Positions 1 through 64,000 of a DNA stretch of 64,000 nucleotides are shown here, in pieces. Made by a program: the position numbers and the translations under genes. This DNA comes from Tubiluchus corallicola (Eukaryota; Animalia; Priapulida). The DNA lies in assembly GCA_030141605.1 (NCBI GenBank), contig JAQGDQ010000114.1, positions 186,001 to 250,000 of the forward strand. The letters are read 5' to 3'. The notes below the pieces were generated by a model, which was not told where the DNA came from, searched no databases, and saw only the letters and a program-made list of their open reading frames with translations. Each line of letters opens with the position of its first letter. Within the stretch, counting starts at the first letter, position 1.

Positions 1-90
1 TGGATACACTGCAACAGGGTCCAACTTGCGCTGATTTAAAGTATACAAGGTTATCACGCAGATTTGAATTAAAAATATCCATGTAAGCAT
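1..90 (-). CDS. Possible N-terminus of a gene running off the left edge (MLTWIFLIQICVITLYTLNQRKLDPVAVYP, signal-anchor-like), divergent from NKAPD1
   Basis: ATG at 90, open to the window edge; hydrophobic N-terminal segment; CpG-richer stretch at ~120-200 upstream. Too short to identify. Confidence 0.25.
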   Translation of the reverse strand, partial: MLTWIFLIQICVITLYTLNQRKLDPVAVYP

Positions 91-593
91 GCTGCATCAG
101 AAAACAATGCGCATCTTTAACTTCCAAGTCGTGCGGATCGGGAAATTAGTCGATTTGCTTCCCTGGCGTCTTGCGTGAAACCGTGCGCGATGATGGGCCG
201 TCTTGTATTTTTATAACTACGGTAATCACTTTTATTACGAAATTTAATTCTGAATTTATTTATTATTGTGAGCAGCGTAGATTTGCAATTATTCCGATAT
301 TTTTTCATGAAGTAATTGTGACCAAAGTTTATTATCGCTAGCTATCTAATAGTAGTGGCGCTGTTTCCCTTCGAAATCTTGTTTTTTATACAAGTTCATA
401 GACTATAGATAGTAAAAAGGTTGGTACACCACACTATAGCTACACGTATTTGTCATTGTTTTTTGGATTCCTGATATAATACCTGTACTTGCGAGATAAA
501 CATACAGTAATAATTTTTGTACGATTTTTATACACATTTTTTGGAGATTACGAAATTTGCAGTAGTGCAAATGTTTTAAAAAATATATTTTTG

Positions 594-691
594 CAGCCAA
601 GTAGTAGTTTCTCTTCTGCTGTTTGCAGGTTCCTCATGTGGTCAGCCAAGTAGTAGTTTCTCTTCTGCTGTTTGCAGGCTCCTCATGTGGT
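594..691. repeat. Tandem duplication, 2 x 49 bp
   Basis: cagccaagtagtagtttctcttctgctgtttgcaggYtcctcatgtggt at 594-642 and 643-691, one mismatch. Confidence 0.95.
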
Positions 692-904
692 ATATAGTTA
701 TTATTGTTGAATGCAATTATATTACTTTAGGTTTTTTGTAAAAAACTTAATGCCTTTAAGCCTGCTTTGGCTAAATTTTACAGTGACAGCCTACACTTAA
801 AATGGATCTGCAGGAGCTTTGTGATGTTCACCACTCAGGCGAGTTTTCTTGCTTTAATTTTCTAACTTTAAGGTTCTAGCCTTTAGTGATATTCGTGCTA
901 CTAC

Positions 905-1243
905 TTGTTACTTAAGAGAAAGAAGAAGTCACTCAGTATGTTGGGTTTATTTTACTGTTATTATTTAAAAAATATAAAGAAATTTGCAAAGAACTGCCTA
1001 CAAATCATAAATTTGAAATCTACTACCTCTGAATACAAATTTTCAGGCGTGGTGTTTGCCGCCATTCACTTGAAAATCATGACATAACTGGGAGACTTCG
1101 TGGCTTTCCGTAAGCATGTGCTGCTTAAAGTAATTTTCAGGCGTGGTGTTTGCCGCCATTCACTTGAAAATTATGACATAACTGGGTGACTTCGTGACTT
1201 TTCGTAAGCTCGTCGTGGCTTTCAGTGAACATGTGCTGCTTAA
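905..1243 (+). mobile_element. Dispersed non-autonomous repeat (DNA-transposon-like) with an internal ~95 bp tandem duplication (1038-1131 / 1132-1243)
   Basis: aattttcaggcgtggtgtttgccgccattcacttgaaaatYatgacataactggg occurs twice; the segment aligns by eye to the reverse complement of ~35085-35300. Confidence 0.7.
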
Positions 1244-1812
1244 GCTAATTCAAATTTCTGCAGCTTACCTAATGTTCACTCAAAAATATTACAAAATATT
1301 ACAAAAGTGATTTTACTAGTTACACGATGTGCGTATTGCAGTTTTATTACTAAATCCTTCTAACATTTTTCGCAAACATTAAAATTTATGTAATACTACT
1401 TAAGACTCCTAGAAGGCTTAGCCTTTCCTTTAACTAGTCTTAAAAAAGTTAAATTGATAAATTTTGATATTTTGTGGTAAATAAGGTACTGTTCTTACTA
1501 TTTTATTACTTATTATGTGAAGTCTGAGCACTGTCTAAGTGATTAGTTACTATAAATTGGAAAAATCTAAATTCTAAGATTTGCCGGCAGTGTCAAGTCT
1601 TTATGCTTCACCTTCACCGTGAAAACAAGTAGGGTTTTTTCTAGTGGGTATAATTGTTTCAATAAACACAGCTAGCAATCACAATTCTATACAATCTAGT
1701 TTACATTTTAAAATTGGTTTAATATTTGAGTAGTAACATTTTTTATTCAATTTTAGATATTGGATTCACTTGATACAAATTTCTTGCTACATATGATTGT
1801 CGGGAGTGTAAT

Positions 1813-2301
1813 ATGGTTACAATTTCACAAGATGGTAAGCAACTTTTAAAAAATGTCATTCGCCATACTGATACTCACAATAAGTTACAAGAAGAGGAAG
1901 AAATGTGGAGAATTCACAGAAAGAGAAAGTACATGAGAAAACACAGAGATTGTTCAAAAAATACTGATGAAAAGAGAACAAAACGTGAAAAGAGGTCTGA
2001 AAAGTCTACAAATTCCAAGCCCAGTAGTTTCTTCTATAGCAGGAAACTTATGGAACTTGAAGAGAATGACAAGGATAGATGGGCACATACTGGGTATCGT
2101 GAGTTGTACCCTGAAGAATTTAATTCAGATCTCACTCCTCATGTTAAGTTGAATTTATCCAAGAAACTGAAGAAAAAATCAAAGGCACATAAAAAATGTA
2201 AGCATAAAAAGTGTGATAAACTGAAGAATGGTATGACTAAATCAAACAAAAAATCCAAACGAAAATCGAAATCATCAACTAAGGAAAAAGTACAGCTGTA
2301 A
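1813..2301 (+). CDS. NKAPD1: NKAP domain-containing 1 (C11orf57-like), 162 aa, single coding exon
   Basis: GKQLLKNVIRHTDTHNKLQEEEEMW and DRWAHTGYRELYPEEF match the conserved blocks of vertebrate C11orf57/NKAPD1; Lys-rich tail; upstream acceptor ttttag at 1751-1756 suggests a 5' UTR intron. Confidence 0.92.
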   Translation: MVTISQDGKQLLKNVIRHTDTHNKLQEEEEMWRIHRKRKYMRKHRDCSKNTDEKRTKREKRSEKSTNSKPSSFFYSRKLMELEENDKDRWAHTGYRELYPEEFNSDLTPHVKLNLSKKLKKKSKAHKKCKHKKCDKLKNGMTKSNKKSKRKSKSSTKEKVQL

Positions 2302-3094
2302 ACATTTGATGTGGTTTGTTTTTTAGTGTAATGCCAATGAATAAACTTTTTGTGTAGCTAATGGAATAAATGATTTTTAGAGCTTGTCCTCTGTTTAAAG
2401 ATAATTGTGCTAATTTTAAATCAAGTTGTACGTGAACTATATAAACGTGTGCATAATCCTTTTCAATTCCTATTGGAAAATAAATAACTTTTTTACTTTT
2501 GCATGCATTGTTTAATTGTTTCTTATACCTGGATAGTAAACATGTGGAGTTTAAAGATACATAATTATAAAATTTATTTGTTAACAGATTGCTATAATAC
2601 TCACTGGGAACAATCACCTTTAAAAGTACCGTTTCTAATGCAAAATTTAGTTAGAGTTGCTGTGATAATAAACTAACACATTGCACCATTATTATTTGTA
2701 ATCTATAAATGTTGTAGGATTAATGATTAGACATGTGAAGTAATTTGTAATAAACATATTTTAACAGTAGCTTTTGCAGTTGGCTTGTTGTACACATGTT
2801 ACTATTTAAGGTAAGTTAAATGTTAAGTATTGTTTTATTTGCAAAGTGTGGAGTAAATACTGTAAATCAGTTTGTTGATGTTTATATTCTCTTGCAGTTT
2901 ACCTGTCATTAGCTTATTGTCACACTTAGTCTAATCATAGATCATCACCTGATCTATACATCTTTTTGTACTGTGTTTTAATTTGATCACCAAAGCATAA
3001 GATATGCATGGTATAGGCTTATACCAGTCGGTTTATACATGCAATCATTAAACTAATGACAAATCAACGACAAAGAATAAGAGAAAATTGTGAC

Positions 3095-3161
3095 TCAACC
3101 ACGACTCGAACACAGAACCTTAATTTACAAGACACATGCTCACCTGTTTGAGCTACTGCCT
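3095..3161 (-). mobile_element. tRNA-derived (Thr-TGT-like) SINE head or pseudo-tRNA
   Basis: Minus strand ggcagtagctcaaacaggtgagcatgtgtcttgtaaattaaggttctgtgttcgagtcg: A-box, CTTGTAA loop and GTTCGAGTC B-box, but the acceptor stem does not close. Confidence 0.55.
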
Positions 3162-3245
3162 TGTGTGTGTGTGTTGTGTGTTTGTTTGTGTGTTTGTGTG
3201 TTGTGTGTGTGTGTGTGTGTGAGTGTGTGTGTGTGTGTGTGTGTG
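3162..3245. repeat. Imperfect (GT)n microsatellite
   Basis: Seen directly. Confidence 0.95.
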
Positions 3246-4991
3246 CATGAGCTTGCACGCATGCGCGTATAAGTAGATGTTCCATATTTGTGTAATTGTG
3301 CACATTCAATTATCTGTGCGACCGGTGTTAACCTAATTAAAGGTAAGTCATCATAATTAATTTTGTCACGTTGGTTTTGAAACATATGTTTAGATGACAA
3401 ATTTTATTTTTGTTTTCACGTTAACTTAAAAATTTTATATAACTTATGAATTAACATACCTGCAGGAGTACTTTTTGGAGAATTTGTTTTTTGCCAGGTA
3501 AGATAATTGGTCCATAATACTGACAAAACACACTTGTGGAACTAACCGTACCATATTTTTGAGTAATCTACTGTTTAAAATGTGCTTCTACATTTGTGCT
3601 GCAGGCTGTCATTTTCAGGTAAAGTAATCAATGTAATTACAGGTAATACAAATCTAAAGTTTTGCGACTGTAATGTCACAGCTGTATAATTTGTACACAG
3701 TTTAGATAGTTGTAAGTGTTGCATAAAGCTGTACACTTCGATGTTGCTAAATTTGATTGAACAGCTAAATTAACAAACATTGTTAATTATGACATTGTGA
3801 CAGCTTTAGTAATTTAACCTAGGCATACTGTTTTGGTTGTATCAAGTAAATCAGCTGCTCTTATTAATTGCAGTCTATATACTAACCCAATATGAGAAGA
3901 TGCAGAAACTTAAACAACAGCAGTTTTTTTTTCTACAATTCATGTGCACAAGAAGATAAGGCTTTACTTTTTAATTGATTTTACTAATAAAAAGTAATTT
4001 TTAAGCAAATAACATAACAGTAATCGGTAATCGAGTATCATATTACACCTAAATTTTTTGCTGTTTTGTTTGATTTACATTTGATTTAGTTTTTTAAAGG
4101 TTTAATTCATTATATATTTTTTCTCGACACCTTTAGTCGTTGATGTTATTATTATAAAATTTCAGTTTTGTTTTTTTATTTGTTTTATATGATTTAGTTA
4201 CATTTAGCTTAGTTTTTCTTTGGTGTAATTTATTATATTCTCTTTCACGACATCGTTTTTGTTTTTGCCTGATATTGAAGTTAATACTCAAGTTGTGTTA
4301 AAACTTTTTTGTTCGCTTGGCATGATTTACCGTATATACGTGTGTACAAGTCGATGTGCATTTTAAGACCAAAAATTGCATCATTTTATATATTACCTGT
4401 GTACAAGTCGACCATAAAATATTAAGGTCTTCCAGAGTAAATGATGTCATTAATGGCCGATTAATAAATCGGTAGCCCTCTGTGTTAGTGTGTAATATAC
4501 GTGCAAGTGCCTGGGCCGAGTATATTATACCCACCCGATGCATATGTATATATTTATATATGCCCATATTGAGGGCATTACTAAAATGAGTTACAGTAAT
4601 ATTTGTTAATTTTGTGAAGTAATGTCAAGATGCGAACATTCTCTGATGTGAAGTATCAAAGTATGAGTGTTCATGCAGTCCAGCGTATAATGAAGGAATT
4701 TATTTACATATTCGTATTGTAGACGACTCTTGGGCGACAGGTCTCAAAAACATATCGTAAGTATAGGTCGACCCCAAAAAAAATTCGACTTGACGGTAGT
4801 TCAAAATTGTAAATTTTGGTTACTTAAATTATTTTTATGTTCTACAGTATTACGCTTCCCAGCATTTAATTACCAATTACACACGTCATACTAAAAATAT
4901 AAAATTAAATTGAGAACAGTGCCTAAATTAATTTTATTCAGACTAGATTACCTACTGGTTCTTCGCTGCTCTTTGCTTCAAACATATTGTA

Positions 4992-5923
4992 CGTGTTGGG
5001 AGCCGTTTGGACCACTGCGCCAAGTAGACCACTTGATGCGCTAAAAGTAGTGTCCTACATGGGCAGCCCAAGTAGGACACTAGCGAGTTTTGTCGAGAAA
5101 CTTGCTCTGGCAAAACTTGTTTCCAGTTTATATTACCATTGTTTATAAGTATTGTTATGACATAATAAAGCATGAAACAAAATTTCTTTTAGAAATGGAT
5201 ATTCCTTGGCAATTTACAAATGCATTTCTTACAATCATTTCATCATTATGATTAACTCCATTAATATATCATAACATTAAACCTAGTATCTAATGCTTTA
5301 AAGAGAGAAATTCTGCACACAGTTATTACAGAAATAATTGCAAATTTAAAAATGAGACAGATGCTGCTAAGCCTTCACAACACCAAAAAGTAATTTTTAA
5401 CATTTAAGAAAAGCAAGGATAATTAGTTTTAATATTATCAGTAGTATTGTAACATGTAGGGCACTGTCCTACATGGCTCGCTAGCCCATGTAGGACACAT
5501 AGATCGCTAGAACGTTTACTTATAAGAAAACAATTATTTGCCCAAGAGGTAGTGAAACGGATCACCTGTTTGTGAAGCGAGACAAAATCAAAAATGATAT
5601 ACCTTAAACAAATGTTGAATTCGCAAAAAAGTGAGGTCTTTTCGCTTCAATAACATTAATATCGAAACCAAATTTAATATTGTCCGTTCTACCAGCTCAG
5701 AATAAAATTCTTTTATTTTATTAGATGTATAATAAATTATTCAACGTGTATTAACGTTTTTAATTATTATTATTACATAAACAAGCACAACGGACGGTGT
5801 CAGTACACTTAACGACTGAATTCACGACCTGTCTCTAGTGTCCTACTTGGGCAGCCCAAGTAGACCGCGGTCTACTTGGCGCAGTGGTCCACTTGGCGCA
5901 GTGGTCCAAACGGCTCCCAACAG
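4992..5923. mobile_element. MITE (~930 bp) with 32 bp perfect terminal inverted repeats, TA-flanked (Tc1/mariner/pogo-type)
   Basis: tgttgggagccgtttggaccactgcgccaagt (4994-5025) is the reverse complement of 5891-5922; internal palindromic gtgtcctacWtgggcagcccaagtag motifs at ~5050, ~5465 and ~5838. Confidence 0.88.
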
Positions 5924-6108
5924 TACGTATTGTTTATACTGTGACTGAATAATACTTGCGGAGTTAATAAAAATAATTGAATTGAAGCAAAATGTCGCGA
6001 GAATTTAACATAAATTGACTATTCTGACTATATTGGCCTCTAGCTTCATAATGAAATGAGCACACCATAAATTGCGTTGTAAGCACTAGATTCGGCGTAA
6101 CGAATATA

Positions 6109-6139
6109 TACATTTCCTGAACTACATACATATACATAC

Positions 6140-6173
<34 letters not shown>

Positions 6174-6204
6174 GTATGTATATGTATGTAGTTCAGGAAA
6201 TGTA
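6109..6204. repeat. Near-perfect ~96 bp palindrome with (TACA)n/(TA)n/(TGTA)n core
   Basis: tacatttcctgaactacatacatatacataca ... tgtatgtatatgtatgtagttcaggaaatgta. Confidence 0.9.
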
Positions 6205-6678
6205 CAGTTCAGTGTTTGTCAGAGTTGCAAACACCCAAACAAGACTTTAGTGGTCATTTACTGATATTTATTGAATTCGCAATATTGACGAACAATCTGT
6301 AATCAATATATCTTGACGTTTTTATTGCGCACATACGCGAGTAAAAAGAGTAAAAATGGTGATTGTTCTGTTTAAAATTTGAGACTAGCTCCAGGATAAA
6401 TCTACCAAATTTTCATGTTGCAGTTGGCAAGTTCGTAGCCGATGGTAAACAAAATAGTGGAGAATGACTTGAGATGTTTTTCAAGCTCGACTCTTTTGCC
6501 TAAAAAACTCGGTTCAGTTAGAAAAATCATTAAGGAAGAAGTTGATGTAATTGCATCAATAATAATTTGGTTGGCTTCAATTTTTCATATGACGCTTCAT
6601 AAATTATTTGATCGATAATATATATGCTGTGTATGTACGAAATCTGTCTACTAATCAGTAAATAGCTACAACGGAGTG

Positions 6679-6930
6679 ATGGGTGTGGCTGCAGCTATTA
6701 TTGTGCCGACAATATTTTGGTTGTTGGTTGGTGGTGGCGCTCCGTGGATTGTACCAAAGGGACCAAACAGAGGCATTATACAAACGATGTTGGTTTTAAC
6801 TGCAGTGTGTTGTTATTTATTTTGGTTAATGGCATACCTTCACCAGTTGAATCCATTGTTTGGACCTCAGTTACACAATACTACAGCAACAGTTGTTCAG
6901 ATGGTGTGGGGAGACGGAATTCCTAAATGA
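6679..6930 (+). CDS. ATP6V0E: V-type proton ATPase subunit e (V0 e / M9.7), 83 aa, intronless CDS
   Basis: [44 protein letters not shown] is the diagnostic subunit e signature; ATG at 6679 (the ORF-track start 6676 is a GTG). Confidence 0.96.
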
Positions 6931-7688
6931 GCTGTATCTAGTTCGCAAAAATGCTTTAGTGGTTGCATACTAATTGATCATAATTATGGGCTGGCAATTT
7001 AGTTAGTTATGTATCAAGATTTTAAAAATTTCTGGTGGTTCAACATTGTTTGATTTCTTTTGTTACTTTTTATAATAGGTAATTAATTTTATTATAGTTA
7101 CTATTGATTGTCGTCTGCTCTGATACTCGATGTTGATTAATGTTTTGTACATAAAAAATTCAACCATAATTTCAACCATTTTGGCTTCTTAAAAAGAAAA
7201 GTCAAGTGCACTATTGTATGTAGAATGAACAACTCATGTGGAAGAACAAACTAAACATTTATACTCAATTATCAGCTATTATTAGTTCCTTGTATTATAT
7301 TAGTTTTGTTGTTTCCATTAGATACATGTCTCATTGTGTTTAGTCTTTACTTTCATTCCGTTGGTGCAGTTGGCGTTTAAACTTGTAATGTTGTGTTATT
7401 GCAATATCAGTTTAAGTAGCATTAATCGTATTGCTTCTTTTGTTGTGATGTATGTATGAATACCTCAGAAGGTACAATTTTTTTTGTTTTTTAATTTCTG
7501 TAAATTTAATTAGGAATTATTATTCTCTCAAAGCTTAAAGTTATTAGCTATCCTGTGTTGTTGTGATTTATTCCACACTTATTTCCTGTATTTTAGGTCT
7601 TTGTCATAAGTCGAATCTCATTTGTGCTGTTTGAAAGACTGGACATCTCTTTAGTACAGTTGTGTTTGTCAAGATATTTCCAACTAAA

Positions 7689-8456
7689 ATGGCTTCAGCT
7701 GATTCTGGTAGTATCTATCTAGCAGAAAATTATCATTCCACAGGTGCATGGTTTGAACATTCTCGTTATCAAAGGTACTGGCAACACTACAGAGATGTGT
7801 GGCAATGGTTTCAAGTTCATCGGAACTCTCACCATCTCGTTGACGATGATTACACACAGTTTAATGTAAAAGAGGCTTATGTTAGCTACTGGAAACAGTA
7901 TAATGAATATTTACAACATTATATCCATTGGTTCAATTGCGCGTACTTTCAGCAAATTGGCCCATGTCATGATTTATACCATCCAGTTAATGATGAATCT
8001 TCTCAAAGTTTAGACAGCTTTGTTAGATCAGAACAGCCGTATAGGATAAAGCCAGTCGAATTTCCAACTGACAGTGAAAGCTATCTAAATTCAGATTTTG
8101 CAGTCTCTGATCAGGATGACATGCCACTTGAAATGGAAATAACGGAAGACATGAAAATTTTTTTTGAGATTTCTGAAAAGCATCGCAAGGAAAGAGAACT
8201 AGAAAAGAAACTGCTTGCCGAGGGATCACAGGACAAATATATCTTAGCAGAAGATGTTTCCTCTTTACACATCAGAGGTACAACAAAAGCACCTGCAGAA
8301 CAATTAGGCGCAAAGAGAATAGCAGAAATGAAAGAACTGTATGGAACAGGTGCTGCTATGATACATGGCATGGAAACTTCTTTGCAGCTTACTTTTGATA
8401 GGAACTGTGATCGCAAGCAACCAAAACTATGGCCAAGTATCCCAATAAATTTATAG
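7689..8456 (+). CDS. GEMIN8: Gem-associated protein 8 (SMN complex), 255 aa, single coding exon
   Basis: N-terminal WF..SRYQRYWQHY; MEITEDMKIFFEISEKHRKER; EMKELYGTGAAMIHGMETSLQLTFDRNCDRKQPKLWPSIPINL C-terminus typical of Gemin8; acceptor atttcctgtattttag at 7581-7596; first ATG at 7689. Confidence 0.94.
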   Translation: MASADSGSIYLAENYHSTGAWFEHSRYQRYWQHYRDVWQWFQVHRNSHHLVDDDYTQFNVKEAYVSYWKQYNEYLQHYIHWFNCAYFQQIGPCHDLYHPVNDESSQSLDSFVRSEQPYRIKPVEFPTDSESYLNSDFAVSDQDDMPLEMEITEDMKIFFEISEKHRKERELEKKLLAEGSQDKYILAEDVSSLHIRGTTKAPAEQLGAKRIAEMKELYGTGAAMIHGMETSLQLTFDRNCDRKQPKLWPSIPINL

Positions 8457-10509
8457 ATTTTTATGCATACACGTGCGCTGCGAAGTTGCTCATTTCTTTC
8501 TTTACAGTGACACTAAATTTTGAATTGCCATCTATTACTTGATTTGTTCTTTTTGACTATAATTTCAGTTGTAATCATTTTGTTTACCTTTCTTGATTTA
8601 TTTGATTGATATAGTACATGAACTATATGTACATTGTTCCGATTGATTGTGATTTTGTAGTGCTTCTAGACATTGCCAGGCAGTTCAAAAGAACACATAC
8701 GTGATATTTGTTGTAATATGTGTAACTGTATGTATTATAGATTATGATGTTGAATTTGCTAAACTTATTTCACAATGTACAAAAATGTAAAATATAATTA
8801 CAACATGAATATTCATGCCCACTATTATTTGTTGTTGCACTACCTTTACTGTTATGAATTGATGATACAAACATTACCACAACTTTTTGATGAAGTAGTT
8901 CAGCACAATTGCATATCCCGTGTCAACCCTATCCATTTCAATAAACTCATGAATTATGTAGGCATTTATAAATTCTAGTGTTGTCAGAGAGACAATAGCA
9001 GTATGTTCTAAAATAATTCTGGATTTAAATTTTTGAAACTGCTGCAGTCAGCAAAACATGAAGTTTTAAACTGCATAATATTGTATGGCTGAGCCTAAAA
9101 GTTTTGTTTTTAATACTTTATGGAAATTAAAGGTTTGTAGTTTTTCAGTTTTTTCCATGAAAATTATACAAGAAATTTACAGGAAATCAGACATAAATGT
9201 GCAAGTATATATTATTAGGATTCATTTCTCAGTTTCTTCAATATTGATGATGGACTTAGCATGATGTCATCAGTGGCATACAGCTAAAAAAAGCAGAGGG
9301 AAGGAATGCCCTTGGCTGCATTTTGATCAAACAGTAGGGATTGTCGGAACAGTAGAAATGCATTACAAAACCTATATACTGTGGGTGCAGTACACAAATT
9401 GTCTAATTTACACATTGAAAATTGTAGGCATAGTGACGTATAAATTGTCTGTCATGGCTTCTGCGTCTAGTGTTGTAGGCATTGGAATTGTTTACATTTT
9501 TGTTGTTTTAGAAATCGTTCAAGTTTACAGATCAGCTTTTTTATGCCTGCATGTGATTTTTATAACATTAATTTATCAAACATTTTAAACATTGTTCGGC
9601 GTGTTTGTGTATTTTTCTTAACAGAAGGTAAAATGCCTGACAATTTAATTTTCCACGAAAACACTGCTTGTAGCACTTACTGCTAACAGTTTGCTAGTTG
9701 CTACAAAGGAAGGTGATAATTAGTGATTTAGTATTTTTGTAATATTTACACAGATTTTCTCTTGTTTTTACACGTTTATTGTAAACTGCATTTATAATCA
9801 TGTTCTTTCCTGCATTAACATTTGAAGAAACGTCTGAGTGGGTGTGCTGTAGCTTTTTACATACAAGCAGAATTTTACGACTTCACAAACAATTTTTTTT
9901 TGTAGTGCTTTATTATTTTATTAATCTCCACAACTGACTTGTTATACATGTAACGCAATACGCTTCAATTTTACAAATCTAGAATCACAACGATGTTGAT
10001 ATCTTGTAATTTTGACATGCACTAGCTATGCCATTCGATGTCATCAGAGATTACAAGCAAAAGTAAGCCAAGAGAATAGTAATTTTTACCCAATAATTCG
10101 TAAATGTGGCCTATTGCACGAAGGTAAAACAAAACATACTGGTCGAAACTGCATAGGCATGAGTGATAACTAATGTATGTTACACTGTTACTACTACTAC
10201 AAAATGTCTCTGTTCCTTGCTTTCTATTTAACCTATTATTACTTTTACACCTTGCACTTCTGAATCCAAGACTGATAATGTTAAAAACCTGCATACAGCA
10301 GGTGAAGTTTAACTTTGACCACTTGATATTGATTATTGTAACATTTATGTGAAGATTATTATTAGTGATGTTACAAAATCATGATTAAGTTGTGACATTA
10401 AACTTGACCACAATACAAGAAAAAGGAAATAGAAAAAGTTTGAATGCTGGCTGGCTTTGAACCAATATTACAAGATAGCAACATCGTTGTGATTGCGTTA
10501 CATGTGCAA

Positions 10510-10715
10510 CAAGTAAGGACCTTCTGCTTACATTTCAGATGCCTTAGACCACTAGGGTACTGCATTCCCCAGTGGTCAAGGCAGTCCAAATTGCAGTTTC
10601 ATTCCTTACATAACTTATCAACCAAATTCAGCATTTCCAGTATTATAATGTAGTGGCTCAGTGGTACAAGCGTCTGTAATGTAACTAGAAGGTCCCTCAT
10701 TCAAAAACATGGTAT
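10510..10715. mobile_element. Repeat with two divergently oriented tRNA-like segments
   Basis: Minus copy ~10512-10565 and plus copy ~10648-10710 (tagtggctcagtggtacaagcgtctgtaatgtaactagaaggtccc); the left arm and spacer recur at 21652-21795. Confidence 0.55.
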
Positions 10716-11059
10716 TCCAATTTTTCACATTTCCTCTCTCAAGTTTTGTATCAAAATTTAATTAATTGTGAGTTTAAAATCCTTACACTGGTTTATTTTT
10801 TTTAAAAATCAAATAATATAAAATTATAGTCTATCAATAAAAATGAACATAGCAAAGTTATTAAAAATTAACAGTGTTAAATTATGAAGCTACCAACAAA
10901 AGATTATTTTTCTTAGTGTATATATTCACGAAAAACAAAGTTTCTTATATTTGGGAAAATAATAATTAAATGGCATTGAATTGTATTGCTATAGTATATA
11001 AATGTTAATTAGTAAAAAGGCCTTTCCTGCTTTTAGAAATTTACAACTACGTTTAACGG

Positions 11060-11309
11060 TTAAATTTTGGCACATACGTGTTCAATATCGTCAATGCAAT
11101 CAATTAATTTTTCTGATTTATCGATATCTTGTGAAAACCAATACTTTTCTGCCCGACTGACAATGCGTGGTTTAGAGCTGGCGTTGGAATTTGACGTCTC
11201 GTAATCGAGGAACAATGTTTTGTATAAGATGAAGCGTGAAGATGGTAGTCCTGACGGGAGAATTCCTGAGTGAATTCTTACATCCATGTAACAGTATGGA
11301 GCAATGTCC
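11060..11309 (-). CDS. Exon 2 of uncharacterised ABM/dimeric alpha-beta barrel-like protein
   Basis: Acceptor actttttacag at 11320..11310; phase-2 join gives (R)DIAPYCYMDVRIHSGILPSGLPSSRFILYKTLFLDY...CAKI*; AATAAA at 10797..10792. Confidence 0.8.
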
Positions 11310-13716
11310 CTGTAAAAAGTAGATAGTGGTATTTCAACAATTTTTCATACACGTTTGGTTTTCTTATCTTATTTTCCAAACAGACTTTCTTTATTCGGAC
11401 TGATTAGACAATTTCTTTGGTTTCTTCACCATCTGACATTTTCGTTTATCCAAACATGGCTTTAATTCGACGCCTGTGTTTGAATACATTGAACTCTACA
11501 ACTTGATGTTTATCTTTTGGTATCTGTATTTGACTATTATATAGTGCTCAAATAATAATAATAATACGTTTGCTACATACATAATCAGTGTCAGTTGTTT
11601 ATCATTTTCAGCCACTATATATTAATTAATTAATTAATTAATTATGCTTTATTGGCTGTTTATTAACACAGAATTTTCAAATATAACTTACATGAGTGAA
11701 CAAGTAGGTGATATAACAAGTATGTCAAAAAAGTTGTTAGACCTGTGTCACACAGAGCTGGACACAATTCATAAGGCGTAGCCATGAGGAGAAAAAGCCG
11801 CCTCATGAAAAATGAACATGTGCTAACCAATGGTCCCTGTCAACACAACTTCAGCCGACTCCGGTTTGCCTACCGTAAGCCATAATCCGCTGTAGGCTCC
11901 TTATAAGCTGGTTTGATCTGTTCATAAGGAGTCTTATTACTAAAATGTATTTGGCCACTAATTTCATTTGCCATAAGGCCCTTTTGCATATAGTGTAATT
12001 AAGTGAAAATTGGCGCAATTAAGCATTTTTATATATAATTCATTTATATTATAAGAATTCATAACACCGATGTACTATATAAGCATTAAAAAGCATTTTA
12101 CCCACAACACTTATTTGTGACTACCGTATTACTTCAACGCACATAAGAAATGTACCCTACATAATCACAGCGACGTTTTTACAGTAATTTTTCTGTGTAC
12201 ATATAATGAAAAAGATATTTTGTTTAACATACCATTTTAAATTATAATCATTTGCCTATATGTAATTAACAATCTCTCTTCGACTGTTATAGACTCCCAG
12301 TGATTTGTCCAACCTGGAGTTACGCGGTCTTTTAACAGTGCTAAAAGCTCAGAAAATGATTGATGGACATTCTAGTGTAGTTTAAAGATTTTTCCATCTC
12401 ACTCTTGATCGTTTGAAACAATGCGCAAATTCTCCTTTACTTCACCTAAGGCATAAATGGGTCTTAACCCACATTGGTCGTTTGCGGTTTTGTTTTTTAG
12501 TACGCCGCATTACGTAATATATAGTGCAGCCGGATCCAGTGGTTAATGCATTTTCGACATTTTGACTGATCATGAAAACTGATTTGTGCCTTCCGCCAAA
12601 AACGGATTACGGGGTTATGACAAAACACCTTACTAATTACACAGATCGAGGCTCATATCGCAGGTTATGACATACGCTTTACGGAAGATGGAAGACGCCT
12701 GACGGATTATGGATACGGTTTGCTCGTTACGGCTTTCTGTGCGACCCGGGTGTTACCGAACGACGGGTTACGTAAGCCAAATTGTTACCATGGAGAAATT
12801 TCGAGGCCCACCCAGTGAAGATAAAACTAGGCAGTCTGTAAACCGCAAATCAGCACGGCAACTGAAACAAAGGAAGAGTACGAGACACCGAATGATGAGA
12901 AATAAAACAGGAAAAACTTATACTAGTCGCATTGACTAGCTCGCGCACAACAAAAAATCTGTATACAGCAAACTATGCGACCCAAAAAGTCTCATACAAA
13001 AGGCACAGCAACTTTTGTATGAAGCAACCTGCGTCATAGGTAACCACAGAACTAGATTTCATTACCCCTATAGTCTGATCAATATGACTTTTTCATTACG
13101 CACATTATTGTAAGAGCGCGCACAAGGGAAGCAGATAGACAGACACAGACAACTAGGATTTTTAACATGTTTGCGTCTGTCTGTCTTTTACCGACGGACA
13201 CAGTAAATTAAGAGCGTTTAATAAAAGTCTGCGTGCGGCAAAGTTAGGAACATTTTTGCTGTCTTACGAGTTATTACACACTTGACGCATTTTGTCTCGT
13301 GTGCGACGGTATTATTTTTGGGGCTTCTCCTCGCGTCCTCCTTGGAGGTGCTAGCGCTCCAGGTAAGTATTACTCTATGTAATTCCTAGGCATGTTAATC
13401 AATTGCATGCTACACAATAAATGTCACTTCACAGGATTTGCGCGCATGCATTTATTGTAACCGCGAACTTTTAGTACAGATTCAGAGACTGAGATGCAGG
13501 AAGCAAGGGAGAGAAAGATGAAGGGGGAATGGTTGTGAATGTCAGACAGACAGAGAAAAACAAAAGGACGAGCGAAAAACAACTAAAGGCGGCGCAAGGC
13601 TCACATTGGCAAGGTATAATCGTTACCGGCAAGCTGGATGCTTCTTCGATGATTTGAACATATAGTCAAAAACATATAGGCCTTACATGTAAAATACTAA
13701 ATTTAGGACTACATAC

Positions 13717-14186
13717 CGCACTGCACAAACGTGTATTTGAGAGTTCTTCCAGTTGTTAATGGACTGCATTGTATTGAAAATGACCAAATTTCCCCAGTTC
13801 AAACTATTCTTCCATCGGCTCACAGATACGTACGCTAAGACGCCAGTACCTTTGCAAAGATCTGTTAACAATTCAGTGTCTATCTCCCAGAGTTTAGTCT
13901 TAATATCATGTGTTCGAGGAAGCCTTGTTTGACCAATAAAGCCTACGAATGCTAACTTAGCTCGTGCGACTTCTGTGAAGGCGGACAAACCTTGCGGAAA
14001 ATAGGCCCTTCCTTCTCTTCCATCTGGCAGACTAATCGCTTCTAAAAGCGGTTCGTTATTGTTGATAAACGGTTCTAACTTGCGCGATTGCTGCATATAA
14101 TTCAAGCATATGTGTTGCTTTACATCTTCTAAATAGTAAAAATCATCCCGAATTTCACATATTTTTGGCAAAACTATGGAAGGCAT
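13717..14186 (-). CDS. Exon 1 of uncharacterised ABM/dimeric alpha-beta barrel-like protein (239 aa spliced)
   Basis: ATG at 14186, long open frame, donor CG|GTATGT at 13716; motifs LAFVGFIGQTR, GVLAYVS, NWGNLVIF, NNWKNSQIHVCAVR; a further upstream exon via the ctag acceptor at 14215/14214 is possible. Confidence 0.8.
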
Positions 14187-16453
14187 ACTATTCGGATAAC
14201 ACAATAGTATAGGCTAGTTTAAAATGAAATATTTTTCAATTTTCTGGCTTAACATAAATCTGTATAACGATTATGCAACTTAGTGAAACGCTATAAATAT
14301 GAACGCTGTGTAAACGTTTTATGAACTACAAACACGTTGATAAACCATCTAGAATGCACTAGAATGTTTCACGTAAACAGATATAGCGCAGACCGCTAAA
14401 ACTGAGAACGTGCCAAGCTTTTTGCGAAATTGCGCCTCAGTTTCTTACTAGAACGTTCAAACTTTGTAGTATAGGAATTTGGTACTTAGCCTCAGGTGTA
14501 ATGCATTTGTCACTTAAGCTGAAAGTACGCAATGTTCTCAGGCTAGGTAACAACAACATGTGTTTTACACTCAGGTGCGCCCCAAATTTTCTTCGTATGA
14601 GCAAAAACGTCTAGCAGAAGCAAAGTTTAAACCTAATTCCTAATGGGACCGACGACCTCAAATGGACATCGGTCACACGGGTTCTCAACACTTCATAATT
14701 TTCTGTTATTTATTTCATGGAATCTGACAAAATTTGTAAGTTGTTTCTGCACTTCGTCCAGAATCTGATTCTAATAAGATATTTTAACGCAAGGTTGATC
14801 TCTTAAATGAAGTTTTACACTCTCAACAGTAGTGAAAGCAAGCAAGATTTATTGTTACTATTTACAAAAAGATTCTTCTCACATTGAACCAAACTTTGTA
14901 TTGAAGTACTGATAAAAAACAAGACGCGTCTTTGCTGGTTTTGTTGTTATTAAGTGTTTCACAGAAGATTGTTATAATGGCGTATTATTCGGTGTGTTTA
15001 GTTTATCTCCGAAAAATAAGTTTTTATCTAAATTCGCATACAATTATTCAGGATTTTTATTTGTCATATTTTATTGGAAAGAAATAAACACTTGTCAGTG
15101 ATGAGTGTCAACCAACCTGCCCTGGAAAAGCCAATATCGTATTTTCGTAGTATTGTATTCTTTTCTAACTGTAGCAGTCATGTCCTACAACTGCACTCTT
15201 GGAAAAATGCGTTGTGCATTCACGAATCGATATTGCACCTGGGTCAATGATACTTCTAACTTATATTAAGAGCAAACATCCTATAGGCAGCCTGCCAAGT
15301 CATAAGTACAAGGTCATAATTTAAATATAACTTCCAGGGTGCCAGATTCCATTCAGTAAGTTTTTCCAGAACATTCTAAGTAAATATTTTTCGATGTTAT
15401 GGTGTGTGACTTTCTTAATACTGACAGATTAACTTGTTCTTAGAGGAATATCGAAATCTGTACTGCTATATCTAACACAACTGAGTTTTCTTCAATATCT
15501 GAGATAAAATAATAAAGTAAAATTAATGAATCAAGTAATAAGAATTAGTATTAAGAATGGAATAAAAAATAAATAACTGAGCAAAAGAATTTTGTGAAAT
15601 TTCAAAGAAAAATAAAAAAACAATACCTAAAATAAACATAAATAAAGTTCCTGTTTATGTAGAATATTCAAGAATAGCTTAAGTAAGTTTAGTACAATTT
15701 AATGTTCTTAGGTAAGTGAAGTGATAAACGTTCTTTTTGGCAGCACAAATCCATCTACATCAAAATTTATAATTTTATGCTTAATTTATAAAATACAGTA
15801 ATACCTTGATGTTTAAAACAGATACAATATGGTCTTTATGGTGAACTATAAAAATCTTGTATAAAAACCTATTAAAAAACCAAATGAACCAAAAAGAGGA
15901 GAAACATAAAATGTTACCTACTATGCAGAGAAATAAAGATGTATAAAACGAAAATTTCCTCAATTATGGTGTGACTGTATCTATGAAACTGTCATAAAAT
16001 CAGCAAAAACTACTTTAAGACTTTTATAGTAACAGACATTGCCATAAAGCATTTGCGACTGATACTTCCAAGTTCATGAAGTAGCTTGATATGACATTGA
16101 ACGAAGACCTTTACAATTTACCATATAACTTTACGAGTGACAAGCTGTACATCGTACCAAGTTTAAGTCAGCCACCTTTTAGTGAGATCACTTATTGTTC
16201 ACAATGCTTTGTATGTAAGTAATGCCTTATATATTTCCTCAGTTCTTTGTTCATCATGTCCATTATATAAGTTCCTGGTTTTTCAAACCTATCCTAACGC
16301 AGTATGGTAATATGATGTTCTTTCCATTTATAGTTTGTCATTAGGATGCACTTTCTTTCCATTTTAGCTTCATTGTTTCTCATTTCATGGTTGATACCAC
16401 AAGTAAATGCTCTATCTGTGGCAAAGTCCTTCACTTCAGAATAAGGAAACTTC

Positions 16454-16583
16454 TCACTTTACAACTTTGTCCCACCTCCATATTGTTGCATCATCACAGA
16501 CAACAATTAATGTACTCCCATCACGATTTAAACTGGTTTGTCGAATTGCACAGTTGCATTTAGGATGTTTGAGAACAGTACAC
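16454..16583 (-). CDS. EED: EED coding exon 11 (last): [42 protein letters not shown]
   Basis: Matches the EED C-terminal WD repeat; acceptor tgcatag; TGA at 16456..16454. Confidence 0.95.
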
Positions 16584-18135
16584 CTATGCAAAAAACATAA
16601 CATGATAGTTCTGTTGAAATATATCATGATAAATTTACATTCATCTACATTTTTACATACTTTTACATTTTGTTCTATTTGGCAGTTTGTTCTGATAAAA
16701 TCACCTACTCAAGGCATATCCTGCTTGGGAAAGTGCTCAGTAATGAATCAAAATGAAATGTTAGTTGATCCTAGGTATGTTTTTGGAATTCTGGTAGCTT
16801 TTTGGCATAAAGTGCAATTAAACCACTGGTGCATTATTAAACATGTATTACTAAATTATAACATGTTATAGTGACACTTGTTCCAATCTTATTTCTTACT
16901 ATAACACAATGAAAGTAATGGAGCATAGTGTGGCCAGTTGTGAAGATACACACACGGGATTCATGCATATGTACGTTGTAGTCTTTACAACAAATAACAA
17001 GTACTTCAAATCAAAAGTACAGTTAACTGAAAATAAGACATAATCATTTTATGCTAAGGTGAACCTAGCCATATATAAAAAATGCTAGTTAGCTACCATT
17101 ATTCCCACTATGTGTTCTGGTATCCGTTCATAAACCATAAATTCATACCCACAAACAAAAGTATAACCAGAAAAAACAATGAGCTTGCAGGTGCATTATT
17201 TATTATCTCTCCTATAATAAACAGGGACAGCCAAAAAAGATGATGTCGAATGCTTATATACGTGTGACGAAAAACTTAAATATCAGTAAACTAGGAAATA
17301 CTTTGCCAGACAATCTGCACTGTTTTGTGTCAGGTCAGTATAATGACAGACTTGGACCTGTCACAGAACTTGGAAAGTTATTATTATCATATTAAGTTTA
17401 ATTGAAAAAACTTATGTAATTAAAGAGAAAATTCTTAATAATTTAAAATGCTTGCATCAACTGGTAAAACGTCACTATATTACCATACCAGTGTTCACCA
17501 CTAGCTCATCAAAAAGCATGCTATTAACAATATAAGGTAATCCAGACTTTTGCTTAGTTGGCAGAGAGTATGCTACAAATGCTCTAATTATTTTTCAAAC
17601 TTTAGGCAATGTTATCTAAACTTGTTTCAAATGATTTATCGTTAAAATGGCTGCGCGGGAGGTGTTCAAAATTATAAGTTTTATGTGGTGTTGCTGGGGG
17701 ACAAGCTCTGAATGTAACAAGGAAGCAAGCAAGTGATTTAAAATTTTCAAGACGACTTTTTCAAATTTATTTATGAAGAGTATTTTCTTGTACTTTAAAA
17801 AATAGTGAGCAATGTATTAATGCTACCGCTTCAGCCAAGCGAAAAACTTATGTTCCAGCAATAATTTATTAATTACATTTTTATTAGGCCTTTAACTTAA
17901 TGTTACTGCTACATTTAGTTATCTTTCAAATACAGTATTTTGTTGATGTATGAGTAAATAAATGAATGAATAAGCCAAATTATAAGCACATTCCTGTAAA
18001 TGTCATCTCGCACGTATTTAAACTTGAACGCAATGTTAGGCCAACAAATGGGCACTGAAATTGCAGGTGTTTGCGTACTTAAATGTTGGCTTGAAAATGT
18101 AATAATGCCCTTCTGAGACTTGCCATGGTCATAAT

Positions 18136-18263
18136 TATAAAGAAGATAAAATTCTTTTTAAATCACAAAAACTTTTATTTTTCAGTGACGAAGTCCATAA
18201 AGGACGAAAAGCTTCTGGAAAAATAAGTTTTTGAGACTTAAAGAGCACTTTATCTTCTTTATA
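18136..18263 (+). ncRNA. Degenerate minimal hammerhead ribozyme motif inside a ~128 bp inverted repeat (Penelope-like pseudo-LTR remnant)
   Basis: gtgacga-a-gtcc-ataaa-ggac-gaa-aagctt-c at 18185-18215, flanked by inverted arms; first core base is G, not C. Confidence 0.5.
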
Positions 18264-18984
18264 CTTAAATGTAGTGGAAGTCATTCGGCAAACAAATTTT
18301 CTTAATTGCACATCACTACTATTACACCACTATTACCCTTTAAGATTATTACCAGCGTTTGCAATTTTTCGGATTATTTAAAATGAAGAGATTGAGATCG
18401 GGATCATAACTGACCTATTAAGACCCTGCCGAGATCGAAACTGATAAGTAGCTGATAAACAACCAAACTGATTTGGAGAAACTGGTCTAAAAATAGCACA
18501 GAACGCTGCATAATGCATATATATTACTTCGCCAGCTGGTTGGCGGAATTGTTTGTAATAATTATGGAGATGTGCAAATATCCAGTCATGAAATAAACTG
18601 CCACTTTGCCACAAGCTATCCTAGATGTAGCAATCCCAAATGCTTTTTTGGTGTTTCTTGACTATCCCACTGTACTGATCCCAAATGCTTCGCTTCAAAG
18701 TCTACTCTAGACAACTCTACAATCTATGGCATGCAAAAACTTTGTCTTGTGCTATCTTCCTATACAATTACAACAATGTCTATGCTTCACATGACTCTAC
18801 AGTCTGCAGACTGTATAATTAGTTTTTGTAGCCTCTACTTATTGTGGAAAGGTATAATGTTAGAATTGCTTATCAATGTTATCATGACCACAGTTGTCTT
18901 GATTCCCGCTGAGACCTTTAAAAAAGCTATAATCTCAGTGATATCGAGATCGGTCTTAGTCTTGGTGCAAACACTGGTCTTTAC

Positions 18985-19058
18985 CTTGCCAGAGAAGGGT
19001 CGTCCACGTCTATATCCCAAACAAATGTTTTCCCGGACTGGTTGCCCAAGGCCACAGC
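18985..19058 (-). CDS. EED: EED coding exon 10: AVALGNQSGKTFVWDIDVDDPSLA(R)
   Basis: 74 nt, tttcag acceptor and GTAAAG donor; homologous to human [21 protein letters not shown]. Confidence 0.95.
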
Positions 19059-19423
19059 CTGAAATAGAGAATGTTACAAGGTCAAAGTGTGGTGTTAATT
19101 CAACATAATTGTGATTCAATATCAAATAAGCTTGAAGGAACTGATAACTAATATTGCAGCTGTAAAGAAAGGTTAATAATGGGAACCACAAAGACTAAAA
19201 TGATTGACAAAACGTTTGTTATTTATATTGTAATATTAATAGTTATTTTGTGTATTAGACACTATGACATCATATAAATCTCAATAGTATTCTAGTATTC
19301 TTTGCTATTGCAGAGTCATTAAATTAGATTAGATTTTTATCTATATCAGAGGAAAGTCCCAAAATAAATTTATTTTATGTAAAGCATCTTCCATAAGCGA
19401 CGTAACCACTAGATGACACGCAC

Positions 19424-19582
19424 CTTTTGCCAAAAATCTAGGGAAAATCGCATATACCATATATCACATTCTTTATACTCAAACTGGTATAGTATGCTAA
19501 CATTGTTGTCTGTCCGTTTAATAGCATCAAATGGCTGATCTAGTCGACCTGGTTTCCAGCAGACTATTTTGTTATCACAAGA
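19424..19582 (-). CDS. EED: EED coding exon 9: [12 protein letters not shown]...[15 protein letters not shown]
   Basis: 159 nt; contains the WY aromatic-cage residues (human W364/Y365). Confidence 0.96.
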
Positions 19583-19788
19583 CTGCAAAAAAAAACGAAT
19601 AAAAATGAAGTTTTGGAAATCAACCAAAATTTATAATTTACAAAAATTCTCAGGTATACAAAATAAAAGACTAGCTTATGGTGAATGAGAAATATGCAAA
19701 TTTTATCCATTAGACTGATACAGACAGGTTCACAAAATAACATAAATTAAAGAACAAATGAAGAAATGATATGTTAATTATATGGCTA

Positions 19789-20765
19789 CAGTAGGCACCG
19801 CTTAATGGACCCACGGTTAATAGATTCAATCACTTAACTGACTCAAAAACACCTGGTACGGGCAGCTTCTATTCAAATGTACATAAAAACTGTCGGTAAT
19901 TGACTCAAATAGCTCCGCATAATTGACTCAATATTTTTCGTTCACATACTTAAAATAAGACATTCGTATGTGCCCAAAGAACCTTTCCTACTTTTATGTC
20001 ATCTTTACTTCCTTTTTGTGCATTATAATATATGTAGAAACAATAATCTTAAGTAAGGGCCTACCGTTTTGTTTGTAAGCAGGTACGTTTATCATGCGCT
20101 AATATGCTAGTGTAGCGATTTTGCTTTGAATCTGTTACCAGCTTGTCCACTGCAAGAATTTCTGGAAGCTAAACATTTAATCACTTGTCTAGCAATTTCC
20201 TTTTGAAGCTCTCGTTGCAAATCACGCTTTCACACTTAATCAGTTAACAGTCAAAGATGCAGGTACGGTAATCAGCCAGCATCAGACAAAATCACTTGTG
20301 AGGAAACAAGGACACCACACCAACTGCAGCTTAAGCATGGCAAGCACAAAATTTTTTTTACGAGAATACGTACATCACACAGCAACAGATTTTCAACGTT
20401 TTATAATTACGAGAACTTTGTGAGCCAACTTCTTCACAAGAAAATGAAGCCGCCGACTTTGGAGGAATTTTTGTAATTTTTGCAAATAAACAGACTTGTG
20501 TGATTTAGAAAAGATTAGGCCCTACTCTTTAATTTATTGCTAATTCATTTAAAATAAATTAATATTTTAAAATAGTTTTCTTTACAATTTTTAACTGCAC
20601 AAAGGAATTTAGGCATTGCTTCATTTCTAAAATTCATTAAAAACATTTGCAGTACTTGCTAAGCTGATGATTCATACTTCTATATCAGTAATACTACACC
20701 AATTGGTTAATAGGTTCAGTCGGTTAATTGGGTCCCAAAGTGAGTCTATTAAGCGGCACCTACTG
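19789..20765. mobile_element. Tigger/pogo-like MITE in an EED intron
   Basis: TA|cagtaggcaccgcttaatggacccac ... gtgagtctattaagcggcacctactg|TA; imperfect ~26 bp TIRs with TA duplication. Confidence 0.85.
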
Positions 20766-21651
20766 TACTTTCACTTGCTAGTTGCTACAATAAAGAAATT
20801 ATACTAATAAAATTATATTTATAGTAGGGGCTGGAAATTCGTTATATAACCCTGGCATATTTTCCTTCTACACTGATCAACCCGCACATGGAAACAGATG
20901 AACACAAAATAGAATGTAGCAGTTACTGTAACATTGTGTATGTGAATCGTTGAATTGGAGTGATAAATCGGTGTACACCCATGCTCTTGTCGCAGTTTGG
21001 ACTGAATTACGTTAACTGCTGAATCACAATCTACTGCTGAGCTGGAAAGATATATCTACCTGCACCTCGCCCTTGATGGACTGAACTGTAGTGTCAATTA
21101 ATACATTACTTAACTTGAAAATGAGCTGTATGCGACTTAACATATATTGTTTTTGATAACTTAAAATTGAATTATGAACTTTCTACGGTGTTTAAATGAA
21201 ATTTTTTGAGTTCTCATACCAAGTTCTCAGCTCTTTGACACCTAAAGAAGACTAAGGAAGCTGAATTCCTAGTGAATTAATATTACCCAGGACAGTGAGC
21301 TGACAGTGGAATTGCGGAATGATATGGCAGCAAAAAGTTAGCTAATTGTTTTTGTCAGGACAATGATGTTGGCTTAGTGACTCAGTTTTTTGTCTCCAGG
21401 TGGCTTTCAGCATGTGGTCAATACATGAACAGATGATAATCGAATAGTATTTTATAGTAAAAAATATATGAAGCTTTGAACAGTCGATTATTCAAGCACC
21501 TCCCTAATTTATACAGCTGGAAATACTAAAGAATGATGCTCTGACAAGAAGCGTTTACAATTTGCGATTATGTAATAAATTTAAAGTGGGACAGCTAGAG
21601 TTTGTGATGATACATACTTGAAGGACAGAAAATGTGAAAAAGTTGCAATAC

Positions 21652-21795
21652 ACCTGAGCTTGAGCCAGGGACATTCTGCTTACAAGACAGACGCTCTAGA
21701 CTACTAGGCCATAGCATTTGCCAGCAATCAAGGCAGTCCAAAATTTATCCCTTATAGCTGGCCAACCAAATTCAGTGTTTCCAATGTTAGAATTA
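21652..21795 (-). mobile_element. Second copy of the tRNA(Thr-TGT-like)-headed repeat
   Basis: ttctgcttacaagacagacgctctagactactagg...caaggcagtccaaa...caaccaaattcagtgtttcca aligns with 10522-10640. Confidence 0.6.
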
Positions 21796-21889
21796 CTAGA
21801 GCGAGTCTAACTAATTAAGTTTTATCATTTAATCATCAATATTTAATCTCGACATTAAGATTATAACAATTGGTTAGAGTTTGCTTTAC

Positions 21890-21995
21890 CTTTGACAAAA
21901 CAAAGTCTCCCAACCATCGAACACAATCAACATAGTTGCGATGAATTTCCCTCGTTGAGAAGTTTGGAAAATGCTGATAAACGGATGCAAAACTC
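21890..21995 (-). CDS. EED: EED coding exon 8: (R)[35 protein letters not shown]
   Basis: 106 nt, canonical [14 protein letters not shown] motif. Confidence 0.96.
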
Positions 21996-23036
21996 CTAAA
22001 AACAAATATAAACAGTCATTAGCAAGGTGTACTTATGTTCATCCCATTTTAGAATGTAAATACAGTCAAGGGGCATTAGTTCAATGAAAGCTATGAATTG
22101 GTTTGATGGGTTAAAGTCATTGCATTATTTAGTAAATAAGCACTAGCTTGCTGAAACATCTTCTGCTTAGGTTATTCATCAATCTCATAAAGCACGAATT
22201 CATGAAGATAGAAAAAAGCCTTGATTTTATAGACCTCCGAAATGCAAGCTTAATATCTTGATTACTAGACTACTCAGTTCTTGATAATCAAAGGACATAT
22301 GGTGCGTCGTACAGCAGAAAGACTGAAAAATGGTGCACCACCAGTTCTTGTGTGGAACGTTGGAATACAGCAACAACTGTTCATTTAACAGTCTTGAAAT
22401 TCAAAGAACCTATTTTGCCATTCCACAAGTCCTTTCCACCTACATTTAAATCAATTATTTTTTTTTTAGAATTTTTTGCATAATCACAGTCTTGTATGGC
22501 AAACACATTCACAAGGCTGCTCGGCTACAGAATTCACTCTGTCATGTGCCACATTTCATGTTTCATGCCGAAAGGCTAATTAGGCCATAAACTCCAAGTT
22601 TCACGCATTATTTTCATTTAAACATTGAAGTGTAGGAGATCAGTACTCAGTAGCTCCTATTCCTCTAGACAAGAGAGATTCCTAATGGGAGTCTCTAATG
22701 CTCATTGTTTATGGTGCTGATTGTGAAGATAATGATAAAGATAGATCATTATAGATCAATACATATAAGAAATATAACAATGTATTAATATTTGTATTGT
22801 GTTATTATATGTATTACTTGTTTGATGTCATTTGTAATAGGTGTGTTAGTTTTATATTGAAATGTTTGTGCTTGATGTTGTTTGTATTGTTTATTTTTTA
22901 ACTTAACACTGCTGCAAACATGAGTAGTTTTGTCTGGTTATACATGATCATTTTAATTGTGTAATACATATTAGTTGTAAATCTATAAGAATTACAATAA
23001 AGAATTTTATATACATAAATTTATACAAAAAAATAA

Positions 23037-23076
<40 letters not shown>
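23037..23076. repeat. (CA)n(TA)n microsatellite
   Basis: Seen directly. Confidence 0.9.
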
Positions 23077-23758
23077 GTAGTATGCCTCTATTTGCAGGCT
23101 GAAATATTCATAAACAATCATAGTACTGTATAAATGAGAAAATGTGAAAACATGACTCCTATGTTTCTTTGCGATCTATAATTTTGAAAAAACAGTGTAA
23201 TTAAAACATTAATGATTAATTAAATGCAAAACTGCAGTCATGAAAACTTTCTGAATTACTTTTCTTTATGTCCTTTAATTTTTTATAACACAGCACTAAA
23301 GCTATCTAGCAACTGTTTCAACAAACCAATGCTCTATGAATTCTGGCCTGTGGTATATAATAAACAATCAAATGCTCGGTGAATTTCGGCTGCGGGCATA
23401 TAATACACGAGGAACCGAGGAGAATTACTGAGACAAAGAAACAGTTGAGTAGTCATGGTATGTACTTAATGACCAAAGTTTGACATTGCTGGCTCCTGGC
23501 CAGTAAATGGATGAGTTACTAACGTAAAAAAAGTTTCTGGGTAGCTTCACCTGCCATACTGCCTTTGGCTACTTACCTTGCTTAAAGAACGCAGTATAAG
23601 CATCCAACTGCAATTAAGATACCTCTGCTGGTCTAATATCTAACCTTAGAAGATTATTCTTCATAACAAACTTGATATCATACATAAATTTCATTTATTT
23701 AAAGTGGACTGAATTATAATTACAGTTTTGATGCACATTAACATGTAAGTGAATTAAC

Positions 23759-23892
23759 CTGTTTGATTTGCTCGGCTTATACTCATACGATGTGCGAATT
23801 GCTTTCTGGATTCGTTCTGTGTCGATTTTCCAAACCTTTAGTGAATGGTCCATTCCACATGAAATCACCCTGCTGCCAGTTAAATCAAAATC
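23759..23892 (-). CDS. EED: EED coding exon 7: [44 protein letters not shown](R)
   Basis: 134 nt, SCGMDHSLK motif. Confidence 0.96.
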
Positions 23893-24172
23893 CTGTTAGT
23901 TAAAATTGAATAAATTAATGCATTAATCATAAATAATTGTTATAAATCTTGAAAAATTTTCATTGCAAATTTCAACCTTTGTCACGGAATCACAAAGTTT
24001 GAATAAATTGAATATGGTACACCATGATATGTGACTGAAAGCTAATAAGCAGCAGCTCACAGTATTACAATCGCTATGCAGCTATGTTCAACGCCCAAAA
24101 TAAAAAAAACAGGGATTACTTTTGTTTCTGAAAAATCATTACAGTCATACAACAACATTGAAATAAACATAC

Positions 24173-24264
24173 AGCACTTAAAACCTCATCCCTATGCCCT
24201 TCGACACCTCCGAATACTGCAACAAGCTGGTCAGTTTTCGTATTCCACAGCCGCAAACAATGAT
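24173..24264 (-). CDS. EED: EED coding exon 6: (D)[30 protein letters not shown]
   Basis: 92 nt, [14 protein letters not shown] motif. Confidence 0.96.
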
Positions 24265-25510
24265 CTGAAATTATTCAAACATGTTTCTCATTGTGCAGTT
24301 TTACATTACAAATTCACAAGTTGTATTGTAAGTTTGCAGATATTTGCCTAGTCTAAAAAACAACACTATTACTGGCAAGTAGCCAAAAAAATACTAAGCT
24401 TTTAGGAGCTCTATTGTCAAAATAAATTAGCCCATATATTGAAATACTGAACATGGCTACTATGCTTTTAACAAATTCCTCATGCAAAAATAATTTTTCG
24501 AAAACCCTAACCACGGTTATAGTAAAACCTGTATAATCTCTTACGGTTATTACGAAACTCACTAGTACAAATTTCCATAAACACATTTTTATCTGAATAA
24601 GGAGTCAAGGTACAGTTTTTAACATTTGGCTCATTCTAAAATAACGTCATACCATGTGCTGCACTAGCTAACTATCGGTTTGTCTAACAGGAATCCAGCA
24701 ACAGCAAGATTCTCAAATTTTGTGTCTGCCCGGTAAGCTTGGTATCGAGGACAAAAGCTATTGATGCTCACTCTGCCAGCAAAAACTGCCAGACTTACAC
24801 ACATGGCAGAAAACTTTTTGATGCCATTACAGTTTATTCACCAAGTGTTAACAGGTATTAACATATGTCGTCATTTCTACCTAGCTGAACAACTGATCAG
24901 TAATGTGATTATATTGACTTCTTTCTGTACTGCATAGTAACTTGTTCATAATAATCACAAGTTGTATCTTAAACCTACAATTCTACATACATCTCAGATC
25001 AAGAGCATTCAAAACAGACTACAACCAAATGTTAAAGCACAAGAAAATCCTGTGCTCTTCATTACATACATAAAGCTAAAAATATTTGCCTTCGAAATTT
25101 TGTATCTGCCTTATTGCACACAAAGCTGGTTTAGCAGCGACGCTATATAAAATCTGAAAATTGAAACTCCCGTAACGCCAGATACATTTAAATTACACTG
25201 CGTAAAGTTTGAAAAAATAATTAGAGCATGTATAGCACACACTTCACTGATGAAGCAAAAGTATAGATTACTGTATCTTGTCAATGAGATTAAAAATACA
25301 TTTTTAGTGAGTCAGTAGTAATGCACACTGGAAAGGTAAGTCAGTGACATTTTACTAGTTGGTGTGAACACCTTATAAATTGCTAAGAATTGAAAGAATT
25401 TTCTTTTATGTTATGCAAGTCTTCCAAGCAGGTAAGCGTAAAGCTAAGTAATATAACCTTGCCTGGAAAGTTTTTAGGACATACTTGCCCTTTCTTCACC
25501 TTTAAAAGTA

Positions 25511-25964
25511 CAGTGGAACCTCGACTTACAAAAGCCCTATTATAGGAAAAATTCAGAATACGCATCGGGCTTCAAAGAAATTTGCATCCCATTTAACGAA
25601 AATCGAAAGTGCCGCCGACAGCGGTCCTCCCAGAATGCATTTCATACCATCACGTGAACGCTTTGTTGTGCGCAAAACGTGAACGTTTCGAAAAGTAAAG
25701 TGTCATTATTCGTAACAACATTTATTATTATTTTTGATTGATTTTATTATTTTCTCATTGTTTTTTAACATTTATGTAAATGATATTTCTTTCGGGTGGG
25801 TACAACATTTACACTTCATACATCTGTTTTCGGGGAGGAGGGCTGGAATGAATTACGCCATTTATAAATAATAGATCGCAATAAATCTTGTCTCATAATA
25901 CAAAAATTCTAAGATGCGAAAGCCCCTCCAGAACGAATTAATTTCGTAAATTGAGCTATCACTA
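25511..25964. mobile_element. Tigger-type MITE (degenerate TIRs) in an EED intron
   Basis: TA|cagtggaacctcgacttac ... ttcgtaaattgagctatcacta|TA. Confidence 0.65.
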
Positions 25965-26112
25965 TAATGGAGTAGAAAATGTTTATTACAGAAAGTTTTC
26001 GTGCCCCAGTTATTTTCATGTAATCTTATTTTACTGGGATTTTAAAGAACCTATGTTGACAACTGGACATTTGCATTAATAATTTCAAGTAAAAGATACA
26101 AAATAACATTAC

Positions 26113-26194
26113 CTTTACTGGCAGACAAGAGAAGGCAAGGATCACCTGGATGAAACTTCAGTTCATTAATAGAACTTCCATGCCCAATATAGTT
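26113..26194 (-). CDS. EED: EED coding exon 5: [27 protein letters not shown](D)
   Basis: 82 nt, [11 protein letters not shown] motif. Confidence 0.96.
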
Positions 26195-26533
26195 CTACAG
26201 GGCAAAATGCAATTATTATAATAATCTCTAATGAAAATAATAACAAGCACAGGTAGGAGAATCTCAACCCACATCAATTATTAGTTTTTCGTATTAGTAT
26301 TATTCAATAGTATTTTTCAATATTAATAGTACTAGTAAAGTAAGGATAACAATTAAAATAATTAGTCTTACTTCATTATTTGAGAGAAAACATCGTTAAC
26401 AAAAATTTGTTTGTCATCAATGTGAGACCCTGTTATAAATGCTTAAAAGGGAAATTCACATAACTGAATTGAATGTGTAACAATTTAGTGAGGCAATTAA
26501 AACTGAATCCGGAAAAAATATGTACAATATTAC

Positions 26534-26659
26534 CTTTACTTCCTCTGAATAAGCTGGATTTATAACACGAATTATACCCCTGAATCCTGCAATTGCTAAA
26601 ACTGGATCTCCAGTAACATCATTGTAAGACCACGCACAGGTGTAAAAATTTTCATCTGT
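26534..26659 (-). CDS. EED: EED coding exon 4: [42 protein letters not shown]
   Basis: 126 nt, DENFYTCAW motif (human Y148). Confidence 0.96.
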
Positions 26660-27071
26660 CTGAGTTACTTGATTAAGCATAACAATAAATTAAATTTAAT
26701 AAAAAGAACGGTGAATTGTTCAAACGTTTTCATAAGCCTCTGAATGGTAACATTCAACTGCCGATGAAAGCTTATAATTGCAGAATAAATGTAAAACTAT
26801 GTTTAAAGAAAAATGATAACAGATTGCAAAATAGCTGGGAAGTACAGGGTTGCCGTGGATATTATGTTTTTCATCATTATTTCATCAAAATTTTCCATAA
26901 ATTTTACGGTGATAATATCCATTCATATCCATGAATGCAATACATATACATGTATCTGAAACTACATAGCGATTTCAAAGCCACAAAATACTTACATTTT
27001 ACATTACTTTCTTATATAAAATGCAAATCAGGTTCAGCAAATGCTAGGTGATTTGAAACTACAAAGGATAC
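26660..27071 (-). other. EED: U12-type (minor spliceosome) GT-AG intron of EED
   Basis: 5' splice site GTATCCTTT; TGCTTAAT branch-like motif ~12 nt before the 3' end; no polypyrimidine tract. Confidence 0.85.
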
Positions 27072-27230
27072 GCTACTGTCCATGTAAGCGTGAACAAGTC
27101 GTATTTCGCCTGCTGCCTTCAATTCATATATTGTAGCTCTGTTTGTTCCTACGGTTGCAAATACTTGTGGATCACCAGGTCGACAAAAATGGTTGATCTG
27201 AACGCCAAACAAAGGCTGGCCATGATCTTC
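27072..27230 (-). CDS. EED: EED coding exon 3: [53 protein letters not shown]
   Basis: 159 nt; PLFGVQ (human F97) and VFATVG.NR motifs. Confidence 0.96.
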
Positions 27231-27462
27231 CTAAAATATTTATATAGTAGCAATTGTTTATAATGCTAATACAAATAGTGTATCAAATATAGGATATCAG
27301 TAGAATTGCAAAATTTATTACGATGTGAGCAGGTCTTAAAGCTTGGAGAGACTGTATTAGCTCCTGGCAAATATCGGCATTTTACCGAATCTTTAGTCCT
27401 TCTTGGAAATTACTACAGCACAGAGTTCTTCATGGTAGGTACAGGTATAACAGATGACGTAC

Positions 27463-27612
27463 CTTTATACAACCGGTACATTTATAGCCAAGTTTGCTCT
27501 TTCCAAATTTTCTCCATCTCCCTCTACCACGTTTGCTGGCAGTCGGTGTATCACTCCTAGTATCATCTGTAGCATCAGTTGTTGGTGTACTAGCTATACT
27601 TGATGCATCGTC
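27463..27612 (-). CDS. EED: EED coding exon 2: DDASSIASTP...RSDTPTASKRGRGRWRKFGKSKLGYKCTGCIK
   Basis: 150 nt; parallels human DDAVSIES...RPDTPT...GKGKWKSKK...YSFKC. Confidence 0.92.
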
Positions 27613-27808
27613 CTTATGATAAACACAATGCAAACAATAGTTAGCTCTTTCATGAAAAGTAATAGATTAACATAGATTAACAAACCTGTAGGCCTTTGAG
27701 TTAGTACAGTGCCTCAAATTGTTATTTGTTACCTATAAAATTTTTCTTGTAAAATGCTACAAGTGAAAATGTGTGGAAAAAGAATTTACAAATTTGTTTA
27801 TAACATAC

Positions 27809-27910
27809 CACATCATCAAATACACCCGAAAAAGATTCACAATTATCTAATGTTGTAGATTTGGACCTTGTTGACTGAGATATCACAATGCTTTCTTCAC
27901 TGTCAGACAT
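27809..27910 (-). CDS. EED: EED coding exon 1: MSDSEESIV...GVFDDV; full CDS 1314 nt, 437 aa
   Basis: ATG at 27910, donor GTATGT at 27808, phase 0; acceptor ttacag at 27947/27946 implies an upstream non-coding exon. Confidence 0.85.
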
Positions 27911-29128
27911 ACTGGCACAACAGAATTTGCAGCTTTACATGGAAACTGTAATAATTCAAAACAGAAGTTACAGGTATATTAATAACACAAATTCCATTAC
28001 TGCCATTGATCATACAGATAACACATCATGATCATCCACGCATAAAAGGGTGCCAATCTCTAGATCAGGGCCTAATATTGTCACTGGATGATACTGTATA
28101 CCTATTACATCATTCATAGTTATCCAACACAGTGTTGGCCAATTGGTGGGGGAAGGTGGCAGAGAGAGGTCCCCCGCCTTACATTTTCAATTAATTTAAT
28201 AGTTTTATGAAAGGAGAGACTAAAGGTAAGGATACGTATCCGGACTGCAGCAACTAAAAATACGGATCCGTGTCTCGAAGCGGTCACTAGAAAATACGGA
28301 TCGATCCGTACCGCGAAAGATATTGACGAGAAACTACTATGGATCGCCCTCAGAAATGGGCGGATATCACTTTCTTACGGATCGCCGTCAGAGAGGGAGG
28401 GTATCACTTTCTTGTTTATCCGCAGCCGCAAAATCCGCAACTGTAAATATCCGCATTCACCAAAAATCAGCGCAATAGCCGCAAAAATGTGGGCAACAAA
28501 TTAACTAGGCTTGGTATGTGTCCCCTATTGTTGAAAACTGTTTCTTAATGTGAAGGTAGAGATATAATCGCGAATCAATAATGAATTGCTAGCCAGACCC
28601 CAATTTTGCTTGTAAGCCTTCAACGACAACTCACACAGCACGATGTACATAGTGCATCGTTCAACCATATCATGCCCTTCACACTTCAGACCTTAATATA
28701 TATATATTATATTATATATATTAATTCTTTTTTGTGATGAAAATGTTTACTCATTATAATAAAATTGGGTAAGCCTCAGCCCAAAATTTGAACAATCTCA
28801 CCGAAATAGTATCTGCTTTAAGACTAAAATTTCTTCTTTCACTAACTTTAACGTTTTATTCAACACTTAATCAAACAGTGTTTCCAATATTTTAACTAGA
28901 TTTTTGGCAATTTAAAAAATCTGCTGCCATTTCACTGCACACGCATGAGATTCACAGCATATATTTTGGCAACAGGTGCATGTAACAATTTAGCAGCTGT
29001 TATAAATTGGACTTACTGTATATCATATAAAGACTAAAAATTTTTGCTATGTTCGACAAGTCAATAAATCACAACTCAAACTAAGGAAGAATACAGTTTA
29101 GTAGGTTATCACATTCACAACACGCTAT

Positions 29129-32100
29129 AATTCAATTCAATTCAATTATTTATTATCTCCGTTAGAACGATAAAAATACAGTATAAAGAATACATGGAAT
29201 ATTTTGAAGCAAAGGAGAAGGGCAGCGAAGAACCCGTAGGTTATCAAGTCAGCCACCCTTAAATAGTTATGATTAAATAAACTTAATTATGGCGTCGTTA
29301 TCAATTTAAATTTGTATTCGGTTGATGTGTGTTAATTTGGCAATTGAATGATAGGTATCGTAATACTGTAGAACATATAGTTTAAATAACGAAAGATTTA
29401 CAATTCTAAAATACTATGAATCATGCGAAGCAAACACAATAAAAATAACTTGAGATTTTTAAGATAACAGAATATGCATAATTTGAGCATTAACTAAAAA
29501 ATCCGGCAAAAAAAACAAAAAACGGTAGAATGATCAACCAAAGCTGTCGAGAAAAAAATATAATAGATTAAACCAAGGAAAAATAAGGCAAATATAAATC
29601 ATACAAAACAAAACAAGAAACAGAAGCAAATAAGAAAAACAAAACTGAAATGTTGTAATAATAACACCAATGACTGAATTTGTTGAGAAAGAAAATATAA
29701 TAAATTAAACCATCGAAAAACTATTTCAACTGTAAATCAGACAAAATGAAATCAAAATATAACAAAAACTTAAACAAAATCTTTAAGTGTCGTAGCAATG
29801 AAAAAAATATGTATAGTATTACAAGTATATAAGCAAAATGTCTCATTTATTTGTATCCTGCAATAAGTTGTTTTTTATAGTTTAAAATTAACTTTTTGTA
29901 GTTACTGGACTTTAACTGATCTGGTAATGAATTCCACAGCAAAGATCCTTTGTGTTTTAAAGAATTCTGGCCTTTAGATGAGTTAAATCTTTCAATAAAA
30001 TAAGATTGGGTTGTAGCAAACCTAGTAGAGTGGTGATGCATGTGACATGCTAAAGTATAATAATTGCTGAAGAGATCTGGAAGTGAATTATTTTTGAATT
30101 TATGTACAAACTTGAGCAATTCTAATTTATACAGATCATGAACTTTTACTAGATTTAGTTGCAAATACAAAGGTGTTACATGTTCCCTTTTGCTAGTAAA
30201 TGTTATAAGTTTGATAATCTTGTTTTGTTTAGAAACCAATGATTTTAAGACCGATGCTGAAGCACTACCCCAGGCGAGAATGCCATAACTCAGATATGGC
30301 ATGACAAGAGAAGAATATAAGAGCCGTAGTGCATCTACATTTATGTAGTGTCGTATTCTAGCTAATACTCCACTTAATTTGCTAATTTTGTTGACTATAT
30401 GCTGAACATGTGTTTTCCAAGTAATTCTACTATCTATAAATATACCAAGATATTTGATTTCTTGTGTAGATTGAATAGTACAACCTCCCATATTTATGTT
30501 TAAACTATTGTTATGTTGCTTGTTTCCAATTAACATATATTTTGTTTTTTTATAATTTATCGATAGCTTATTTGCTTGCATCCATTTATTAATACCATTT
30601 ATTTATTAATTGTCCAGTTCCACATTTACTGAATGTTCTAATGTTTTGATATTTTGGTGTGATAAAAATAAGTTTGTATCGTCTGCAAACAATCTGGTGT
30701 TAAATTGCGAACAAGATGGCAGATCGTTAATATATAAAAGAAATAACAATGGACCCAATGTAGAACCCTGTGGGACACCACAGGTTATATCAGCAAGTTT
30801 AGATTCCGATGAGTCAATAGACGTAAACTGTTTCCTATTAGTAAGGTAAGACGTGAAAAGCGCAAGAGGACGTCCCCTGATACCATAGTATGATAACTTA
30901 TATAACAAAATGTCATGTTGTACCGTGTCGAATGCTTTCGATAAATCTAAAAATATAGTACAAGTAGTTTTCCCCTTATCAATATTCGCCAGGAAGTTTT
31001 CAATTATTTCTGACACAGCTAAAGATGTAGAATGATTTTTTCTGAATCCAAATTGGAATTTAGTTAAAATTTGTTCTTTTAAAAGAAATTTAGCTAGCCT
31101 AGAGTAAATTAATTTTTCAAAAATCTTTGATATGGGAGATAAGAGAGATATTGGCCTATAATTAGTGGGATTAATGGGAGAATCAGATTTGTAAATCGGG
31201 ATTATTTTTGCAATTTTCAACACGTCAGGATAGATACCCTCTTCTACACATTTATTGAACAGCATAGTTAATAATGGAGTAATAATGGACTGTGAAATTT
31301 TAAAAAACTGATTCGAGATGTTTTCGGGTCCTGCTGATTTATTGGTTTTCAATGCAGCAATAGCAGAGGAAACTTCGTACTCGATAATTGGCGCAAAAAA
31401 GAAGGAGTTCTGATTAGGCATTCTAAGGAAAGAATCAAATGTTATTGGAGTAGGTGGTACCTTTTTTACCATATCAGAACCAACCGATGCAAAATAATTA
31501 TTCATGAATTCACAGATAGCAGGGGGTTCCGTAATCTCAGCATGATTTATTACTAGTTTGGTTGGAGTTATGCGCTGCTTGTTTTGTCCATTGATCAAAT
31601 CATTCAATGTTGCCCAAGTCTTTCTAATATTAGTTTTATTATCATGTAGTAAAGTACAATAATAATTTGTTTTGGCTAAATTTATGAGATGATTAAGTTT
31701 ATTAGAAAATTGTTTATATTGATTAATTTTTAAGATACTAGTTGTAGTCTTACAGTCCTTGTATAATCTACTTTTAGTTTTTATTGACACAAGAATACCT
31801 TTAGTTAACCATGGCTTGGAGAAAGTTACTTTTTCAGTTCTTGACAATGTCTTAAGTGGGGCATGTTTATTAAGAACTTCTTGATATATTTGGAAAAAGG
31901 TACAGAAGGCAGAATTAGTTGGCACCTCGGAAAAGTCAACAGCATCAATCTTATTTTGCAAATCCTCCAGAAATAAAGTCATGTTAAAATTCCGTTTATC
32001 CCTGATTTTAATTTTCTTTTTAACTATTAAGTTACCAATATTTTTAATAATAGCAAACACTGGTAGATGATCCGACACTTCATAAAGTATAATACCAGAT

Positions 32101-33250
32101 ATAATTGGATTAGATAGATTATTTGTATATATATGGTCAATAAGTGTCTGAGAATGGTGTGTTATTCGAGTTGGTCGTGTTACTAATGGAAAAAACTGAT
32201 TAGAGTAAAGTAAATTCAAATAATCTGCAATAAATGTTTTTTCTTCTATTTGCATAAGATTTAGATTAATATCGCCACAGATATAACAAGTCTTTCCTGA
32301 CTTGTTAATGGCTGATAATATAGAGTCCATCTCGCGGTGAAAATGATGGACATTGGTATTTGGGTGTCGATAGATCACTCCAAATGTGATTGGTTTCTTT
32401 TTACCAGGTACTTCAACATCAAGCCACATATCCTCAACTTGTATACATGATTTTTGAGTAATGCTATTACCATTCTTACTAGTAGTTACTATTTCTGTAT
32501 CACAATTAATTTTGTACTCATCTTTTACTGTATACCTCAAGCCCGATTTAAGATAAATAGCTACGCCACCTGCGCAAGTTTTAGAATCAACATGCAAGAA
32601 AGTATAGTTAGGTAAACTCGTTATAAAAGATTGATTAATTTCGTTCAATCTTGTTTCCGATATTCCAATAATATCAGGAGGAACAGTAAAGTGCATGAGT
32701 ACATCTAGCATATTAGAAAATCTCTTCTGAATACTATTGAGATTAAAATGTACTATTAATAAATCATTGTTAGACTTTTTTAGATCAGAATTTGTCTCTA
32801 GTGCATGCAAACTATAGTATTTACTATCAAACCTGGTAAGATGTGCATCAGGATCAGCATCATCCCATTTTGGTTTTGCGAGTGAAGGAAAATCAAGTAA
32901 AGAAGACAGACAGTATACATTTGTTAGATTTGAAAACAATTCGCATAAATCAGCATCATCAATACACTGAAAAGGCAAAGATTCATTTATACATTTTAAA
33001 CAAAAGTAATTATCAGAAGACAGAGCATTAGAAAAAATACGGGCTAGTAAATCATATTACAACACTCTAAGAAATTCATAACAGTTTAAGATTTAAACTC
33101 TTGCGAACTGGCGTACTACACATCAAAATATTAAAGTTCTTTGTAACAATAAACAAAATAAATTAAACAAACTATTAATTGATAGCTTATGCAACACACT
33201 GCAATCTACAAAAGCTAACAATTTGCAAGACAATAAAAGGAGACTAACTA
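29129..33250 (-). mobile_element. Non-LTR retrotransposon, L2/Crack group, 5'-truncated (ORF2 only); 5' boundary approximate
   Basis: APE endonuclease plus RT; T-rich 3' UTR; terminal stem-loop aagggtggc...gctgccctt (29260..29218); (TTGAA)n tail at 29129-29147. Confidence 0.92.
29847..32978 (-). pseudogene. LINE ORF2 (endonuclease-reverse transcriptase), interrupted by two in-frame stops at 30608..30603
   Basis: IIGISETRL, GVIYRHP, CGDIN, LIDHIY, SDHLPV, KPWLT, NYRPISLL, QFGFR, FLDLSKAFDTV, GVPQGSTLGPLLFLLYINDL, FADDT, KYLGI motifs; the two ORF-track ORFs share one frame. Confidence 0.93.
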
Positions 33251-33847
33251 ATATTTACAGTGTAAGTATTATATCACGAAGAAAAACAGTATGGCTACGG
33301 ACTGTATAATGGCATTTCACCATTTTCAATGATGTGCAGGGCACATGGTCAAACGCCGTATGTCATAAAAATGGTCAAAATCCGTAAAATTGTCACAAAA
33401 AGCACGGTTCTGCAAAAATAGCTACGAATACGGATCCGTATTCGGTATCAGTACGGATCCGCACCTCTAGTCACTGCCTTGATGAAAATACGATAGTGTG
33501 TCAATTTCGGCCTTTCACGGTTGAGTTTATAAACTAATAATGTGTCATAAGAATTAAATCCTAATTTCCATAATTGATAATGCAATCTAGTAGCCATAGT
33601 TTATAGGATCCTGTTGTAAATAAAGCATTGTGCTCAATCAGGTTTATTCCTGTTTAAAGGTTTTCTATTCCATTCCATATATTTCACTTGTATAATAAAA
33701 ATAATTGTCTGTCAAAGCAATTTTCAAAGTATTTGTGTGAAAAATTTGCGGATAGACTTCCATGCAGAGATATAATCGTTAGTTACCGAAGTATTATTTG
33801 CCGACAAATAACCCAACCGATTACATAAACCGAAACAAAGAATTTAC

Positions 33848-33960
33848 CGCAGTAAGACTCAAATTTTTTGTTGCAGTACAAATCCAGTATGGCAAATCTT
33901 CTGTAGCTCGATAGTAATTCATTTCGGACGACTATCGTACATGCCCCAAGCCTAGGCCCT
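33848..33960 (-). promoter_or_regulatory. Candidate non-coding first exon / promoter region of EED
   Basis: GCG|GTAAAT donor at 33847 in a CpG-richer patch just beyond the LINE/MITE; inference only. Confidence 0.3.
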
Positions 33961-35084
33961 ATCTTGGCCCAAACTCAAAGACGGCACACCAACATCACAT
34001 TTAAGTTCAATTGTTATTACTAAACATCCTGCAAACTGATATTTTTATATATTTATCTCCTTTTGCACACTACATAACAATCATTGTACTAGGTTTGATA
34101 GGTAGGTCACGATAATTATCACAGTAAAGTTTCAAAGCTAGAGAAAGGATCGCGAAAAGAATGTAGAGGTCACCTAATACAGGAAACTATCAATAGCCAT
34201 TCATTTGGTGGGCATGTAAATATACTGCTGACGTTTTAGGAAACGTTGGTAAATTTCAAGATTATAACATTATTATTACTACATAATTAAGGAATCCAAA
34301 ATATAAAACATTTTAATGCCACGAATAGAGGGTCGATAGAATATAGTACATCTTCAATCTTGCTGAAGCAACTAACTGAAGAAATTAACATTAATATTTA
34401 ATTTTAGGTGCAAGTAGTTCATGTCTGTCATGCAATAATAAAATGTATTGACTTAACAATATAATAATGATCATCATACTGACTATGTCAAATTTTTAAT
34501 TACATAGCAAAAATAGTAGTTATATGAGACATGGTTAAACTTTTTATAAAAAATATCGGAAATTTATGTAAATTGAGCATATCGGAGCAACCAATTGTAA
34601 AAATGTTATAATAGCAGTACTGGCCAGCTTATAGAATATTGTATAGCATCAGTTTAGAGAAACAACTAAAAGAAATTACAATAGGCAACATTTTAATTTT
34701 GAGTACAACTTCGTCATGTCTAGGCCTATTGTGTAATGATAATTATGTTGACTTTAGACAAGAATAAGATAATTATATAATAATTATCATCATGCCGACT
34801 AGATCAAACTTTTCGCGAAAAATGAGAGAACGGTTTAGCAGTAAAAGTGCGATAAGCGTCTCGTCTAATTAGTAAAATCAGCTTAAAGTCTCGTCATTTC
34901 ACGCTTGAGTGTTCTTATTTTGAATACCCATTCTTCCACCAATGACGTCGTTCATCGGCTGAAGAAAATCAACGCACTGTCAATTTCCCTCTAAAGTATA
35001 AGAAGTATATAGCTAATTTTATGTTATTTTTGCTGTAGAAGTTTGAATTAGTTTGAGCAGCCCGCGCTTTCGGGAGAGCACGAT

Positions 35085-35300
35085 GTTCTTATGAAAAGTC
35101 ACGAAGTCCACCAGTTACGTCATAATTTTCATGTGAATGGCGATTACTAAAGCGCCTCGAAAATTCTGCTCAATATAGTATAAATTAACTTTATACATTA
35201 TAAACAGCTTTTTTCAAATTTCTTTGTAATATTTTTTTAAGTTTAAGTGATAACTGTAAACTAAACCTAACACGCTGAATGACTTGTCCTTAAGACACAA
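35085..35300 (-). mobile_element. Second copy of the repeat at 905-1243
   Basis: Minus strand cgccattcacatgaaaattatgacgtaactggtggacttcgtgacttttc matches 1153-1203. Confidence 0.7.
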
Positions 35301-36954
35301 ATTTGTGGCAAGTGCACAAAACATGAATTATTTTGTAAATTTTCTAGAACAAAATTAGCATTATATGAAATGCTTAGGAAAGCTTCATCAAAACAATTGA
35401 TCATTTGTTTATTTTCACATTGCCTAAAATTTATTCAATGTTCTAGAAAATGCTTATATCCGAAACAAAAGAATTCTATACTGTGCCTAAAAACCTTTTG
35501 CATTATATATAATGCCTAGGAAAAGTGTTCGTTTGGGTTTGGACACTCCATAAAATGTGATGGTAAAGCGCCTTTTTTAAGCTGCCCCATCGTTGAAGCT
35601 GTTGCCACTCCGCCTTGAAGTTTACTTTTATTACACATTCTCTTAATGGGGTTTTGCACAGAACTTTTTTCCACAATTTGGAACCTTTAGTGAGATATTT
35701 CAATATTAAATTCATGCAGTTACAAATTTTTAGACTATTTTTGTCTGTTTGGAAAGGTAAATATATTTAAGATAATATGCAAACATAATGTACCACGAAA
35801 CAAAGGTAATGAGAACAACATAATTTCAGATATGGTAACTGTATTGTTTGGACTTTCATCTGAAGTTCTGCTCCTGTCGTGTCAGACTTGCTGTGAACGC
35901 AACACTGGCACGAAGTGGTCTACCATGACGTCATGCTTTCTCAGTTTAGAACTTCATTGTGAACCTCATTTACTAGCATAATGCCTGCAAGGTTTCAGTT
36001 TATTGTGTGCATCTTGTGCAGCTAACTTGACCAATTTTGTACTCTTGTAAACCTTCAGTGACTCTTTCCATAGTTCCATCAATTCATGACATATAATTCA
36101 GATCAAAGTGAAAGGTAGATTAAGGAGCGCGTAAATCTCGTTTACACTAGTCAGATAAACAGGCTTTTTGGTACATGTCATCTATCGGGAAAAACTGAGG
36201 GATGTCGCTGAGGGCAAATACCTATACTAAGTCCTAACCTCACAATTCAGTGACCGTATGGGGCGGTAGCTCCACCGAGTCAACGCTTTGTGCAAATGGA
36301 GACAAAAGTAGATTGTTAAATAACAGACAACAATAATTGCATGCACACTATAAACACACACTATGCATAAAAAATGTTGTAATTTTTTATTTATTATAAT
36401 TTTTGTTTTAGCCAAAATAACTTTAGGTGATCGAATGTTGTAAAAGAAATCGTCTGTCTTAAAAAAACAGTATAGGTGTTTACCCTTTTACAGGGTCTAC
36501 AGCTTGATTTTTTGTCTCATGGAATATCTGCAGATTATGAAATGATTGCACATACCGTTTCAACTGGCATTAATCAGCGCATCGTCGCTTAAACTGCCAA
36601 TCTCACGTCTTCTACGGATTTGAAACTCAGATTTATTTTCAGTCGCGATGTAGGTAATTTGAGAGCGGCACTGAATACATAATTTATGAAACCGCATTTA
36701 CGCGCTTGTTTATCATAACTTGTTCACCGCGTAAACATTTAATCTGACGATCCTGGATTAATCCAATATGAGCTTGGACGAAACTTGGTGAGATTCGGCA
36801 CAATATAATAGCTGCTCCTGTTTGGTTGCGCGTAACTCCCGACTCGACTACACTGACTTATATAATACAAATTACATAAATTACCTAACTGAAAGAAACA
36901 TAAATTATAGTTATCTGAATATCTCAGCCGTTAGCTCAGCGATTACGATATATA

Positions 36955-37341
36955 CAGGGTGAACACAAAAAGTAGGCCCTTTTAAAATGTCTTAGAACCG
37001 AGAATTTTTATCTAATTTGTATATTAAAAATTTAACGTTAAAGGGTAAACTAGAAACCCTTTATCACTTACCAACTGATTTTTGCTACCAGAATTCTAAA
37101 AATAAACGTTTCATGCTTGATAATGTCATCAGCCTCATAAAAACGAAAAACACTAGATATTAGTGTGATTGTATTGTCTTTATTACACTGATATTGTTTT
37201 TAATGTATTGACGTTAGTACGATTGTATTGTCAATAAAGCTATAGGTATTTCAGTCCTCAATTGAAAAAGTAAGTGAAGTGTCAAGGACAGTGAACAGTT
37301 TAATGATTTTTAAAAGAGCATGCTTTTTTGTGTCCACCCAT
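36955..37341. mobile_element. Mariner-type MITE
   Basis: TA|cagggtgaacacaaaaagtaggcccttttaaaa ... ttttaaaagagcatgcttttttgtgtccaccca. Confidence 0.7.
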
Positions 37342-38719
37342 TATATTTGTAATTTTGTATGTGTCAAATATCTTTATATTCAGAGAAGCCTCTGCTCCTT
37401 TGTATCACCTTTTATAGCTACATATCCTTTAGGATAATGACAAGCCTAACACCCTTCCTCATTAACCAATGTGCAAAAGTTTACGTAATAAAATATTATT
37501 TAAAAATCGTGTCTTTAGTTTAACAGCAGTTCAACACAGTACTATGAATTTACGTACATTCCACACGCTCTCTAGATGTGCAACAAGTAATTTGTTTATT
37601 GCAAATAACCAATAATTTGTAGCAGTGGTGTTAATTATTGATACGCTAATAATATATTTCTACTAGTGACGTCGCTGCCATTATAACTAATTCAGTAGTA
37701 AATAATCAAAATGTTAACTTAAGTTTTAACTAACCTGCTAAGCTCAGTTTATTTACAAATACACATATGTTGCGAGGTAGCTCTCATTTTCGTAGTATAA
37801 AATTTGTTGTCTTAAGTGTTTCCCTCATAATTAGCAATCTCCCTTTAAAGTTTGTAACGCAAACGTTTATAAGCTATGCAAGCAAGAACATTTTTCTTCC
37901 TTTTCTGGACAAGAGAAGCAGAATAATGTATTGCCGATGTTATTGATAAAATTGAATGTCTTTGGCATGACTTTTGCGTAAATTTTCGTTTTGTTATCAG
38001 ACTCGCTTTGTCTGCATGAGGACTGAAAGCTGTTGTATAATATAATATAGAGAGAGGACCTTTCTAGGCCCCCTGCCCTCTTCTAAGATTTTGCTTATAG
38101 GTTTACACAATGACACAAATGATGTTAATGAAAGTCTTGTTTGTTGGTGATAAGTATAATACAAATTACAAGTTCATCAAATTTGTAATTTTTGCTGTCG
38201 TTTTCGCTACTTGTAAAACATTACGGTAGAACGCGGGACCCCTTAAGTTCATGAGTCCTGGCGTGGCGCCCACGCTGTACCCTCCCGTATGTGTTGTGTC
38301 TTAATTTGGCACTAGTTCTTATGAAACTTTGCTTCCGGCATCAAACTTATCAACAACGCTGGTCCTTTTTATTTTCAGAACATTGTATTTTCAGAACTTA
38401 TTTTACTAAATTTCAAGTTTTTTTTGAAATTGCATTTTTTCATTTTTAATATTTATTGTTATATATTGAATAACTAAACGTGGTTCATTTTTGAAAGGTT
38501 ATGAATATTTGTTAAATTACACGATCAATGAAATTTTGTACCTGGCCTAAATGAATGAAAAGGCGCTGTGCGATTTAACACCGACCCTTCCCCGGCTTCC
38601 CGCGATTTCCAAAGCCCTGTTTGCGCGGAGGTGCTATAACATTCATATCCGTTAATCAATAAAGGTCTAAGAAGTGTCCCGTCAATGCCCACAGTTACAC
38701 TTTGCTGAATTCAGCTGCG

Positions 38720-38932
38720 CGGCTTCAGCCAATCAATGGCGAATTTGCTCGTACTTCATGGATGTCGTCTGATCAGCAATACTCTCTACCGACTGTAAGT
38801 GTCAGCGTAGATTGAGTATGTAATTTGACAGTTGTTTGTGATTTCTGGACAAGTGACTGGAATGTGCGGAACATGGGCATGCTCACTGTGATGCCATAAT
38901 GAACGGGCTTCATCATACCTATCAAGGTAAGT
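38720..38932 (+). promoter_or_regulatory. Candidate promoter and first exon of a + strand gene with a long first intron
   Basis: CpG-richer patch ~38560-38760, CCAAT box at ~38729, perfect donor AAG|GTAAGT at 38927; possible coding start MNGLHHTYQ at 38899. Confidence 0.4.
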
Positions 38933-39711
38933 ACTAAAGAATGATTAGGGGAAGGGTAAATTTTGCCCTTGATTAACGTACTAATATAATCATTTAATTC
39001 AGTTACTGGAACATTAGGTTTTATTATATGGCGAAAATTAATGCTGTTGAACGTTGCAAATTAATAACTAGAGGAAGTGAGTGGTCACGGTGTTTGCTTC
39101 GTGAACGATTATTAAATGAGTGGATAGGATAACAACCAAGAAAACTTACTGCTTAACAGTTTCATCTAACACATTGGGCATACATATGGCTTTTTGTGTC
39201 GGTACTTTGTAATTTGCCGCAACAAAGAAAATCGGTTGAACTGAGATATCGAGTCGACAGAACTATCGCTGCTGCTCTCGGGATAGTACATATTATATCC
39301 TCCTTCAACGGCCAAAAGCTGACTGTCTTTAGGGTCTCTGAGCACTATTTCTACAAAAATTAATATTATGTTATGTTATATTTGCCTATAATTTGTATTA
39401 TTAAATTGGGAACGATAAATAAATACTGAATACTGAAAGCTGTATGGCAAAAGAAACTGTCCAAAGACAGAGGTTACGGATCCATCAGTTAACCACGCTC
39501 GGCGTTAATACGTCTTAACATGGTTAAGATACAGCTGTCGATTTAGTACCTGATCTTAGAAGATTGTCTTTGGTGATTAGATAGATTCTGGCAATGCTAC
39601 AGTCATTAGCATATATGCCTTACCTATAGTGCTAGCGTGTGAGTGTTAGGCCGGTTAGGCTGGTTTGTAGCGGATATTATTGTAAGGGCACTTTTATCTT
39701 ACAAACGTGTA

Positions 39712-40650
39712 CAGGTGTAACAGCCTGGAGTGAACTCCATGCCCAGAGTACACCCGGGGTTATTCCAGGCCAGGTTGTTTTATGTCCGGGGTATAGTTTG
39801 GGCTAGGCCAGTTTCCCTCCTTTCCCAAATCAAAGAGCTTATTATTTTTTACTTATTTTATTATTATTATCTTATTTTTATTATTTTTATCATTTTTGCT
39901 AATAAAGTGGTATTGCCCATGCGCCTACATAGTGTATCAAATGTAATTCTAGGAGTGTAAGCACAAAATAATTTAACATCTATGTCAATGAAAGACTGTT
40001 CTATTCAACACCAATGTTACCGTTATAATTATGCCGTGACAATGAGAGTTTAGCTGTCTGTATCTAAAGTGGATGTTACATAATATTACGTACGGTCATG
40101 GTAATAGCATTTGCGACTTCAAAGCAAAAAAATTATAAAACTAAATTTCATGTCAGTTGGTAATCCATTTAATTTGGCCAGTAGAAACAACTGAACATTT
40201 ACAGAACATTGAAATACTCAGAAAGATTTGAGGCACAAAGCATGTTCTGAAGTGGAACTTAATTGAAAACTTGCCGGATATGTCAACCAGTCATTGGACT
40301 GTTCATATTTACTATACGCTACAGTGTCACATGCCCAAGGGGTATAAAGTAGGCTAGGCCAAATTACACCCCGGGTTTTTTTGGTTAACCTATACCAGGG
40401 TATATTCTGGAGGGGGCGTGATCTGGGCTGCTTTATATCAATGGTATAGTTTGGGCCAGGCCATTTTATACCCCCTGGTATAAAACAGTTTTATTGTTGA
40501 ATTTAATAGGGGTTTAATGTGGCCTAGGGAGGTATACTTTGGACTAGGCTACTTTACGCCTAAGGGTATAAAGTAGGTTAGGGCAAATTACACCCCGGGC
40601 TTGGCTAAACTATATCGGGGTATATTCTGGATTGGGCGATGTTACACCGG
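39712..40650. mobile_element. Non-autonomous DNA transposon with CMGGTGTAACA ends and GGGGTATA..GGCTAGGCCA subterminal repeats
   Basis: caggtgtaaca ... tgttacaccgg; ~73 bp internal direct repeats at ~40336-40411 and ~40559-40631. Confidence 0.7.
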
Positions 40651-40968
40651 GGCGTTTACACAGAGACCTCTCATGGTACTGTTGGGAAAGGGCATTATTC
40701 CAGGCATTTACGCACCAATTCCAGCGATTGACCACAAAACCGAGGCGTTTGCAGGAGATTCCTTTCCATAATCTTGCAATTTTGAAAGTTTCGAACAAAA
40801 GTGTATCAGAGTAATATAAGATCGTCATTGCGTGGTTAGTAATAATTGCCGAAGATTACATAAAAGTATAAAGGTCTAATGCTTGCGTAGGACTGTGTTA
40901 TATACACAAGACTTATCAGAAATCATTAGTTAGGTGTATTAATATTATAAGAGGCGAGTTACTGTATA

Positions 40969-41162
40969 ATATTTCGCTTCTATATGCAACTATATATAAC
41001 TGTAAATTAGTGTTACGCAACTATGTTCATGCTTGGTGAGGGTGAGCAATGAAATTAGAATGCATATTTCGCTTTTATAGGCAACTATATTTTATAACTG
41101 TAAATTGGTCTTCCGCAGCCATATTCCTGCTTGATGAGGGCGAGCGATGAAATTTGAAGTGC
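40969..41162. repeat. Diverged tandem duplication, 2 x ~95 bp
   Basis: atatttcgcttYtataKgcaactatat...tgagggYgagcRatgaaatt occurs twice. Confidence 0.85.
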
Positions 41163-43550
41163 CACAAAAACATTTTTAGTGAAAAGATATAAAATTCAGA
41201 AAGACAGTACAAAAGTTAATTAGTACAACATGAAACAATAAAAATAGTCATAATAACGAGTAAGAAGGCCTTCACGCAATGCAAGGAAGGAAGATGAGGC
41301 ACAATTCGCAGTTTGTAGGACTGCGCAGTCTTGGTTATTCAGCGCTGTAAAAGACGTAATTAATTAGGAATCAATGTCAAAAAAGTGAAAAAAATCACGA
41401 AACATTTCTAAGGCCAATGTTTGCTTATATTTAAGTCTTTAATGCGGTTTTGCAGATTAGTGAAAATGTACTCCATAATTCGGCATCACGAAATTCCAAT
41501 AACAAAATGCTATCACGCAAAAGCTCGAGAAGTTATAAATGTTATGATCAAGTGCTTCAAAGAACAGTACATGTCGTACAGTTTCTGGTAATTTTGTAGT
41601 AGTTTTATCCAAGAGGCCATAAAATTACGCGCAATCGTGTGAGTTAAGAAGAATCTTATCAGCCGTATAAATCTTTAACCAATACCGCTTAACCTTGGTG
41701 CTGTATCCAGTGTAAGCAAAAACAGGGCGACAGTCCCACTATTTAAAAATGGCTCAGTTTCATTCTTTTCTTCAGTTGCTAATTGAATTTTTTTACTAGA
41801 CATCTGATCGGGTGCTGATTTTAAAACTGCAGAAATTCGCGGTAACCAGTGAAATGGAATGGGATTTTTGTGAACTGGAAATAATATGGGAAACATTATG
41901 AAAATAACTTTATAAAAGTGTGTACAGGCAAGATTAAAACTAAAATTACTTAGCTGTCATGATGAAGTGTCTTCTTGCTTTTTTACTCTATACGATCGGC
42001 TTCGAAAATCGATTGGCGGGTACACTGACCTTATGGTAGGTAGAGCAGCGTAGAAACAATTGATTGTTTTGCTAATTGTTGATATTAATGATCATTATTA
42101 CAGGGATGCTGGACATGTTTTCGGTCTACTGTTTCGCCTAATCAGTAATTATGTAGCAGAGAAAATCTCACTCGTTTATCTTCGCTTAACTGTAGCGATA
42201 TCTATCTTAAGAGCAAAGACTTTAATTATTGTTTAATCAATGAATGCTTATTCAGTGGTGGTCGGAAAGCTTGTATAACTATTTTGCGTAATACAATCGA
42301 AGCAATTGAAATACAATTTTTTTAGTAATGCGATTATTATTGCATTAGTCTGTCAGTTTCTAGTAATGCCTCGCATTTTTATTCACAGAACATAACATTA
42401 TAGCCTAAAAACTAATGTAAACAGTATATAAATAACGATTGACAGATCGCGAACAGTAATAGTGTCGGTGTATTTATTGAATTGAATCACAATTAACAAG
42501 CAAAAAACTCATTTTAGAATTACAGTCAGTTATAATGGTGTAGATTGTCTAATAAAGACGTTTGCAATTTTTTTTATTCATGATAAATAAAATTTAAAAT
42601 TAGTTACAATTGTTTTGCACATATCTTTACACATAATTATATTATGTGACTAGGCTAACTTATGTGTAGGGGTAACTACAAGTAACTACTTTATTTCACG
42701 GGCCTCCAAATTAATTTGTCGTGTATTTGTCCACTTAGTTTGTGTTTAATGCTGAATAAGATTTGAAATCAAATGTCACAGTTGCACTTATTTTTGATGG
42801 CAAACATTGTATGAAGAAACTTCATATCTTATCAGTGACATTTTTATGCTGTTTTTCACAACAAGCTGTGACGCATTTTAATTTTTTAACTAAAGAAATG
42901 ACCCAGGTTACTAAATCGATCCAATGCAGCTATATTATCACTCTACTACACGTTTAGAACATGTGCTTATTTTTAAACTGTTTCCTTCACTATTCTATGC
43001 GTTAAACAGGCTGTGTTTTGTTAAGTTGAAAACATTAAATTTTATCATACAAACAAATGTTGTAAACTTTGAACTGAAAGATTTATATGTTTGCATGTAA
43101 GAGATACTTAGGATGCTTTATACTGGGCATGGGGTAACTAATTTCATTATTGTATTTATATAATGACACCATGCACCAGAATGGGATTTTGTTCTATAAT
43201 ATCATTATCGTCTAGAGTAACTATAGGTTACACAGAACCATCTGTTATGATGATCAGCGCAGTCCTTGAATGGCTTTGTTAATTAATCAAGATGTGTACT
43301 CATTGACGCCTTTGTCTGGCATTAGCCTTACTGCTATTACAGCGCATTACTTCTAGGTGAATCCCTTCATTTCGCCCAATATTTTTGCAGTTTAGCTTTG
43401 CTTGTTATGTAAAAGCGGAACGTAGAATCATTTCCGCCTAATTAATGATGCTAAGTGGCTTCGTGTTCATATTACACGGTGCTTCCGCAATTGGAACCGC
43501 CTGGGAACAACTTCATTCACCGCGTATAACTCTGTGAATGACAACATGTA

Positions 43551-43559
43551 AAGTATGTA

Positions 43560-43595
<36 letters not shown>
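43551..43595. repeat. (TA)n microsatellite
   Basis: Seen directly. Confidence 0.9.
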
Positions 43596-43596
<1 letters not shown>

Positions 43597-43724
43597 TCAT
43601 TTACAAGACTGGGTTCCCATGTGTGGTCAGCAGTAAGCAATTCCACTCGGGCGATATTCGATTAGAGCAGCTCACCCACCTTTGTTAAACAGACGAAAAT
43701 GTTCACATAGTCAGCGTACATAAG

Positions 43725-45080
43725 GCGTGCGGACATTTCGACCCATACATTAGGACACAGGGTGCTTTTTCACAAAACTATGGATACATAAGTCATTTGA
43801 ACACAAGGTACTTTGGTCAGACAGTTATTAGAACACAAGGTATTTTGGACAAAAACGTTATTTGGACGCACAGGTAATTTGAACACAGATTTCGTTGGAC
43901 ACATAAGCATTTAGACACATAGGTCATTTGGAAACAGGTCATTTGGACTCATAGGCCATTTGGACATTATAGGAATTTTGACCACTATTTGACCTTTGGA
44001 CATGAATAAATACATAATCATTTTGCATAAAAGTATAAGCATTTTTAGATATGTGTAGAATGTAGATTATTTTTCGTTATCCAACCTTTGGGAATCTTCG
44101 CCGAAGATTGACATTTTATTTTCAAGCTAAATATTTAACCAGATCAATACAGTTTTGTGCTTAATTCGCATTTTCTTTGCTTGCTTTTCATGACAGAAAC
44201 AAAATTTGCTAACATGGCTGGCTAGGCTTGAAAGTTTGGTACAATAAAGCGCTGAAACTTTGCTCACTGAAGTACAAGAGTATTCATTTTAATACACTGA
44301 GATGAACTCTGTATTTTATATTATGATCGATTAGTGATCGTCATTGATCCGTTTTCAAAAGGGTAATCATGTACATTGTTTTAAGAGAAACTACGTTTAT
44401 AGATGTCAGCATGGCGAAAACGCTGAAATTTATTCATACGTGCGGGAACTGCGGTTAGTCAGGCAAAACTCTCATCACATGATAAACTGTACGAAATAAA
44501 AAGCTTTTTTGCCTTTTATTAATTTTTAAAAAAATCTTTTAGCAAAAACTTTTTCGAATTTCCTCGTTTATCGTAATTAATACGTAAATATCTTTCATCT
44601 GTAATGCATTATTATCACACTTAGAGCGCGGCTTTCGAAAAATGTGCAGCAAGAAATCGTACTATGTATATGACCAATCACATTTGTCCCAGTTACAGTA
44701 CAACAATCGCTGCAGCTACCGTCATTCTATAAAAACGCCCTAAAAGGTCAATTTAGGTAGTTTTTGACCTGAAGACTCTAGTTACGGTTAGGGCAGTTGG
44801 GTTGGAGGTAGCTAGGAAAAGAATCTTATTCAAAACAGTTATTCAAAACAAAATATATCCACGTTTTCTTTTTTGAGACATTAGAGACACCTAGAATTTT
44901 GCAAAAAAAGTGGTTAAATTGATCGTCCCCAAGAACACATTCTTATAGCCGAATAACCCTACATTTCTAAATGGTACTATGTCAAATGCTATCTTGTCTA
45001 AAGAGTTTGTGTCCAAGTTATGTGCGTGTCTAAATAACCTATAATTTTGTTCAAATCTTCTGTTTTAAATTACCCTTTAA
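43725..45080. mobile_element. Foldback-like non-autonomous element with ~20 bp ggtcatttggacaca subterminal arrays
   Basis: About 12 degenerate tttggacac units at 43730-44003 and inverted units (tgtgtccaa, gtgtctaaataacc, tgttcaaat) at 44990-45076. Confidence 0.6.
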
Positions 45081-45196
45081 AATTACAATATATTAGATTG
45101 AATTTGGACCCAAACATGGCTCAAAAATAAGAAAAAATCCGGATTGAATTTGAATTGAACTAGGGCCCCTGACTCATAGCTAACCAATACGTCAAA

Positions 45197-45277
45197 TTAA
45201 CTTTACCAGAATACCATATCAGCAAAGTTATTATGAGCGTGTCATAACTTTGTTGACACAGTATTCTGTTAAATTAA
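45197..45277. repeat. ~80 bp imperfect hairpin flanked by TTAA (mini-MITE-like)
   Basis: cagaataccatatcagcaaagttat ... ataactttgttgacacagtattctg. Confidence 0.7.
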
Positions 45278-45885
45278 AAGTTTAGGTTCATAGACAGGTA
45301 AAGCAAGACACAAAACCTTTAGAATATAATACTGTACCTCTAAGCGCATTTCTTGCACTCCATTAACACAACAGGTGTATTGGACGTTTAGTGGCAGATG
45401 CATTTATGGAGAACACACTATTGAATATCAATAGTCACCAAGTACATAAAGACATGATTGAGTGTTCTGTCCATGGCTTATATCTATGTTTGTCGTTGTT
45501 TCGAATTCTCTCGCCAGCTGTAGATTATTTATTACTTTCAACATATCAGTAGATGAATTAGTTGTTTGAGCACAAAATTATCCATTTTTCTGAATAAGTA
45601 ACTTCCTGTCGCGTATGCTTTTTATTCTGCAAACTAATACTGTTATTGCGGAGACAAAAATATCGAGAAATAGGAAATTTCTTTAGCCCACATCTCATTT
45701 TACCTATGACCATAAACATATGTTTTATTATCATAAGTCTAATAGCTGCTGAAGCATTTCTTACATTTAAATATTGATTAAATTTAAAGGGTCGCCATTT
45801 GGGCACTAAAGGGACAGCATTTAGGTACCTCTTTTTAATTAATGTGTCAATCTTTTTAGGAATGTTTTCTCAATTCTGTTTGTCT

Positions 45886-45951
45886 CATGCACATATTATA
45901 TATAGTACAAAGCAGCCACATGCACATATTATATATAGTACAAAGCAGCCA
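45886..45951. repeat. Perfect tandem duplication, 2 x 33 bp
   Basis: catgcacatattatatatagtacaaagcagcca x2. Confidence 0.95.
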
Positions 45952-48900
45952 AACGCTTTTTGAAATTTTATATTCACAGTTCATTTGCTAGGTGCAAAAC
46001 AATATCTCTGTGTCTGAAATCTAGGCGCGTGCTTTCACAAAGTTATAGTCACGTCAGGCATCCGACTATTTTACGTACAAATTTTTTAAACAAAAAAGAA
46101 AAATCTAAAAATGGGCGCCTTACTTATCCCTGGCTGCTTAGTTCTATAATTGATCATTTGAACTAAGAAGATGTCATCTGTCAGATACTGAAAACGACTA
46201 CTGTCAGATCTGCAGTATTATTAGGTAATGTGTAGCATATCAGTATATAGTATACATTGTAGTATCTACAGGGGACACGTATTTAGAAGATTCATGCTTA
46301 AACGGCTAACTGAAATAAACCAAATTTAATTATATTAGAACTTCATCATCTTGGAAAGATAGCCGAGATCCACGCAAAACAGTAAATAAAAAAATCGAAG
46401 TAGGAACATAGTTAAAAGTGCATTTAACTTTTCACCCATCACCCATGCCCCATACGTGAACCAATCACCTATTAGGTGGCAATATTATTATTAGCAAAGG
46501 AAAAAACAAACTATTAAGCAACTGAGCCCAAAACAGAGTTCAGCAGATCTATTGGCATCGGAATTACTAAACCTAAGGTCTGTTCGTTAGGCGCTGTGCA
46601 CTAACAAAGATGCTGGCACAGAATGAGCCAAATTAAAATAACTGGATCACGATTTCTGATTAAATAGGCCTACTGGGGTTTTAAGTTACTAAATGGCGCC
46701 CATATGTAGACCGTTAATAGTGATCAGCATGGAACAACGGTCTTAGAAATCATAGAAATAGTGTGCTTTTCTCCTTGTTATTTTTATAATGTGCCCGAGT
46801 CTTAGTAGCAACTCTCCATTTACTATGTAGACGGCAGTAGGTTGAATCCTACTGTATAATGCATTAGCGTCCCTGCTTGGCTGTCTTCATAGTAGGGTAT
46901 TGATTCTAGTCTAGGCTACGTACAATAGTGGTGGTGTATTATACTCGTAGTAAATTTCCACACAGGCTTCTTCAGCGCAGTTGTATTTCTTGAATTATCA
47001 GCCTTAACTCTTTCGCAGGATTGATATGTAATTATTTTTTCTAAATTTTTTTTAAATACCTTTGAAAATCCAAAACTAAAGGTGAACCAATTTTCTGAAA
47101 ACTTGTGTTGAAAAGCTTGGAAGCTTGGGCGATAATGTAAATCATTTTAATGCAAAACGGTTCATATTTGATTTTTAAATTATTTTGCAATCATTTAAAG
47201 TCAGCAACACATGTTAACTGTCGATGTAGTAATTTTGTGACAAGTTGTTTTAATTTATTTAGGTTACGTGATATCTGCTGATCTCAAAACTCAACGTTTT
47301 TCATTAGTATCGAAATAATTTTAACGTTCTGTCTTACTACTCAATTTTTAGCTGCCTGTAGCCAACTTTCTTAGTCTACGATATGCAGCGGTTTTAACAA
47401 AATCTTTATGATTTGATAACACCTCAGCATTATACCTGTATTTACAATATATCGAATTCTTGCAATAACAGTTGCTTAAATTTAGTTGTGAACTTTCCAT
47501 AAATGTTTAAAGAAATTTTTGTTGACCATCAAAATTTGAATATATAGCGTTATGTTTAAGATATTTATAATCATTATTGCAATACTGATCAAATATATGT
47601 GAGTTCAACAATGGCTGACACTTTATCACCCTGCAGCAAATGCATGTCAATATTAGGAACTTACATAATAACTGCTGCTCTCCCACTTTAAGCTAATTGA
47701 TTTTTGTCCAGTACATGAATAATTATTGTTCCCGACAGAGCAGGTCCATATAGGAGCCATATTGAATTTCTAGTGAAGCCATGGTGCAACAATATTCTTG
47801 CATTTCCACGACTTTACGCATGCCTGCTCTAGATAATAAAATGGAGATGCTGCGCTAAAGTTATAATTACGTGAAGTATCAGAATTTTTAATTTTAATCC
47901 TTTAATTAAGTTATAAACTAGTTGATGGTTCCTGAATGCTTGATGATATCAAAACGGATTTCAAGCTTAATAGGTTCTTACACATAATTAATTTTGAGTT
48001 GTTAAGCTTTCCCATCTGCCTAATCAGAGATTGAATTTTAAACGTTGCACAACAAATGTGTAGAATCGTTTATATCAGCCAAATCAGGCCATATCAGGAC
48101 TAAGAGCTATATACTTCAGGGTGAGAGAATGTCAAGATTAATGATGGATTTTTTAAAATCAAACTTCGTCGAAAGAAAGGAAATGTGATTAAATCGGAAT
48201 CCAGTTTGGAATTTGGATTGTTGTGTTTGATTTAAAAATATATCTAATGCCTTATTTATAATGGTCAGGTCAGTAAGGTTGTAATTCCGCTCTTTTACGG
48301 CAACTTTACATGTCATTTCTTTCGGATTAATATTTTATAGGGACTAGTTATTGAGGACTTATTTCATTATTAAGTTGATAGGTTTTTTGCATTTCTTCAA
48401 ATGCTCACATCGTCAGAAGCTCTAAGGGATCTTGATTCATGAAACTGTTTGGTAATAACTTTTATTTAAAAATTCTACACAAACTACTAAATTAAAAAGC
48501 CCTAGGCGAGATAGTTTAATACTAGGAGTTTAATACATCTCTCTTTTTGCAACAACAAGAATTTTTTATTTGATAAAATCATCAAAATCAAAACGATAAA
48601 AAATTAAATTAGCAATCCCAAGTGAGGAATAACATCCGAGAGTGCGGTATGCAACACGAATACGACAAATCTGTCAAAAATTGCCTACAAGAACAAGAAC
48701 AGAAACGCAAGCAAGTACTAGGCATCCCATTCTGTGTTATGTAAAAAATTTCAAAGCATTTTCGCCACGACGTGTTCAGTCTTCGGGTGTGACGTAAATG
48801 TTCAATGGTTCATCTGTATTTCATGACCTACATTATTGCTAGGCTTATTACACGTGCACAAGCTGAACCTTTATTGCCCGGATTTTATTAGATTTCACAA

Positions 48901-49282
48901 GAACAGAAACAGAGATGCCAGTTCGGCAAATATTACAAATATAGCTTGCTCACAAATTTCAAACAATAATTTTAGTTCATAAACATTAGGACCAATTTGT
49001 AATTTCCGATCTCTAAACCGCTCTTGTCCAGTCCATGACCGTATTTATACCCAGATTTAACTTTGCTTTTCTGATTTTCTGTTCTTTCATCTTTTACAGT
49101 TTGTTGTCGTCTTATCTTTTTCACTTCTTTTTCCCTCACGCTTCTTCATTTTTCATCACCTTTCCCCGCTGCTCTTTCCCCTTTTTCGTTTGCAGCCTCT
49201 CGACTCCGCAGACAATAAACTATTATATTGTTGTAATCACTGTTGTTGGCTGTTACTATTGTATTTTTTCATTTTATTATTG

Positions 49283-49311
49283 CCATCATCATCATCATCA
49301 TCATCACCACC
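49283..49311. repeat. (CAT)n microsatellite
   Basis: Seen directly. Confidence 0.85.
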
Positions 49312-52300
49312 GTAAATATTGTTTTCGTCGGTCTGCTTTACAGTTCATTTGTTTCTCTGCTACATCAGTCTTCAAGTACAATGTAGTGATTGTTAACTTC
49401 TTGGTGTCAAATCCCGATTTGCCTAGACGTTATACGTTCAATTCTTTCTCTTCCTTCAGAGTTGCCAAGTGAATTGAAAACCTGAAAACATGTGAAAAAT
49501 TCTTGACAGTTTTATATTTTTTTAGATGCCGGTAATAGGGCGTTTGGATAGGGTTACCACCCATGAGAACGGCTGCTCAATATGTAGCCTCTTCTGTCAA
49601 ATCGACAGCGACAGTCATGTTGTGCTGCGGAAGGCAAGCTAAGGTAATATGATTTACTTATTAGAAGTTATTCTGTGTGAGTAAAGTTCATAAACGGTAG
49701 GAAAAATTCCAAAAAATACAAAAGTAAAAGTGCGATAGTTCAGAGTGGAAACGAGTTCATTATTACCATTTTCAGGACCATTACCGTTGACTATTGCACT
49801 ACCTATCAGGTAATTATATACCGTAAATGAGCTGTTGTGCATTAAAAATATATAATTTTTTCTAGTAGCTGCTTATTTTTAAAATCTACAAAAGATGTTC
49901 TGCTGATTTACACGTATTAGCACGCCAGGGGAATTTTCATATACTATATACATCTGCGGCATGAATTTATGATTATAAAGAATTTTTGTTAAGTGTTTTT
50001 CGCAGAGGCCGGTGCGCGGGCATTAATGCAATATCCAAAAGCAATCGATATTTTCCTTGCGGTCAATCTAGATCCCTTGTCAATGAAACGTGGACGGAAA
50101 GATTTAAGACAAGTTAAATCACATGGCTGATTTACAGGCTTATATTTTGTTTGCTGTTGAGATGAAAAGTTACTTGTTTTAGCTTAAACTAACTCTGACT
50201 TGACCTGCGTTGCGTTAACACTCTTCATAAAATCAATTTTCACCCATTACAGCAGCAGCAGGCTTCGTGATTTGACAGTGTTGACGGGCAGGAATGGCTT
50301 TTATATTTTGCTTGGGTTTAATTTATTGGCGCGTGCTAATGTATGACTAGATAATATCTAGTATTGGGTTTCTTCTTCCTGGAGTAATTTAGTTCCCGCT
50401 TCCGTAAACGATACTGCACTTACATGATTATATAGATGGCCTAATTATTATAGTCAGTAGTGGTACTGCTTTTGCCTGTTCGTAATTCAGTATAAGCGAA
50501 AACCAACCGAGAACAAAGAACAGAGTATTTTTTAAACGGCATATAAACTCGAAGCGAGGATAGTGGAGGTGCATTAAAACACATTGTAGCCACGTTGTCT
50601 TACATAAAACGTAATTTCAATAGTTCGTTCAATGAATTTTATTTTCAACGTTTTTGGCTCGTGGCAGCTCAAATAAAGTCAATTTCTATACTATAACGAC
50701 AAATCAGAAACGGTTTTATGACTCTACTCTTTCCACTCTCCGCTTTGTTATTTTCTGCATTTTATCTGGGTTTCATGTTACTAATATTTTACAACCTTGT
50801 CGTCGTTTACTAAGGTTTATGTGCATTCGTACGGACCAGCCTGCGCCCCGGTAGATATTATGTCTTATATCCTTCATTGTGCGTGTCCGTGCTTTGATTT
50901 GTTTGAACTGGCTTTTTTTAATTGGAAAACTTCGCAAACGAATATCTGTTTCTGGTAAGAAAAAGGCTTGTTCCTCTTTATTAAAGGATGGTGATTATAC
51001 AATGTAATGAGGACGATATGATGCTCAAAACAACACGATTAATGATAGTGCAGACTACGACAATAATCTGTTAATAATTATTTATATCATTTTAACTATT
51101 TTTCATTAATTTACACTACTTTGTTTACCGTAGATAAAATAACAATAGTTCGCTTTGTCGAGTTATAGAAAAATTTTAGCAGATAGATCGCAGATTTCGC
51201 TTCGTCTTGATTCAGCTGCATTTTTATTTATTGACATCGTGAAGAAAATAATCCTAGTAAATGCACTATTTTTAGCCGCTAAAACGTTCTTGGTACGAAT
51301 GACAAAAAAGTTTCATATTGTTTGCGTTTTTTATTTTGACGTTCAATAACCGACCTTCTAATTTTGTGGTTTCTTCGTCTGTAAATTAAGTAAATAATAA
51401 TTAAAATTTCTAGTGTTACACATGTCGTTCTGTGTTACTGCACAAAATAGTTAAACGCCGTGATCCTAGTGTCCGTGGTTTAAGTTCTGGTCAGTCTATT
51501 CCAACTTCCTCCTTTTTGGTCACGTTTGATTTCAAATGTTTAGTACTTATACGTTTACTTTATTTGCAATGACTTACTACATTTTTAATAAGTTACTATT
51601 ATATTCAATAACCAAATGGGCTATAGTTGTATTTTTATTATAAATGAGTTTTTATTATCGTGCATTTTTAATAATAACACACTGTTATATGTCTAATTTA
51701 ACGATCTCGGTGGCATCTACCGGCTGAAAATGTATAGACTGTGTTTTATTTGTGGTTGCTTATTATGCCAGTTTTGGCAATGTCTTCACCCGATACATGG
51801 AATAGCTAAAGTGCATGTCTGCATTTTTTCACTTACAGAATGTTGGGCAGCAGTCTATAATTCTTAAATTTAAGACCTGTCCTTCAAAAAAGCAAAAAAG
51901 CCTTTTTTCCAGTCAAAGACGAGCAGCAATCGATCTGCGCTTTACTGCGAACGATTTGATTCTCCTTTAGGGTTTGTAGGAAACCGATTAACTGATCACT
52001 TAGTATTCCACCGATTTGCTATCCTTTCTTCTACTTTACTGGACTCATTTTTATTGTGTAGGGCTTAAACTCAATGGAACATGATTTACCTTCATTACGA
52101 CGCCGTGATTTCAAAGAACCCCGTTAGATAGACGAATAGTCGCTTTATTTGTAGGCTGGCAATATTTCAACTGTACAGCAATATGACAATGTTTTGTTCA
52201 GTAAAAATGATGTGCACTTGCGATTTTTTTCAAGATTTAACTTATTCTATGATAATCAAACCTTTGCTATGCCTTGACCATGTGCTCTGATATCTGAAAT

Positions 52301-55300
52301 GACTAGAGCGTATGATCCAAACAACTAGGTTCGGGCTTGAATCGTGATTCATTCACAATTTTTCATATTCTTCTTTTTTTCTATATTTAACTGTTGATTG
52401 TTGATGATACGGCTCAATATGGTATATATGATTTACCCAACTAGAGCTCCAATGGCTTCAGCTTTTCTGGTGATTCATACATCAATGGGAAAGTCTGTAC
52501 TTATTGTCTTCTCGTTTATTGTTTGAATTGTACCACCAGAATTGGCGCCGCCGGAAGAAACTGCTGTTTTAATAATTGTTCTTTACCCCTTTTTGAGGCA
52601 AACGCCTATATGTTGAGCATGGTAACACAAATTTAATATCACCGATGAAAATACTTAAGAAATATATTCACAAATGCACTGAAGTTCAGTTCAACGTTAC
52701 TGATTAACTACATATTATTAAGCTACATTTTCTACATTTATTATTCTACATATACGCAAATGGTATGTACTGCCTGTCTCCGTCCTTAAATAGATAAAGC
52801 AGAGCAAACAAGAGACTACGTGGAATATTTTTGCATTATCGATTATAATGAATTTAGCTTATTCAAAATAACGCGTAAGGTACTCCTTAATTTGTGGGAC
52901 AAATGCTTCCTTTTTGTTGCTAATTATTGTTAGCTTTATTTGTTTTACAGCTGCTGATGCTGAATAAAACTCTCATAGAGCATTATAAATATCGAAGAAA
53001 AGGAGAAACGTAAAAATAATGTTGCAACATATTCATTATGTAGTTTATTGGTACTGTAAATAATTTTACGTCGTATCTGGACCTACTTAGTAAGTCAGAA
53101 TTTAATGATTCTTGCGCAAGCAGGTCCCGACACAGTATCTAAGCCAATTTATTTTGTTTGAAATATGTTGTAATATTATTGCATGCGTTTATTTTACGTT
53201 CCTCCTTTTTCAACATTGATAATGCTCAGGAGAGGAGAGAGAAGGTTGTTTTACAACGAAGATATTTGCGTGTTACCCTTTTTCTTAATTATTCACCTAC
53301 CTTTGTCTGTACTAGGTGAACACGGAACTATAAGGAGGAGATTAGTTTTTAAATAATCATGGTATTGGACTGAATTTTGGATTCCGCAATGAGGCTCAGT
53401 TAGAGAAAACATTTTTACTTGCAACGAAAGATTTGCTGGAATTTTATTTTCAAAATCATGTGCTTTTAGCACCTGAAATTATCATATGTAATATGTTATG
53501 ATGCGTAGACTGCTTTTAGACGTTTTTTATCGTGGATATTGCTATTATATATTTTTTCACTTCTAAGACTAAAGGGACGCACCCAGGTGTAAACCTGTTT
53601 GACTATCATATAAATTACGGTTGTAAGGATTGCCTAATCAAAAACTTTATAAACAGCCTTCCCAAGAGTTCATTGACGAAAAATTTTATGTCTTGAACAA
53701 AATGACAGTTATTGAGAATTGTGTTTACATGGAATCTAACATGCTTGTAAATCAATCAGGTTATGGGTGTGAAGTCGCAAATATTTATCAAGAAAGACTG
53801 CTCAGCATCAATCTACAAATAACAGTCTACGTTTACAATAAGTCTGACAAGGGACAATTCTCAGGAAAAATGGAATAGTTGTTTCGAAAAGAAGAAACAG
53901 TTGAAAATCCAAGGATTAAACACGAGTTTACTACATTGAAAATGTTTGCTAATAGTAATGTACACAGTAAGGTAAAAATTCGTAGCTTCATGCGGCTTAA
54001 TTTGCCAATTTTTTGATAAAAAAAAGTTTCATCCAAATGCCAATCGTGTTAATGTTTTTAGCATTCGGGATTCTTACCTAAGCTTTACTTTGCATGGATC
54101 TTTTCGCCAGTTTAGTTCAGTTTAAACATCAAACTTTGTTTATTTAAAGGGGATTTACAATACAGACGTCTGATACACGTAACTTCACGGTGCAAACCCT
54201 GAATGGAATGTACCGATAAAAAATAATAGATATCACATCTAGCACTTCATTTAGTAAAACAATAGTCTTATATTGCTTATAATGACATATACATAGACAG
54301 TTTATAAGCTAATTCACAAAGACAGCACTTAAGTAACAAGAGTAATACAGGTAATAGGAATACACCAGTTTCGCCAGTTACTTAGTCAACAGAACTGTAC
54401 TGAAATTTCATTTAGAGCTTTTTCCAAGACTCAAAACATGAAAGAAGCATAGGCTGTGATTAGCTTAGCGTGTTTGGTTTTTTCATGTTCAAAATATAAT
54501 TTAACTTTCAGGAAAGCAAGTTTATAGATGGAATTTTGGTATAGTAATGAGTGCATTTTCAAATCAAATATTTTGACATCTCAGTTTCGAGATTGCAGTC
54601 ATATCTGCCCTGTAAATCTGGGCCCAGATGATTTTACGTAATACGATTAAAACAGTTACCATGGCATTTGACGAAACCAATACGAAAATAATTTTTTATC
54701 CTAAACAAAAATTATAGTTACAACTTTAGGTCATGTAACTGTAAGAAACTAATAAAAGCTTAAAAAGATTAATCACCGAACATCTGTATGTATGTACATC
54801 AATTTTAGTTCGTTTCTGTCGCGTGTAGATGTCTCTGTGCGACCAGTTTTCATTTACTGCTGCCGTGTAAACGTGCTTACACTGTTCCTGGTTTCTGATT
54901 CACCGTTTGTCGCTACAATTAAATTGTTTATTAGAGTGTTTATTGACCTCAGATATTTGCTAATCGTAAAAGAGAGTACGCGCAGAAGTCAACCATACAT
55001 GCTGATTTTGGCTTCAAACTTAAGTTCTTCAGAATGTTCTTATTATAGTACACCTTCAGAATGAATGTAAACTGTGTCTTAAGTTGTCAAATGTACCGTT
55101 TTGGCAATGCTACGTATTTTTAGCACACGCATTTTTGCAAAAATAGATGTTTTAACAATTAAGCATACTCTTCATCTTTTGACTAAAAAGAGGCCAAGTT
55201 GTGTAGAGTTTCTGTATTTCCTATCACAACATATCCCCCATTTAACTGGTAATTATTTTTTATACCAAAAAAGAGATAATATCTCTCAGCAGCAAGGTTT

Positions 55301-56688
55301 TTGAAAAGCCAGAGTGCTGCAAGGGTTAATTTTAAGTCTTCGGCTTTTCAATGTGTAAACTTAGTATTACTACTTAGGTGCCATATTCCATTTCAGCGCG
55401 CGTGCATCAGTAACATGCCTTGTCTTGCATGATCTTACTTCACCTTGTTTCGTCTCGTCTCGTCTCGTCTGCTATAAGCCTATAACCGTTTGCTTCTTGC
55501 TCCTAACGTCTCCGACCCAATCGAGTTTTTACTGAAAAAAGAGCGCAAATAAGAAGAATAAACATAGCTACTGGGGATGTCGGAATAATTGATATTAAGC
55601 GTTTCTTTTACTCTCCCACAACTTCTTTTGCCAATATTTCTTCCATTATGAATTAGATTTAATGTTTTATTATTTTGTAAGTATAAATTTTTACTAAACT
55701 GCCTCATTTCAGTACTTTGGATTCGCATTGCATATGAACCTGCAGGGAAAATTGTTGCTCCATTGCATTAGTAGCACGTTATTAACTCCACTAAAGTGCT
55801 TTATATATCGACGATATCACTGTCGACCATTGATGAAAAGGGTTCCAATTTTCCATTATATCATAACACTCTATGCAACATTCATTTGAAGCGTAATTAC
55901 GATGCCAGTATTGATCTGTTAGGCGAGTCTAGACGGTATAGACATCCTTCCGAGCTAATGGCGGTTCCTCTGGACACAAAACTACAAGGTATATAGGCTC
56001 TGTATTCTGAAGCAGTTGACATTTACGACCAATCAAACTAAATAATAATATCTTGGTTCTCTTTGGCGTGTAGTAATATTAGTTTCGGTAATGACGTTTT
56101 CTTACCGGCGATTTCAATCTTTACGACGCAGCAGATGGAGCCAGCAAACTGCTGCTGGGTGATAATGAGAACTTATTGATAATCTCTGCTGTACATGTAC
56201 GTAGTATTGGAGAGTTGTAAAGGTCTATTACCTACACGAACGCGCTTTTAGTAGCGGCAAGCGGCAGTATTTCGGTCGACTGTCTGGATTTTTGTAGAGG
56301 AGTCAGCTTACCTGTTCTTTTAAGGAAATCTTGATATTGTGAAATTGTGGCTTCATGATTACGTTCACGATGAAGGTTAGTTAATCAAATTTATATACTT
56401 AAGCTTTGTTGGAAATGGCTTTCCGATTCAATTAACAGTTTAATCTTTTGCTATAGCTTAAAACTTAGATTTACAACGTATTCACATTGCTCGGAAGTGG
56501 TACTGCCAAACCACTGGCGTAGCAGTGTTTAGTTTTTTTACTGGGTTTCTACTGAGCTTACCTGTCTTGAGTTTCTTTTATTTTAGAATTCTGCAATAGA
56601 CCTAATAGGCATAATTATTATGATATACTGACTTGCAATGTGATGTTTCACTAACTTGTAATTGTTGTTCATTATACTCTAGTGCGTC

Positions 56689-56815
56689 ATATTGTATTAT
56701 GTTATATTATATTATATTATGTTACGTTACGTTACGTTACGTTACGTTACATTATATTATATTATATTATATTATATTATATTATATTATATTATATTAT
56801 ATTATATTATATTAT
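56689..56815. repeat. Compound pentanucleotide microsatellite (ATATT)n with an embedded (GTTAC)6
   Basis: Seen directly. Confidence 0.95.
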
Positions 56816-59800
56816 TTATTTGCGCGCAAAAGTACTAAAAAGAAAAAGTAAAAAAGCACATAAAGAACATAAAAAGCACATGAACAATATTTGGCCTCAC
56901 TAACGTGCCAGGACTAACAGCAGGAAACTTAATCCCCAAACAGCAAGCTACCTGTTGACATTATTTGTTGTAATGTTTTAATTCTAGTTTACCGTTTTAT
57001 TTTTATAATCTAGGAACGAAATGTAGATCTTACAGCACTAAATTAAAATCACATTTTTTAGTTGCACTAACTGAACTTTGAGTCTCTAGCTTTTTATGTA
57101 AGGCATTAAAGTAATAAAATTTCAGTCTAATCGCTTCAGAAATAAAAAAAATGCAAAACCACCTAGACTTCTCGACTAATCTTACACATTACACGGTATG
57201 GTTAATTGTGAACTTCCGTTGTAATGGATATAATTTTTGTGTAGTGTGATTCCAAAATAGACATTTACTCTTCGATTGAGATAAATAAATAATTTTATTT
57301 CTGTTTTAGTTTCTTCTACGTGTTTTTATCAGACGTGTTTTTCACCACGTAAAATAAATGACTTAATTGTGCTTGATTTAGACAACATATAATTAGTTTT
57401 GATGTTGATCAAGGTGGTTGTCATAATCAATTTATTCAGTGGGATTCAGATTAGTAGAAATCATGCTTAAATCTGCTGTCTAATGCCTTGCGATGTCATA
57501 TAATTTATATTGGTCACTAAAAAGCTTTATGCTGCAAGTCACGGAATGTCTTGTTTGTTCAGGGGAATTGCGTCTTCGTGTTGGTTTGAGTGTGCGTGGA
57601 TGCAAGAACGAGTTAATTTCTTACACAACATTGATTTTCCTGAACGTTGTCTAGGTAATACATAGTTGTACTGAAATGTTCATTGGTGGCATTAGATTGG
57701 ATGTTATTTGCTTTTTCCGTATTGAAAACAATTTCTCAACATTCTTGACATAATTATGAGTACAGATTGCCGCTGAGTTGGGAAACTATTTTTACTGTGA
57801 ACAAACGTGCACATTTACATTGCATCATTAAAAATTTCAGCTAATATTGCTGGTACCCAAGAGAATTTATGGATACCAGGGCAAAAAAGAACCTTGCCCC
57901 CTCCCATCTCCTCCAAATCTCCAAATACTGATATTCAAACTAACTCCACAATTGCAGTACTAGTTTTTCACAATTGTAGTAACAACTTTTAGGCAGAAAG
58001 GTAGGTAAGGGATTATAAAATTAAATTTTCAGTATTTTTTGAATATTTTAAAGACGATTTGATAGTAGAATTTAAAGGTCCAATATATCTGTAAAAAAAA
58101 CTCGTATTTGACAGATACATTCTACTTAGAAGCAGAATAACGTAGTTTTAACTATGCCAACCAGTGGACGGTTTTAGTTTGCAAGAGCACATTTTGTTTT
58201 GTTTGGTTTGCTCAAAGTCAAGGTAAACCCTCGTTAGTTTCCTCGCTTGGCTTGTGGGCCTCCGGGCGCCGCCCCAGCTGACGCCCCTCCCAGTGGTATT
58301 GTAACCTGTCGTGGACTTAAATAATTTAAATTGCGATTTACAACTATTACGATTTTTAAACATCACGCCCTAATTTATTTATCTGAAAGTTGAAAGGGTA
58401 TTTATTAGCACACATATGTAAGTCAGTGCCAGCAAAACGTCAGAATATGTGACCCTGGTACAATCTGCTGCTGAATTCGGTGAATTGTTCTATCTTGCAA
58501 ATTCAGTATTACACCAATTTACATGGAACTGCTACAGCGACGTTAGCGTAATTTTTACCTGAGTAACAATATAAACATAATGGTGTCATTGCAGTATGTA
58601 CCGGCCTACCGGTATTGTTGAGAACTTAATGATTGTAGGCCCACCTATTTGTGTCTAAAATGATGTTGATGTGCTTTCCAGAAAGCTCAACACAAATGTT
58701 ATTTTCTCACTAAATTTGTAATAAAATGCATGATTACACACAGCACCATGGAGCCGCGCTCATGCTGCTTGTTCTACAGTTACTTTTACTATGATTCCCT
58801 CACTACCATTCTTCCCTGTGCAAGATGCCAGCCAATAAAACGCCAGCGGTGATCAATACCTCGCTAGGCTTCAAACTTCGTGGCTTCCACTCCCAGTTTG
58901 TAGTAAAATTTGCCTCTGCTGCAAATAATGAATTCTTAGCTCGTAGATTTTGATCTAGCAGTCACATTAAGAGAACCGCAGGTTACAATCATTGTACTTG
59001 GTCACATGACAGTTGCTCTGTTGAGACAGAGCTAAATTTGATGGATGCTGAGTGTATTATGATTACACAAGTAGCATGCTAGTTTATACGATTTTTGACC
59101 ATTGATCACAATTTAACAATTTTTGATAATCATTCGATAGCACTATGTCCTTCTGGTGAAAAGCTATTTTAACTTTTTCATTATTATGATGGGATGATAT
59201 ATGATAGTAGAAGAGGCTGTTCATCAAGCAAAAGAAAAACCTAACCGTGAGACAAAAGTTAGCAGGACGATTTGAAATATTTAACCATCTTGACAGTAAA
59301 TAATTATGGCAGCAGCAAAGCATGAACTAAAGATGCTCTGGCTTAAGGATGTGGTTAGACTTAGTCTTAATGGTCTTTGGACATAAGCATGGTCAATGGA
59401 TTCACATGACCGAATAAAAAGTAAATTTAATCAAGTGATTAATCAACATATAACTTTGCAAACAAGTGAGCGAATAAACGAATCCATGCATGAGCAAACA
59501 AATGAATTACCGAGCAGGAGAACAAACGAACTTATGAACAACAACAACAAGAGCAACAACAATAACGGCGACAACAGTAGCGCCAACGACAACAAACAAT
59601 TAAACACAAATGCAACATACACTTCATATGCTTTCTCTTTACACTTAAAAAGTAGGTGCGATATGTAATTATTTGTCTTGATAAGTAGAATCATCACATA
59701 TGATTACATGTGGTTATATTTTCATACAGCTAATGCGGTGCTAGAGGAATCGTAATAGCTTATTGAGTATCCAGTCTCACTGTTACAGTACAGCCAGACT

Positions 59801-62800
59801 TCAGTCAAAAAAGTTAACTATTAGGAGAGATCTAGCAAAAGCTGTCTTGTGTGGACTCATTTGCAGATCTAGTCGTACTATTATAGTCAACCCCCATCCT
59901 TAAAAAATAAAAATTGATTGCTTATCGCACCACCTGACCTCCACATTGTCGACACAATACTAATGATTTATTCCAATAGTAGCTGATCGTAATTCCCTTT
60001 TGGTCAAAATAACACTACTCAAATTTGTACTAGTTGTCTGCACGCTTCATGAGGCTAGCGTTGAGCGCCAGGCATAACTCGCCAATTTTCCTTGAATCAG
60101 GTTAACTTTCTTCCAATTTTTTTCGCAGTTGCCAGTTTCAACTATCTAAAGAATGGTGAAAGTAATAATGCCCGGAAATTCTCAATGTGTTTAATTGTTA
60201 TTTTAATTTTTTGGCGAAACTTTTTGTCAGATATCCGTAGACGGTTGGATTTCAAGATTATACAGAGACCTAGATGTTAGTAAGTCACTTGCTACTATGA
60301 ATTTATTGATGCTTGAGTCGTCATCCAAATGTTCAATGGTTTCATTGATCAATAAAAGTCTGCTTACTAGATGATATCAAGTTCCATTTTTCATGATGAT
60401 AATGCTAATGTTTTATTATAGACATTTGTTTCCCATAATACCCTCATTGCATGATTTTAATAATTGCTGTTGGTATTACGATACTAGCTACTACGCTAAT
60501 ACGCTCTAATACGCTAATAGCAACAGATTTGCCATATTTCTGGACAGCTCAACCATATGTACATGCATTTGTTAGCTGACTAGAAGAATCCGGCATAAAG
60601 ACGACTGACAGGTTTCACACTTAGCATTAGCCCCTGAAGTGGCATATCCTCACTTGTTTGGTCAAGCGTTCTGTCACGTTACACAAATAGAAGCTTCTCT
60701 GGAAAGCCATTATTAGTGCAATCATCTCCAGGCGAAAACACTGCAAATGCGAGAAATTATCTGGTCTTGCAGTACTTTCTTGAAATGCAGCTTTTAACCA
60801 AGGCTGGATATAAGCATAAGTCAGGTGGGATCATAGGCCCCATTTCAAACAGCTTATCAAACATTTTTGTAATCATGCGAAATAGTAAATATGGCAGTGA
60901 AGTGTATATTATATGTCTTTGCAAATAACAAATGTAGCCTACTAAAGAAATAGATTGATTTATAGAAATGCATGGCCAGCATTTTTATTAAAGTTGTATA
61001 TAACACAAAAGAAAAGAACTGTGCTGAAATAGTAAATAAAATAGTACATTCAGGTTTCTTCCGCATTCGGAATTGACGTCTAACATAATGCCAATCATTT
61101 CTGTTGATTGCCCAATCAGCGTGCAGGTTATTTCGCATCCCTGCAGAGCTTAATTAACGCAGGTACGTTCGGGACATTTATCTACAGCTTGTTATGAAAA
61201 ATGCTCAACTTTTCATTAGTTAGCGGGAATAATATTGACCTGGTTCTAGACTTTATTGTTGTCAATTCAAATTGCAAGTGAATTAGTGGAAATAGTCTAG
61301 TTTCGTTTATAGGAAGAAATGCACAATGCTTACGTCTATGAGTTGCTGATTAAACCATTTTGCAATCAAGAAGATATGCAGTTTAGTTTAGTTTATGGCT
61401 TTGCAAGTTAGATAAATACAACTATCTGATTAACTTTAATTAAGGACAAAGCAAAACGTTTTCTTTTTTGTTCAGTTTTTTTAAAACTCAATGAGATCTT
61501 CACAGTCAAAATTAATTCAAACGTGGTCAAAGCTTATATTACACATCAATGTAATATTAACTAATTTTGTGCTATTTTTCTGGTTATAATCATGGTTAAA
61601 AGATGTCATTGGGACTTATGTGACACTGGCATTCAATATAAGGGTCGTCTATGGAATGGAACAGTCAAACTTAATCCATTTCCGTAGCCTAACAAACGAA
61701 AAAATACAAAAACTGAATAAAGATTGTAGACGAGCACATGATCAGTTAATATAAAAAAAATACATTGCGGGCTTGATATTCGTATGTTTAAAGCAAGAGA
61801 AGCTTAATATTTTTGTTGCTCATCTATTGTAAATCAAGGCTAACAGCTTAGTTTCTTTATTATACTTATGTCTCTGTATTTTGTAGTGCTTTGAAACTTC
61901 GTCTCTACATTATGTTTAAATTGAAAAGTCATTTTTTGGCTACTTGAAGTGTTAATTTCATGTAAAAATAGCTGCTGCTCTGCAAATTTGTGTTTACGAA
62001 AAAGTGCAATCAGATTATCTGCTGATTAGAAATTAATTGTGACTGTCATGTTGTTTAGTTTAGTTTAGCTTAGCTTAGACTGTTGTTGTCCTGCGCGAGC
62101 TGTTGTCCCGAATGCTGATGAGTGTGCTTACGTTGAAATGCTTTATGTGCTTTAGTTTGGTTAACATTATCATTTACGTTTAAAAAATCAAGTAACTTTA
62201 CGAAGTTTTTGTTGATGCTCAGTATTCTTTACCAAAGGATTCTTTACCAGGAAAACTGACCTCTCAAAATCGTAAGCCCATGCGGTCATGCCAACTGATG
62301 CATTTCTGTTTGGCCTCCTATCTGTTCTGGCCTGCTTATAACACCTAAGCTGTGGGACAATTTCGGCACAAAATTACATGTAGGTGCATGTTATTCACTA
62401 TCGAAAATGTTTAAAAACTTCTCTAAATCTCAGAATCTGAATCACTGGTTAGCAGTTGCGCCATTATTGTCTGTTGGTAAAAAAATAACTGAAAAAAAGA
62501 AATTATTAAGCAATAAAGTTAATTAGCAAAGGTTCAATGTGACTCTAGATTTCTCGTTCATAGTTATACTATTATAGTCCTTTTGTGAATCATTTCTTTT
62601 CGATTACTATATTAATTTAACATGCTATTTAACATCTAGTTAACACTCTATTACGAACTATACTCTCACAATCACCATCTTGATATATCCATGAAATCTT
62701 GATATATAACCACGAAAATAGCTGAACCGTTTTGCTGATGACTACTCACCTTAAAAACATTTCAGAGCGCTCATTCGACACAACCTGTTTATCGTCATGT

Positions 62801-64000
62801 TCTGCCTTACTCATCAATTACTGGATAAACGTTTTATAGGTAAATTAACACTGTCTAACAGAAATATAGATTTTCCGTTAGTCATATGGTCTGGACAGTT
62901 TGCGTGGTTACTCATCGCGGGCTCCAAGAATCCGCTACATTAATCCACCATCCATCAAACACAGCTTCATACATGGCTGACACTTGATGGCGTTATTTTG
63001 TGGCTGTTGCAACGGTTGAAAGCTCTTATCTATTGTGATTTCTCGGAATTAACATGTTGCTGGAAACGCTTATTGTCCAAGAGCAATGTATACACGAGCA
63101 CTATAAAGAACGTAAGTGGCGTTGTTTCTAAAAGGGATATCTCTTAGAAATAATGAAATTTTAATGCATAGCGATCGATCCATTAAACTGCACTCTAATG
63201 AAATGCATTATTCGTGTAACAATTATTAAGGAGCTGTTTATATGGCAGTAAAAGTAGTTAAGTTATAGCTGCAGCAAACAAAATTTCTAGAAATTGAGTC
63301 ATTTGCTGCGTTTCCTGTATGACTTCCAAGACTCGCTGTTGTTGCTCTTCTCTGTGCTAAGTCGTTGTCTCAGATCGCATTTATTTCACTTACTTACAGG
63401 GATTTCTACTTATATAACTGACTGGTGGAAGTGTACTTATAAGATTTGAGTTATCGAATTATGAGTTAGACTTACAGCAAAAATAATTAATATTACAATT
63501 ACTATTAACTCCATTACTGAGATTTTCACACTTTTTGCTTGTGTCTTGGCGTTTAAATTTACATAGATTATTGCCCAAAATCTCAGATTCGGAAGCATGA
63601 TAGGATCTTATTAAATTACTATATAGTTTTTCTTCAAAACTAGTTCAGTGTGTGTTCCCTCTAGTCCTTGCCATCACTACCACGTGCTTATAACTGTCTG
63701 ATTCTTAGGGTTTAGGCCCACGAGACGCAGCTGTGGGGACCTAATGATTGTAACGAACCTTCTGCGGGTAGAATAACTCGGTTAGTTTGCTGGACGAGTC
63801 TCAGTGACGCGAACTTCTTCCTTGTGGAAGCCGTGTCATTGTCGTTATATTGATGGCAATGCGCTCGACGGCTACAAGCGAAGCGCTTTCGGAATTATTA
63901 GGAGTTCATTCCGTGGACAGTGTGTACGTATTTTATTGGCTTACGTATCTGTTATTAGACAAATTATACCGAGAAACAAGGTATTACCTCGGAATCCAAA

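What the first reader, a model, noticed from the sequence alone, without database searches (positions are those of the whole stretch)
11060..14186. Two-exon gene for a bacterial-looking ABM/dimeric alpha-beta barrel protein between GEMIN8 and EED: candidate horizontal acquisition
Seen: two ORFs listed separately in the ORF track splice cleanly (donor CG|GTATGT at 13716, acceptor tttttacag|G at 11310, phase 2, 2407 nt intron) into an uninterrupted 239 aa protein, with an AATAAA downstream. Known: the segment GVLAYVS...NWGNLVIFNTMQSINNWKNSQIHVCAVRDIAPYCYMDVRIH follows the beta-strand / W-x2-S-x2-H-x2-A helix / Y-x2-V-R strand pattern of antibiotic-biosynthesis-monooxygenase-like (ABM, heme-degrading/aldoxime-dehydratase-type) barrels. 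Inference from recall, not a search: the motif order FVGFxGQxR - D..L...L - GxLxYxS - WGNLVxF - W..S..H..A...xPxxYxxxRxHxGxLPxG - LxxTxxxDY resembles an uncharacterised family I associate with soil bacteria (Chloroflexi/Actinobacteria), and I recognise no vertebrate or fly orthologue. The spliceosomal intron and the embedding among conserved animal genes argue against contamination. The His of SQIH is a candidate heme or catalytic ligand.
Basis: partly seen in the sequence, partly recalled or inferred. Interest (0 to 1): 0.8.

Follow-up and report, generated by a model that had tools for sequence, protein, structure and literature searches.

The report
Ancient bacterial-type enzyme gene in invertebrates
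This two-exon animal gene belongs to an unnamed protein family also present in molluscs, annelids and amphioxus, so it is not a recent bacterial import; it was likely taken from bacteria early in animal history, and its bacterial relatives' neighbouring genes suggest it likely helps break down betaine-type compounds.

Summary
The splice is real: 470 + 250 nt around a 2407-nt GT-AG phase-2 intron give 239 aa. A public protein matches it at 205 of 239 residues across the same junction.

It is not a lineage-specific transfer. Named relatives occur in bivalves, gastropods, annelids and amphioxus. All 20 of 20 unspliced relatives break at the same intron site. The animal-type proteins form one side of a 100/100 branch and are not nested in bacteria.

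The only other relatives found are bacterial (Chloroflexota, Actinomycetota), so an ancient transfer is plausible but not shown. The predicted core is an ABM-type ferredoxin fold (Z 8 animal, 11 bacterial), with no Pfam family.

New lead: in 80 bacterial loci the gene sits beside sarcosine-oxidase-like genes (35), homocysteine methyltransferases (24, partly BHMT-like) and a signal-less AioX-like binding protein (44). That protein keeps the arsenite-site cysteine in 38 of 38. Best reading: a likely cofactor-free enzyme of betaine-type catabolism. An arsenobetaine role is the bold reading. Heme binding is untested, and the IsdG triad is absent.

The parts
13717..14186 (-). Exon 1 coding part (ATG at 14186; residues 1-156 plus 2 nt), holding most of the ABM core and His152
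   Evidence: family match E 7e-34 with a profile lacking P0001
11310..13716 (-). Phase-2 GT-AG intron, 2407 nt, five codons after His152; same site inferred in 20 of 20 unspliced relatives
   Evidence: a DNA contig spans the donor unspliced
11060..11309 (-). Exon 2 coding part with stop: last ABM strand (Tyr164, Arg168, His170), a further beta-hairpin and a poorly conserved tail
   Evidence: E 6e-10
10792..10797 (-). AATAAA, possible polyadenylation signal (weak; expected by chance in this DNA)
7635..8456 (+). Neighbour: GEMIN8 open frame (context only)
16354..24266 (-). Neighbour: 3' exons of EED (context only; upstream of the gene on the same strand)

Best explanation
This is a two-exon nuclear gene of an unnamed family shared by molluscs, annelids and amphioxus, likely acquired from bacteria once in early animal history, whose protein has a predicted ABM-type ferredoxin core and likely works as a cofactor-free enzyme in the breakdown of betaine-type (methylated onium) compounds. 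Proposed mechanism (inferred): a BHMT- or MttB-type methyltransferase or a sarcosine-oxidase-like flavoenzyme removes a methyl group; this protein then binds the reactive demethylated product in the cleft between its sheet and helices (Tyr119, Asn133, His152, Arg168, His170, Asp103) and oxidises it with O2, as cofactor-free ABM oxygenases do. Shown: gene structure, family, shared intron signature, one animal clade, bacterial gene neighbourhood. Predicted: fold. Inferred: direction and date of transfer, cleft residues, pathway, and that animals kept the bacterial function. My odds by step: real gene 0.97; one ancient animal lineage 0.93; bacteria-to-animal transfer 0.55; betaine-type pathway in bacteria 0.65, in animals 0.45; cofactor-free oxidation as the chemistry 0.3.
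For: Splice and close spliced relative. Of 38 representatives hit, 29 are animal-type, 8 bacterial-type and 1 false. Of 18 animal-type clusters looked up are named, all bilaterian: Mytilus (2), Pinctada, Magallana, Haliotis, Patella, Owenia, Capitella, Branchiostoma. 20 of 20 relatives lacking exon 2 stop or turn to unrelated sequence exactly as a phase-2 GT intron at His+5 predicts. Tree: 27 animal-type against 25 bacterial-type rows, 100/100, in all of 200 bootstrap trees. Fold: pLDDT 87; ABM/Dabb proteins fill the lists. For the bacterial model, the cofactor-independent oxygenase SnoaB (Z 10.9, rmsd 2.3, 95 aligned), LsrG and RslO4 (both 10.7) rank above IsdG (8.7), HmoB (8.4), MhuD and OxdRE (8.2). 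Neighbourhood of 80 loci: AioX/PhnD-like 44, DAO-family oxidase 35, homocysteine S-methyltransferase 24, MttB 4; 8 of 13 groups at 60% identity have an oxidase or methyltransferase. Identities: N-methyltryptophan/sarcosine oxidase, SoxB/SoxA and MttB; BHMT E 5e-57. Partners recur in at least four gene orders.
Against: The tree is unrooted and the animals are sister to, not nested in, the bacteria, so it gives no donor or direction. 9 of 18 looked-up animal-type clusters have no name and 10 were not looked up, so cnidarians, sponges or protists could be among them. The eukaryote census rests on one exon-1 phmmer search and word-indexed profile searches. The 80 loci are the best 80 of 140 found with patterns from 14 related bacterial proteins; one group holds 30 and another 27 of them, and no chance control for the neighbourhood was run. 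Animal model Z is only 7-8, which the tool calls common; a shared fold shows no function. No partner gene lies in this window. Two loci have histidine-catabolism genes next door instead (L012, L016). Cleft assignment comes from strand alternation, not from coordinates.
Confidence: 0.35

Rival explanations
1. Recent, lineage-specific horizontal acquisition from a soil bacterium, with a newly gained intron.
For: Bacterial relatives score almost as high as animal ones (102 against 114 bits). No vertebrate, insect or nematode was named among the hits.
Against: Named orthologues in three phyla; the same intron site in 20 of 20 unspliced relatives; one animal clade at 100/100 with P0001 inside it.
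Confidence: 0.03
2. Vertical inheritance from early eukaryotes with many losses; no transfer into animals.
For: The animal clade sits on its own long branch and is as deep as the bacterial side. Many animal-type hits are unnamed.
Against: All 9 named eukaryotic clusters are bilaterian, although the collection includes NCBI, UniRef and EukProt entries. The three nearest Atlas clusters are 86-100% bacterial.
Confidence: 0.3
3. A heme enzyme of the aldoxime-dehydratase type: His152 binds the iron and His170 acts as the distal acid on a small N- or S-containing substrate.
For: His152 is invariant and lies on the second helix, where IsdG and OxdA place the heme His (PMC4835899). His170 is kept in 109 of 110 bacterial and 10 of 11 animal rows that cover it. 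Atlas leads under 0.9 include DUF4188 and Dehydratase_hem clusters. OxdRE is listed at Z 8.2.
Against: No Pfam match to PF13816 or PF13826 in 132 members. Heme proteins rank 2-3 Z below cofactor-free ABM proteins. The IsdG Asn is absent, and Trp146 is kept in only 19 of 110 bacterial rows.
Confidence: 0.2
4. An organoarsenic module. After a BHMT- or MttB-type enzyme demethylates arsenobetaine, the cytosolic AioX-like partner holds the trivalent arsenic product through its cysteine, and this protein oxidises it to dimethylarsinoylacetate. Marine invertebrates would use the gene for their own arsenobetaine turnover.
For: The partner's best solved relatives are AioX and ArrX (E 1e-25 to 1e-16), ahead of PtxB and PhnD. 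It keeps six of seven AioX pocket residues, including Cys106 (38 of 38) and Asp210 (35 of 35); Cys106 is absent from PhnD (PMC5908839). Microbial demethylation of arsenobetaine to dimethylarsinoylacetate by a methyltransferase is described.
Against: No arsenic-resistance family (ArsR, ArsC, ArsM, Acr3) appeared among the 35 + 123 neighbouring ORFs scanned. Tyr88 is not kept. The paper says pocket residues alone do not fix the ligand. How common this cysteine is among unrelated PF12974 proteins was not measured. No animal partner gene was tested beyond this window.
Confidence: 0.12

Closest known systems
ABM / ferredoxin alpha+beta barrel superfamily (Pfam clan CL0032): SnoaB 3kg0, LsrG 2gff, RslO4 7bio, Rv0793 1y0h, 4npo
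   Same: Predicted beta-alpha-beta-beta-alpha-beta core at residues about 78-175; Z 7-8 for the animal model, 10-11 for the bacterial model.
   Different: About 200-240 aa rather than about 100: an extra N-terminal helix and hairpin and a C-terminal hairpin. 3-15% identity; no Pfam or NCBIfam family.
IsdG/IsdI, MhuD, HmoB heme oxygenases
   Same: Same core fold; invariant His on the second helix. HmoB-like chains align over part of the N-terminal extension (3fj2, 4ae5, 4kia).
   Different: No Asn on the first strand; Trp not conserved across the family; His is 6 residues after the Trp, not 10 (triad from PMC4835899).
Aldoxime dehydratase OxdA and the DUF4188/DUF3291 branch
   Same: A His on helix 2 plus a second conserved His 18 residues later (21 in OxdA); weak Atlas leads; Z 8.2.
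   Different: No full tandem duplication of the domain is evident, no Pfam match, and heme is untested.
msp130 (bacterial gene acquired before the bilaterian radiation; PMC11878542)
   Same: Same evolutionary pattern: patchy marine bilaterian range, shared intron positions, bacterial sister family.
   Different: Unrelated protein and function; for the present family the range outside Bilateria is not settled.

Membership tests
Ferredoxin alpha+beta barrel (ABM/Dabb) superfamily | beta-alpha-beta-beta-alpha-beta ferredoxin-like domain | tested here: met
   Predicted models only; fold searches (best Z 11.1, rmsd 2.1, 97 aligned)
Ferredoxin alpha+beta barrel (ABM/Dabb) superfamily | Barrel closed by two domains (dimer or tandem repeat) | not testable with these tools
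   No coordinates or interface available; the monomer has four extra strands that might close a barrel (inference)
Pfam ABM (PF03992) | Profile match at the family cut-off | tested here: not met
   0 families for P0001; 1 of 132 members at E 0.083
IsdG-type heme oxygenase | Asn (strand 1) - Trp - His triad | tested here: not met
   Strand 1 is V81-G82-F83-x-G/S85; Trp146 in 19 of 22 animal and 19 of 110 bacterial rows; His spacing differs (triad)
OxdA aldoxime dehydratase | Proximal His on helix 2 with distal His and Ser | tested here: inconclusive
   His152 and His170 conserved; position 85 is Ser in 91 of 110 bacteria but Gly in 21 of 22 animals; geometry not inspected; the place of OxdA's distal His on the last strand is recalled
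OxdA / IsdG heme proteins | Binds heme | not testable with these tools
   Needs a titration
Horizontally acquired animal gene | Integrated in the host genome with spliceosomal intron and host neighbours | tested here: met
Horizontally acquired animal gene (recent) | Best matches are bacterial and the gene nests inside a donor clade | tested here: not met
   Top matches are animal; sister, not nested
Horizontally acquired animal gene (ancient) | Absent from non-bilaterian animals and other eukaryotes | tested here: inconclusive
   9 of 9 named clusters bilaterian, but 9 looked-up clusters unnamed and 10 not looked up
AioX/ArxX/ArrX binding proteins (bacterial partner, not the animal gene) | Pocket Tyr88, Cys106, Tyr131, Ser161, Ser163, His192, Asp210 | tested here: inconclusive
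   Six of seven kept in all rows covering them; Tyr88 in 0 of 38 (residues)
AioX/ArxX/ArrX binding proteins (bacterial partner, not the animal gene) | Periplasmic, encoded with sensor kinase and regulator (XSR cluster) | tested here: not met
   The frames begin just before the first strand with no signal-like leader (by eye); it lies beside the ABM gene in all cases

The most novel reading that the evidence does not exclude
The family is the missing oxidation step of arsenobetaine catabolism. Bacteria pair it with a cytosolic arsenite-type binding protein and betaine demethylases, and early bilaterians captured it by horizontal transfer, giving marine invertebrates their own enzyme for organoarsenic osmolyte turnover.
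Probability: 0.1. Interest if true: 0.85.

Novelty: new variant of a known kind. Interest (0 to 1): 0.5.

Why it matters
It defines an unnamed enzyme family, in no Pfam or NCBIfam model, kept by marine invertebrates since before protostomes and deuterostomes split, and not seen among the named hits in vertebrates, insects or nematodes. If the transfer holds, it joins msp130 among the few bacterial genes fixed near the base of Bilateria. The bacterial operons turn a 'hypothetical protein' into a testable step of betaine, sulfonium or arsenobetaine metabolism, which bears on osmolyte and arsenic handling in shellfish.

Tried and rejected
Contamination: rejected (intron, host neighbours, animal orthologues).

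RNA evidence for this gene: no RNA holder listed. Run X2 (RNA by guess, same species label, a few percent divergent) covers EED and V-ATPase e but neither this gene nor GEMIN8; this blank is no evidence. X1 may be the source sample and is not independent.

No whole genome is held, so paralogues and partner genes could not be sought beyond the window.

Homodimer prediction with heme riding along: no verdict, score 0.07, alignment not used.

Sequence searches of the PDB: nothing meaningful. Viral fold library: no match at E 0.001. Viral contigs: 14 pattern hits, none a relative. Plasmids: no match.

GTDB scan with P0001 gave only L001, judged a chance word match. P0012 is a repeat artefact and was dropped from all counts. 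0 of 301 genomes from that genome's phylum matched, without a positive control. A DUF3291 search gave no loci to compare.

Tree rows: 27 of the animal-type and 25 of 125 bacterial-type proteins (thinned at 55% identity); near-duplicates and fragments were left out, and 17 animal rows lack exon 2.

Papers: ten searches found no description of this family; six locus or accession ids gave 0 papers. Supplementary tables of HGT screens were not seen and could list it. Earlier-findings look-ups by sequence, nearby place and words were empty.

Full report
1. Observation. On the minus strand, exon 1 (14186-13717, 470 nt) and exon 2 (11309-11060, 250 nt) flank a 2407-nt GT-AG phase-2 intron and give 239 aa. 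Exon and intron GC are alike (0.41, 0.40, 0.38). Each exon matches a family profile built without the close relative, and nothing else in 1509 window frames does. A Logan protein, P0001, is 205 of 239 identical and continuous across the junction. It was used as the stand-in for all full-length searches, the fold and the tree. Neighbours are GEMIN8, V-ATPase e, an NKAP-like frame and EED. Unchecked earlier notes call the genome likely priapulid; I did not test this. If right, the family spans all three bilaterian superclades.

2. Family range. A phmmer search with exon 1 over 1.84 billion representatives gave 38 hits: 29 animal-type, 8 bacterial-type and one repeat artefact. Of 18 animal-type clusters looked up, 9 carry names, all bilaterian: Mytilus (2), Pinctada, Magallana, Haliotis, Patella, Owenia, Capitella and Branchiostoma. 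Nine are unnamed and 10 were not looked up. A profile search found 284 proteins; of the 120 listed, five are named Ktedonobacteraceae. The three nearest Atlas clusters are unnamed bacterial ones, mostly Actinomycetota and Chloroflexota. No Pfam or NCBIfam family covers it.

3. One ancient animal gene. Twenty relatives lack exon-2 sequence because they were called from unspliced DNA (inference). All 20 end or lose similarity at His+5 in the way a phase-2 GT intron requires: a residue with a G-ending codon, then a stop or a T-initial codon (two stop one codon earlier, which also fits). I read these from protein ends, not from DNA. In a maximum-likelihood tree of 52 rows, animal-type and bacterial-type proteins are the two sides of one branch at 100/100. 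P0001's best matches are molluscan, just ahead of the best bacterial one. A recent or lineage-specific transfer is therefore rejected. The tree has no root and no nesting, so it names no donor. The case for an ancient transfer rests on the lack of any named non-bilaterian eukaryote, which is incomplete. The pattern parallels msp130 (PMC11878542; abstract and section 8 read).

4. Fold. The model of P0001 (pLDDT 87, pTM 0.86) has an N-terminal helix and hairpin, a ferredoxin-like core (strands 78-87, 116-123, 131-137, 164-174; helices 93-112, 140-163) and a C-terminal hairpin. A bacterial member has the same order of elements. ABM/Dabb proteins fill all lists: Foldseek has no hit under E 0.001, and Z is 7-8 for the animal model and up to 11.1 for the bacterial one. 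There, SnoaB, LsrG, RslO4 and Rv0793 rank above IsdG, HmoB, MhuD and OxdRE. Invariant in 132 rows: V81, G82, F83, Y119, N133, H152; nearly so: D15, R60, D103, W131, Y164, R168, H170, T188. The window's protein keeps them all. By strand alternation, Y119, N133, R168 and H170 would face the helix-side cleft with H152 (inference, no coordinates). The IsdG triad is absent (PMC4835899, parts 1-3 of 6 read). An OxdA-like His/His pair is possible but untested.

5. Function from bacterial context. Eighty metagenome loci were fetched (best 80 of 140). Neighbours by tblastn: PF12974 protein 44, DAO-family oxidase 35, homocysteine S-methyltransferase 24, luciferase-like 9, DddP-like M24 7, deaminase 7, MttB 4. 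Grouped at 60% identity there are 13 groups: PF12974 in 5, oxidase in 6, methyltransferase in 4, MttB in 2; three of the four groups with none of these have under 400 nt downstream. Typical runs are gene-oxidase-BHMT-PF12974 (L038 type), MttB-oxidase-PF12974-gene-oxidase (L002) and MttB-oxidase-gene-cyclodeaminase-SoxB-SoxA (L010). The oxidases are sarcosine/N-methyltryptophan-oxidase-like. The L038 methyltransferase is BHMT-like; the one in L032 is closer to the homocysteine S-methyltransferase model. This points to demethylation of betaine-type compounds (established roles of BHMT, sarcosine oxidase and MttB, from my knowledge). No chance control was run and the sample is clumped.

6. The arsenic lead. 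The PF12974 partner has no visible signal leader, is closest to AioX/ArrX among solved structures, and keeps six of seven pocket residues including the AioX-specific Cys and Asp (PMC5908839 passages). Arsenobetaine demethylation to dimethylarsinoylacetate is described in microbes (passages of 10.1101/2024.05.21.594793 and PMC12608789). Against: no ars genes among the 35 + 123 ORFs scanned. These came from a subset of loci; one search took 123 of 155 candidates from 34 of 80 loci, the rest being already scanned or judged shadow frames. The paper also warns that pocket residues do not fix the ligand. I hold this reading at about 0.1.

7. Verdict. This is an old, conserved invertebrate gene of an undescribed ABM-fold family with a bacterial sister group, likely an ancient acquisition, and likely an enzyme of betaine-type catabolism. 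It works like a cofactor-free ABM enzyme by fold; it is not a member of Pfam ABM or of the IsdG family by the tests run. Ten paper searches (listed under Tried and rejected) found no description; supplements were not seen. Interest 0.5.

Noticed in passing
L002-L081 (e.g. L038:8908-9717 +, L014:5123-5938 -, L002:3237-4028 +): A signal-less PF12974 protein whose best solved relatives are AioX/ArrX and which keeps the AioX Cys106 and Asp210 in every row covering them. It is the most constant neighbour of the bacterial family (44 of 80 loci, four gene orders) and may be an unrecognised cytosolic binding protein or enzyme.
   Followed up: partly
L038:7853-8890 and related loci: Soil-metagenome genes much closer to mammalian BHMT (E 5e-57) than to methionine synthase, in a four-gene run with a sarcosine-oxidase-like gene.
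   Followed up: partly
L012:804-2483, L016:6561-10275: Histidine-catabolism-type genes (aromatic amino acid lyase; urocanase and an amidohydrolase) next to the family gene, hinting at methylated histidines as another possible substrate class.
   Followed up: no
window 6655-6930 and 7635-8456 (+): V-ATPase subunit e and GEMIN8 each lie in one unbroken frame, about 700 nt apart on the same strand.
   Followed up: partly
window 1774-2301 (+): Lysine-rich frame with an NKAP domain match (PF15692, E 3e-10).
   Followed up: no
window 29847-33056 (-): Endonuclease/reverse-transcriptase-like frames of a non-LTR retrotransposon (816 and 251 aa, one stop between them); named by eye from the translation.
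   Followed up: no
window 11733-11869, 17118-17718, 19522-21324: High-copy repeats, judged from very high summed contig depth in run X1; a 20-nt insertion allele lies in the intron at 13604.
   Followed up: no
P0003, P0007, P0176: Mytilus has at least two paralogues, and the M. coruscus model P0003 carries an internal repeat of the core.
   Followed up: no
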